Below are positions 1 to 64,000 of a stretch of DNA of 64,000 nt, piece after piece. The DNA is taken from positions 1-64,000 of the forward strand of contig CDMY01000329.1 in assembly GCA_001179505.1 (NCBI GenBank), given 5' to 3'. The stretch comes from Vitrella brassicaformis CCMP3155. Lineage: Eukaryota; Protista; Chromerida. Each line of letters starts with the position of its first letter. Position 1 is the first letter of the stretch. Made by a program: the position numbers and the translations under genes. The notes beneath the pieces were generated by a model, which saw nothing but the letters and a program-made list of their open reading frames with translations, ran no database searches and had not been told where the DNA came from.

Positions 1-1041
1 ACTGGCCAGTCCATCGGTCTTACTAAAGTAAAAGCACTCTTACCCTGGGACTTACCGCCCAGCAGATCCTCTATTCAGCTAACTACAGGAAAGCTCCTCA
101 CCGGCCTTTTCGCACAGTCGTGACGGGAAATTTGATGGAGGAAGGATTTTGAGGTTCGGGTAAGCTCGCAGGTGTGGTCTAGGGTTGTGGGGTCTGAAAC
201 CCTTTGCCAAGTAAGGCAAAGTAAGGCACTCATGCATCAAACGTGCTTGTGACAGTCAGATGCTGCCCGGGGCTGATTAGTCCTTCCCCACACACGTAGG
301 CGTAGCGTACATCATGATACTGACGAAAAAACACCATACACACTACAAATCTACTCGACACCACACGCACAAACACAAGAAGACGCTGCCAACCCGACAC
401 TTGTAGATATCAAAACCACTGGGGAACCCCTCTCTCTCTGTACACACCCAGCCATGGAGAGAGGAGAAGACAAGGAAAGACAAGGACAGCATTCTGAGGA
501 GACACGATCTTATCAGCCATCACCGAAGTGAGATCTGTGTTGACCACCCTTCATGATGCCATACATGGACAGAAACAACTTTGACTGACTGGCCAGTCCA
601 TCGGTCTTACTAAAGTAAAAGCACTCTTACCCTGGGACTTACCGCCCAGCAGATCCTCTATTCAGCTAACTACAGGAAAGCTCCTCACCGGCCTTTTCGC
701 ACAGTCGTGACGGGAAATTTGATGGAGGAAGGATTTTGAGGTTCGGGTAAGCTCGCAGGTGTGGTCTAGGGTTGTGGGGTCTGAAACCCTTTGCCAAGTA
801 AGGCAAAGTAAGGCACTCATGCATCAAACGTGCTTGTGACAGTCAGATGCTGCCCGGGGCTGATTAGTCCTTCCCCACACACGTAGGCGTAGCGTACATC
901 ATGATACTGACGAAAAAACACCATACACACTACAAATCTACTCGACACCACACGCACAAACACAAGAAGACGCTGCCAACCCGACACTTGTAGATATCAA
1001 AACCACTGGGGAACCCCTCTCTCTCTGTACACACCCAGCCA
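1..1041. repeat. Direct tandem duplication with 587-bp period (1-454 equals 588-1041); the left copy may be cut by the window edge
   Basis: Sequence starting actggccagtccatcgg at 1 recurs at 588 and matches up to ...acacccagcca (454/1041). No long ORF. Confidence 0.9.
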
Positions 1042-1190
1042 CCCACCCCACCGACGCTCTACGGCGGCCGTCTCACACGAGTACACGTGAGACGGGATCC
1101 CCAGCGCTACTACATTGTATCGACTCGGAAAAAAATACATTATGGGCGGTGGCCGGCGGTCACATAACTAACTGCCCCCCCCCCCCCCCC

Positions 1191-1490
1191 NNNNNNNNNN
1201 NNNNNNNNNNNNNNNNNNNNNNNNNNNNNNNNNNNNNNNNNNNNNNNNNNNNNNNNNNNNNNNNNNNNNNNNNNNNNNNNNNNNNNNNNNNNNNNNNNNN
1301 NNNNNNNNNNNNNNNNNNNNNNNNNNNNNNNNNNNNNNNNNNNNNNNNNNNNNNNNNNNNNNNNNNNNNNNNNNNNNNNNNNNNNNNNNNNNNNNNNNNN
1401 NNNNNNNNNNNNNNNNNNNNNNNNNNNNNNNNNNNNNNNNNNNNNNNNNNNNNNNNNNNNNNNNNNNNNNNNNNNNNNNNNNNNNNNNNN
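1191..1490. other. Assembly gap (300 N) flanked by poly-C
   Basis: Run of N. Confidence 1.
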
Positions 1491-1571
1491 CCCCCCTTCA
1501 CACACACTCCCAAGGCTTGAGCTAATTACGCGCGCGAGTCCCACCAATCCGCGCATCTGTCAATCGATCGA

Positions 1572-4500
1572 TCAGGTTTCCTTGGCCGGCTCCTGCCGCC
1601 TCTGACCCTCCAGCTGCTTCTTCCTCTCCGCCCAACGACCTACACATACACGGACGCACACACACATGACAACACCACAACGACATGACACACATAAGGC
1701 AAATGCATTGCATTCCTTCTCTCCCTCTTCATCGGCCTTACGTTTTGACTCCTCCACCCTGGCCTCGTCCGTGCCGCCCTCCCTGCTGCCCCTGCTCGAT
1801 GTGGCGCTGGCTGTCGGCGAGGCGCTGCCGCTCAAACCCTCCACCGGCTTCAGCGGCCGCAGAGCCCAGGAGGGGGCTGACGGCGACGAGAAGGTCGATG
1901 ACGGGGCCAGCGGGGGCAGCGCAGGGATGTCCTCAGGCACGTTCAGGGCGCGGCGGTTCTTCTGTATGGTTGGGGCAAGGACACATACACACGACTGGGT
2001 GTGGTTCGTGGTTCCGTGTGGTTATGTGTAGGGGGGGCTGGGCAGGGCTGACATTCCTCTTGGTGGTCTTGTTGCGTCGGTTTGGAGGCTGATGGCCGTC
2101 ACGGAGCCTGCATGGCACAAGAGCATCGGCAGACAGTTGATTCGATTCATGCTCAGCCTCTCCCTCCCCTGCTCTCCCTCACCTCCGTAGCCGCACGTTC
2201 CACACACTCCTGTGCGTGTGCGTCGCCAGGCTCTCCTCACTCTCGCCCTTGTCGCCCCTCTTGCTGCTCGGCCCCTGCTGCGGCATCCCCAGCTCGTTCT
2301 CCACATCAATCTTGAAGAGCCACTCTATCGACGGACCCTTGGGCTGCCGCAGGGCCAGGTGCCGCTGCTCTTCCCTCTCCGTCAGCTTCTTCAGCGATGG
2401 CAGCAGGGAGGCGGGGGCCGTGCGCTCGGTGGGGGGGTGGAGGTAGATGTCGACAAAGGCATCGTCGATGGACGCCTGACGGTGGGCCACGCGCGGAGTC
2501 GCCGCCGTGAAATCTGATGGGACGAATGGGATGGTAGGGAGAGGACAGATGGATGGCTGTGTGTGTGGAGAGGATATGTGGCTCACTCACCGTGTTGTCT
2601 GATTTTCTTGACGACCTCGCCCGTGGCCACCTCGCCCTCCCACACCTTCCACTGCTCCTTGATGGTCTTGTTGTCGGACGCCCACCGCCACGCCAGCCGG
2701 GTCTCCACGCCCAGCTGCTCCCCAAAATTCATCCCACCCGCACCCACTGACACGATGTTGACCGGCGGGTCGTACTCCAACACGACCCGCCGCAGACCCT
2801 CCCGCACCCGAGCGATCTCCTTGAGCAGGTCGTACTGGAGGTCGCTGCTGCCCCGGTCCACCCGGCTGCGCCGCCTTTTCCACTTGACGTGCGACTGAGA
2901 CGGCTGGCCGAGGGTGCGGTTGTTCCTCGCTGTGTCGAGGGCGGATGAGCTGAAGCTGCGCGGCAACTTGAATCGCTTCCGTTCCTTCTCTTTGGCTTCG
3001 AGAAGGGCACGGTCGAAGACCCAGACTGAGTCGTCTTGCTCGGGTGGTGGGGCGGAGAGGGAGATGGGGGGCGGGGAGGGGAAGGACGCGGGAAAAGACG
3101 CCGGCTCGTGGGTCGCCGCGCCACCAGCCACGTGGATAGGCTGCAGAATCATCACTCCGCGTGTGTGAGGGTGTGCTGGTGTCTGTGTTGTCACGGTCTC
3201 ACCTCGATTTCGTTCCACGTGACACCAGCTATCCCCGAGTAGGGCAGGGGGGCGATGCCGCCCCCATTCTCCAGCCCACCGTCCACCGAGCCGCCGCGTG
3301 CAACAATCATACTCGCGCCATTGTCGCCATCCCTCACCCAGTAGGCATCGCCGGCGACAGGGCGGATCCTGCCCACAGCATCGCGGTAGACGAGCTTCCC
3401 CTGGTCGCCTCGATACACAGTGTGCACCACGCCCCGCTCATCACGGTACACCAGCTTGCCGCTCTCGTCACGGTACAGCAGGGCCTTGCCGTGGTCGGCG
3501 CCGCTGGCCACTGCCAGGGCCGATGAGCCGTTGCTCGCACCGGCATTGGCGCTGGCGTCGCCACGTGTGGGTGTGCGGGCGCCCCGCAGAGATGAGGGGG
3601 AGAGGGAGGAGTCGGTGACGGTGTAGTATGACTCCTCATCTTCATCCTCCTGGTCGCTCTCGAAGACGTCTTCTGCCGCCTCGTCGAAGAGCGGCTTCCA
3701 GCCGATGGGTCTGCAACGCACGGTGGGAACACATGGGTGGGTGGGTGGGTTACTGTGTGCGGAAGGGCACATTGGCTGACTTGGGCATGACGGCACCGAA
3801 GTTGCGATATATGGCGGGAAAGGGGGCGATGTGGGGGCATTCAGACGACTTCTGCCAGTCCGCCAGCTCCACCTTAGAGCTACCACACACACAGACAGGA
3901 AGGAACGAAGAACACACATCCGCCCGCCAATGGCGATCCCGGCCGTCATGATCGTCCTTCATTCACCTACCGGTTGAGCAGCACTTTGCCTCGGTGCCGA
4001 ATATCCACATTGGAAGCCCGATATCTGTCTTTCCTTCTCTTGATCTTCCTGCTCCTCTTATCCCCCTTCACCAACTCCGCCGCATCAGGCCGCACATCAT
4101 GGCCTGCACCACCATCGGACCGCACAGCAGCAGCAGCAGCAGTAGCCTCGCTCCTTGCTCCCCGTGGCTTCGGCAGCCGACTGCCACGAGTGCCCATTCC
4201 CAAGCCGCGGCCATCATAGTCCCCACCGCCGCCCATCCCGAGACCCCGCCCGTCATACTCATCATCCACCTCGCCAACGCCTGTGGCGGGGCTGACGGCC
4301 ACCGTGGATGGCGGCCTGTGGCTGCTGCCGTTCGTCGGGTGGAGCNNNNNNNNNNNNNNNNNNNNNNNNNNNNNNNNNNNNNNNNNNNNNNNNNNNNNNN
4401 NNNNNNNNNNNNNNNNNNNNNNNNNNNNNNNNNNNNNNNNNNNNNNNNNNNNNNNNNNNNNNNNNNNNNNNNNNNNNNNNNNNNNNNNNNNNNNNNNNNN

Positions 4501-6117
4501 NNNNNNNNNNNNNNNNNNNNNNNNNNNNNNNNNNNNNNNNNNNNNNNNNNNNNNNNNNNNNNNNNNNNNNNNNNNNNNNNNNNNNNNNNNNNNNNNNNNN
4601 NNNNNNNNNNNNNNNNNNNNNNNNNNNNNNNNNNNNNNNNNNNNNGCCCACAGCATCGCGGTAGACGAGCTTCCCCTGGTCGCCTCGATACACAGTGTGC
4701 ACCACGCCCCGCTCATCACGGTACACCAGCTTGCCGCTCTCGTCACGGTACAGCAGGGCCTTGCCGTGGTCGGCGCCGCTGGCCACTGCCAGGGCCGATG
4801 AGCCGTTGCTCGCACCGGCATTGGCGCTGGCGTCGCCACGTGTGGGTGTGCGGGCGCCCCGCAGAGATGAGGGGGAGAGGGAGGAGTCGGTGACGGTGTA
4901 GTATGACTCCTCATCTTCATCCTCCTGGTCGCTCTCGAAGACGTCTTCTGCCGCCTCGTCGAAGAGCGGCTTCCAGCCGATGGGTCTGCAACGCACGGTG
5001 GGAACACATGGGTGGGTGGGTGGGTTACTGTGTGCGGAAGGGCACATTGGCTGACTTGGGCATGACGGCACCGAAGTTGCGATATATGGCGGGAAAGGGG
5101 GCGATGTGGGGGCATTCAGACGACTTCTGCCAGTCCGCCAGCTCCACCTTAGAGCTACCACACACACAGACAGGAAGGAACGAAGAACACACATCCGCCC
5201 GCCAATGGCGATCCCGGCCGTCATGATCGTCCTTCATTCACCTACCGGTTGAGCAGCACTTTGCCTCGGTGCCGAATATCCACATTGGAAGCCCGATATC
5301 TGTCTTTCCTTCTCTTGATCTTCCTGCTCCTCTTATCCCCCTTCACCAACTCCGCCGCATCAGGCCGCACATCATGGCCTGCACCACCATCGGACCGCAC
5401 AGCAGCAGCAGCAGCAGTAGCCTCGCTCCTTGCTCCCCGTGGCTTCGGCAGCCGACTGCCACGAGTGCCCATTCCCAAGCCGCGGCCATCATAGTCCCCA
5501 CCGCCGCCCATCCCGAGACCCCGCCCGTCATACTCATCATCCACCTCGCCAACGCCTGTGGCGGGGCTGACGGCCACCGTGGATGGCGGCCTGTGGCTGC
5601 TGCCGTTCGTCGGGTGGAGCACATTCGACTCTCGTGGGATGCTGTTGTATGTGTCGAAGTCAAACGCGCCGATGGGGTCGTCGAGCCACGTGGTGGAGTC
5701 TGATGTCTTGACGGGCGAGAGGATCCGTATCGACCCGTCAGGCGCCCACCAGCTGGGAGGCGAAGCGGACGGCAGCGGCGGAGGGGGCGGCACTGGGGGG
5801 ATGTCACAAACACACACATGCAGAGAGAAAACACACATGACATGACATGAGTGGACAGGCGGCCAGGACATTGACCGTGTTGGTTGCTTCTGGTCTGTCT
5901 GCGCAGCCTGGCTGGCTGGCTGGCTGGCTGGCTGGCCTCACCGACCGTCAACGTTCGCCGCTGCCTTCCGTGCTTTGTCAGCATCATAGCCACTGGCGCC
6001 TTGTGAGGTTTTCTTGCTGCCGATGAGGCCTTTGTATATCTGTTTGAGTCCGACTCGCCTCTTCCAGTCCTGTTTCCTCGTCTGCCGCCCACCCTCTGCT
6101 GACGGCAACACCTCCAT
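1572..6117 (-). CDS. Multi-exon hypothetical protein, largely low-complexity, with short LVYRDxxG repeats; interrupted by a gap and duplication
   Basis: ATG 6117 (MEVLPSAEGG..., GT donor near 5940). Coding-like exons in ORFs 5242-5871, 3191-3949, 2583-3218, 2179-2586 and 1572-1940. Last exon RWAERKKQLEGQRRQEPAKET*. Confidence 0.55.
3371..5620. repeat. 975-bp duplication (3371-4345 equals 4646-5620) flanking a 300-N gap (4346-4645); likely unmerged contig overlap
   Basis: The copies appear identical at 1275-bp offset and both end exactly at the gap edges. Confidence 0.85.
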
Positions 6118-6246
6118 TCGCCGCAACGACGCTCAACACAACACTCCACAGCACCTCACGGGCAACTCGATGCCAGAGAGGTGTGAATCGATGCAGCGAG
6201 CGACACTGCGGTTGAAAAGCCTTCCCACTCTCTGCAGGGTTTGGGG

Positions 6247-6266
6247 TGCAGGGTTGCAAGCTCGCG
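6247..6266 (+). promoter_or_regulatory. Candidate promoter element TGCAGGGTTGCAAGCTCGCG
   Basis: 19/20 identical to 45187-45206; lies in the divergent spacer upstream of clpS. Confidence 0.5.
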
Positions 6267-6361
6267 TCAACTCGAAGGAGGGGAAACCTTCACCACCTGC
6301 TGCCCTCCTCTAGACGTGGATCTACCGAATCTGCTGTGTGTTCCGAGCTCGCTTGTAAAAC

Positions 6362-7193
6362 ATGAAGTTCGGCGCTGCGGCGACGGTGCCTCTCTCGATT
6401 GCTGCTCTGCTCTCAGCCATGCCATGCGGTGCATTCATACTGCCACGGGTGAGCCAAGATTGCTGCATACATTGACTCGATGCTAGATCTCTTGCTTCTG
6501 TTGTGCTTGTGTGCGTTCGTTGGTGGCCGCAGGCATTCGGTGACGCAATGGAGAGGCGACTTGCTGCTGCTGCTGCTGCTGGGCCTCATCCCTTCATCTA
6601 TCGGCCAACACACAGCTCTCTTAGAATGAGCGTGGCTGCACCACCCCGCCCCGCCATCGAGAAATCGCCTGAGGTCATCACTGCCCCGTCAGAGCCTGCC
6701 CGCGATGAGACCCCCAAGAAGGCAGATAAGTACAAGCTGATCCTATACAATGACCCGTAAGCCGGCCACTCCAAGTAGGCGGACAGGCAGACGACAGGGT
6801 GTGTTGTATGTGTTCAGGGTCAACACGCGAGAGCATGTTGCACGAACGCTCTGCAAAGTTGTCGGTGAGTGAGTGAGGCGGGCCAGATAGATGAAGGCAG
6901 CCGCACGTAAGGTAGCCTCTGCTAGTGTCACCCGCCGTGCGTCGCTGCTGCCTCTTCCTTGCCTTGCAGGTTTTGACAACAAGCAGGCGTTCGACTGCAT
7001 GATGAAGGTACGCACGTCGATTCGTTGTCCATCCATCCGTCCATCCATCCATGCATCCATGTTGCTCCAGGCTCACACGACTGGATCGGCGTTGGTGGGC
7101 ATCTGGGGCTTTGAGCTGGCTGAGTCTTACCACGAAGCACTGAGAGCGCACCAGCTCGTCACCGAGATCTTCCCCGTAGACGAGGACGACTAG
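6362..7193 (+). CDS. clpS: ATP-dependent Clp protease adaptor ClpS with bipartite (signal plus transit) plastid-targeting leader; 5 exons
   Basis: MKFGAAATVPLSIAALLSAMPCGA-FILPR leader. ClpS core YKLILYNDPVNTREHVARTLCKVVGFDNKQAFDCMMKAHTTGSALVGIWGFELAESYHEALRAHQL, joined by in-frame GT-AG introns. Confidence 0.92.
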
Positions 7194-7957
7194 CAACACA
7201 CCGGCAGATGGCAGAGCTCTTTTGCGCCTCGAGAGCTTAGCCAGCGCGGCGGCGTTGTTTGCGAAGTGCAGTCAGTGAGGAGGCTAGGCTTGCGAACACG
7301 CGGCCCTTGTAGCTAGCTATCTCATCATGTATCATCTTCTATCGCTTAGCATGCCCAAAGGGACGGACACTCTGTGGAGTTTTTGCGAGTGTGTGGTGGG
7401 TGTCGATGTCTGCATGTCTGCCTGCCTGCCTCAGTTTTGTTGCCTTGCTTGTTTCCTCTGTCTGTACAGTGAGTGAATGCATCCCCTCCCATCCCATCCG
7501 TGTACACTGCCTGGCTAAGGGACTGGGTGGGACTGATGGGACTTGCTCTCAGTTTGCTGCCCGACATGACATGAATTCAGTCAACCACCAATCACGTGTT
7601 CGTCCGTCGCTGCATTGGCCATCACCATCAGCATGTGTGTATGTATGTCTGTGTGAATGCACCCCAGCTCAGCAGTCGCAGTCTGTCTGTTCCATCACCT
7701 CCCCTCTCACACCATGGCCGAAAAAGCATAGGCGGCCGAGTGATGGATGGATGGATACATCTCTTAGGCTTGTGAGCCCAAGGGAGCCACTCAGTCAGTC
7801 AGTCAGTCAGTCAGCCTATAAGTACATAACAAATACATCAGTGTGTATGTACACGCGCTAAGTTTGCCCCCGTCAGGGCAAACCTCAATGCATGCAACGC
7901 AATGCACCACTCCGAAAAAACAGGACCAAGAAAAAAACTTCCCAATGTCTGTCCCCC

Positions 7958-10900
7958 TCAGCTGATCCCATCAACGGCGCTGACAGCGTCCTTGCAGCGT
8001 GCAATGAGGGCCTGGAAGGTCTCCTCCTGCTGCTGCCGCGACGCCCTCACATGGCCGTCAAGTCGCGGCAGGGCCCCCTCCAGCTGGACCTCCTTGTGCT
8101 GGTTGTCGAAGGTGCGGAGGGCCTCTCGCAGCTGGCCGATGGGCTGCTGCTGCATGTACACGCCCCGTCTGGCCTCCTCCATCATCAGCTTGTACGCTGT
8201 GAGGGCCTCCCACGCCTCGTTGATCGCATCAGAGACCTCATCAGACAGTCGAGCTGACGCACAGACAAACACAAGGCGAGATGGTGATTTGAGGTTTCAC
8301 CCATACATAATTGCCCAGCTCACCCGCAGTCTCCAGTGACTGCAGTTTCTTCTTCATGGTTTCGGCGCTGGCCAGTCGGCGGTGGCAGGCGATCAGGAAG
8401 GACACGCCCTCACCCAGATACACCTCACCAAATGACTCAGCCGCGCCATCGGGCGAACCGTCATTCGCCTGGAGAGGAGATATGCCAATGAGCCCAGCCA
8501 GCCCTGTCTCAGTCAGTGACTGTGTGCGTGCCCGCTGCGTACGTACCTTGTCCTTCTCGGCCTTGATCCATCGCTCTGCGTCGAACCGGATGAAGGTCTC
8601 ATCGTCGAGCTTGTTCATCATCAGGCGGGTCCGGGCGGCGCGAAGCGTCGCCTTGAGGCGGAGGACCATGCGCATGGACAGGTTGAGCCGCGAGTCCTCC
8701 ACGTTGGCCCCCTGCTCCAGCTGAGCGTCATTGACGGCCCCCTCCCCTCCCTCGGCGTCCCTCTCGTCCTCCTCGAGACCCTCCGGCCCCCGGTTGCTCG
8801 GCGATGCCCCGCCAGTGGCAGCAGTGGGGCTACCGTCCTCGGCCGCTTGCGTGTCTGCGTACGATGAGCGCGGCGAGGATCCGTCGTTGTCTGCTGCGGC
8901 CGGCCGGGAAGTGGTGGTGGCCTGGGAGGCCTGCTGCTGTTTGGGTGTGAAGCGGGCGAGGAAGGCCGAGGTGTCGCAGTGGAGCCTGCCGTCCTGCCTC
9001 CGAAAGACCACGACCTCTGCGCGGGGCGGCTTCCACGTGACGCGCGTCAGGTGGGTACTTGGGTTGCCGGAGGCGTCGAAGGACGAATGAGAGAAGAAGC
9101 CGCTGGTGTACCTTGGCCCCGGCCAGCCTGTTTGTTACGACCAAATACAGGTACGTACCTAGAGGTGCGTTGTTCGCGAGCGTACCGAAAGGAGCCCTGA
9201 TAGTGTCAGATCGTTTGAGCAGCACGAAGCTGTCGTCCAGATCGTGCAGCACCGAGTGCAGGTAGGGCGTCTGGCGGTCGAAGGACAGCGGGCCGCGAGT
9301 GCCGTGAGCTTGCTTGTCGGGGAGCGGGTCCAACACAAGCGCAGTCTGCCACACCCACACACGCATACACACCAACCCGCGATGAACGAGTGCATGAGTC
9401 AGCTCTCTTTGTTTGTCGCCTGGCTGACCATTCTGTGGTGGAGCGATTCGTCGTTTTGTTGGATCACAGCTGGCAGGCCGTGCAGCAGCCTGCGGACCTC
9501 ATGCCAGCGGCCACCGCCAGCCCACCCATGGAAGGACCGCTGGATCGCATTCCTCTGCCGACTGAGGCTCGTGTGGCACCCTCCAGCCGTCAGCATCACG
9601 CAGATGGCCCGGTGCACGAACGCGCCCCTGCGTGTGCCGAAGTTGTCCAGCCAACGCGTCAGCTTGTCCCGGAACCTGCCGGTTGAGAAACCATCACAAA
9701 CAAACCTGTTCATGAATTGCTCCGCAGGTACCTCGGATGTAGGATGTGGCTGATGAAGTCGATGACGCCGTACAGGGCGCGGTGTGCGAGGCCGTTGACC
9801 AGGTGGGGCTTCTCGTATTGCAGCGTACAGGCAGACTCGATCAGGCAGGGAGGGCAGCGACGCATGAAGTCAACGGCCATCGACTGCACACACACACACA
9901 CGCACAGAGAGAGAGCCATGGCGTCTGGGACACAACGACTGTGCATGGTAAATCCTGCCTGCATACCTGTGGCAGCAGTAGGTTGTTCATATCCGAGAAG
10001 AGCGCTCCGGCGAAGCAGACGAGCCGCTCGCAAAACCACAGCAGGGTGTGTGGGTCGAGGCTGAAGCAAACCACACACACGCATGAGGATGCCCGTCTGT
10101 CTAGTCCATGTTCAGGTACATACCTGATGGTGAGAGGGTGGAAGTCCTGCACATAGGTCTGTGGGGTCATGGCCCGGATGGCCTGCTCGGCGGACCAGAC
10201 TATCTCGGCATAGCAGTGCCGCACGTGCTCCACATCGTCGGACTTGTAGAAAGCATTGCCCTCCCACCACACCGACGCTATTGAACAACAGAACAGCCAC
10301 ACACGCATGGCGAAAAGGAGTGTGTGGCGATAGAGTGAGTGTACGGCATACAGAAGAAGAGCCACGTGGCGTCTCGGTTGTCGGACATCATGTTGTTGCG
10401 CAGGACAATCTCCACCGTGTCCATGCCGTGGTAGCCGACGAGACTCGCAATGCGACACACACTGCCGACCTTGTGTGCTATAGCGTCTGAGCGCTCGGCT
10501 GCCAGCAGGTCGTTGATCTCCGTCTTGATCAGCTCGTCGAGGGGAAGGCAGTGGTTAATGGCGGCCATGCGCAGGAGGCCGCATGGAGCGAAAGTCGGCA
10601 TCAAGACCTCATTGCACAAGAAACTGTGCACCTGGGAGATACAGAATAGGTTGGCGGCCGGCCGGCCCCTGCAAGAGTCAGTCGAGTCGTTCTGTGTACC
10701 TGTGCGGCTTTGGCGGTGTATTCTCTTTGTAGCTCCACCATGGAAGCATCGTCCTGCATCGCCCGCCGCATCTCAGCAGCCTCGAGATTGACCCTGACGG
10801 CCTTGAGCGTGGCGAGCAGGCTGTTGACGTCGCCAACCACCGCACCGATGTCGGGCTCCTGCTCCATGTGCCTGCACAGTAAGTGGATCCATGTCAGTCA

Positions 10901-13900
10901 CTCCTTGCCCACCTATGTATCTATCCCTTTCTTTCGGCTCGCTCACTGGTAAGGGCATCCCTGGCTCCGAGCGCGACACTTCTTCTGCATGTGGAACGAC
11001 CAGCACGGCTGCATCCGCTTGAGCCCGTCCACCGCCGTGTCGAGCCGCCTGCACAGTCCGCTCACGAGCTTCTTGTGCAGGAACGACGACAGTAGCGGCA
11101 CCACATCGTGCAGCGAGACCGACGAGGTGCCCTCCTCCGCCACCTTGACGAGCATCTCGTTGCCCGAGACGTCCTTGACACGCACACGGCCCGTCATGAG
11201 CTCGACCGATTGCTGGATGGCGATGGGTATGGGGCGGCGGTTCTTGAGACACGCACTCATGTGGCAGAGCGAGGGGTCCTCGGGGGAGAAGACGTGCTTG
11301 TCGCATGCTGCATTCAGACCGGATTGAAGCTTGAACGCATCCTGCCGGACAACGACACACAGGCGGGCTGATTGGATGGGCATGGCAATGTGATGATGAA
11401 GGCGCCTGTTTTCACTCTCTGAAACGGACCTGGAGTTTGCCGTCCTTGCTGTACTCATCGCGATAGTGGACGAGGCACGACGCCCCCAGCTCTTGGAGGA
11501 ACAGCAGCCACGACAGGCACGTCGCTCGCTGATGGACGTCGGTCTCGATCAGCCGCTGGTAGTGAGTCTTCCTGATGGCCTTGAGCAGCATGTGGGCGCC
11601 CTTACCGAAGAACTTCTTGGCGCTCTCACGGGTGCTGTCCAGCACGCCAATGAGCATCTCGTCGAAGCTCTCCTGCTGCTGCTGCTGGTGCTCATTCTGG
11701 GGACGGTTGCGGGCCTGCTGTGCGTCCTTGAGGTCGCTGACAAGGGTCGCGACCTGCGTCTTGGTGCTCTGGCGGCCGGTGAAGACGGCCATCGCCCCGG
11801 TGGTGTTGAGGAAGCCACAGAGCTTGGCCATAAGAACACGGTGGAGACGCTCCGGATCCTGCTGCAGCATGGTAATCGCCCGCTGCTCCTCGCCACCCAT
11901 GAGACACAGATCGGCCGCCTCCGAGAAGCGGCCCTGCTCCACCAACACGTTGATGTGAGGTCCTGCGAGACACACACACACACACACCCCCACAACCGAT
12001 CCGCTGCGTCCGTCCTTTGTCATGATCGTGAGTGACAGGTCTGTCTGTCTGTCTGTATCGGTTAGTCACTCACCTGTCTGTTAGCCTGCAGCAATATCTC
12101 GCACCGCACGTTGAGGGGCAGGAGGGCGGCCGATCGCTCATACATCTGGGACTGTTTCGGCCTGTGGACAGCGGCGGCACCGCCACGCCGGCCACGACCA
12201 CCCCTCGACGGCTGGTCAGCCTCGCGCGCGGCTGTCCTGAAGATGCGCTGGGCAAACCTGCACGCCGTGAATGAACCAACAGCAAGCACCAGGCACTTCA
12301 GACAGCCAACGCAGTGCGCGCACAGCCAACGCAGTGCGCACACAGCCGTACCGTTCGACCATGGGCCGTACGTCTGGAATTCCAGAGCCTTCGAGCCATT
12401 CGCACAGCTGCAGCCCCTCCTCCATCTTCTTGACTTTGGCGTAGGAGTCAAGGGCCCTCTTGGCATGCGCCCTGTCGTGTGTGACCTTGACATGAGCCTC
12501 CCACATGACACCTGATGGATGGATGGATAGTGGACGACCCACAGACACAGACGGTCGTGACGTGTGGGTGAGTGACGTATATCTTCTCCGTGTGTTGTGG
12601 TGTGTGTGTCTTGCCTGCACTGAGCCACGCGTTGTCGTTTTCATAGCAGATGGCGGCCTTGTCGTATATTTCGCAGCCCCGGTAGGCTTCTGCCGCCTCA
12701 CTGACATGACCCGACTCGACGAACAAATCTGCAACACACATGCATTGATTGCATGACAGACACATGGATGGGATGCCTCAGCGTGGGTGCGATTGCACAC
12801 GTACCTCCAGCCTCTCTCAGCAGCCATTTCGTGCCGCCCTCCTTCTCGGCATGCAGGTACTGGCGAATGAGGGCGAAGTCGGCAGAGTCGGTGGGTGCCT
12901 GTGTGACGGCTCTGTGGAGCGCCTTGAGCTCGCCCGCCGGGATGGCCATCTCGCGCTTCTTGTTCTTCTTGCTCGTGAGGCGGATCTTGTGCAGCACCTC
13001 GGCAAGACGCGCCATCTGAGGCTCCTTCGCATTAGAGAAACTGCACACACACACAGACGGATGCACCACCACACAGACAGGCCAGCCACTTGTGCGAGCG
13101 ACGACTTCACCTGATTCTGGCACTGTCGAAACGGTCGGCTCGCAAGAAGTTCATGGCTCTCTCGCACCACTCCTCCTCAGTGCTCTCTCGCGCAAAAGCC
13201 TCCTGCATGCCGAGGTCCTCCTTGGAGTGAACGTTGTTGACGAGCTTCATCTGGTCCCAGTAGTACAGCATCGGCCCGACGTGGTCATCACTGCTGTCGA
13301 TGATCCACACGCGCTTGCGGGCCCTTGATTTAAAGGAAGCACACAAGTCGGCACACTCATCTGGGTGCTTTGGTGTGTCAGTGCTACAGATGCGTACCTG
13401 GTGATGGCGACGTACAGCTCTTTCAGGAGAGAGCAGAGGAGGGCGTCTCGAGAGGCGTCGAACTTGCCACAGACGCGCTTCAAGATGGAGGGGTCAACCT
13501 AAAAACGGAGAGCAATGATGTGGTGTGGGCGACGGAGCCAAGCCATCCTATCCTCCCACACATACGGTACGTCGGGGCGTAGCATTCACTTACCGTGGCG
13601 TCGGGGTAGACGTCCTGTATGAAGGCGTACACGACTGACCACACGTTGGCAGATGAAGCGGCACTGTGGGGGCGATGGATGTCCTGGGTGTCGGCGAAGA
13701 AGTTGACCAACAGCACATCTGATTGACATGAAATGACATCGATGACACAACACAACATAACACAACGCACCCACATGCATCCATCCATCCATCCAGATGA
13801 CCATTGTCTCCTCCTCCCCTACCATCGAACTCGAGGCCTTTCGACTCCTCTATGGTGAGTATGATGGACGACGGGAAGTGCTGCTCGAGCTGCTGACGGG

Positions 13901-16900
13901 TGGCGTCCGTGCGGACCAGCAGCGCCTGCTGGCTGCCGAATTGGGGCCCAGCGAGGGGGTTGCGAGTGGCGGGGGGAGGGGGCGAGGAGGAGCTGCTCGA
14001 AGCGGCCTGAGAGGCAGGCTTGTTGAACAGCAGCTTGAAGGCATCGGCGAGCTCCATCTCGGTGATCACAACCGGCAGCAAGTGGTTGTCTGCACGTAAG
14101 AAACACACCGCATGGCATCACATCACAAACACACTGGCAGCTTGTTTGCATTAGTATGACCTTCCATCGATTCTTCTCGCTCGAGCTGACAAGGTAAGGT
14201 GCACAAAGACAAAGGAGAGTCTATTCTTCTCACCCACTTCTAAAGTCGATTCTTCTCTTCTTTCTTACCCTGTCTATCTTCTCGGGGAACATGTGCACCA
14301 GCAAATCGATCACACTCGCAGCCAGCTCTGCACACAACAAACAGACAACATTAGGCCTCGTGCCTTTGTATGTTCTCCCACACGTACCGATGACGCCCTT
14401 GGATGAGCGGTAGTTTTTGGAGAGGAATTTGAGGGCCTGGGAGTACTGCTGCTTCCACTGTGGGGTGTTCTTGATGACCTCTGGCACGAACATCTCGTAG
14501 AAGAGCGACTTGATCGACTCGAACCTGAACTCTCTGCCCTTCGCTATCGTCTGAGCCGTGTCACCTGTGTGCACACAACACAACACAACACAACACACCG
14601 CAGAGCACACAATGTTGACTGACTGACTGGTGCCTGGTGGCTCTCGAGAGGTCTCTGTCTGTGTGTACCGGCAAAGGCGAAGTGTGTTGGGTTGCTGGTG
14701 AGGTATCTGAAGATGAGCATCTGGATGGGCAGCAGGTCCTGCACCTCGTCGATCATGACACCGCGGACATCCACCAGCTGCCGCAGACCCTCGCCGCTGT
14801 CCCGCAGACGGATGAGCAGCTGCCTGGCGACGTTGGCCGCGTCGTGGCGCCCGTGGACCCTCAGCAGCTTCTCGTACCGCTCGAACGCATCATACACACA
14901 CCTGCAGTCACGGCACCCACCCACAGTGGCCGGCCACTTATTTCACTGTAGTCTTGTTTCTCTCACTCACTCTGTATGCTGACCTTCTCGCATTTTGGTC
15001 CTCAATGGACGACTCCTTGATGCGCTCTTTGTCCACCACACCGCACTCGTACTCTCCCCTGGAGAACCAAGACACATGCAACAGAGCACACAGCCATGTA
15101 GTAGCTCCCTCCCCTGTTTGTCGTCCTTCTCATGCGTACCTCGTGAGCCATGCGTTGGTTTCCTTTCCGCTGAGTATTCTCTTGGCCACTGGCTTGCTCC
15201 CCTTGATGACGGTCAGAATCTCCTTGAAGAAGGTCAGGGGCGAGATGTCGCTGCCCCCTAGGGCAGATGCAAGCTTGCGCCACCACCCGCCGAGCATGAA
15301 ATCATCAAACGTCATCTGCGACGTACCAAGAAGCAACCAGGACAGAGGGATGGGTGGGTGCTGGGCTGTCCGTGTGTGGCTAAGCTGACCTCGTCCTCCT
15401 CGAAGTAGCGTCCGCTCCTCGCGAGTGGGTCCTCAGTCGTCAGGTCATTCAGCATGAGATCGTCGACGTCCTGACAACGAACGTCAGGGACGGGCATCGA
15501 TGGACAATGTCAGACGAGACAGCATTTAGGTGTGCGTCACTCGTCACTGACCTCATCGATCTCTTCGTCCTCATCATCCTCGTCAGCAGCGGCAGTGGCA
15601 CCAGCCCGCCTCCGCTGCTGCTGGCTGAGATGCGCGCCACGCCGCAGCTGATCCTGAAATGGACATGTCGACAGCCGCAGCCGTGTGATGGGATGAAAGT
15701 CGGTAATCTCTGGTCTGTTGTGTTGACCTGACCTCGATGGTCATTGTCCTGAAACACCGCTGTCCGGCAGTGGAGGTGTCGAGGAGCTTCAGGAACTGCT
15801 GAAAGGACAGGATGAGCACGGAACAATCCTCAGCCGCACCGAAGTCCTTCAGCTCAGCCGCAGCAGCTGTATTCATCGGCAGGCAGACCCGACACCACAC
15901 ACACAAGACGTATGTAGGAATGTTTGTGTCCACCCTGACTGACCGTCTTTGCCGGGCGCGTTTGGATCGCTGGTGACGACCCCCTCGTCCATGATTTCCT
16001 GCTCTCTGCTGGTCCCCACAGCTTCGATGTAGTTGTGCAGCCGCGTGTAGTGCAGCTGGATCTCAGCAGCCAGCTTGGGCGAGGCTGTGCACAGCACCAA
16101 CACACGGTTGTGGGCACCCGCCGGCCGGACGCTGTTGCTCGCCTCTTGCAACAGCCGCTGGTGGGCAATGACCAGACGCTTCACTGCACACATAACAACA
16201 CAGACAGACAGACACAAGGGTCGCTGCGTGTAAGCTGGATCGGTTACCGAGGCAGAGAGTTTTGCCGGTGCCACTGCGTCCAAGGACGAAGAGTGGTGCG
16301 GGCGCCCGCACGACGACGTGCTCCTGTGCGGAGAGTTTGAGAGGCAGCTCGATGTCCGTGAGAGTCTTCTCCGCAAGACGATGCAGTAGCACTTGATCCA
16401 TCTCGTACATCTGCATGGAGCAACACACCAACACGAGCGTCATAGCTAAAGACACACATATGAGTGGACTCTCACCTTGGTGAGTGAGACCGATGTGTTG
16501 GCTGCCGTCGAGTCGACCTCCTCCACCTCAAACGCCACACGACCACCGCCCAGCTCACGCCTGAATCAAGGAAGGAACCAAACCGACACAACCACCTGCT
16601 GCGGTGCCCCTGGAGTCTGTCCGTGCCCTTTACTGTCGTCTGAATGGGAGCCGCTTGATGACAAAGTCGTCCCGGAAGCATTTGGGCAAATACGGGCCGC
16701 CCTTCTTGCCGCGACGAAGACGGCACCGATGCAGATACTCGTCACTGAAGGTCTTCAGGTGGCGTGACGCACGCTTGAGGGTGGCCTGCACGTCTTGTGT
16801 GGGGACGAGGTCGAAGACGAGTATGGTCTGCTGGTACTCGAGTGTGTCATCAATCCGCACCCACCAGATGAGGGAGGCGTTCTTGTTGCACCTCCAGGCC

Positions 16901-19900
16901 TCCACTGCCAGTTCCCATAGCTCCTTGCCACTGCCTGAGGCACCCTCACTGAAATGGGGAGAAACAGAGACCAATGCAGGAGTGCGACAATGGAATGATG
17001 GATGTCCGTCGGCTTACTGTGCCGACGTTGGGAAATGACCTGAGGAGAAGAAACAAAGGAGTGCCACGCAGGCAGGTGCTTGCCAGCCTTTCGATGCAAT
17101 GTCTGTCGCCACTCAACTCACTGACTGACCTTTGATGAGTTGTATGATCTTCTTCTCTATCCATCTCCGACTCTCCTGCCTCATGCCGTTGACCCGCGCG
17201 AGGAAAGCGGCACTCACAGAAATCTCCCACTTGGGCTCATCCGCCTTCTCCCTCTCCCCCCGCCTCTCATGCGGCCTCTCCCTCTCACCAGCCCTCTCCC
17301 TCTCCACGGACGGCCCCTCCTGATTGACAACAGCAGGGGCTGCTGAGGGCACCGGCGGCAGGTCGTCCGACGGCGACGATGCCAGGCCGTCGAGAACATC
17401 TAGGTCGGAATCGAAAGAGCCCCCACACCGTGCCGGTGCCGGTGCCGGCGCCGCTGCTGCCGCTGCCGGGGGCGAATGGGGCTGCGGCACGTGCACGTGC
17501 TGGGGTGGTGGTGAGGCTACAGAGGATGATGCAGGTGAATCCCGCCTGACGAGCCTTGTCGCGCGCTCCTGCCTCTGCACTTGTGGGCGTGGCGGGAGCG
17601 ATGGCTGTGGCTGTGGGGGTCGGGGTGCGACACTCGTGCAGATGGACATGGCATCGTCATCGTCGTCTGACAGCACCGTGTCATCCATGTAGTCCTCGTC
17701 CTCGTCACAGTCGGGTATGCGGCGATGCATCATGCGATGGTGGGCGGGGGCAGCGGGGCGGGCAGGAGGGAGAGGGGAATGGGACTGGGCAGGCCGGGCG
17801 ATGTTCAGGCGGTGGAATTGGAACGCGTGGGCTGCATTGGGCTGCGGGGGAGCAGCTGCAGCAGCTTCGGCCGGTGATGGGTTATGCAACCGCTGCGCCG
17901 ACGACGCGATGGCTCCGAGCTGACCGAACAAGGTCACATCAGACATTCGTAAGCTCGTGAGGGTACAGCTGGGGTGTGTGCGGCTCACTTGTTGTCTGAG
18001 CCTCATCTGGACGGCTTGAGCTGAAGGCCCGGGGACCGCTGGGAAGACAACGCGCTTGGCCTCACAGTGACGGATGAAGGACGCCCAAAGTGGGTGGTTG
18101 GAGAGGGTGTCCTTGTGCCCCACGACCCACAGGCGGTGCCGCGCCCGGGTGAGGGCGACATTGAGGCGCTTCTTGTCGCCTGTGAAGCCCACATTCCTGT
18201 CACCGTTGGCTCGCACACACGACAACACGATGATGTCCCGCTCGTCCCCCTGGAAGCCATCCACTGCAAAAGAGGTAGTGAAATCGCACCAACACATCTA
18301 CGAGGCGAGGGCTTCATGCAGTCTGCCTGTCTGCCTGTCTGCCTGCCCACACACGCATGCGGTGACGCACCTGAGTTGACGGTGATCCTCTTTGCAAGTC
18401 GGCCCAGCTGCGATGCACTCTGCTGGATGGCCTGGTGGAAGGCGCGCTTCTGAGCACCATATGGCGTGACGACACCGATCGACACACCTGCACAGACACC
18501 ACACGACACACACAGTGCAGTGACACAGATTTGCTCCCGGTTGGCGTGTGAGCTGTGAGTGGGTGGTCGGTTACTGCGGCGCGGCCTGAAGTGCTTGAGA
18601 AGGGATGTGAGGTGCTCAATCACAAAGTTGATCTGCAGACATGAACACACATGGATGACGATAGGCATCCAGTCCACTCACCCACCACAGCCCACCTCTG
18701 TTTCGTTCTTTTTGCTGGAGTTCTCTGTCTTCTCCCACACGCCAGGCAGACCGGTGGTGTCGAAGAATGCCAGAGGGCCGAACCTACACGCACAGAGAGA
18801 GCAGCGAAGGCTTGCCTGCCTGCCTGCCTGCCTGCCTGCCGGTGTTCTCCCTCCTCTGTGTGTGTGGTGGTGTTGCCGACTTGCCTTTTGTCGTCGAGTA
18901 TTTGTTCGTCGATCTCGTCGGCATCCCAGAGCTCCCCCTCCCGCTCGCCAATGCGGAGAACGTTCTCGCCGTTCATGAGCCTCCGTTGGGAGAACGTCTG
19001 GTTTGGCCACTCAGCAATCTCCGGGTGCATGCGGTACTGAACGTTCTGCACACACACCACACCACACGACACACACACACGAAAGAGAGAGCAATCCAAC
19101 GACGGTCAAGGGCCACGTGCTGACCCTGGCGATTACCAGCATGATCGGTTTCGCTCGTGTGGGGTCGTGTATGGGGCTGAGCCCGCCTTGCTGCTCGCCA
19201 CGCAGTGGTGAAGTGACTCTTTCGAAGAGTGATCGCTGTAGCCCTGCCACCTTGCACTCATCGCACTTGACGGTCTGCCCGAGCTGCCTCGGGTCCCCGA
19301 CCACAAAAAGCCGACACACGGAACGCGTGAGCGGAATGAGACTCTCAGACTCCTTCACCTGCATACATCAGACAGGCAGACAGAAGGGCGTCCGCATGCT
19401 GTGGACGTCGTGTCATGGGCTGGTAAGTAGGTGTTACCTGCGCCGCCTCATCCACGATGAGCGTGTCGATCCCCAGCTGCTGCAGGCGGAAGCGGCCGCT
19501 CACAGACGACGTGCAGAAGACCGCATGAGTGCCCTGCATATACACAAGACAGGCAACGATACATAACACGATCGGGATGTTCATCGATGCGAAGGATGCG
19601 CACCCACTCACCACGGTCAGGAGGCCGCGGATGTCGTCACTGGGTGTGTTCTTGACCGCCAGGCCCTCGTTCCTGACCGCGGCAGCCTGTCGGTGGAGAT
19701 TGTGGAAACGTCGCTTGAGCTCGCCCACAATGGGCCCGTCAATGATGTGATGGATGTCCGTCTGCACCACGGCGGCAAAGGAAGGGGCCGGAGTGTGGCT
19801 GGTGGGGCCGTCGGATGCTGATGCTCCGATGCGTTGCAGCTTTCGGAGGGCTCGATTCATGCCGTTGAAGAGGTCGTTGACGAGGGGCGACTCCTCGAGA

Positions 19901-22900
19901 AGACGAAAGAGCTGCACACACGCAATGCATGGATGGATGGATGCATGGATGGATCTACAGATGGACCCACGGACAGCTATGTATGCGCACCGTGGACACG
20001 ATGGAGTGGAATGCGGTTATGGCTTCCTTCATCCTCTCGAGGGTGTCCCGGGCCCGCCACCACTGCGTGTGGCCGGGGATGGGCGGCAGGTGCGCCTGAT
20101 ACGTCTCCACCTTCACACACAAGACAGCAACACAGGCACAGCCATGGACAAGTGGACGGGTGCCGCCGTGTGTGTGTGTGTGTGTGTGTACCTGTTTGGA
20201 TAGTGTGTCCTTGAGCTGCTCGATGCACGAAATGAAGGCCTCACGGACGTCACCGCCCTCGGCTGCACACACAGCACAGCACAGCACAGCAGAAGAATAA
20301 GTGGGCATGTTGGTTGCATCCACACATCGTTCGTCGACGCACCTGAAGCCCATTCGAGGAGCCGGTCGGCCATTCTGTAGAGCTCCCCATCGTCGCCATC
20401 GCCGCTCATCCACACTGTGCTGCCCTCGTCCATGATTGCGCAAAGGTCGTCCCACGACCTGTCCACCATCTGCAGCGAGCTGGTGGGGTCATCGCGCCAC
20501 CAGTATTTGGCCACTCGCTTGAGGCGCTTCTTGCGGTGGTTCAGGTGGATCAAGGACAGCGGACTGTCGAACTCAATCGACTCTGCCAACCAAACAAGAA
20601 AGTCATTGCCCATATGCGCAACTCGCCCCACTCTCTCTCTCTCTCTCTGCGTTTGTGTGTGCGAGTGGTGTGTGGTGGATACTTTCGGTGTCCTCTTCGC
20701 TGACGACGAGCAGAAGGCGGAAGAGGGGCACCACTTGGAAGCCGCCCACAGACCGCTTGGCCTCGATGTGCTGCAGCACCTTGAGAGCGACGTGCTTGAC
20801 AGCCACGTTCGTCGCCGCACACACCATCACCGGCCTGAAACAACACATGCATGCACAGAGAAGGAAGGGCGTGTGACGGATGTGATCTTGCCTGCCAGCA
20901 GCTCCCTTACCTCTCGCACGACACGACGAAGTAGACGAAGGTTGCGATGAAGGTCGTCTTGCCGGTGCCTGGCGGCCCCTGGACGGGCATGATGCCGGTC
21001 GGCCGCAGCAGGGCCTCCTGCACCGCCATCTTCTGAGCCTCGTTGATCAGCGGCCATGCACCAAGCGCCTGATAAACACGCAATTGGTCGGTTTGGTGGA
21101 TTCTCATTTGTCGGCCTCTGTATGTACCTCCTGTATGGCTTCGGCTCCGTGTGTCCATATCGGCCCGCCGTGGTGCCCCTGCTGACCCTCCACCAGCATC
21201 GCCCTGACCACACACACACAGAGGCAAAAAGAAAAAAGAATGCGTTTGCGTGTCCTGATGATGCATCTCCATCTAGCAGACCTACCTGATGTTCCGCGAC
21301 AGCTGCTGCCAGAAAACGGGCTTGCGCGAGAGGCCGCTCCCCAGCGCCTCCATGACGCGGACATCCGTCATGGTACAGCTGTTCAGGGGATAGAGCCGCC
21401 ACGACAAGCTCTCATCCGACAGCCGCGCGGCTCTCGGCCCCGGGAAGAAGTGGGCAATGAGTCTGCTGCTGTCGTCATTCTTCACGCGCTGCCACATGAT
21501 GAAGGCGAAGAAGCTCTCGCCGGGCCCCTCGTCACCCTCCTCGATGGTTGCGCCAGAGCCACGCAAGAGGGCGCGGGAGCCCTGAGCGGTCGTGAAGAGG
21601 GCGACCGAAGCTGAATGAAATACAGAAGGCAAATATGGCAGACGATACATACACACGTGTATTTATGTACGTGTGTCGGTCGGTCGGTATGCATGCGCAC
21701 CGTGTGGAAAAGCCTTCTGGAGGCCTTTGTGTGTCTTCTTGGCGTCGATGGACTTCCAGGCCTTGTCGTCTGGGTTGTAGAGCACCCTGTACTTGTCCAT
21801 GTCGTCAGCCTCCTTCACCTTGGCACGCCGCTCGTTGTCCTTGGCCATGCTCTTGAGCTTCACATCGTACGCTGCCGAGGCACCATCCAGCCGCCGGATC
21901 GCCTGGGCAACCGATGCACGGCACTCTGCGAGCAGGGGCTCCACAGAACACTGAACATCACCACACCAACACACCACACCACAGCAACAGGAATACTCAC
22001 CATTGCCCCCCTCCCTCCCTCCGTCTCTCGTGTTCGTTGTCCCATGTGCGTACGTTGAGGTATTGCTCAAAGGAGTCGAATGAGAGTGGGATGGGCTGGA
22101 GAGGGCTGGGCGGGTGGTAGTCGCCCTGACAGGCCAGCACGTCAGCCATGGCGAAGGTGCCTGCCGCGCGCAGCAGCCGCTCCTTCATCTCCTGTTGGTT
22201 CTGACGGCGCGTCATCTGGTCCTGCATCTCATCCGTCAGCGGCCGGCTCCACACGGGGGCTGCCGCTGAGAGGTCGGCCGCTGCTGCTGGTCTGTCGACG
22301 GCCAGGTTGGGGTCGGCAGAGAAGGGGTATAGGGCGTCGACATCACCCTGATCGTCATAGTAGTCTGGCACATCCCCTCCCAACCTGCACCAAGATCCAC
22401 ACAAAGATGCAGGCGTGTGTCTGTGTGTGTCGGTGTGCAGGTGGGCAGGCGAGCTTTGTTTTCGTTCGTTCACCTTGGGTGTGTCGCCTGGGGGCGCTCT
22501 GGTGCGTGGAATGTGTCTTCATCTGCAGGGCTGGCGGCTGGCGATTCGGTGGTCTGCTCGAAGAGCTGGTCCACCTGGCCGCTCATGAGCAGCCGGATGC
22601 CGCGAGAGGCCTCACTGAGGATCTGACTCTGCGCGCGGAAGGACACGAAGAGCACACGGCACCACTCGAAGGGATCAGCGACGGCCTGCGATGGATGGAT
22701 GGATCGATGGATCACACACACACACCACCACACGTCCAATGAATGGATGACACACACACCTGGCTGTATGCAGTCAAGTGAAGGCATTACCAGATGCGGG
22801 AACCGCTGTTCCTTAAGCAGGGTGCGGTACATCTCCTCGCGTGCATCGGAAGACGTAGCCGCACCGCCGTCCGTCTGCCTGCACGAAAACGGCCCTGCGA

Positions 22901-25139
22901 CGGCGGCCTCCCGCCGGACGCTGTCGTGGTGTTGGGGTGCTGCAGATCGACGACATTGCGGTGGGCGTCATAGGTCGATATGAAGTGGAAGAATGAGAGC
23001 AGGAGCGACGAGAGGGAGTGGGATGGGGACGAGGGATCGAGACGCAGCTCATGGGGGCCGCCGTGGCGGCACCAGACGTTGTGTGTGACCCCGTTCTCTA
23101 TGATGAGTCGCTGGGGCTGGTTGTCGCTCTGGCCGTGCGGCTGCTGGAGGTTGGGCAACAGCCGTCTCTTCTTCTGCAGGAAGTGCAGCACCAGCAGCAC
23201 CCACCCATAGCTCGACAGGAAGCCATCACGCGCACCCAAGAGGCCTCGCCTGCACACACAGACACACACGCACAAGGGAGGATCACACACACGTGTGGCA
23301 TATGTATGTCACGTGATGGCGCCCACCGTTTGGCCCACAATTTGACGAGCCGTCCGAGTGCGGCAGTGGTGCCGGTGGTGTCGAGGTCGCTGTATCGCCG
23401 CAGGAGGTTGGAGTTATGGATCACCAGCGCATGGTTGTACGTGATGTCGATGGACACATCCGTGCCATCAGCACCCTCATAGTCTGTCGACACACACACA
23501 CACACACGAGGGAATGAGTGCATCAGTTCGTTGGAATGGAATCCACCAAAACCCGTGTGTGTTTACTTGTGGCGCTTCGGGAGAGGGATACCACCGGCAC
23601 ACGCGCTCGCCACACCACCTCTACCTCCCACCTGCCCCCCCCCCCCCCCCCCNNNNNNNNNNNNNNNNNNNNNNNNNNNNNNNNNNNNNNNNNNNNNNNN
23701 NNNNNNNNNNNNNNNNNNNNNNNNNNNNNNNNNNNNNNNNNNNNNNNNNNNNNNNNNNNNNNNNNNNNNNNNNNNNNNNNNNNNNNNNNNNNNNNNNNNN
23801 NNNNNNNNNNNNNNNNNNNNNNNNNNNNNNNNNNNNNNNNNNNNNNNNNNNNNNNNNNNNNNNNNNNNNNNNNNNNNNNNNNNNNNNNNNNNNNNNNNNN
23901 NNNNNNNNNNNNNNNNNNNNNNNNNNNNNNNNNNNNNNNNNNNNNNNNNNNNCCCCCCCCCATCCAGACAAACACACCAACACACGCGTCGTCGCCACCC
24001 GCACCTTAAGAAATCGTGCCTGCCTGCCCACCTACCCTCGCTGCTGAAAGTATGTTTCGCATGCCCCCGCCGCCGCCAGCACGTCGTCCCGGCTCAGTTC
24101 GGGACAGTCAGGCAGCTCCTCAGACCGCAGCCCACGATCGAAGGCCGGCGGCGCGTCAGAGGAAGAGGCCGGGGCAGCAGCATCAGCAGCCCCTGATGCC
24201 ATGCGATCGACAGCGCTAGTCACAGCTGCCGCAGAGGGGATGATGGCCACCACGTCGAGATCGGAGTCCACCAGGCCGAAGGTGTTGAGAGCTGAGCCGT
24301 ACGATAGAACTTGTGTGTCAGGGCCGAAGAGACCCATCAGCTGGCTCGACACGTGGCTGTATGCCCTCATGAGAACAGACAGACGATCGGGTGCGAGGGA
24401 GTTGGTGGCGTCCACCTCACGCAGGGCAGCGGAGATGATCCCTTCCTGGCCAGTCGGCAAGGCGGGCGGGGGAGGGGCACCGCTGACAAGAGGACAGGCA
24501 GAATCACACCATCACTCTCATGAAGTGTGTGTGTATCGATTCGTGTGTGATCTCATCTCATACGGTGTGTCGGTGAAGAGCGTCAGCAGCCTGGGCACGG
24601 CCACTCGGGGGATGAGCGAGCGACGCCGCAGTGTCGTGAGCAGGTTCTGCAGCCGAGGAGTGAACTCGGGAGAGGCTAGACAGGCGGTATTCTCAAACAC
24701 ATGGAGAACCTGACACAAAACAACACACGCAGCCAGACAGACCCAGCCACCCAGCCAATAGGATGGGTGCGGTTCGATGTGTTTGCAAAGGCCGCGATCA
24801 GCTCACCACTGGCCGCAGACTGTCGAGTGTTTCGATGGGAAGGAACTGCAGCCCGGCGCAGGACTCCAGCAGCCTGTCAGACCAGACAACACACAGCACA
24901 GCCAGATGCACAGATCCGGGTGTTCCTGTCGTCTATTCCTACGTGATGAGGTTGTGGGTGAATTCGTCCGCAGGCACATGCCTGACGCACGGGGTGTGAG
25001 CAAGGATCCATTTGCACACGCTCACGAGGGTATCCGCTGAGGCGTGCCGAGGCAACGCCTCGCTGATCCCATCTCTTGGACAGCCAACGTGGTGTTCGCC
25101 GGGAGATGTCACGGATGGTGCGGAGGGTGGATTGTCCAT
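7958..25139 (-). CDS. Giant multidomain protein: Cid1/TUT-type nucleotidyltransferase, Sen1/Upf1-like helicase, TRANK1/LBA1-like UvrD helicase, TPR and coiled-coil C-terminus (single-gene model)
   Basis: ATG 25139 (MDNPPS). All catalytic motifs are listed in the sub-features. Inter-domain splice junctions 22385-22473, 17040-17129 and 16949-17017 are GT-AG and in frame. One unresolved frame change near 22880. Confidence 0.65.
11400..17235 (-). CDS. TRANK1/LBA1-like SF1A (UvrD-type) helicase followed by TPR-like repeats
   Basis: GRSGTGKT, IDEVQD, AGDTAQTI, FRFESIKSLFY, NYRSSKGVI, ILTIEESKGLEFDDVLLVNFF, LKELYVAITRARKRVWIID, then TPR-like A-E-A-Y/KAAICY helices. Confidence 0.88.
18040..22130 (-). 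CDS. SF1B helicase of the Sen1/Upf1/DNA2-NAM7 type (AAA_11/AAA_12)
   Basis: IPLSFDSFEQYLN..EPLLAECRA, NEAQKMAV, QGPPGTGKTT, CAATNVAV, LIVDEAAQ, VGDPRQL, SLFER, QYRMHPEI, VVTPYGAQ, VDGFQGDERD, KRLNVALTRARHRLWVVG. Confidence 0.92.
22470..24485 (-). CDS. Terminal nucleotidyltransferase domain (Cid1/TUT4-7/GLD-2-like Pol-beta NTase plus PAP-associated region)
   Basis: YGSALNTFGLVDSDLDV (GS plus DxD), WRARVPVV, SIDITYNH..IHNSNLLRRY, LGRLVKLWAKRRG, LSSYGWVLLVLHFLQ, LLLSFFHF, ADPFE. Confidence 0.9.
23653..23952. other. Assembly gap (300 N) inside an intron of the nucleotidyltransferase region
   Basis: The flanking exons (...YFQQRG / WEVEVVWRARVP...) splice in frame across the gap. Confidence 0.9.
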
Positions 25140-25309
25140 GACTGCAACCGAGATCAAGGCGAGAAAAGCACTAGTCCGCTAGAGGAACCAACGCGAGCTC
25201 CGACTTCATTTTGGGAGCTTGAAAAGGATTCCTGTTCCTGCACTTCTCTCCCCACTGACGCCAAACACAACAACCAACCAACCAAGCATGACGCCCATCT
25301 GATGATGTG

Positions 25310-26621
25310 ATGAGCGACGATGTCAAGATGGCTGAAGGTGCCGCGGCAGATCAGGGGAGGGAGGCTCTCCTGACGCCTGAGCATCACGCTGGTGAGGCTG
25401 ATCATCCGCTGCTGACGCCGGAGCATGAGAGGCAAGAGCATGAGCAAGAGCAGCAGCAACAGCAGCGGAACAGCAGCCCCAGTCAGCAGGCACAAGAACC
25501 GCCAGCAAAGCGGCTGAGAATCGCACCTGATGAGGTACAGTTCCCACGACTGGCTGTCTTACTCGGCTCTGTCTGCAACACATCAACACATACATATGTG
25601 TGTGTGTGTGCAGATAGACAATGACCAGGATGACATCTTGCCACCATCGCAGCCCTCGCCCTCCCCTCCCACTGTTCCTCCCCAGCTGTCCCCGCCGCCA
25701 CCCTCGGTCCCCCGTCGTGTGCATGACCCGTTGGTGCATGGCTGCCGCAGCGTCAACATCTTCAAGAAGCTCAACAAAATCGACGAGGGCACCTATGGGG
25801 TCGTCTTCAGGGCACAAAACACAGAAACCGGTGAAATCGTGGTCAGCCGAGTCACAGCACACACATCGATGGTGAACACGTGCAGCCATTCGTTCAGGGT
25901 GCGCTGATATTATGGTGTGTGGTGTGGCATGTGTGTGTGGACATCAATCAGGCGTTGAAGCAGATCAAGTATCACGAGAAGCAGGAGAAGGAGGGCTTCC
26001 CCATCACCAGCCTTCGGGAGATCAGCATCCTCCTCAACATGCAACACGAAAACATCGTTGATGTCAAAGAGGTAATATAGCGGAAAAGTCAGAGAAAGTG
26101 ACAAGCCATGCTGTGCCTTCCTTGCTTGCCTGTATGTATGTGTGTATGTGTGTATGTGTGTATGTGTGTGTCTGTCCACCCCAACTAACCACAGGTTGTG
26201 GTTGGCAAGAGCCCCACCCACATCTTCATGGTCAGCCAGCCACAACCGTACCAACCGTACCTGTCCGTCGTTTGTCTGTGGATGTGATGTGATGTGCGTC
26301 TTCTTCCACCATACAATCAATGAATGCATTTTGCAGGTGATGGAGTACATGGAGCACGAGCTCAAGGCCCTTCTGGAGGACATGAAGAACTCATTCTCGG
26401 TCGCAGAAGTCAAAGCCCTGCTCCTACAGGTATGCAGCTGGCTGAACAGCCCGGCCAGGAAAGTGCTGTTCATTGCCGCTGGGGGATGATGTGTCTGGTA
26501 TTTCAGTTGCTCCGTGCGGTGGCGTACATGCATCACCATTGGATACTCCACCGCGACCTCAAAACAAGCAACCTACTGTTCAACAACCAGGGCGTCCTCA
26601 AGGTAGGCGACCTCCAACTAT

Positions 26622-26652
<31 letters not shown>

Positions 26653-27955
26653 GGATGCCGTTGGTTCCTTGGTTGCTGCAGGTGTGTGACTTTGGCCTTG
26701 CCCGCAAGTATGGCGCGCCCATTCGTGTCTACACGCATCATGTGAGCAGCAACCAAACAGGCCAGACAGACAGACAGACAGACGGGAAAAGTGGGCGTGT
26801 ATCGATGAGTGAGTCTGTTTTTCTGTGTGCTACGGTCCCTCTGCAGGTGGTGACTCTGTGGTACCGTGCCCCCGAGCTGCTGTTGGGCGAGAGGCAGTAC
26901 ACGCAGGCCATCGACGTCTGGTCGGTAGGGTGCATCTTCGCTGAGATGATACTGCGGACGCCCATCTTTCCCGGCAAAAACGAAAAGGACCAAATCGACA
27001 ACATCTTCAGACTCACAGGTAGGCACCAAGCACCAACCCACCAGACGCAGCGAATCTGTCTGTGTATCGTTGTGTGCGTGTTCAGGTTCCCCGAGTGAGA
27101 GCACATGGCCGGGTTTTGGCGAGCTGCCGCACATCAAGGCAGGTCGTGTCAAGATCAAGAACATCCGGCCCACATGGAGAGAGAAGTTCCCCAGGGCATC
27201 TTACACGGTCAGTGGGGTGGGGAAGGAAGGAAACAAGAGCCACGCGGACCACCTGACCCGACCGATACGTGTGTGTGGTTGGTTGGTCAGGGCGGGTGTT
27301 CGTTGACCGATACTGGGCTTGATCTGATGATTCGTCTGCTGGACCCCAACCCTAAGGCACGAATCACGGCTGCCGAGGCGCTCGACCACCCCTACTTCAA
27401 GGCAAGCACGCCACAGCCACAACCACACGGAAATGCAGCAGGATTGCGTTTCCTGTGTGTGTGTGGATGTGTGTGTGTGTGTGTGTGTGCAGGAGGCGCC
27501 CAAGCCGCAGCAGGCTCATCTGATGCCGACTTACCCCGAGACAAACGCCAGCATTCGCGACAAGCGGAAGCGCATGAAGAGCCTCGACGACGAACAAATC
27601 AAAGGCATGCAGCCAGCCACACCAATGGACACACATACCATACAGCACACACTTCACGGCAGCCGTCACAGATCCCTTGCTTCTCTGCCTGTGTCTTTCT
27701 TTGCTGCAGAGCGTGAGGCCTACCACGAAGGCGCTGACCGCTTCGGCAGCAGGTCAGCCGTGAATGAATGAAGGGCACACAGAGCGGCAACCATCTCTGT
27801 CATCCTGCTGTGCTGCCTTTTGTGTGTTCAGGATCGATGCCCGTCAGTTTCTCTCTGACTTGGCCATGATGCCCGCCAGATCTGCAGCCAGCAAGCCGAC
27901 CACCGCTGCTGCTGCAGCAGCTGGTGGGCCGGCGGCGGCACCCAAGGACGGGTGA
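25310..27955 (+). CDS. CDK11: Cyclin-dependent kinase 11 / PITSLRE family kinase
   Basis: [78 protein letters not shown]. Confidence 0.95.
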
Positions 27956-28286
27956 CGGACAGAGCGGTGCAAGGCCAGGCAAGGGGGATCCTGTGATGAT
28001 GTGATGTGATGCATGTGTTGAAAAAGGTGTCTGTTGATTGATTGCTGGATTCATGGAGACAGACAGTGAGGGGGGCGGGGAAAGGCATTTGACCGGAAGC
28101 GCATCGGACACAGAGTCCGTTTTTCTGTCCGTGTGTGGTCTTCGGATCCCCTCGCGGATACGTACAGAGGGTTGCAGCGTGAGATCTGTGTGACATGACG
28201 GTGCAAGATTCGCGTGAGGACGGCAGCCACCCTCTGTAAGTGCTGTGCAGACAGGGGCCATTCCCTCCCATTCGCTCATTTCTTCT

Positions 28287-30864
28287 ATGGACAAAGACCG
28301 AGACTGGGGGTCGCATGCAGATGGAGGGGGCCAAGACGCCGTCCAACCGTCACTCCAGGAAGGCGGAAAAGCCATTGGCAGCAGCCTGGTGACCGAGATG
28401 CCGGCGGACTGCATCTTGGATGACCAGACTCCGCCTCCACCCAAGTGTGCTGCCTGTTTCCGTCCGCTGGAGGACGCCCTCATCCTCAGCTGCGACCACA
28501 ACCTCTGCCTCATATGCGCCGCCAACGCTCTCAAAACAAGCACCAACCTGGTATGGTATGCAACACGCTGGCAAACGGGACTCTTGCTGCACACGCAGCT
28601 GATGTGGTGACTGCACTCTTTCTGCAGACGATCCACTGCTCTATCTGTGGCGCCCCAACGGTGAGTTGTGGGCTCGCTCCTTTGCAAAGCAATGGCATCC
28701 ATCACTCCCTCCTTCCGTCGTCTTGTCAATTGCTGCAGGCCGTTGACCCCCAGTCTGCGGAGCAGTTGCTGCAGGGCCCTTCCCCTCCCTCACGCGACCC
28801 CAGCTTCGTAGTCTCGCCCCCATCGTCCACCAGCGGCGCGCCCTCGTTCGCTACCCCAGGCAAGGAGCCGGTTGTTCGCAAGGAGGGGGCGCGGCATGTC
28901 GCCCTCACCCCTTCGCCCCTCCCCCCTCTGCCGACCTTCTCGGCCAAGGGCACATGCGGACAGCGCGACAGACGGTGAGACACACTGCCAGAGACATGGA
29001 CAGCAGTCATCTCCGGGTGTCCACGTGTCTGAGTGACAAGCAGGGACACTGTCACACAGACAGACATGGTCATGTGCCACCCGGTGTCCTCCCACACGTT
29101 GACGGCTTATCGGGGTGAGGCGGTGCGGCCGCTAGGCGGGGCCAACCGTCTGAGTCACGCCATCGTCCCCCGGAAGCAGCCACAGGATGCTGATAAGGTG
29201 CGTGGAGAGACAACAATGACGACAAGGCCACGCTGGAGGGATGGATGGATGCCACGTGTCGTTAATGTGCAGTTTTCTGACATCATTCCGGCGATTTCCG
29301 CCAGCCCATTCTCGGAGAATTCGCGACGCAGCTCACTCTCGCTCAAGAGGTGACTCATTGACACACAATGGCGTGCCGTTATGGGTGGGTGGGTGGCATA
29401 CATACTTTTGCGTGCAGTCTGATGCCGTGTCGCGACCATCCTGACGAGGTGGTGCAGTACTTCTGCCTCACGTGCGAGTCGGCATGTGTCTGTGCTGAAT
29501 GCGTTATACACGGTAGGGAGGTACCCAGACAGCTGACAGACGACATACAGGGCTGTCTGTCTGTCTGTCTGTGTGTGTCTTGGTAGGCATTCACAAGGGC
29601 CACGAGGTGCAGAACATAAAGCGTGCCTATCCATTGGTGAAGGGCAAGGTGGAGGACTACCTATACAATGTCACCACACGCGTTGAGGAACTCGCCATCG
29701 TCGAGCAACGAATCGAACAACACCGGCACGCGCGACTCACCATTCCATCACATTCTTCTCCCCGCTCAGCGAGAGCTGTGTGTCTGTGTCTGTGTCTGTG
29801 TCTGTGTGTGTGTCCATTCCATCCCATTAGTCGTGATCTGACAGCGTCGGTGCACGCGGCCAAACACCAGATGGCCAAGGCCTTTGAGGTTGAAAATCGG
29901 ACACATGAGCCTAGCCCTCCGTCGGCAACGTGTCTCTCTGCTGCTGGTGATGGTCTGCTGCCGACAGGATGTGAAGCAGCGTCTGGTCAAGAAGGAGAGC
30001 GAGCTGCTCAAGAACGCTGAGCTCTTCCTTGAGGAGGCATGTGATCTGCACAGCGCCGCCCGAGCCATCATATATATGAGACACCCTCCCTCCCTCTCAC
30101 CCTGCCTGTGTTCTGTGTGGGTGTGGGCAGAGTATGGACGAGTTGGACAGCCACCTGCGTACGGCCAAGGAGAAGAGCCGGCAGCTGGATGAGTGCGCCG
30201 CCAAGATCAGAAGCCATGTGGCGGCTGCTGACGAGGTGGGGCTGCTCAACTACTACGCCGACGTCAAAAACTACATCACCACCCAACTCAGTCAGTTCAG
30301 ACAGACACTGACAGCCAACAAGCCCATCGATCAGCTCAGGTCTCTCTCTCTGTGTGACGCGCTGTGCAGACAGCTTTGACACCGCTGCTTTGGTAGAGCT
30401 GCCCGAGGCGGCCACGCGACGGGTGAGCAAGCGGGCAGACAAACAACAGTGGCAGACCCCAGTGACTGAATGTGTGTGTCTGTGTGTGTGTGCGTCCACC
30501 AGGTGGTGTCGAATGTTGAGAGCACCAGCGCCCACCTCGAAGTAAGCACAGTCAGACATCACAGAGAGAGAGAGAGAGAGCCACATGACATCTAAAGATG
30601 TCTCTTTCACTCCATCTGTCTGTCCCCCATGCCATGCAGGCGCTGCATTCCCTCAATCGCAACATCGCCAACTTGAGAGGCCTCGAGCCACATCAGCAGC
30701 ACCACCAACACCAGCAGCAGGAGCATGCCCCACACCAGACCAAGGCACACGTGTCGCACCCCAAGTTCCCATCGCCTGCCAGCAACAGCCTCCCGAAGCG
30801 CCGCACATACACCTCTGAGACCAACCTCATCCAGCAGGAGAGCCATGTACCAGACGGGCGATAG
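28287..30864 (+). CDS. RING (C3HC4), B-box and coiled-coil (TRIM/RBCC-like) protein
   Basis: CAAC..CDHNLCLIC..CSIC RING; CRDHPDEVVQYFCLTCESACVCAECVIHGIHKGH B-box; long heptad region follows. Confidence 0.85.
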
Positions 30865-31213
30865 ATCAGGCAGGGATGGATGCTGCGCGTTTGATGCGTG
30901 TGTGCGGGGCGGGGTGGGGTGGGTTGTTGATGGACGGACAGAGGCAGACGCTGGAAGGGTGCGATGCGACTGAGTGAGTGCTGGCTGCATTCATTCATTC
31001 ATACCTGGCTTGTTGGAGGCTGAAGCTGAATTGGATGGATGTGTGACAAATAGCTTCACAGGCAGAAGAAAGATGGATCACGTAGGTCACTCACCACAAT
31101 GCATTGGCACACACACGCATCACGTCCCGCCACGGGTATGTACACACCACACCCCCACAGTGGGCCGGGACACAACTGTGTCTGACCGCCCGTTGCCCCC
31201 CATCCCACCCCCC

Positions 31214-32659
31214 CTATCCACTGGCCAGCGCCACGGCATCCCGGTGGTCGGGGTAGTAGTCTAGCAGCTCTTCTTCGTCGTCGTCTTCGTAGTACTGCTC
31301 CCATATCTGCCGCTTCCTCCATCGCATGAAGAAAAAGAGGAAGCCGAACAGCCCCACCATCACCAGCACCACCAGCAAAATGGCTAGAGGCACTATCACC
31401 CACTGGTACTCATCAGCCACGTGACGCACTCTGAAAATTAGATACAACACCATGCGAGCGAGGGTTCCGTGTGCTGTGCATGGTCTGTCTATGGGTGTAT
31501 GTATGGTGTCATGTTTGCTCACGCTCTTCTGCATGATCCGTCGCCTTTGGGGCTAAGGGCGTAAGTGTAGTCGTCGTCGTCCCGGTAGCACGCCAGGCAA
31601 TCCAAAATGCTCGTGCACCGACGGCAAAACACGTTGCACTGCTCACACCTACACACACCGCACCGCCCAACACCTTCCTCTATGTGCGGGTGTAAATGTC
31701 ACCCATCGATGTGTGTGCGTGCTGACCTGTTCGTATCAGGGTCGCTGAAGTATCCCTCGTTGCATGAGTCGAAGCAGCGCCGCTTCTCCGGGTCGAAGAG
31801 CGGCCGCTTGTCCGGACATTGCGGCCGGGACAATGTCACCGTGTAGGTGGAAGTCGACTTGGCCGGACCCGCAGACTGCATCCACACATGGCTGTCGAGC
31901 GATTGATGCACAGCGGCCCTCTCTCCCTCTCTCTCTCCCTCCCTCTCCCCCCTCTCCCTCCCTCAGACAGGTAGGTACCTGTATCCGTATGAGTATTCTT
32001 CTGGTCATGCCCAGGTCGATAGGGAACTGCCCCTCCACAAACTTGTGCTGCTCCTCCCCACGCGACACGGGAGGGCTCGCCCGGTACAGCTGCAGCCGCC
32101 GCCTCGTCGTCGGCTGCTGCGGGTACGAGTCCACCTCGATGTACTGACCCACGTCAGATGGCTGGTAGAACACACTCACGGCGTCGTCGCCCAAGGGCAC
32201 CGCCACCGCATACTCCCGTGTTTGTGGGTCGAATGGCGGGGCGAGGGTGAGGGCGCTGCCCATCTTGAGGCCCTTGAGGGCCGTTTCCGTGCCGATCATC
32301 CGCTTGATGGTCAGCTTGTACGGCTGCCTGACCGACTCCTCCCCGCTCAGCGCCGCCACCACCGTGACGATCTGCTCCCCGCCCCTCGCCACCTGGATGT
32401 CTGCCGTCGGATGCTCTACCACATCGCTGCTGCTGGCCGCACGAGGCTCCACGCGACACGATGGCACGCTGTAGTCGAGAAAGGCCGTGTAGGCGAAGAT
32501 ATCTGGGTCGAAAGGCGGGATGAGGTCGATGGGTTGGTCAGAGTAGCGGACGGTGATGGACGCCAGCCGTGGAACGTCATCGCCATGAGCCAAGACGGCA
32601 ATGAGGGATAGTACAAGCCAGATGTACCACGGTGGGACCTCCTGTGCCGCTGCACGCAT
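31214..32659 (-). CDS. Type I membrane protein with signal peptide, two cadherin-like beta-sandwich repeats, a Cys-rich juxtamembrane segment, a TM helix and an acidic tail
   Basis: WYIWLVLSLIAVLAHG signal. LIPPFDPDIFAYTAFL and LAPPFDPQTREYAVAV repeats. QCPDKRPLFDPEKRRCFDSC. TM WVIVPLAILLVVLVMVGLFGFLFFFM then RWRKR. Confidence 0.75.
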
Positions 32660-32978
32660 CCGATTGGCCGTGTTGCCGTCTTGGTTCCCGAAAAATGGCC
32701 AATGGTCGACAAGTTTTTCTCCTTCTCCGGGCCCACGGATGTGCAGATGTTCAGTGCCTGCACTTGTTGACCCGAAACCCCTTCTCCTCCTTCCTTTTCC
32801 TCTTTCCTCCTCTCTCCTTGCGAGCTTTAAATTTGCGAGCTGCAAGTTGTGGTTTCGTGAGAAGACTTGGCGCTTTCTCGTACCTGTAACCATCCCGTGC
32901 TTTGAGAAACAGCCGCATTCTGCGTAGATCACGCTGCACAGTTTGGTTTCATATGGACCTGTGGGTGGCAGAGCGGCG

Positions 32979-35900
32979 ATGCTGAGTAAGATAGGCAAAG
33001 GGCTGGCCTCGCTGCTGGAGGATGACGAATCGCCAGAGGTGAACGGCATTGCACAAAACCACAAAAACTATCTTACAGTCCGCTTCGTGACGTCATTCTT
33101 TCGTGTTTTGCCTCTCCTTTACAGGGAACTCGTAGGGGTGAGGGATTTCCCTCCTCGTCAGGGCCTGCAGCAGCGGCGGGCAGCTCGGCCACCGAGATAG
33201 AAACGCTCCGCGTGGCAGCTCATGCGCGTGAGGAGCAGCTGCGCGAGGCCCAGCGGCAGAATGAGATCTTGCGTCAACAGCTCAGGAGGAGGGACCAGGA
33301 GATGCAAAACAAAGGTGGCCAGACAGCACCAGCCAGGCAGCCAGCCAGGCTACACGTCTTCGCGGGAAAGGGATGTAGTCGGTGCGTGTGTGTGTGTGTG
33401 TGTATGGTTGTGTGGTGCAGTAGAGGAGTCCCGGAAGATGTATGCGGAGCTGACGGGGCTGCAGAGGCAGCGGGACGACCTGCAGATGCGCTATGAAGAG
33501 CTCATGAAACGACAAGCCACCGCGACACCTACTGCCCTGACGGTATGCACGAAAGAAGGGGAAAGAAGCACACACGTCTAAACGTCCTCATGGTGTGTGC
33601 ATCTGTGTCCTCCCATGTCCGGTAGAGTGAGCCTTCGTCGATCACGTCAAGGAGCTCCCCCGCCCTCCTGCTGCCTGGCAAAGACGAAATGACGCAGTGC
33701 GATGGTATGTGAACAAACCAGAAAGCCAGAAGACCTCACTGAGGCAACCATCAATAAATATTGTCTGCCTGCTTGATGAAATGCGGCACTGCAGCGTCCG
33801 AGTTCGAGATGGTGCAGCTGGTGTCCCCTTCGGCCGGGCTGAGTGTGGAGAAGGAGTCACAGCTGCGGACCCTCCTGTTTCGGCTGACAACGGAGCTGGC
33901 GCAGGTGCCGCCCGACCTGTATGAGCAGCTGCAGATGGAGCACCCCAGGGATGATGATGGTATAGGCGCACAACACGCCTCGGGCGACCCACACGCCAAG
34001 CCCCCACTCATCGACCTGGCTGGGGTGCTCTCAAGACGGCTCATTCGGATGAGGTCGATTGCTCAAATCGCATTTGACCGATGGGGAGCCATTGCCGGTG
34101 AGTGAGTGAGCCAGTGGGCGGACAGGACAAACACAAGCATCCATGCCATGGGTGGCCGTGTGTTGCCTTCCGTTTCTCAGGTCATGACCCCACTCAGTCA
34201 GCGTTGCATCGCATCGCCGAGAAGACCCCATGCGCCATCGCCCTGCTGCAGTGGGGCCACGCCCCCGCCCGCGGCAAGGCCGACGAGCCGCACCTCTTCT
34301 GGGACGTCATTCGCATCTTCCTACAGCTCGTCGACTGCACCTGGCACCTGGCCGACCAGGCCTGCGCCCACCACAAGGAGCTGCAGCACCTCCGGGCACA
34401 GGTGGCACAGCACCAGCAGCAGCAACAAGGCCAAGCGTCGTCCCCGGTGATGATGAGTGGGTCGAATGTGTCGTCTCCGCCGAGTCAGCCCAGCCCGACC
34501 ACCAAGACGGGCACGGGCACCACCTCGGGAATGAGTCTACCGGCGGGGGCTGACGAGCTGGTGGAGCAAGTGGGCAGGGAAAAGGCCCTCAGGGAAGAGG
34601 CCGAGGGAAAGGTGAGATAGATGAGGGTCAAAGCGTCCCACATGTCAGCCTCTTCATTGAATGCATTGACGAGTGTGTGTGTGTGTGTATGGTTTTTCAG
34701 CTGGGTATGCTTCAGCGTCAGAGCGAGGAGCTGCGTGGGCAGCTGGAGGTGTCGCAGCGAGAGCTGCATCGGCTCCTGCAGCAGCAGTTACAACCACCCG
34801 TGGCACCACCGCTCACACAACAGCAGACACACGTAATTGACGTGCACTGACAAGGGATGGGTGGTTTATTCCATTCTCCTACCAGCATGTTTGATGGATG
34901 TTGTTTGTCCAGCTTGACGGGAGTGGTGATGTGAGCAGTGAGTTAGAAGCACTGCGGCGTGAGACCATTGCACTCAGGCAACACGTGGAGGCATACAAGT
35001 CAGTCACCAGAGGGAGGGAGGGCCACACACACACACACACACGCTCACCAACGTGAGGCATCTGTCTGTTGGTCTGTCTGTCTGTCTGTCCTCAGGGAGC
35101 GGTACGACGCGTTGATGATTCAGTACACCCGGCTGCAGACCACGTGCAGAGACCTCCAGCAAAACGAGGTCAACACAGCACCTGCACATGCCAGTGACAC
35201 GGCGATCCATCTCTGTGTATGTGTGTGTTGGCCAGAACCGTGCTCAGCAGCTGCAGCAGGAGCGGGACGACGCTGTGCGCGAGACTAGGCAGTGGCAGCA
35301 AGCCCACTCGACGGTGTCCGAGTCGCTGCAGCAGATTTCTCTCGAGGTCGCCGACCTCAGAGCACGATGCGAGGTGGGTGCATACTTGAGGAGCCACACA
35401 CAGGACGAAGAACTGTGGATGCGTCTGGCTGTGTCTACTGATGCATGCGATCGATGATCAATCAGTCTGTGGGTGTGTTGGAGAGGAATCTCGAGGAGGC
35501 CAGGTTCGCCCTCAGCCAATACGAAGACAGGGAACGAAACAGAAAAACACAAGGTACCTCGGTGACCTCTCGCTGACTGACTAGACACACAACAGGCCCC
35601 CCGCACTTGTCCATTTCATTGATCGTTGTGTGTGCACCAGAGAGCGACTCTGCTGTGTTACGTGAGGAGCGTGACGCCGCCCTGCGTGACCTGCGGGCCA
35701 CACAGAGCGCACTCGACCGCCTCAATGCCGTCCTAGAGGAAATGCAGGTAGGCGCATGTGCGCTCGCCGTGGCTGCTCGACCGACAGACCGACCACGCCA
35801 TTTTTGTTTTGTGTGTACCTGTCTGTCAGGATGAGCGTGACTCGGCCGTGAGCCGTCTCGAGAACGAGCTGACGTCCGCAAGGATGGAGACCAACGCAGC

Positions 35901-36727
35901 GAAGCGACAGCTAGAGCAGGTTGGTGCGTCCGAGTGTGCGCAGGAGAGAGCAGGTAGATGGCTGTGTGGGTGCGTGTGCGCAGGTGTCTGAGCTGCACAG
36001 TGAGGTGGTGTCGCTTCGGAAGCAGCTTGAGGCTGTCACGGAGGAAAGGAATGACCTACTGCAGAGGAAGGCATTTCTCGAAAACGAGCTGAAGAACTAC
36101 AGGTAGTATGGAAAGCCGCGCAAACCATGGGCCCTCTTGGCGTGCAACATGTGTGTGGTTTCTTTGATGTGGCTGCGGGTATTGCAGTAGCAGCGTGGAG
36201 GGTCTGTTGGCTCGTCTGCAGAAGGAGACGGAGGAGAAGCACTTCATGGTCGACCGACGGGTCGTCAACGACATGCTCACGGGATACGTCGAGTCGCACG
36301 TCATGGTATTCACGGACAGACGGTGCATCCATCCATCCATCCATCCCAACGCACACCCACAATGATACACACTCATTGTCCCTCCTTGGTGTGCCTGCCA
36401 TGTGTGTGTGTGTCAGGGCCTCCACGACCGTCAGCGTGAGCTGTTGTCACTGATGAGTGAGATGCTGCAGTTCTCCGAGGCGGACAAGGAGAAGGTGGGG
36501 CTCATCGGCGCTCGACTGCAGCAGCAGCAACCGCAGCACCCACAACAGCCAACGGTACGCACAGCTACCCACATACACACACACACACACACATACACCC
36601 AGAGAGACAACAGACAGACAATTCGTCTCTCAACTCCATGCGTGTGTCTGTGTGTGCATTTTTGCAGTCAACGCTTGTTGATCAGTTCATGGATTTCCTG
36701 GCCCAGGAGACGGAGGACAGCCGGTGA
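32979..36727 (+). CDS. Coiled-coil golgin with C-terminal GRAB domain (GMAP-210/Rud3/GC3-4 type)
   Basis: MLSKIGKGLASLL start, extensive coiled coil, VDRRVVNDMLTGY..RELLSLMSEMLQFSEADKEKVGL..DQFMDFLAQET. Confidence 0.8.
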
Positions 36728-37649
36728 CACTCTCAGCCGTCCCATCGGCTCATATGGTGCACGTCGGTGCCTGCCGATGGGACGTCATGAGAGGACAGGC
36801 AGCCTGGAGACTTGGGGGTATGTAGACTGGACGTTGGCCGTTACCGGCGGATTGATGGGTCGATGGACGGGTGGATGAGTTCTCCGTATTATGTTTAGAC
36901 AAGACCCCCACACCACTCACCTCACCCCGCCCCATCATCTCCTTGCATCTATCTCATCCCGCCCCTTACTTGCAATCAATGCATCAGCCAGCCCATTTTG
37001 TCTGTCTGTCTGTCAATGACACACTACACATGGCCTGCATGGGTGTATGTTATGTATGTGTGAACGCCTCGCCGTGCCATCCCATGCGTGTGCGTATATA
37101 TGTGGCTACCTACCCTACTACTTTCTGTCCGTCAGGTTTTGCACACACATTACATCCACCTGTCTGTCTGCCTGTCTGTCTGTCCGTCTGTGTGCCGTGG
37201 GTGTTCATGGCGTCCCCTCGGTCGATGGATGCATTTCATATGCAGCATGAAATGTGGCTGGCTTGGCTGAGGGTTGGGTTGGTGTCTGTCGCGTACATAT
37301 ATAAATGCACACACATCAAGGCGGGCGGGTCACAGCTGTCACCGCGATTAATTAGGCATTTTGGGCGCGTGAGAGCCACACACAGACGGAGACAGACAGT
37401 ACTGGTTGTGTTGTGTTGTGTTGTATGTGTGCGGAGGACCGACGGTCGATGGCGTGACTATTTGTCGGTGTCTCAAAGATGCTCACTCGATCCGCGAGAC
37501 ATTTGTGACGACAACACACCACCCAATCACATCCACACCCACGCACACATGACAAGTGACAAGTGACAAGTGCGATTTGCCTTCCCTCCCTCCCTCCCTC
37601 CCTCCCTCCATCCATCCCTCCCTCTGCGTGCATCAAGGGCCCGCATCAG

Positions 37650-39384
37650 TCAGCTGGTCACTCGTATGACCTCCATCAAGCTGATGCCCGGTATCCTCTC
37701 CCTGCGCACCACACACACGGCAGCACCAAACGTGCCCTCCCTCCCACCCAATGTGCGGGGTGTGTGTGCGTACGTTAGTGCCTCAATGGTAAGTGGCGGC
37801 GACACCGCCACCAAGGCCACCTCAAACCCGTCACGAGCGGCACACTGACCTGAATGCGCACGCGGACAAGAGACACACACCTAAACGTCTCACGGATAGG
37901 GGGGTCAGTTTCTGTACCTGACTCTTTGTCTTCGTCTCTGTAGAGCTTCTCATACACGATTTTAGTCGACGCCAGCTTGCCGAAGCTGAAGACCTGGTGC
38001 GGGAAGAACTCCTTGTTCTTCATGGTGCATATCTTGGTCTTGAAGTCAGGACAGTCGAAGGCAATGTCCACCAACAAACGACCTGCACGTACGTCTGTGT
38101 GATCTGTGTGCGCGTCTTGCGCCAGCCCACTCACTGACCTCCATTTTTGAGCGCCGCGACGATGGTCTTGCGGCCCTTCTCGAGGGCCTCTTCAACCTTA
38201 GTACCTGCAAGACCAATGGGGAAATGGATAAGTGGGAAAGCTATCAAGACGCATCTCTCTTTTGTTCTCTCTCTCTCTCTCTCTGTCTCTGTCTCTGTGT
38301 GTGTGTGTGTGTGTGTGCCTGACCGATCTACCTGTTTTGATGCCGCCCAGTGCCAGCGGCCGACAGTCGAGAACAAAGCCTTTGTACTTGAAGAAGGTCA
38401 CAACCTATGAACACAAGACACACCATGTGGATGCTATGCCATTCATTCACTGTAGGGAGCACAGCCGTGCTCGCACATTGTCGTGTGTCTCTTCGTTGCA
38501 GAGGAGCAGGGGTATCTTCTGGGCATTCTTGCACCGTTCCAACTCTGCCTGACACGCCAACCAAACACACCGGAGACACACGGATAGCAGACCACTCAAA
38601 CCTGTAGGCTTGAAAAGGATGCTTGCCCACCTCTAGCTGCCTGAGTTGGATGGTCGGCTCCTTGGTCTTGTTCACATCGTCATCCCCACCCTGCTGGGTC
38701 GTATCTGAATACACACAAGTGTGCACGACAGCCACCAAGATGCCTGCAGCATGTCCCCAATTACTCTCACTAGGTTCGTCGACATAATTTTCAGGGCGGA
38801 TGGCTGCAGCCAACAAAAAGCTGTCGCATGGAGAATGGGGAATCGATCGGGGAGCTGACCCGTGATCTCCTTTGTGATGTTGTGGATGTACAGATAACAT
38901 GTGCCCTTAATTCACGACAAAAGCGCCATGCCCAACCAAAGGAGACACACAAATAGGCCGGAATGGTCATGTGGTCGCGCTTCCATGTCGTTGTGCGAAC
39001 CTACTTACCTGTGCATTGAGGAATCGGTACCACTTGCCCGTTGTGAGGCTCTTCTCACTCACACCACCCATCGATGCCTCGTTCCTGCAGCCAGCCACGC
39101 CCAGATCCATCCCCAACAAAGCCGTCCATACATGTGCACACTTCCTACATTACTTGTCGTCTTTGACGAGAGTGGCAAACTCTTTCTCCGCTGCAGCCAT
39201 CTCCTTGGAGCCGCTGAAACTTTTGCTGTACCATGGATACCCATATCAGGGAAACAATTGATGCATCGATGAGACTGCGTGAGATCTACGTGTTGCACCT
39301 GTAGTCGTTTGCGTCCATCGAGACTGCAGCGAGGCGCTTGACGATGGCCTCAAGCTCATCTTTGCTGTATTCTTTCTCACCCAT
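37650..39384 (-). CDS. Hypothetical multi-exon protein (beta-rich, possibly OB-fold)
   Basis: MGEKEYSKDELEAIVKRL start. Spliced exons ..SLTTGKWYRFLNAQ.., VVTFFKYKGFVLDC.., RLLVDIAFDCPDFKTKICTMKNKEFFPHQVFSFGKL.., ERIPGISLMEVIRVTS*. Middle exons uncertain. Confidence 0.55.
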
Positions 39385-39678
39385 CGTTTGATCTCGAGTT
39401 CGTTCGAGTTCGCGCTTTCGAGACGGGGGGGCGGTGGGGGCCGTCTCCGCTCTCCAATCGTGATGAAATGAAGGCGGCGCCGACGTTCCGCTACAGCCTC
39501 CTCTCTGCTGATGAGTTCCCGCCAGGAGGCCACAAAGGTATAATACGCAACGGGCTGGCCCGCGAGTGCATGCTTCCGCGGCTGTCGTCTGCCCATCTGA
39601 TAGACAAAAGCGGGGCCTGCGTCTAGGGTGGCTTTTCCTTGCTGATTGACGGAGTGCTGTATGGCCCTTTCAATGTCG

Positions 39679-39774
39679 TCAAGTGAGCAGCTCACATATC
39701 GTCACCAATCGTTCACGCGTTGCTGTGATCACTATGCAATCTGGCGCATCAAGTGAGCAGCTCACATATCGTCA
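39679..39774. repeat. 26-bp direct repeat with 70-bp period and palindromic core GTGAGC-A-GCTCAC
   Basis: tcaagtgagcagctcacatatcgtca at 39679-39704 and 39749-39774. Confidence 0.85.
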
Positions 39775-40160
39775 GCAAGTGTTATTCATGTGTATCGCCT
39801 TTTATATGGCACACTACAAGTGGTTAGCAGAGAGGTTTTTGACCATGGATCATGTTAAGAAGTTGTGCTCGTTGTTGAGGGGTTGGTGTCAGTTGATCAA
39901 TTCGTATTTCGAGAGAGCACATAGCACAGGCAGCAGCAGCGGCAGTGCCACCGCGGCCACTGATGTTGGATCCATCGCAAGAGGAGGATGGTGATGCGAT
40001 ACATTTTGATGTGGCGACTTATCTGCCGATACAATCGCTCGTGTCACACTCAATCACTTATCCATTCAACATGCGTGTCTCCTTGTTGTCACGTTTGTCT
40101 TTCACTCACACACTTGCATCCACCCATCGATGCATCGCTCTCATGTCACAATTTTGTGTT

Positions 40161-41043
40161 CATGGCTGGCCCGGTTTGGCCAGCGCATCCTGCGAGAGCA
40201 GCGACACGTCGCTCGCCTTGCTGATGATACTGCCGATGATGTCTTTTATCGCGTCGTGCATGTGCTGATCGATGAAACGCACACACAGAGGCACAAGTGC
40301 ATCCAATCACATGACAAGCAAATGTGTGCGTGTGCCTGGCAGGTGACGTACCTCGGCGTGTTCTTTCTTGAGTCTTCGGAGGTGTTTGGCGGCTTCGCAC
40401 GGCTTCTCTTTATGCACACCAGCACCCACAGGAGCAGCAGGTGGCAGCACGTGACTGACAGACAAAGACAGAGGCAAAGAGACATTGGTGAAAATGCAAT
40501 GGTGTTGACTTTATGTGGATTACTCTGGCTGTTGTTGCTGTTGCGCGAGTTCGTTCTCCTCCTCTTGCTGTCTGTTGGCCTCCCTCTCGCGCTCGGCTCC
40601 GATCTCCTCGTGATGCTCTCTCTCAGATGCCAACTCCTTCCTGTTGATGACACACAAACGCTGTCATTTGATGTGGTGTGAGTATGTGTCATGGTGTGTG
40701 TCTGTGTGTTTTCGCTGACTGACTCTTCTTCTTTGGCTTCTTCCTCCTCCACCTCCTTCAACACATCAGCCACTGACTCACCGCCACTAGAGGCACAGAG
40801 ACACACACAAGCAAGCAAGACAGGCACTGATGGATCATACACGTCTGTGTGTCTCTCATGTGTGTCTCACACTCACTGTTCCTCTTCGTTCTGCTCTTTC
40901 TCCTCGTGATTGGTCGCCTCCTCACTTTGGTCGCTTGGGAGGGCGAGGGCTGTCTGCTTGTGACTGTGGGAGTCGTGGCGGCATGACGCAATGTCGGGCA
41001 TCATGAGAGCCGCCAAGGCAATTAACACAACCAGAAATCGCAT
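40161..41043 (-). CDS. Small secreted Glu/Gln-rich hypothetical protein
   Basis: MRFLVVLIALAALMMPDIASC signal peptide, E/Q-rich exons, ends ..SQDALAKPGQP*. Confidence 0.6.
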
Positions 41044-41439
41044 GGCGGCGTGAGTCTGGTTTGATTGCCCTTTTTTGACTGTGGCTGAATGAGAAATGTT
41101 GGAGGGTGAGGCGGAGGCAGATGGTGTGCGTACGCGCGTACACGTTACTCAGATGTACGTGTACGAACATGCGATCGATGTTCTACATGCTATACGGGCC
41201 TGTCTGTCTCTTGGTCGTCCCCGTCCCACTTCTATTGTGTCGGTCCGTCGACACTATAAGAAGTCGCCTGGCGACGGACCAATAACACACAGGCAGCTAT
41301 GGCGACGCCGGTGGCTACGAATGCAGCAGGGAGACTGTCACGCGCACGTGTCCACACACATTTCCTTTCTCTCTCTGTACACGAGCTGTCATGCGGCACT
41401 GGCTACCGATGCATCGCATGCCCTTGTCGATCTGTCTGT

Positions 41440-41522
41440 CTATGCGAACATGCCGCCGAACATCCTCTTCTCCTGTTGTCTGGCACGCTGCTGGTCCGCC
41501 TTGGCACTCTTCAACGCACTCT

Positions 41523-41553
<31 letters not shown>

Positions 41554-44500
41554 CACGCACACCCACGCACAGAGAGAGAGAGAGAGAGAGAGAACGAGTC
41601 GTTAAGCCGCCAACACGCGCATCGGTGTGTTGTGTGTTTACCTTGATTGCAGCGTCCTGTGGTTCCATCTCTGCCGCCCTCTCCAGCACGCCCACCGCCT
41701 CACCGAAGAGGCTCAGCTGCTGACACGCCATGCCCTTGCGGTAGAGCGCCTTCGTGTTATCGGGATCCAACTTGATCGCCTGCAGGCATACATACACACA
41801 CTCACGCTTTTCCTTTCATCTGCCGGGCTGCTGCCCACCTTGTCGCAGTGGGTGACACACTCGCGAGAGCCCCCAAGCTTGAGGGCCACCAGGGCCAGGT
41901 TGAGGTGCAGCGACGAGAAGAACTTGGCCTTACTCGGCTCGCTCACGCCGCTCTTCTCGTACGGGATGGACAGATTGGCCACGGTGGTCGACAGGGTCTC
42001 CGTCGAGTCGGTGGACGTGCCACGGCGGTAGACGGTTGCCGCGTCGTTGCTGCTGCTCGTGTCCTCTGGTGGTGGTTGTGGTGGTGAGGGGAGGGGCGCT
42101 GAGGTTGATGCTGCCGGTGGTGGGATTGGTCGGCCGTAGTCGGCGTCTTGGTGTGAGTTGAGGAGGGACTTATACACGTCGAGGAAGCGGCAGTAGTCGA
42201 GGGCCAGCTGGTAGGCCTCCCGAGCACTGACCCAGCGCTGGTGCTGCATGAGGTCGTTGCCCATCTCCTTGAACTGCCGCGCCTTGTCGATCCGCGCCGA
42301 CTCCTCCAACGCCCACTGGTCCATCTCCTGCAGACACAGACAGACAGACATACACTCACACCCACCCACGCACCCACCCACGCATCCGGCGCATACCCGG
42401 TTGGATATCTGCATGAGCTCCAAATCCCACTCCACCTCCCCCTTTTTGTCAGCGGCACGAATGAGGGACTCGTCGAAGGCAACGACGCCAATCTCCCGCC
42501 ACCTCCCGTCCTCTCCCTGCCCCATCAAAGCGATGTTCGATTGGGACGGCAGCGGCCCCGCCACATGCAGCAGCTGGGCCTCGCCGCTGAATAGCGCGCG
42601 ATGACCAGACCGGAGAGTCTTGACGGCGCAGTCCACTACCAGCGGCACCTGATGATACCCCACCGTCCATTCTACGCACAGGGGCTCTCGGTCGGCCGTG
42701 CAGCGGTCCAGGGCTGCCTGGACGCTTTCTGCTGATGTGTCTGAAGGGGGAAAACACGCATGTGAGGGGAGTGGGTCCAACATCCGTGCGTGTGGCGAAC
42801 GCATGCGCACCATCATCCATCGGCACAGCCCTTAGCGGGCAGAATGCGCTCGTGAAGGTGTCTTCCTCGGCCACTTCATCTGCTCTCCTCTTCGTGTGCC
42901 GCGATGACTTGGTGCGCGACGGCCGGGATGGTGATCCATCGCCACTCAGACGCCGAAAACTCACGAAAACTACAGATAGAGGCCAGCAATCGACCAAAGA
43001 GCATGATGGCTTGGTAGATGCTCCTATGTCTGCATGGATACCTCTGACGCGGCAGCCGAGCTCCACAGGTTGCTGGCTGGCAGCAGCGGGGTGGGCGGGG
43101 GTCACCTCAACACGACTGATCGAACCCATGCTCTCACCAGGCACTATCGGGGCTGAGAACACACACAGCACAGGTGCATCATCCTGCCATCTACGCTTTT
43201 ATGTCATTGATTACATGGTATGTCGATTCGGTCCCTCTTTTTCCAGTCGAGCAGCTCGATGATGACCACACGTGACGGCGAGGCATCGGACGGAGATGGT
43301 AAAGGTGGGTTGGCATCGGTGGCGGTGGTGGCGGGGAGCGCCTGCTGGCTGTGCAGCAGCACGAGGGCCTTCTCTTGCTTCTTCATCGATGACAGCACAC
43401 GAGCGAGGCCCTTGTACGGCACCTGACCTGACACACACCACACAAATGGATGGTGAGTATATGCCAGTCTCGTATCGGCAGCACGAATGCATCCGGGCTC
43501 CGCTAACTGTCTGACACAAAGGTGATTCTCCTTCCCCTGCAAACCCCAACCATCCTAGAGCCACGATGGCCTCTGGCGGGAGCTCGTCAGGAAGTTGAAT
43601 ACTCGCCCCGCATGTGTGTGTGTGTGGTCTGTCTGTCTTTGCGCCTGTCTGTACCTTCAGACAGCGGGCATGTGATGGCGTCGTTGTTGCCCTGGTCATT
43701 GGTGTCACCATCTTCGTCGTCGTCTGTCTGTTCCATGCGCGTGATGGGTCGTTTGGTGATGCCCGTGGCCTGCACGTCTGCCGGTGACGGGAGGCTCCAC
43801 ACCTGACCATCCTCAAGGAGAGACGAGCCGTCCTCCACGCGAACTGACGACACAACAAAGACACATATCCCGCCATTGCCTCCTGCCGAGTGTGTGGAAG
43901 AAAACGGCTCACATGTGACGGTGTCCCAGAAGCGAGGAGAGGCCCAGCCAGACCCTGCAAGCACCAAGGTATGGATGCATCTTTCAACCGGTGACTGACT
44001 GACACGGGAAGATTGACCTCACCTTTCCGGAGGATCTTCTTGATCACGCAGCGGTCCTCCGTCAACACTGATGGACACCACAACAGCCACACACACGTGC
44101 ACCGACAAACACCAAGCCTTTTCCACTGTCCCGTCTCCCTCCGCTCACCCAGCACAGACGCCATGTTGACGAGCTGCACGTGATATCTCGTGACAGCGGT
44201 ACCGTTCCGCAGCTCTTCGTCGAGGACGGTCTCGGCCTGCCTCCCCGACGCCAGCCGATTGCGATGTGTCACCAGGCGGCGCGAGTTGCGGTTTGTGCGG
44301 AAGACCTCACCGTGTAGGCCACTCGAATGCACCTGGTCACCCGAGATGGTGTAGCTGTCAATGCACCGTATCTCGGCGACCTCCCCTCGCTTCATCAGAC
44401 GGACACCAAGGGCAACAGCATACGGCAGCTCACCTGACGCAGACAGACAGACACACATTGCATCCAACCGTGCGCTGCGTTGGTTAAGACGCTGACACAC

Positions 44501-45030
44501 CATCGGGCGCCAGATGGCAGCGGTGGATGGTCTCGTCCGTGCCGTTGACCGCTGCCGTGTCGGCGGCGTTTTCTCCCTCCCCGACAGGGGGCCTCTCTCG
44601 TGTGCTCTGAACACGGACTGCACACACACATGCACAAGCGAACAACAAAGGACGTCCTCTCATCCGCTGTGTTCATTGATTTGGGCTTTGGCCTGCTAAC
44701 CGAGGACCTCGTCGCCCCATCCAGGCTGCTCCAAACCCTGCAAGGAACCGAAAGGGAAGGAACAGAGAGCAGCACCATGATGCATCTCCCTGCATGCACC
44801 TCACGAAACTCACCATGCCCGTCTTGGTGAGTTTCTTGAGGCATTTGAGGTCGGCCGTCAACGCAACGGTGTCGCCGACCGAATCACTGGGAGGCTCGTC
44901 GTCAGAGTTCCAATCGTGAACTGCCGAAATGCAAGCAGAGAGACCCCGCGTATGTGTCCACGGATGATGCATGTGAGTCATCATCACGTGTCAGCGTACC
45001 TGGTGCGTCGGAGTCACCGTGATCCGACAT
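41440..45030 (-). CDS. Multi-FKBP-domain plus TPR immunophilin (ROF1/FKBP52/PAS1-like)
   Basis: CLKKLTKTG..PGWGDEV, LGVRLMKRGEVA, VIKKILRKG, GLARVLSSMKKQEKA; TPR KEMGNDLM, LHLNLALVALKL, AIKLDPDNTKALYRKG; ends EKRMFGGMFA*. Confidence 0.85.
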
Positions 45031-45186
45031 GCAGGTCACACGCGTAGATCACGGTGACTTACGGTGATACCAATCAAACTGCGTCCGAGGTATCTGCTGA
45101 GTGGACCAACACGCTGATGCTATCAACAGAGGGGAAACCGCTTCCTTTCTGACTCGACAAACGTAAGGGTTGTGGGGTCCAGGGTT

Positions 45187-45206
45187 TGCAGGGTTTCAAG
45201 CTCGCG
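45187..45206 (+). promoter_or_regulatory. Candidate promoter element TGCAGGGTTTCAAGCTCGCG
   Basis: 19/20 identical to 6247-6266; lies in the divergent spacer upstream of the sigma factor. Confidence 0.5.
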
Positions 45207-45339
45207 AGGAGATTCTCGAAAATCAGATCCCTAAATCCACCACATTTTTGGGCAAACGACTGATGGACATGATGACTGTCAGCTATTACGGCCATTCATC
45301 CACCCGCCGAGTCAGCTTTCGTCGTGCCGCATCGAGATC

Positions 45340-47096
45340 ATGGTCATGGTGAATTCAGTCGTGGATTCATGTGTCCAGCGGAGGCTTCTTGCCTTGTCGT
45401 TGTCCATCGGAAGGTGTTCTGTCAGCTTCTTGAGGCTCATCAACGTGCCCTTCCTCCTCCCCCTCTTGTTGCCCGTCCTCCCCGCCCTGGCATCCCCTCT
45501 CCCCCCGGCATACAGCTACAACCTCAAGAGCACCTTTCCGGGCCACAAGCAGCGCTCAACTCAGTCAATCCGGCTGCCCAAGCACCAGCCGAAGACACCC
45601 GTCGGGCCTGCGGAGGCCATTGCAGCTGCATCACGGCCGCTAAGGTCAGTTGATGGCGGAAACGTGGCGGAGACGAGGCTGAGAGAGTTGCTGAGTCGCT
45701 ACCGCGCCCAGGGAAGGCCAGACAAGGAGGAGAGGGTGTGGGGGGAGCGGCTGACCGAGTACAATCGGGTGCGGGCCGCCGTTATCAAGAGCAAGGACGC
45801 TGGGAGGGAATGGACGGCTCACTCTCTCGCACAAAAGGTGCAGCTGACCCCTTTCGCCTTGGTCAGAGTGGTCCGCGACGGCCGGGCTGCCGAGGAGTGG
45901 CTCACGTGGGCTTCCCAGCACGCAGCGAGCTATGTGGTGCAGCAGTACATGGGCAGGGGGACGCCCAGCGTGCGTCGGTGGCTGCCGAATGAGGAGCTGC
46001 TGCACGCTACCTTTGTGGGTGTGAGGCGGGCGTTGGTGAGGTACAATGCGACAAGGGGAGCCAAGTTCACGACCTATGCGCAGCGGCTGATGGAGCAGGA
46101 GGCATACAATGTCATCCAGGGGGCCCAGCCAATACAGTTTCGGGTAGGTGGGTGGGAGGCGGGAAGGAGGAACGGCGAGCGGCCTTCATGCAGCTGTGTG
46201 TGTGGTATGCAGACAAAGCGTCAGGAGAGGTTGGTTCCGAAACTGCGCAGTTATGAGTACCAGGACGTCTTGAAGCAGGAGGGGGCCCTCGCCGTGGGCA
46301 AACGACTCAACCTCACCCTCGAGTAGGCAACCAGGCCGTGGGCAGATGGGAGGCAGCACTGTTTGGATGTGTTTGTCTGTGTGTACGGTACGTGTGTATG
46401 TATGTTAGTGAGTTGGAGCCCATGTTGGAAGTGGCTAAGGGTCGCTACACGACCTTCGATCAGCTCAATACTCGGCTGGAGAGGGCGTATGCTGAGCCAG
46501 TGGGGCCATACGATGGATTCGAAGCCGCGGTGAGCTCACCCAGTGAGGGGATGGATGGATGGATGGATGGGTGGATGTGATGTGCGTGTGGTGTGTCACT
46601 CAGGGCGGTATTCATGTCGATGATCGTGATGTGGGGGTGGAGGTGCGTGCGCGGCACTTCATGGAGTCCGTCAACGAACGTCTCAGGAAACACCTCACGC
46701 AGGTGCGATACACACACAGCGCACACAGCGACGAGCATATGTGCCCTGGAAGTGATGGATGTGATGCCTCTGTGTGTGTGTCTTTCAGGTGGAAAGGGAC
46801 ATGATTCGGTTGATGTATGGTTTTGACGACTATGTGGTCAAGTCGCTGGACGAAGTCGCAAAGCTTACGCGGATACCCAGGCACCAGGCAGAGGAGGTGG
46901 GTGGCGGTGTGTGTGGGTGCCTGTGGACACGCTGTTGTATGTTATGTTGGCCGTGGTCATGCAGATATTGGTGTCTGGCATTGACAAGCTTCGCGACAGC
47001 CCTGACTTGCTGCAGGAAATCACTGACTTTGCTGGTGTGGTGCGGCACCGGGACAGTATCACGCCAAAAAGTGCTCTGCCGGTCGGCAAGTATTGA
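45340..47096 (+). CDS. Nucleus-encoded, probably plastid-targeted, divergent RNA polymerase sigma-70 factor
   Basis: Hydrophobic leader. Region 2 ELLHATFVGVRRALVRYNATRGAKFTTYA. Region 3-like helices. Region 4 ERDMIRLMYGFDDYVVKSLDEVAKLTRIPRHQAEEILVSGIDKLR. Confidence 0.8.
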
Positions 47097-47402
47097 CCTG
47101 CCGTGAGTGTGTGAGCTGATGTGCGAGTCACATTTGGTTGGTGGTAGTCGATAGTATGGTGATGTGATGTGATGACGCGCCTCTGGTGGGGCGTGACGGT
47201 GTGGATACTGACTGCACAATAGACTCTTATCATGGACAGATAGCCTACTGGCTGGATTCATGACATACACACATATATAACGCGAGACAATGGTCTGAAT
47301 GAATGACAAAAGCCCACGCGGTCCGCTCAACAAGACCACGTGCAGACGAGCAACAAGTCGGCTTATGGGAGAAGAAAACGGTGCACGGATCACAATCGAT
47401 TA

Positions 47403-48121
47403 TCAATCCTTGGCTTTGGAAGACCCACCACTGCCCTCGCTTTTCCGCTGCCTGTCGAACAGCTCCCTGTACGCCACACATACACATCACCGAGACCACA
47501 CACACACGAATGACGCACACCCCACCCACCCACCGCCCATACATGCGCACCTGACGTCCTCAGTGACGACATTTTTCCTCCCAGACGCCACTTGCGGCGG
47601 CACAAACATGCCACCGGGCTTCTTCTTCTCCTCTTTGCCAGAGCCGCCCGCCATCTCACCATAGCTCCGCTTCTCACCAGGCGCACTCGTCCTCGCCTTT
47701 GCCCTTGGCGCACTGGTGGCTGGCATCAGTGTGTGTGGTGCGGGTGGCGGCATGGCCCTGAAGTCCTTCTTGAAGAATTCTGGTGGTAGTCGCTCCTCGG
47801 TGTCCTCATCCATGGGAGCGTTGTCGGCAGCACCCTCCTCCAGAAACCTTGACGGCACTGATGAGAGGAGATTGGCGGCCGATGGTAGGGGTGTACGGAT
47901 CTGAAGAACCAAGGAACGACAAGCACATCACATGCATGAGGGAGCAGTTCTCCTCTTGTTTCCGCGTCGGCATGTGTGCATACCTTCTTCTTGGGTTGCT
48001 CAGATGACTCCGCGGGAGATGCTTGCGGAGCGGCCTTGGCCTTCGCTTTCGCCTTCGGAGCGGCGCCTGGCTCGGTTGTCTCGTCTTCGTCGCTGTCGTA
48101 ACCTGAAACGATGGCATTCAT
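47403..48121 (-). CDS. Small low-complexity hypothetical protein
   Basis: MNAIVSGYDSDEDE..., PLPSAANLL..., MFVPPQVASGRKNVVTED motif, 3 exons, ends SSKAKD*. Confidence 0.65.
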
Positions 48122-48196
48122 CGGCAACGACGCTGCTGTGCTACGAGAGCGATGCGGATCTGAATTCGGTGGTTTCTTCGGTTTTCTCGGGCTTGC

Positions 48197-51100
48197 ATGA
48201 GCTCGCAGATGGTGGGGGCGTGGGGGCCAGTCTCGGCACTTGGGAAAGCTCCAAGGACGATGGAAGGCCTAGCGTATGGCGCCTCAAAGGCCACTACCCT
48301 GGCGCCACGGGCCATCGTGGCGGTTCAGAACGCCGTAACCTCTGCTGCCAAACGGACGTCGTCAAAGAAGAAGCTGAAGGTCTATCACGTAGGCAATGTG
48401 GGTATGCAACACGCAGCGGCATGTTTGCAGTGCCTGCATCTGCATCTCGTCAGCGCAATCCCCCTGTGTGCCGCTGCCCGTGTTGGAAGCGTTACTACGA
48501 GGTATGGTCCATGCATTCTTCCATGCATTGATAGTATGTATGTGTTATTCTCTTTGGGTGCAGCCGTATGACGATCTGCGGGGAAAGACCGACGTAATAG
48601 AATACAGGCCAAAGCTGATCTACAGGATCTTCGACAGGTGAGCCGCATTGCAGTGGTGTTGTGATGAAGGCTCACGTGTACACGTGTTCTCAGAATGGGC
48701 GACCGGAACATCTTCACCTCACCATCGGCCCTGCCTCAGACAGTGAGTGCAAGGCACGATGATGACACGCTCTCCCCGAGCCCCGGAATCATGCACACCT
48801 TTACTTGCAGGGCATGGGATCAATCGTGTCTATCGCGGCGCTTCTTTTGTTATTAATCCTCTTCATCAACGCGTGAGACGACGGACAGATGCACCCTTTC
48901 TGCCTTTTTTACTGGAATCCATTTATCATTATTTCATCTACTTGAGCACCCAGGATGGTCAAGCTGATTGGGGGTGATCGTGTTACAAGTGCTGACGAGC
49001 CGATTGTATTGAACCTCGACTGCGTCAACACCAACGGCCACACAGACAGCTGCGAGATCGACCTGAGCTCCCTCAATCTTTGGGACAGGATGACGTACGA
49101 GCTAGGTTTCGGAAGCGGCGGCTGGATGGACTTCCCCGCGCTTAACCTCACCATTCGGTCAACCATCGAGTTTTACGAAGCCGACGGGCTGACGACTTTG
49201 CAGAAAATACGGATGGTGGATCGTACCAGGCTGTTTCCGGACCTCGTGAGCAGCACGGAGGGCATCGAGCATGCGATCGGAGTGACAGACAGCGTGGCGG
49301 TGCCGCTCAACACTTATCATCCATCCAGCGGCCTCATTCCCCCCGAACAGGAGTTCGAGCCAAGGTGATCGATCAATGGGGGCTGGCCTCGGTGGAAAGT
49401 CTCTGGAGATGGTGTATGTGTGTGGATGTCAGGTCGTTGTCTGACATGCAGGGGGCGGGGATAGCGCACTCCTTTCAGGAGTCGCTGAAATTCTTCTACG
49501 CGAGAAACGTATGCAAGTACGGACAAGCGGCATGTCTCGTGTTGCGATTCTGCATACATTCTCATATCAGAACATTTTGACGGACAACACCAAGACCTAC
49601 TTCGATCACGACCTTTACACATTCGTGCGCTTCGACTCCAAGCAGTTGCGAATGGCCAAGAGCTGCCAAGTGCAGCTCAGCGTCGCTAATGCCATTCAGT
49701 TCAGGGTCAGAAGAATACCTGCAATGAGTGAGGCGAATCGACACCATTGTTTGTCGGTGCAGGTGCTGGAAGAAGCCCTGAAGGGCAATCGAGAATACTT
49801 CAATGAGGTAGGGAGAGGGCTGATTGCTTCCATCTCTTTTTCCTCTTGAATTGGCTTGTTTGTAGGAGTATCTCTCGAGCTTTGCGACGTCGAATGTCTC
49901 ATGGGCGCCCAGCAACTGGGACTCGAGCACACATCAGTGGAAGACAACTAACCAGGACAATCTAGTGCTCATTTCGTCTTCGCTGACCAAGGTCGGTGTG
50001 TGATCTTTGTCCGTTCACCAATGGGCTTATTCGTATCTTTCTCGCAGGTTGACAAGGAGACGTTTGCCAACAGCACTGCACTCGGCCCCGATCGTGTCAA
50101 TGTCCCGGTATGAGACAAACAAGACTCCACAACCACGTAATGCGTCAGCCGACGTGTGTCTGTCTTTTCCAGAGCCAGATATCGTCTCTCGGTCTGGACG
50201 ATGAAAGCTGGTTGGACTGGCTGTTCTTTGTGGGCTATGTCAACAACTTCAACTACACGGTGCAATCAACTCTGTGCGACGGCCGGTCGCCCAACTACGC
50301 ATTCGCGTTTGCGAGCCCTCCCAACCAGACCGACACTGAGCTGCAACTCACTAAGGCACGCATACCAAGGCATAAGACGCCGGTAAGTCAAGCAAGGGAC
50401 ACACAGCATGGGGGCGACATGACAATCTCATGCAGGCCGGTGTGTTTGTCAGTTTTTCGTGCTTGTGACAGGCGATGTGGGATATGAGAAGATGCTGGTG
50501 ACGAATGTGTCGAGCGACCGGATGACATGGACGGTGCAGCGAGATTGGGGTGCTTTGAATTTTGCAGTGGCTCGTCCTCTGAATATTCCTCCTTTTCCAC
50601 CGAGCACATGGCAGTGCCACCCCAACAAGTACAACGACAGGAAGGCCTGCGATTGCAATTGTGGTGCCGCTGACCCTGGTACGATGAAGCAGTGCAAGAG
50701 TGAAGAGGCACGCTCGTCATTTATTCTCTGGCCTGTGTGTCTCTTGTGTCTCGTGCAGACTGTTTTTCGCGACAGGTACGGAAACTAGTGGGGGGGAGGG
50801 GGGTACAGAAAGGTGGCTAGTGAGGTTGAAGGTTGTCTCCGTGTGTGGGTCAGCAAGACGTCAAGAATTGCGCGTCAGGGGAGCAGTGCTCGCCACTTGG
50901 TCGATGCACGCGATTCGTTTACACGTGAGTGAGATGCATGGAGGGATGCACGCCCGAACATTCTGCTGATCTGTGTCTGATGTCCCAACAGGGAAGGGTC
51001 CGTTGCTGTCTCAGAGACATGTACGTATGTGCCCACGCGCTCACATGTCTCATTCATTCAACTGTCCCTGCCTGTCAGGCACGCATCTCATGCTGCCAGG

Positions 51101-54100
51101 AGAGACGACACTCGTCGGCTTCTTCTCGGAGAATGCCACACTTGATGAGTGCACAAGGTGCGCCAGCATGCACATAATTCGCGCACCCACCGCACTCCTC
51201 GAGTCATCTGTTGTGTCTAGCTGCTTGTGTGTAGCTGTCCACATGACAGCCAATATGAAGGGGCGGCGTCAAGAAACACTGACGGCCAATACATCTGCAG
51301 ATACAAGTACATGCATGAGCTGGGCGAGCTACGCACCCGCCATGTCTGTCTTTTTGCAGGGCCACGGGTGACGCTGACGGCCGGCCGGTGCTCTACCAAT
51401 TCAGCGATATAATCGAGGACCTCAACTCCAACCTCACCGCCACCGAGGGAGAGAAATCTCTCATACAGGTCGCACAAACACAGACAGACAGACAGACAGT
51501 CCCCTGATGTGCAAAAACGATCGCTGTATTGCTATGGATGTGGGCAGGTGCGTTTGGGTGCAAAGGCGGCATTTCCCACTAAAGTGCCATATCTGGTGGC
51601 CCTCGACCCCGACCAGGGCAATGAGGAGTTTGTGCACGTGGTTCATGCGTCAGAGCCCGATGCATCAAACTATCAGAACCTGACCATACAGGCCATCACC
51701 GGCAGCTCGTTTCGGTGAGTGGGCGGGAGCGAACGCAGCGACTTCTGTACTGACTACGCACAATCATTCTTGTTTTTGGTTGCTTGTTTTGTGTCAGTCA
51801 GAATCACTTTGCTGCTGGGCATGTAGTGTCGGCGTTTTCTGACGATTTTCAGGGTGAGCGGATACAAGCACATGAGACACACACAGATGTCTTGTTCTGA
51901 CAACAGACATCATTGTGTGGCTTGAAGAGAACACGCCTTTCCCTGAGACAGGGTGAGTGAACACACAAGACAGGATTATTGCACGCAACATACCAATGTC
52001 CTCATCGCTTCTGTCTGCAGCCCGTTTAGTGTCCAGGTGGACTCCACGGAATTCGACATCCTGTCCGCATCAACAGGTACAAAGCTCCATGCTCAACATA
52101 GGGAGCAGAGACCGCTTGCCTGCTTCTGATGGCGTCTACAGGTGACGGTAAATCGCTGCAAGCCCTCAACATCAACGTGAAACCACCCCTGCGAGCCGGC
52201 TACACGGGCATCACTGTCCGCAAGGCTGTGGCTAACGTCATCCCGACCGGTGTCACTTTCCTGGACTTCGCCGGCGGGTGGGTGGACTCCCAGCCAGAGG
52301 ACGAGTGTCTCCCCGACTATGAAAGGACAACGACACCGACACCGCCTGGGCCGCCGGGGGCGCAGGAAGGCTGTGACGGTCTGCACGACGGGTGGATCGT
52401 AAGCTGGCTGTCAGGAGATGATATGTTTCAGTAGTGCTGAGCCTGTGTGTCTGGATGGCTCCATGTAGGTGATTGATGCGGTTGGGATGGGCAACATGGA
52501 CAGTAAGTAGGCAGCTAGGAGAGGGAGACGGCTGACCGGCTGGTCTGTCTGCATTGCATTGCATGCAGTGAATGGTACTTTTCTGCTGATTCGCTACTCG
52601 GGTGGAATCGGCACCAGGGGGATGGAGCTGCGTCAAATCGAAAAGTGAGCAAGGCCATCCATACATAAATATGAGCTCCGATGCATTCTCCCTGTTTGCA
52701 GAGTGTACCAGTGGCAGTGGCCGATGATGAATGGCGGGAGCCTCATCTACCTCACACCGGAGTGGAAATGCGACCCGTCGCTCTTCCTGTAAGTGCACGG
52801 GCGAGCAAGGCTCTCTTCTTTCATATTCGTGTCCGTTTCAGGGACGATCTGTGTCATTGCGGGTGCGGTCGCTTTGACCCTGACTGTGGTGGACCGGAGG
52901 GAAGGCCACAGGCATTTGCGCAGCGCTTGTCGTGAGTGAGCCCGCAGGCCAAAGCACACACAAGCTATTCCATACGAACTGGCGTCCTCTCTAATGCTCA
53001 TTGTCCTGCAGGATGTTCGTCGACAAGGAGGAGATATCCCAGTGGGCCCGCATCCAGTGTGACGACCCAGACAGGATCATTATGACCGGCACGCTGGGAC
53101 CCGTCACGTGCGCCGAGCTTCGAGCCAATCACTCAGTCGCGTTTCGGTACTGCCAGGCTGTCACGGGCGAGCCCACCGATCAGCAGATGGACATGCACGT
53201 GCCTGACGTCGGTCTGGGGCCGATTGGGTCATACTTCACCAATCCTGACGGCACGCTCACGTACTATCACCGAGTACGATACAGATAGGAGGACGGAAGG
53301 AGACACCAGCGGAAGGATTGTGTGCGTGTGCAGAAATTGTGGGAGGTAATCGAGATCCACGAGCCTGTCCGGCAGGACCGCGAAGCGGGCACACGAGTGG
53401 AGACCATCGCCATCAACACACATATGACCACTGACGAGTTTGAGAGTACGTAAACGTACGGCGTCTTACGGCGTCTACCTGCTTGCGACACTGTGTCTTC
53501 TCTGCGTGTGTCTCCCCCAAGAGGCGTACGACACGGGCTACCTGGATGAGACCAGAGACCAGTCTGGCATGGCCACCCGGCGGCTGCTGTACCCCTCGTC
53601 CGTCACCGACACACCATCGGAATCCGCACACCAAGTGACGCAAAAAGGGAGGGACACAGGAGCCTACGCGATCTCGCATGGATCGTATGTGTGCCAGGCC
53701 CACAGGCGGCTTTCCACCATGGCGGCACCTGTCGACTATGAGATGATGTACACTGCCGTCTCCAGTGCGAGTGAGCCTTTCGGGAGACAGCATCTCTGGC
53801 GAAGGCTGCAGCAGCCACCAGCACCACGAGAAGGCGACCACATCAACCCTACCGAGGCACCCATTGATGAGCAGGAGCACATTCAGCCCCCAGCCGATCC
53901 GACCAAGTCACCGCGCCACGCACCGAATGAGCCACAAACAGATGACAAGGAGCTTTACGCCTTTGCCCAGCCACCAACCGGAGCGCCTCAGGACACCACC
54001 AGCGACTGTTCGAGGCTCTGTCAGACCGAAGTTGACGAGTGTGTTGGGGCGGACATGACCAAGGACCAGTGCCGTTCGATGCTTGAGGAAGGCGGGCTGC

Positions 54101-57100
54101 TGCAGCAGTGCGGGAGCCAGTTTGAGACATGTTGGGAGCGGGCGCAGCCGCATGACATCGAGGAAGGCGACGATCCCTGCAGCCAAGACCCGGACCTCTG
54201 TGAGGCGCTGGGCATCCCTGACGAGTGTCTGGGTGGTGGGAGGTGCGACGTGGCTGGCGGGATCGACAACCCTTGCAGCGACGAGAGACAGGTGTTCAAC
54301 CCTCGCACAACCAAATGTGCCCTCTTCTGCGACCTCAACCAAATTCCGACACTGGATAGGTGAGCTGCATAATTGCAACACGCCGATCGATCCACATCCG
54401 GGCGGATGTGATTGCATAGGATATGTGCAGTGGATGAGCGGGCGACCCAGAATCCATCAACGCCCGTGTCGGATCGGTACGCAACACACATACAGACATG
54501 TCATCGTATGTCTGTGGTATGGCGTGCATGCAGCCTCCATTTTGAGGGCATCGAGTACTTTGACGTGTTGGCCAACTACGACACCTTCACCACTGCCCTC
54601 AAGAAAGACATCGCAGCCGTGGCCAACATTTCCCTCTCCCGCATCTCCATCGACGCCCTCGTCGAGGGATCTGTGCAGGTCACATTCACCTACCTTCCTT
54701 ACAGCGGACCTGGCAGTGCGGCCGACTACAAGACGCCTACCGGCATCAAGGCGATGATGGATGCCCGGCGACCGTATCTCTATGCGTTCACAACCACGAC
54801 ATACCTCAAGGACGCTGACCCCTGGTTCGGCACATCAGCTCCCGGCCCGCCGTCTTCTGGGTCTGAAATGATAGATTTCGAGTCTATCACTGAGTCGCTC
54901 ATGCAGTCGGAGGCAGACAAAATCCCAGATGTCACTGTCGTGTCGGTAGGCTGGCTCATCCGTCAAGGGGAGAGGTTGCGTGAGTGATCCTCTTGTGTGT
55001 CTTCAGGATGAGATTTTCACATTGTCCGAGGTGTCGCTCATCCGCAGTGAGGAGGATGAGTACCTCCCGGAACATCGCTATCTCCCCAACTACTACGAGG
55101 CAACGGAGAGCCCAGCCGTGCTCGATTTGCAGGTGTGAGACACATACCGCAGACGCCCTGTGATGTTGACCATCCATATCTCATTGTCAGCTGGCCACCT
55201 TTCTGACGCCCAAGAGGAAGGAGCCATCGGTGAAGCTCCTCTGTCCACATATGGCGGTGTCTCCCGCCGACAGCGATGCAGCAGCCAACACGACGATTAT
55301 TTCGACAGGCTGTTCCAAAGACCGCAACACGCCGTTCCGCCAGGACAACGAATACGACAGAGACGTCAATGCCTATGGCTATCTGGCTGGCGAAGTAGGA
55401 ACTGGGAAGGATGGGTGACGGTGTGCAGAACGGGACAGAAGGTTGTGTATTGCTATGCAGGGGACGCCTCAGCAGTTTTGGGGCAAGTGGAAGATCCTGG
55501 ACGGATTCCAGTGGTATGTGCGCGAGTCCAGCTGCAAGAGCGCCATGTTCGACGAATGCAACTGCGCCGAGTTCGACAATCTTCCCACCGGCCACTATCG
55601 CCTGACGTGCAACAAGGTCATCTACCCGACGCGTGTGTTCCAATACGAGGCAGGTATCCCCCTCAACCACAAGTGGGTCTTCCCCTCATCGCGCACCGAG
55701 TCCATCCAACACAAACCTGAATATGAAGTGAGGTCTCGCTTCTGGCCCGCTGAAGCCCCGAGACATGTTGCTGTTTGTCTGTCTGTCTGTCTGCTTGCCT
55801 CTCTGTGTGTGCAGCTGGATTTTCACACGGATTACTTCTTCACCTTCGACCAGTCAGTGCTCGAGGCCGAGAGGTCCTTTAAGGCCAGCGCCCGTCCCGG
55901 CGGCGACATCTACCAGGGCTCTCGTGTGGTGTGGATCGGGGAGCCATTTATCAAGGGCTTCCTATTCTGCGACACCAACCAGGTCACTGACGTGATACAC
56001 ACGAATGAATCCATCCGTCCGTGCGTGTGCGTGCGTGTGTGCAGGGGACGGCCTTGGAGAGAGAGGAGGCGTTGAAGGTGTGTGGCCAGCGGGTGGGCAC
56101 TGACACGTACCAGAACTACACCATACCGCCGCCCGCCAATCCTCCTACAGCCACACTCGATCTCATGCTCCGCATCAACAAGAAGAGAACCAAAGAGCTC
56201 GTTGACAAGTTCAGGCCAAAGTACGGAAGCGACACCTGTTCCCACCAGCTATTCTCACCTGTTATTTCTGGTATTGCACAGGCATTGGCCGAGGTCGGAC
56301 AGCAGGCATTATAAGGAGCTAATTGAGAGCATCGACAAGTTTTCGATGGACATCCGTCATGCGATCAGCAGCATATCCTCTGCCGAGGACCGGAGCATCC
56401 CCCTGGTCCCTGGCACTCAATATTTCATCGTCATCTACCTGGACCTTTACCCCATCTATGAAAAGGTAGACACGCAGAGACACACACTTATAGCCAGCAA
56501 TGTGGGAGGCGGAATGGCCGTTGTCTGTCTGTCTGTGTGGCTGACGTCACATCAGAATGTCCTGGGCCGCTCTCGACTCAAGTCGTGGACTGTCTCTGTG
56601 AGCGACGTCACGGGCACAACCGTCCCACTCGACTACGCAAATAGATACCAGGTACAAGGAGAGACAGTCGGAGACAGGTGTCCACCCGCCCCTTTGTGCC
56701 TGTCACGTTCCAGAACCAAGTGCGTATAGCCGTGCACATCAACTCCAATCGCCGGCTGATCGAAAAGCAGAACTACGATATTCCATCATTCCTCAGCGAC
56801 CTGGGAGCCTGGATGGGGATATGGGCCATCGCGATCGCAGTCCTATTCTCCTGGCAGCTGATCTTTAAGCCTTTTGGCAACATCTCCCCGATGGAGGCTG
56901 ACGACAGATATGAACACAAGTGGAAGAAACAGGAGGAGGCCCACTCGAAGAGAGTGGTCAGCCCGACATCACAAACACACAGTCGATTCGCGTGTCTCAT
57001 CAGTGTCTTTTTCTCTGGTTGGTTCTCGCCAGCTCAAGCTGCGCGAGAATGCCTTCAAGCTATGTGACGTCAGCCTCGAGACGGGCGACAACACCCAGAC

Positions 57101-57554
57101 GAACGCCAATGCTGCTGCCCCTGCGCAAGCACAACCAGCATCCCAGCCGCAGCCAGCAGACACATCAGCCCCGACAGACCAACAGCAGCAACAGCCTGAC
57201 GTCACATACCAGCTGCAAGAGCTCGGCAAGGCGCTGAACCTCCCACCAGGTGGCCAGGCGATCGTGGTGGTACATCAGACACACCCAGCCCCCACACCAG
57301 CACCAGCACCGCCAGCAGCCGCGCCATCGGCAAGTGATCCCGGCCCGCCCGACAGTCAGAACAAAGAGGCTGAGCAGGGTGAAAAGGTGAGCCGTGACGC
57401 GCCTGACGGCCCTGGTCAGGACTCAATAGAGATGGCCATACGTGATTTTAGGCTCGATACTGCTGGTGGGGGGGGAGGGGGTGGGGAGGTGGGCGCGTCA
57501 GTGCCGCTGCCGGGGGCCGTGGACAGGCACGACACAGAGAGCGGGGGGAGATGA
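48197..57554 (+). CDS. Very large two-transmembrane protein (ENaC/P2X/ERGIC-like topology) with Cys-rich and SEA-like extracellular modules
   Basis: In-frame splicing YH|RNPPVCRCPCWKRYYE|PYDD..IFD|RMGDRNIFTSPSALPQT|GMGSIVSIAALLLLLILFINA (TM1). About 8 kb of exons with no evident further TM. Then IEKQNYDIPSFLSDLGAWMGIWAIAIAVLFSW (TM2) and a Q/P-rich tail. The start may be ATG 48260. Internal exons not all checked. Confidence 0.6.
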
Positions 57555-58260
57555 GGGGAGTCGGGAGACAGAGGCCACCTGCATGTCTGTCTCTCCTGTT
57601 CTCTCTTATCGGTTTGAGGGCTGCTTTCTTTCGGAGGTTTGTCGGGGTGCCGCGCTTTTCTCAGCAAGGCAGTGACTTGAGCCCACCTCTGTCTCTGTTG
57701 GTGTTCTTGTGCGCAGCAGAGAGTCTGCCAGAGATACGTATCGAATCATTAGGATGTGGCTCGCTGGGGCCAGCCAAAATCGACACACACACACACACAT
57801 CGATACATGCAGTCACGTCGTATGTACTCACATGGTCATTGTCTTGTCAGTCTGTCTACAGATGTCTCGCAGAGCTATCGCTGTCGCGATTTCGCTACAC
57901 ACACATTCACGCACACGCAATTAAAAGGCACCGCCCCCCTCCCCCAATCCCCCCCTTAAACACTCAACACCACACACGCGTCACACCCCACTGACATGCA
58001 GCAGATAGCAGCGGAGGTCACTTTCAGTGCATTCCCCCTGCCAATGCATCATCTCAGCTTGGCACGCCTACGCAAAGTGGATCCACCCAGCCATGTATGT
58101 GAAAAAACCGAGAGGAGAGAGAGCTGTACAAACAAGACAGCACAGCAGCACAACGACACCATGTAGGTAGGTGCCTACGAAACGTGACTAACGTAGTAGC
58201 CTTGGTCGGTCAGCTATTGGCAGCTGCCGTCGTCTACTGGTCGGCCACATGGTCAGAAAG

Positions 58261-61200
58261 CTACGCTGCGGCAGGCTGGGCGTGCGCGTGTGGTGTATCC
58301 TCCCCGACGACCGTCTCCTTGACGTGCTGCGCCTTCCGGCGCTCCAGCGTGTCGACATCCTCGTCGAAATGAGCCAGCTGTACACACATGCATACATACA
58401 TATATCAGACATTCGATCAGCACGTGGCTGGTGTGTGCATGGATGTGACGGCACTGCATCCATCCATCCATACCTTCCAGTTCAGGACGGTGTCTGCGAG
58501 GCCCTTGGTGAGGGTGTTGGTGCCAGAGCCGAACACCGCCGCCTGCATCCCGATCGCCAGCTGACCAGATCATGCACAGACAGACAGACAGACAGAGAGA
58601 GAGGTGTGTGCACCACATGAACATGCAAGAAGCCGGTCACCTTGGCTATTTGTCGTCCCGAGAATCCCTCGGTGCGCTTGGCCACCATGTCCCAGTACTC
58701 GTCGTCCAGCGCCGCATCGACAACGATCTTCCGGCCTGGGGAAATGATTGGTTGAATGAGGACACGACAACAGGTACAGGGATCCTTGTGCGTGTCCGTC
58801 TGGCATTGTACCTCTCTTAGTGGGAGTGTAGATGTACTCGTCGACAAACATCTTGACCATCTTACGCCGACCCTCCAAATCTGACTCACGCACACACATT
58901 GACCCACAGGCCACATTTGTCAATAGACAGACCGATGGGCCGGGCCGGCTTCCCTCTCTCTCGCTAGCTAGTGCAGTGCGGTGCGCTCACCGGGCAGGGG
59001 GAACTCGAATTGTTCGTCGACACGGTCGAGCACGGCTCTGTCCATGACCTCACGCACGTTGGTCGCCAGCACCACACAGAAGTTGGTCGTCTCAGTGCCA
59101 GTGTGATGCAGAAAGGCCTACCACACACATGCACCACACACGTCGACGCAGAGATGGGCGCAGAGACACAGAGGAGGCGCACTGACCGAGAGGCAGTTTC
59201 TGAGTTCCTCCGACATGGTGCCCTCGCCCATTCTGCCGCGCCGCAGGAAGGCGTCAGCCTCGTCGATGAACAAGATCAGCCCTGAGAGAGGCGCACACAT
59301 ACAGATAGATGTATAAGCTGACTGACTCGCTGGCCGCCTGTGGTGAATGGAGTTTGCAATAATCGCCTGGCCTGCCTTTTCTGGAGCTGTTGGCCCATCT
59401 GAAGAGCTTGTTGATCTCGTTGACCGCGTCCTTGCCTGACCACGCACCACCACAGACAGACGCGTTGTCACCTCCCTCCCTGCCTCCTCCCAGCCAGCCT
59501 CTTTCTCACCGAGCGGCCCGATGTCTCCGCCCGTCATGATGGCATAGTCGAGACCAGAATTGCGCGAGATACTGCACACCACACGACACACACACATGAC
59601 ATACATGGTCAGCAGGTTTATTGCCCCCCCTGCCTCTCTGATTGCATTGCGCGTACGTCCGTGCGAAAAGGGTTTTGCCGGTCCCCGGGGGGCCGTAGAG
59701 GAGAAGGTGTCTGAACGGCGTGCCGTTCCTCTTGGCGTTGACCAGAGAGTTAGACGTCCACTCCAGCCTGCATACCATACACACAACACACGTGGCTGGG
59801 TGTCACCCAGCTGTCCTTTCTCTCTGTCTGTTCAGTGCACGGACTGACCTCTCTGATAGTTCTGCGGGCAGCACGATTTTCTCCTGGAAGCTCGGCCGCC
59901 GCCACAGCCAACCCAGCAGATAACTCCTCCACGCACGCTGTATACACACACACGAGAGCCACCACACCAGGACTGTGCGTGTGAGTGTGTGAGTGTGTGT
60001 GTGCGTGTGTGTATACATTGAAGCTCCATCTGGATGTCTCGCGGACGAGAGGCGGCTTGCCAAGGCGGGACTCCTGCACACACACGGGTTGCAGACAGAC
60101 AGACAGACAGACAGCGATGGGTGGGGCAGTTGGTGTTGGGTATGCCTGTGGGTAGGTATGTGGTTACTTACAATGTATCTGCCGGCGATTTGAGTGCCCA
60201 CACGCGCACCGTAGATGCCTGAGTGCCCACCACACACACGCTTTGGTTGGGGCACGCGGGGTGGGGATTTGTGTGTTGATCGATGCATCCATCGATCCCA
60301 TACCTACCTAGTGCAGCAGCGGTGATTCCTCCGACCACAGTGGCGAGCCGCGTCTTGTCCTCGATGAGGCTGTTGAACGCTGAGTAACACACAGAGAGAC
60401 ACATACACACACACACACACACGGGTGTCCCATCCATCCATCCATCCATCCATCGGGGCACCCACCTCCGCCGATGGATCCGAAAATGATTTGTAGCTGC
60501 TCCATCTTGGTCTTGCGCTCCTCGGCAAACCTGGCCCGCAGACTCCTCAAATGCACATCGGCATTCTCACGCTCCTGTTTCACACGGGCGGCTGCCTCCT
60601 CCTGCAACCAGCCACACACTCAGACGAGACGGCGGCAGGCAGATTGTGCAGACAGAAGACCAGATAGATGTGTGGATCATCCATCTACTCGACGCACTTA
60701 CCCTGATTTTCTGGAGCTCGGTTTCCCTGTCCAGCCTGGCCTGCTCCGCCTGACGCCGCCGCCGCGCCTCCTCCAGCTCCAACTCTGCACGCGCAACACA
60801 CACACACACACACACACGCACGTCTGAGTGGTCGTGGGTCTGTCTTGTGTCACTACCGGTGTTGAGTGCGAGTCAGTCGATTCGTACGTACGTACCATTT
60901 TTCTTTCTGAGTTCCTCTTGCCTGAGGAACTGCTGGTGCTGCTGCTGCAGCCACTCCTCGTTCTGCTTCTTCTGGTCCTGCAGCTTCTTGGAATACGCCT
61001 CACTACATCAAAACATCATTCAGTGATTGAATGAATGAAGGGCAAGACAAGACATGATGGATGGATGGCCGAGTGGGAGGGATATGTGGTCTGTGCTGTG
61101 TGCTGTGTGCTCGCTTCCTTCCTGCGTTGCTTACGCCTCAAGCTGTGCCTTGTATCTGGCGGTTTCCCGTTCCCTGTCGTGTTGGTGGTCGACAGTCTTC

Positions 61201-61792
61201 CTCTTCTCCTCCGCCTCCATGTGTGTCCGCTCCTTGACCGCCTGTGCACGGGCCGTCGCCAACTGATGAATGAACCAGTCAAGAAATGGAATGGACAACA
61301 ACCGACACAACCAACACAACCAACACGGGAACCGATGTCGACGCATTGTGATGGGTGACATGACAGACATACCTCTTCCATCTGTTTCTGCAGTTCCTTC
61401 TGCTTGGTGGCTTCCTGCATCTTGGTGACCTCGAACGCCTTGCCGGCATTGGGCGAACTGTCCAGCTCCTTCAGAGCCTTGGCGCCGCGCTCAAGCGCCG
61501 TGGGGTCAACTGCATCAGCCAACCACACGGACAAAGACACAGACACATAGACAGACAGACACAGACAGATAGACAGACACGTGTGAGCGTAGTGCAAGCT
61601 GGCTGTGATAGATCTCCATGGTGGCAGTGCGTGTGGTGCATGGCATGCAAGGGCCGTCAGCTCACATCGGCCAGTGATATTATCCCCTTCCTTGTCCCCC
61701 TTTCCAGCCGGCATCCCGCCGGCAGGAGCGGCCACTGGGGGAGCTCCGCCGCCAGACGGCGGCTTGCCGCCACTTAGGCTTGGGAAATACAT
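58261..61792 (-). CDS. ATAD3: Mitochondrial ATPase family AAA domain-containing protein 3
   Basis: DPTALERGAKALKELDSSPNAGKAF, ERENADVHL, LARPPLVRETSR, PFRHLLLYGPPGTGKTLFA, GLDYAIMTGGDIGPLG, LFIDEADAFLRR, GFSGRQIAK. Confidence 0.95.
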
Positions 61793-61912
61793 GGTCCTGG
61801 AGCTGATCTGCTTCTCTCTGACCGAGATCTCCTCTCACGCTAAGCTCGCCAACCTTTACGCTCGCAGATCTGGGAGGCGAAACCGCTCTGTGGGAAAGAG
61901 GCGTCTCTCGAG

Positions 61913-63654
61913 ATGCAGCTGCGGCTCCTTCTGTCTGCGGTTGCATTGCCTGCATTCATTGCCGCTGGGAAACCATCCGATGCCAATCGCCCTGTGGTCA
62001 TTGCCGGCGGCGGGCCGGCCGCCCTCGCCTCGGCAGCCATGCTCGCCCGGCGAGGCTTCGCCAACATCCACTTGCTGGAGAAGATGACGAAAGATGAGTA
62101 TCTGCGAGCGACAGACAGAAGCTATGCCATGGGTGTCTCTCATCGAGGACAGGCTGCATTACAAGACCTCGGCTTCGACCTCGATTGCCTGGAGAGAGAA
62201 GCTGCCGTCACTCCCAGCAACGCGACCATCATCCGGCCAGACGGCCTTGAGGTTGTGGTGAACATGTCTGCCGGAGGACGAAGGAGGTCTCGCTCGCCGC
62301 CAAACCGGCTGCTGACGCGGCAGACGCTTACTCGACTCATGTACCGAGACCTGATGGCGCGTTTCCCTCGAATCAAGATGACCTTCGGTGCAAAGGTGGT
62401 GGGTTGCAATGTGGCCAACCTTGACCACCCATCCAAAACCGCCACAGTTCGCTACCAGCTCGACTCAGAGACGGCGCCGCGGGCGATTGGTGATGCGCAG
62501 CTCATCATCGCGGCAGACGGAGCCAACTCACGGATCGCTGCCCATGTCGCCGAGGTATGTGTGGGTGCTGGGTGGGCACATTTGCAAACACCACGGTCGG
62601 TTCTATCATGCTATCATGCGTTGCCGCGTGTGTGTGCCAACAGGTCGACCCCTCCTTCCAGCAGCACCAACTTGCTAGCGAAGGACGGTTTGCCGGGGGT
62701 CTCGACAGGCGATACAAGGTCATCGCATTCCCGCCGGCATTCGATGTCGACGTGACAACAACAAGGAGAAGGGGCGTGCTCGGCCGACGGCGGGCAGAGG
62801 AGAAAAGCGCCACACTGCACATAGTCCCCAGCGGGTCGGTGCTGATCCGGCAAGACCCGACAATGTGCAGAGGACCGACGGACCGGCTGCTGCTCTACAT
62901 CTTCCAGACGGTGGCCAAGTACTCCCGAGTGGGCATGATTATCGCCCACAAGGACCATCCCATCCTGCACTGCACCTCAGCTGAGAAGTTCTACACGGTG
63001 CTGCAGCGGTATTTCCCTCAGTGGCGCAACGTCCGCCAGGCCATCAGCAGGAGTGAAGCCGAGCGCTATGTGAAGAAGCGGGTGGGTCACTTCCAGCCGC
63101 CGCGGCACTTGAATCGGCTGCATGTGCGTCAGCGAGTGGCGTTTGTGGGCGACGCTGCACACTCCTTCCCGCCTGACCTGGGGCAGGGGGCCAATGCCGC
63201 TCTCGAGGTGCGGGGCGCGGGGAGGGCAGAGAGGGGAGGACTGGGAGGCTGTCATTCTGTTCGTGTGGTGTCTGTACTGCTGCAGGATGTGGTCGTGTTG
63301 GATCGCTGTCTCAGAGAGACCAACAACTGCCTTGCAGAGGCTCTGCCTCTCTTCTCGCGCCAACGAGCCCCGGACGCACACGCCATTGCGCATCTCGCTT
63401 GGCGGTTCAAGATGGGCGGCAGCTCCACACCACTGCTGCAGCGAATCCGGTGGCGCACCGACTTCGTGCTCCGGCTGGCCCTCAGCCGCCTGCTGCCCTT
63501 CCTCTTCTCGCCGCCAGTTTTCTTGATGATCGGCGAGAGAGGGTTGTCTTACACTGAGGTATGGAAACGCGCCGAGAGGGCCGGCCGGAGGATGCGGTAT
63601 GCGGCTGTGCTGGTGGCTGCGGCACTGGTGAAGGCCCTGCTGCTGTTGGTGTGA
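61913..63654 (+). CDS. FAD-dependent monooxygenase, kynurenine 3-monooxygenase-like
   Basis: VVIAGGGPAAL Rossmann motif, IIAADGANS, VAFVGDAAHSFPPDLGQGANAALEDV, C-terminal hydrophobic anchor. Confidence 0.88.
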
Positions 63655-64000
63655 TGTGATGCGACGTGATGCGACGAAAGGATTTGTGTGTGTGTGTGTG
63701 TGCCCGTGACGTATTTTCTCGTCAATTGTCCACGATTTATGTAGGCAGGTGAGGTGGTTCTGTGGCAATCGGTCACTCACTCACTCGGCAAGCTGTGCGT
63801 GCAGACATGACGTGGTGTGTGTGTGTGGGGTGCAGTACAGTGCATGCGATCCATGCAGGCTGCACGCAACGAAGTGAAGTGGTATGCTATGCTGCTATGC
63901 TTTGGTTCGTTCGGTGCGTGTGTGTACGTGTGTGTATGCGCGATGCGGTCGGTATGCCGACGTGCAGGTGGCGGTGGAGACCCTCATACCACGAATGCAT

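Follow-up and report, generated by a model that had tools for sequence, protein, structure and literature searches.

The window analysed here spans 64,000 nt of Vitrella brassicaformis CCMP3155 (contig CDMY01000329.1, positions 1-64,000), and its minus strand carries, at 7958-25139, a coding region of ~55 exons (CDS ~11.9-12.2 kb) for a protein of ~4,000 aa. A spliced RNA contig of 13,485 nt (run X5) covers 16700-22650 of this gene, extending a further 7,582 nt below that span and 1,804 nt above position 22382. All eight mapped pieces of the X5 contig are open in one phase (in contig coordinates), and exon 22474-22874 falls by arithmetic into the same phase, such that a terminal nucleotidyltransferase (NTase), a Upf1/Sen1-like helicase and a UvrD-like helicase lie in one ORF. 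A first-pass annotation had placed three enzyme cores on one minus-strand chain; the spliced RNA and its single reading frame bear this out, and we are highly confident that a single gene and a single mRNA encode this giant NTase/double-helicase protein. We are equally confident of the order along the chain: NTase, accessory region, SF1B helicase, disordered linker, RelE/ParE-like module, SF1A helicase and, last, a long tail that is probably helical.

The exon structure within 19912-21285 and below 16700 (the 3' half) is modelled, using an ab initio procedure that recovered 9-10 of 15 verified introns. Against a chance control for 7000-16699, in which the codon model was trained on RNA-verified exons only, the best spliced ORF chain reaches a score of 523 for the minus strand, versus 50 for the plus strand and 6-13 for shuffled sequence; a spliced chain free of stops reaches the stop codon at 7958-7960. 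Two in-frame introns, at 17920-17988 (seen in RNA) and 22686-22790 (sequence only), add to those of the first-pass annotation. Pfam scans were run on stop-free pieces, and those of single exons were mostly blank.

The NTase is joined to the helicase backbone by a GT-AG intron at 22385-22473, earlier proposed to splice in frame and now verified by RNA: the joint 22382->22472 occurs in both X5 (side 179) and X6 (side 81), with no unspliced contig listed for either run at this junction. We considered whether the NTase and double-helicase genes might mostly be expressed apart, with the fused mRNA a minor read-through product. Retention of the intron would bring an immediate stop (TGA, 22470-22472) to end the NTase ORF, homologues of the backbone begin right behind the junction, and transcript ends are not visible from the RNA evidence, which consists of assembled contigs and is compatible with transcription starts or poly(A) sites inside the gene, or with an isoform limited to the NTase. 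The last NTase exon, however, contains no in-frame stop and leads directly to a canonical donor, two independent RNA runs show the spliced junction, and the whole span lies on one contig in one phase; a conjoined transcript of this kind is accordingly unlikely.

In the gene model the coding region opens with an ATG at 25139, and three N-terminal exons (25139-24943, 24873-24807 and 24709-24564; borders from the model) encode ~140 aa, in none of which is a domain recognised. The N-terminal half of the NTase palm follows at 24036-24482, where Pfam places an MTPAP-like_central palm (PF22600, 24035-24511, E 3.2e-05) and the Atlas score is 0.95 (PF22600/PF01909/TUTase clusters). This segment holds the YGS helix-turn motif (within 24284-24301) and, at 24254-24268, the metal-binding DSDLD, matches both TUT4 catalytic modules over GS...DSDLD, and continues after DSDLD with an Ala/Ser-rich insert of ~60 aa. 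A small exon at 23567-23634 supplies RARVPVV (23589-23609), the strand preceding the third catalytic Asp, and the exon at 23327-23483 supplies that Asp itself (SIDIT, 23440-23454), followed by an NHALVIHN segment; the C-terminal end of the PF22600 palm (profile positions 113-138) is matched here at 23329-23481. The equivalent triad in Cid1 is D101/D103/D160 (PMC13702519).

Between these palm halves lies an assembly gap (23653-23952), most likely contained within an intron at 23635-24035. Its predicted donor (GG|GTAGGT, exon end 24036, phase 2) and acceptor (GGGCAG|G, exon start 23634) preserve the frame, the spliced model runs through the whole NTase, gap intron included, without stops, and the flanks encode consecutive parts of one palm such that no palm element is required inside the gap. 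By contig-length bookkeeping, the X5 contig would cross it: the 1,804 nt above 22382 require ~980 nt past the gap, a length fitted by the 857 nt modelled as a valid chain from the ATG at 25139 down to 24036, and X5 contains 0.65 of the words of 23953-25400. That the scaffold joins unrelated pieces here, with the N-terminal half of the NTase drawn from elsewhere, gains from the gap length being only an estimate, but is very improbable: the palm parts on either side are non-overlapping and correct in order, strand and phase, X5 demands additional sequence beyond the last exon on the lower side of the gap and contains most of the words found immediately past it, and poly-G runs at both edges explain the sequencing break.

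The central (PAP-associated) domain (22952-23249) bears KLWAK and LSSYGW (23201-23218), and matches TUT4 (1.5e-04), Star-PAP (1.2e-03), GLD2, URT1, TUT7, CutA and Cid1; TALE rows among these matches were rejected as a repeat artefact. The last NTase exons (22474-22874) contain the nucleotide-recognition motif ADPFE (22665-22679) and are divided by a probable in-frame intron of 105 nt (22686-22790, GTAATG...CGCAG) with a TG-rich interior as in introns. With palm, central domain and an intact catalytic Asp triad, the enzyme is, on its motifs, a complete Cid1-family terminal nucleotidyltransferase. The residue six positions after the Asp of ADPFE, at the position of Cid1 His336, is Arg; His336 serves uracil/UTP selection, and H336R lowers the UTP preference of Cid1 (PMC13702519). 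Because the UTP-selecting position reads Arg, the earlier label of TUTase is too specific, and the NTP preference is probably not strictly for UTP. The non-His residue, the palm insert and the weakness of single-exon matches to known members (E 0.02 to 1e-04) could also be read as marks of an NTase that tails no RNA, whether a degenerated pseudo-enzyme or a signalling enzyme of OAS/cGAS-like type. We give this little credence: the GS motif, both metal-binding Asp residues and the third Asp are all present, the central domain keeps its KxWAK, LSSY and DPFE motifs, and the best Pfam, PDB and Atlas matches are all of Cid1/TENT type rather than OAS/cGAS.

Behind the junction, 17989-22384 encodes a Upf1/Sen1-like SF1B helicase together with the accessory region at its N-terminus. 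Its motifs comprise Walker A (GPPGTGKT, 20955-20978), DEAAQ (19438-19452), GDPRQL (19281-19298), QYRMHP (19022-19039), VDGFQGDE (18241-18264) and ALTRAR (18139-18156), with Pfam matches to AAA_11 (20910-21272, 19348-20016, 19014-19367) and AAA_12 (18623-19105 and 17116-18297, E 1e-21). Its matches include UPF1 (1e-17), Sen1 (4.9e-16), Nam7, IGHMBP2, ZNFX1 and DNA2. RNA joints reveal a GC-AG intron (18784-18884) within this helicase and, in both X5 and X6, a joint 17919->17989 across the in-frame intron lying directly upstream of a Pro/Ala/acidic low-complexity linker (17231-17919).

The linker gives way to a RelE/ParE-like module (16636-17230), split by introns at 17040-17129 and 16949-17017 around a micro-exon (17018-17039). 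Both introns had been predicted, and both fit a bridge found in each RNA run, which leads from 16948 to 17126 and includes the micro-exon. This module, which the first-pass annotation had not noted, is kept in dinoflagellate and plant homologues and is a family-wide part of the double-helicase backbone. An AF2 model of the Effrenium homologue (pLDDT 84.6) matches PDB entries with probability up to 0.98 (E 0.04-0.45), the 50 best listed being nearly all RelE/ParE/HigB/YoeB/YafQ-type toxins, plus the RelE-like Cami1. RelE-type folds are RNases.

The UvrD-like SF1A helicase (13111-16410) is defined by Walker A (GRSGTGKT, 16258-16281), IDEVQD (14736-14753), GDTAQTI (14545-14565) and SKGLEFD (13824-13844), with motif VI (AIT|RAR) interrupted by an intron near 13398. 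Pfam recognises UvrD-helicase (PF00580) at 14547-14942 (25.6 bits; cut-off 23), UvrD_C and UvrD_C_2 are listed in a double-helicase homologue, and tblastn finds the region collinear with homologues from Effrenium, Polarella and JGI. The C-terminal ~1,250 aa (7958-13040), whose coding signal stands far above controls, are probably alpha-helical; they show no Pfam match and no similarity to the fetched homologues. The TPR repeats once proposed have no Pfam hit and find a counterpart only in Atlas leads of TPR-like/Vps/clathrin solenoid type (0.85-0.90), a weak alpha-solenoid lead.

The double-helicase backbone is widespread in dinoflagellates, plants, chytrids and amoebae, with homologues in Effrenium voratum (CAJ1399274.1, 4,305 aa), Polarella glacialis, Closterium, Gonium (KXZ52835.1), a chytrid, Pelomyxa (KAH3744837.1) and many plants (Glycine soja and Cannabis among them), named 'TPR and ankyrin repeat-containing protein 1' or 'UvrD-like helicase ATP-binding domain-containing protein'. 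These share with the Vitrella protein, in collinear order from model residue ~352 to ~2540, the accessory region, the AAA_11/AAA_12 helicase, the RelE/ParE-like module and the UvrD-like helicase, at 24-37% identity in shared blocks (BLASTP), rising to 62% in strongly conserved tblastn blocks and 70% in one block of 27 residues. They differ at both ends: the Vitrella C-terminal tail has no detectable counterpart (the Effrenium protein bears a TRAF zinc finger instead), and the Vitrella protein alone has an N-terminal nucleotidyltransferase, an NTase Pfam family being found on 0 of ~45 long homologues and NTase likeness in none of 199 fetched proteins. Since these homologues lack an NTase and align only from just behind intron 22385-22473 (the plant and Closterium proteins start 24-37 residues before that point), the NTase is an addition at the N-terminus of an older, widespread eukaryotic double-helicase backbone. 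Of the initial reading of the locus, the single in-frame chain thus stands, as does, for the homologues retrieved, the statement that no version with an N-terminal NTase is known; the TUTase, TPR and TRANK1-type labels are too narrow or lack support, the last resting on NCBI names of plant homologues, with animal TRANK1 outside the retrieved set.

Tailing enzymes and helicases are known to cooperate in trans, as in TRAMP (Trf4/Air2/Mtr4), MTPAP-SUV3-PNPase and TUT4/7-MOV10 on LINE-1 RNA (PMC7988573, PMC1079787), and we somewhat favour the explanation that the Vitrella protein is a cis-linked form of such partnerships. TRAMP (Trf4/5, Air1/2 and Mtr4 in yeast) and TENT4-MTR4 (animals) likewise pair a Cid1-family non-canonical polymerase with an RNA helicase, tailing RNAs and passing them to decay (PMC1079787; PMC7988573). 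TRAMP, however, is three separate proteins with an SF2 helicase (Ski2-like, 3'-5') and zinc-knuckle RNA binders, whereas the Vitrella chain combines two SF1 motors, with no zinc knuckle seen in it. In TUT4/TUT7 with the Upf1-like MOV10 (SF1), and in mitochondrial MTPAP-SUV3-PNPase, RNA 3' ends are reached by a terminal nucleotidyltransferase that relies on, or works jointly with, a helicase (PMC7988573), again from separate chains; TUT4/7 are moreover His-bearing uridylyltransferases with zinc knuckles. Cid1 (the S. pombe poly(U) polymerase) shares the two-domain NTase, equivalent triad and DPFE motif, but is a stand-alone enzyme of ~400 aa without the palm insert.

By analogy, coupled tailing and unwinding is plausible, if tentative as a mechanism. 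The SF1B motor would load onto single-stranded RNA and remove structure or protein, exposing a free 3' end to which the NTase could append an untemplated tail as a mark for RNA decay or silencing. Further remodelling, and possibly cleavage, would come from the second motor and RelE-like module. The protein may serve as an RNA-surveillance or antiviral effector.

Sen1-like and UvrD-like motors also work on DNA and R-loops, so that the target could instead be DNA:RNA hybrids or DNA (genome stability, transcription termination, transposon DNA control), leaving the NTase a non-tailing role in nucleic-acid binding or in extending DNA/RNA primer ends. In keeping with this, helicase 1 matches Sen1 with a score little below that for UPF1, true Sen1 orthologues are among its nearest AAA_12 relatives, and helicase 2 is UvrD-like. 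We regard this as the less probable course, yet one to be taken seriously: neither SEN1_N nor the SEN1 barrel was found in the scanned pieces (in scans that were mostly blank for single exons), the RelE-type fold is that of RNases, and RNA is what the characterised members of the Cid1 family, to which the NTase belongs, tail (PMC7988573). The fusion of such an NTase to the backbone suggests that the double-helicase family works on RNA ends.

The case for a single chain uniting a nucleotidyltransferase (NTase) with two helicases is carried by spliced transcripts of the gene (7958-25139, minus strand), which lies in GC-rich (about 0.52-0.62) sequence of eukaryotic character with many introns. 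Among public sequencing runs containing this DNA, X1 and X4 hold DNA-like contigs; those of X5 and X6 are spliced, and we therefore took these two runs as RNA assemblies. One X5 contig of 13,485 nt covers all of 16700-22650 in spliced pieces and extends beyond this mapped stretch at both ends, with 7,582 nt on the side below 16700 and a further 1,804 nt on the side above 22382. Its joint from 22382 to 22472 becomes, after a shift by two ambiguous bases, the GT-AG intron 22385-22473 across which the first-pass annotation had passed from the NTase into the first helicase; the same joint recurs in X6 (a separate sample from a separate study), and the intron is real. Both assemblies also bridge 16948 to 17126, with 18 letters between (the letters GTCA fit either side), a pattern compatible with the two introns proposed there (17040-17129 and 16949-17017) flanking a 22-nt micro-exon. 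Reading frame was examined independently of gene models, by taking the stop-free frame of each mapped piece and converting it to contig coordinates. The phase is 0 mod 3 in all eight mapped X5 pieces, and arithmetic from coordinates puts the last NTase exon (22474-22874) in the same phase; this common phase places the NTase, helicase 1 and the start of the helicase-2 part in one mRNA reading frame, as had been claimed from sequence.

The intron map originally proposed fits the RNA where it was drawn but is incomplete. It missed a GC-AG intron at 18784-18884 (GCAAGT...GTAG, present in RNA contigs from two runs) and, within a stretch that had been read as one long ORF, an in-frame intron at 17920-17988, both of which are seen in RNA; exon 22474-22874 almost certainly contains a further, 105-nt in-frame intron at 22686-22790, judged by its sequence (GTAATG...CGCAG, TG-rich as other introns are). 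The other introns checked are GT-AG in 14 of 14 cases, 63-107 nt in length, with CAG ends (14/15 overall). Were intron 22385-22473 retained, the first codon formed would be TGA (22470-22472), and the resulting isoform would consist of the NTase without the helicases. Such retention could serve to switch production between the free NTase and the fused protein, or could simply act as a routine safeguard through nonsense-mediated decay (NMD). Loose ends of the RNA contigs at 20980, 21983 and elsewhere find no match inside the window, and are probably repeats or paralogues. Three intronic segments (20270-20291, 20629-20663 and 22009-22029) reach a summed depth of up to ~1,480 versus ~20-130 in most bins, have numerous loose ends, together with false joints, in DNA and RNA runs alike, and look like dispersed TG/CA-rich short repeats.

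Toward the 3' end, splice-aware dynamic programming yields a single stop-free chain from the NTase to a stop at 7958-7960, in agreement with the gene end first assigned. A codon model trained on RNA-verified exons only was applied as a control to 7000-16699, a stretch for which RNA data played no part; the best spliced chain scores 523 on the minus strand, whereas the plus strand reaches 50 and shuffles 6-13. Ab initio, the same dynamic programming recovered 9-10 of 15 verified introns, and the gene model is thus inexact: the exon with the UvrD Walker A came out wrongly spliced (corrected by eye), and across 19912-21285, where the RNA contig sets an exonic length of 816-817 nt, 1,000 splice combinations fit, the top ones being nearly tied. 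The coding sequence is estimated at 11.9-12.2 kb (about 4,000 aa). Beyond the modelled stop the RNA contig continues for ~1.2-1.4 kb (within 6500-7957), an extension explained by a long 3' UTR or by an overlapping neighbouring transcript that the assembler merged. An exhaustive HMMER search with a 394-aa exon query returned no self hit to this genome's own protein (best 108.7 bits).

The 5' part of the gene is interrupted by an assembly gap of 300 N (23653-23952) with G runs on both edges, comparable 300-N gaps lying elsewhere in the window at 1191-1490 and 4346-4645. Above the gap, the open frame stops at a canonical phase-2 donor (GG|GTAGGT, exon end 24036); below it, an acceptor of matching phase (GGGCAG|G) opens an exon at 23634, and the NTase and next exon joined over the gap give a stop-free stretch of 567 aa. 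The Pfam profile is matched at positions 6-68 on the upper side of the gap and at 113-138 on the lower side. The small exon below the gap encodes RARVPVV, with the third catalytic Asp in the exon after that; in Cid1-type enzymes the strand before this Asp is the place of such a segment. With palm parts on either side and RARVPVV accounted for, the gap need not conceal any exon. The length of the X5 contig requires about 980 nt above the gap, 0.65 of sampled words of 23953-25400 are present in X5, and a model starting from ATG 25139 supplies 857 coding nt, with about 126 nt remaining as 5' UTR; we infer, under these rather tight constraints, that the transcript is continuous across the gap. Words of 23953-25400 also occur, at 0.05-0.74, in several marine sediment metagenomes (2023-2025), indicating that the organism or a near-identical strain is present in marine sediments.

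Protein comparisons were made with single exons as queries, for which most Pfam scans are blank. Stop-free minus-strand pieces match PF22600, the MTPAP-like/Cid1-type palm, in two halves: the N-terminal half at 24035-24511 (E 3.2e-05) and the last strand at 23329-23481. The motifs read from the sequence (YGS, DSDLD, RARVPVV, SIDIT, LSSYGW and ADPFE) describe a Pol-beta-type palm with hG[GS], DxD and third catalytic Asp (YGS, DSDLD and SIDIT, respectively), followed by a central/PAP-associated domain whose nucleotide-recognition motif includes DPFE at 22665-22679, as in Cid1/TENT enzymes. The palm aligns with TUT4 over GS...DSDLD and receives an Atlas score of 0.95, and exon 22952-23248 matches TUT4, Star-PAP, GLD2, URT1, TUT7, CutA and Cid1 in the PDB (E 1.5e-04 to 0.9), a mixture of uridylyl- and adenylyltransferases that does not discriminate between those two classes. 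Pfam PAP_assoc was not reached with single-exon queries, and TALE matches to the NTase exon were discarded as summed scores from a short repeat. The nucleotide-recognition motif of Cid1 comprises D330, F332, E333 and the uracil-reading H336, which contacts uracil O4 and whose replacement (H336R) lowers UTP preference (PMC13702519). The equivalent here, ADPFEWCRV, places Arg six residues past the Asp, at the H336 position by motif alignment only; a strict TUTase would carry His, and the original label "TUTase" is too specific.

Helicase 1 is built on an AAA_11 core in three Pfam pieces (20910-21272, 19348-20016 and 19014-19367) and an AAA_12 core in two (18623-19105 and 17116-18297, the latter with E 1e-21), all on the minus strand, and carries motifs I-VI of an Upf1-like SF1B enzyme (GPPGTGKT, DEAAQ, GDPRQL, QYRMHP, VDGFQGDE, ALTRAR). 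Its best relatives are UPF1 (1e-17) and Sen1 (4.9e-16), followed by Nam7, IGHMBP2, ZNFX1 and DNA2. True Sen1 proteins among the matches have both SEN1_N and the beta-barrel; neither gave a Pfam match in the exon pieces here, a soft result given the weakness of single-exon scans. A further GPPGTGKT Walker A occurs far from the gene at 59671-59694 (minus strand), where tblastn finds no double-helicase homologue match, so this motif is part of some other P-loop protein. Helicase 2 exceeds the curated cut-off for Pfam UvrD-helicase (PF00580) at 14547-14942 on the minus strand, and displays the Walker A, DExQD, GDxxQ and motifs V and VI of a UvrD/Rep-like SF1A enzyme (GRSGTGKT, IDEVQD, GDTAQTI, SKGLEFD, AIT|RAR); UvrD_C and UvrD_C_2 are present in a collinear homologue. 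The TPR repeats of the first-pass annotation fared less well: exon pieces give no Pfam match to ANK or TPR repeats, one exon of the tail offers alpha-solenoid leads only (Vps41-TPR, clathrin and Vps11/16 clusters; Atlas 0.85-0.90), and none of the homologues fetched resembles the C-terminal ~1,250 aa.

Between the two motors lies a putative RelE/ParE-like element (16804-17233) that is conserved among dinoflagellate and plant homologues. The RelE/ParE fold is a small alpha/beta arrangement of N-terminal helices against an antiparallel sheet, RelE-type members possessing RNase residues. The counterpart from Effrenium, located by alignment to 16804-17233 (34% identity), is modelled by AlphaFold with pLDDT 84.6 and pTM 0.80; the 50 best PDB matches listed consist of 48 RelE/ParE/HigB/YoeB/YafQ-type toxins plus two entries for Cami1, a RelE-like CRISPR protein (Foldseek probability up to 0.98, with weak E-values of 0.04-0.45). 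The predicted structure thus suggests a likely RelE/ParE-like fold, and the module belongs to the family backbone, not to the Vitrella gene in particular.

That backbone is shared widely. Long homologues retrieved by exhaustive search are collinear with model residues ~352 to ~2540, and come from Effrenium voratum (4,098-4,686 aa, one with a gene span of 216 kb), Polarella glacialis, one JGI sequence, Closterium, Gonium, one chytrid, Pelomyxa and many plants, where the NCBI name is "TPR and ankyrin repeat-containing protein 1". The Vitrella protein, in which an SF1B helicase, the conserved middle module and a UvrD-like helicase lie collinear in one chain, belongs to these TRANK1-like double helicases, whose Pfam content otherwise comprises DUF6469 (plants), AAA_11, AAA_12 and UvrD. 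No NTase family is listed by Pfam for any of about 45 long homologues, the spliced NTase resembles nothing among 199 fetched proteins (best E 0.15), and a metagenome scan with the NTase exon gave no NTase-bearing relatives. Plant and Closterium homologues begin 24-37 residues ahead of the alignment point just downstream of intron 22385-22473, so that the fusion point coincides with that intron. The double helicase is the old family and the NTase the new part; as far as our searches reach (word-based, and without close relatives of Vitrella), an N-terminal NTase on a double helicase is new. The family itself is already annotated, yet unstudied, our literature search having found no mechanistic study of its backbone and nothing usable on TRANK1 with UvrD or on RelE-helicase fusions. 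Two word-based searches retrieved no animal TRANK1 among the homologues; the plant and algal family is perhaps related to the interferon-induced vertebrate protein, which the full-text matches mention chiefly in expression studies of infection and interferon.

A complete Cid1-family NTase shares one chain with two SF1 motors that belong to opposite classes, and with a likely RelE-like fold. To our knowledge, helicase control of tailing enzymes has so far been studied solely in multi-protein complexes such as TRAMP, and the Vitrella protein is a possible single-chain model for it. Tailing by Cid1-family enzymes is untemplated, takes place at 3' ends and relies on helicases supplied in trans: in TRAMP (Trf4/Air2/Mtr4) it is modulated by Mtr4, and other such partnerships are MTPAP-SUV3-PNPase and, on LINE-1 RNA, that of TUT4/7 with the Upf1-like MOV10 (PMC7988573; PMC1079787). 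The fusion may represent a hard-wired version of this partnership, in which the SF1B motor would clear RNA and offer the 3' end to the NTase, whose tail would mark the RNA for decay or silencing. Candidate targets would be aberrant cellular, transposon or viral RNA. The main rival is that the fusion protein acts on DNA or R-loops instead of RNA; the natural NTase fusion, together with the conserved RelE-like module, yields the testable hypothesis that these double helicases work at RNA 3' ends. A bolder and rather improbable extension of action on RNA treats the fusion as a "Rosetta stone", in which the entire TRANK1-like family would serve RNA 3'-end surveillance or defence, with the RelE-like module cutting RNA and the tailing enzyme elsewhere supplied in trans; tailing, unwinding and cutting would then all reside on a single chain in Vitrella.

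The protein is of interest mainly as a functional clue to the entire double-helicase family, tempered by the frequency with which giant protist proteins contain domain fusions. Two dinoflagellate homologues bear additional domains of their own: that of Polarella glacialis (6,097 aa) has N-terminal EF-hand/calmodulin domains, and one from Effrenium (4,305 aa) a TRAF-type zinc finger near its C-terminus. It seems that the backbone accepts terminal fusions readily, or that these dinoflagellate gene models were merged.
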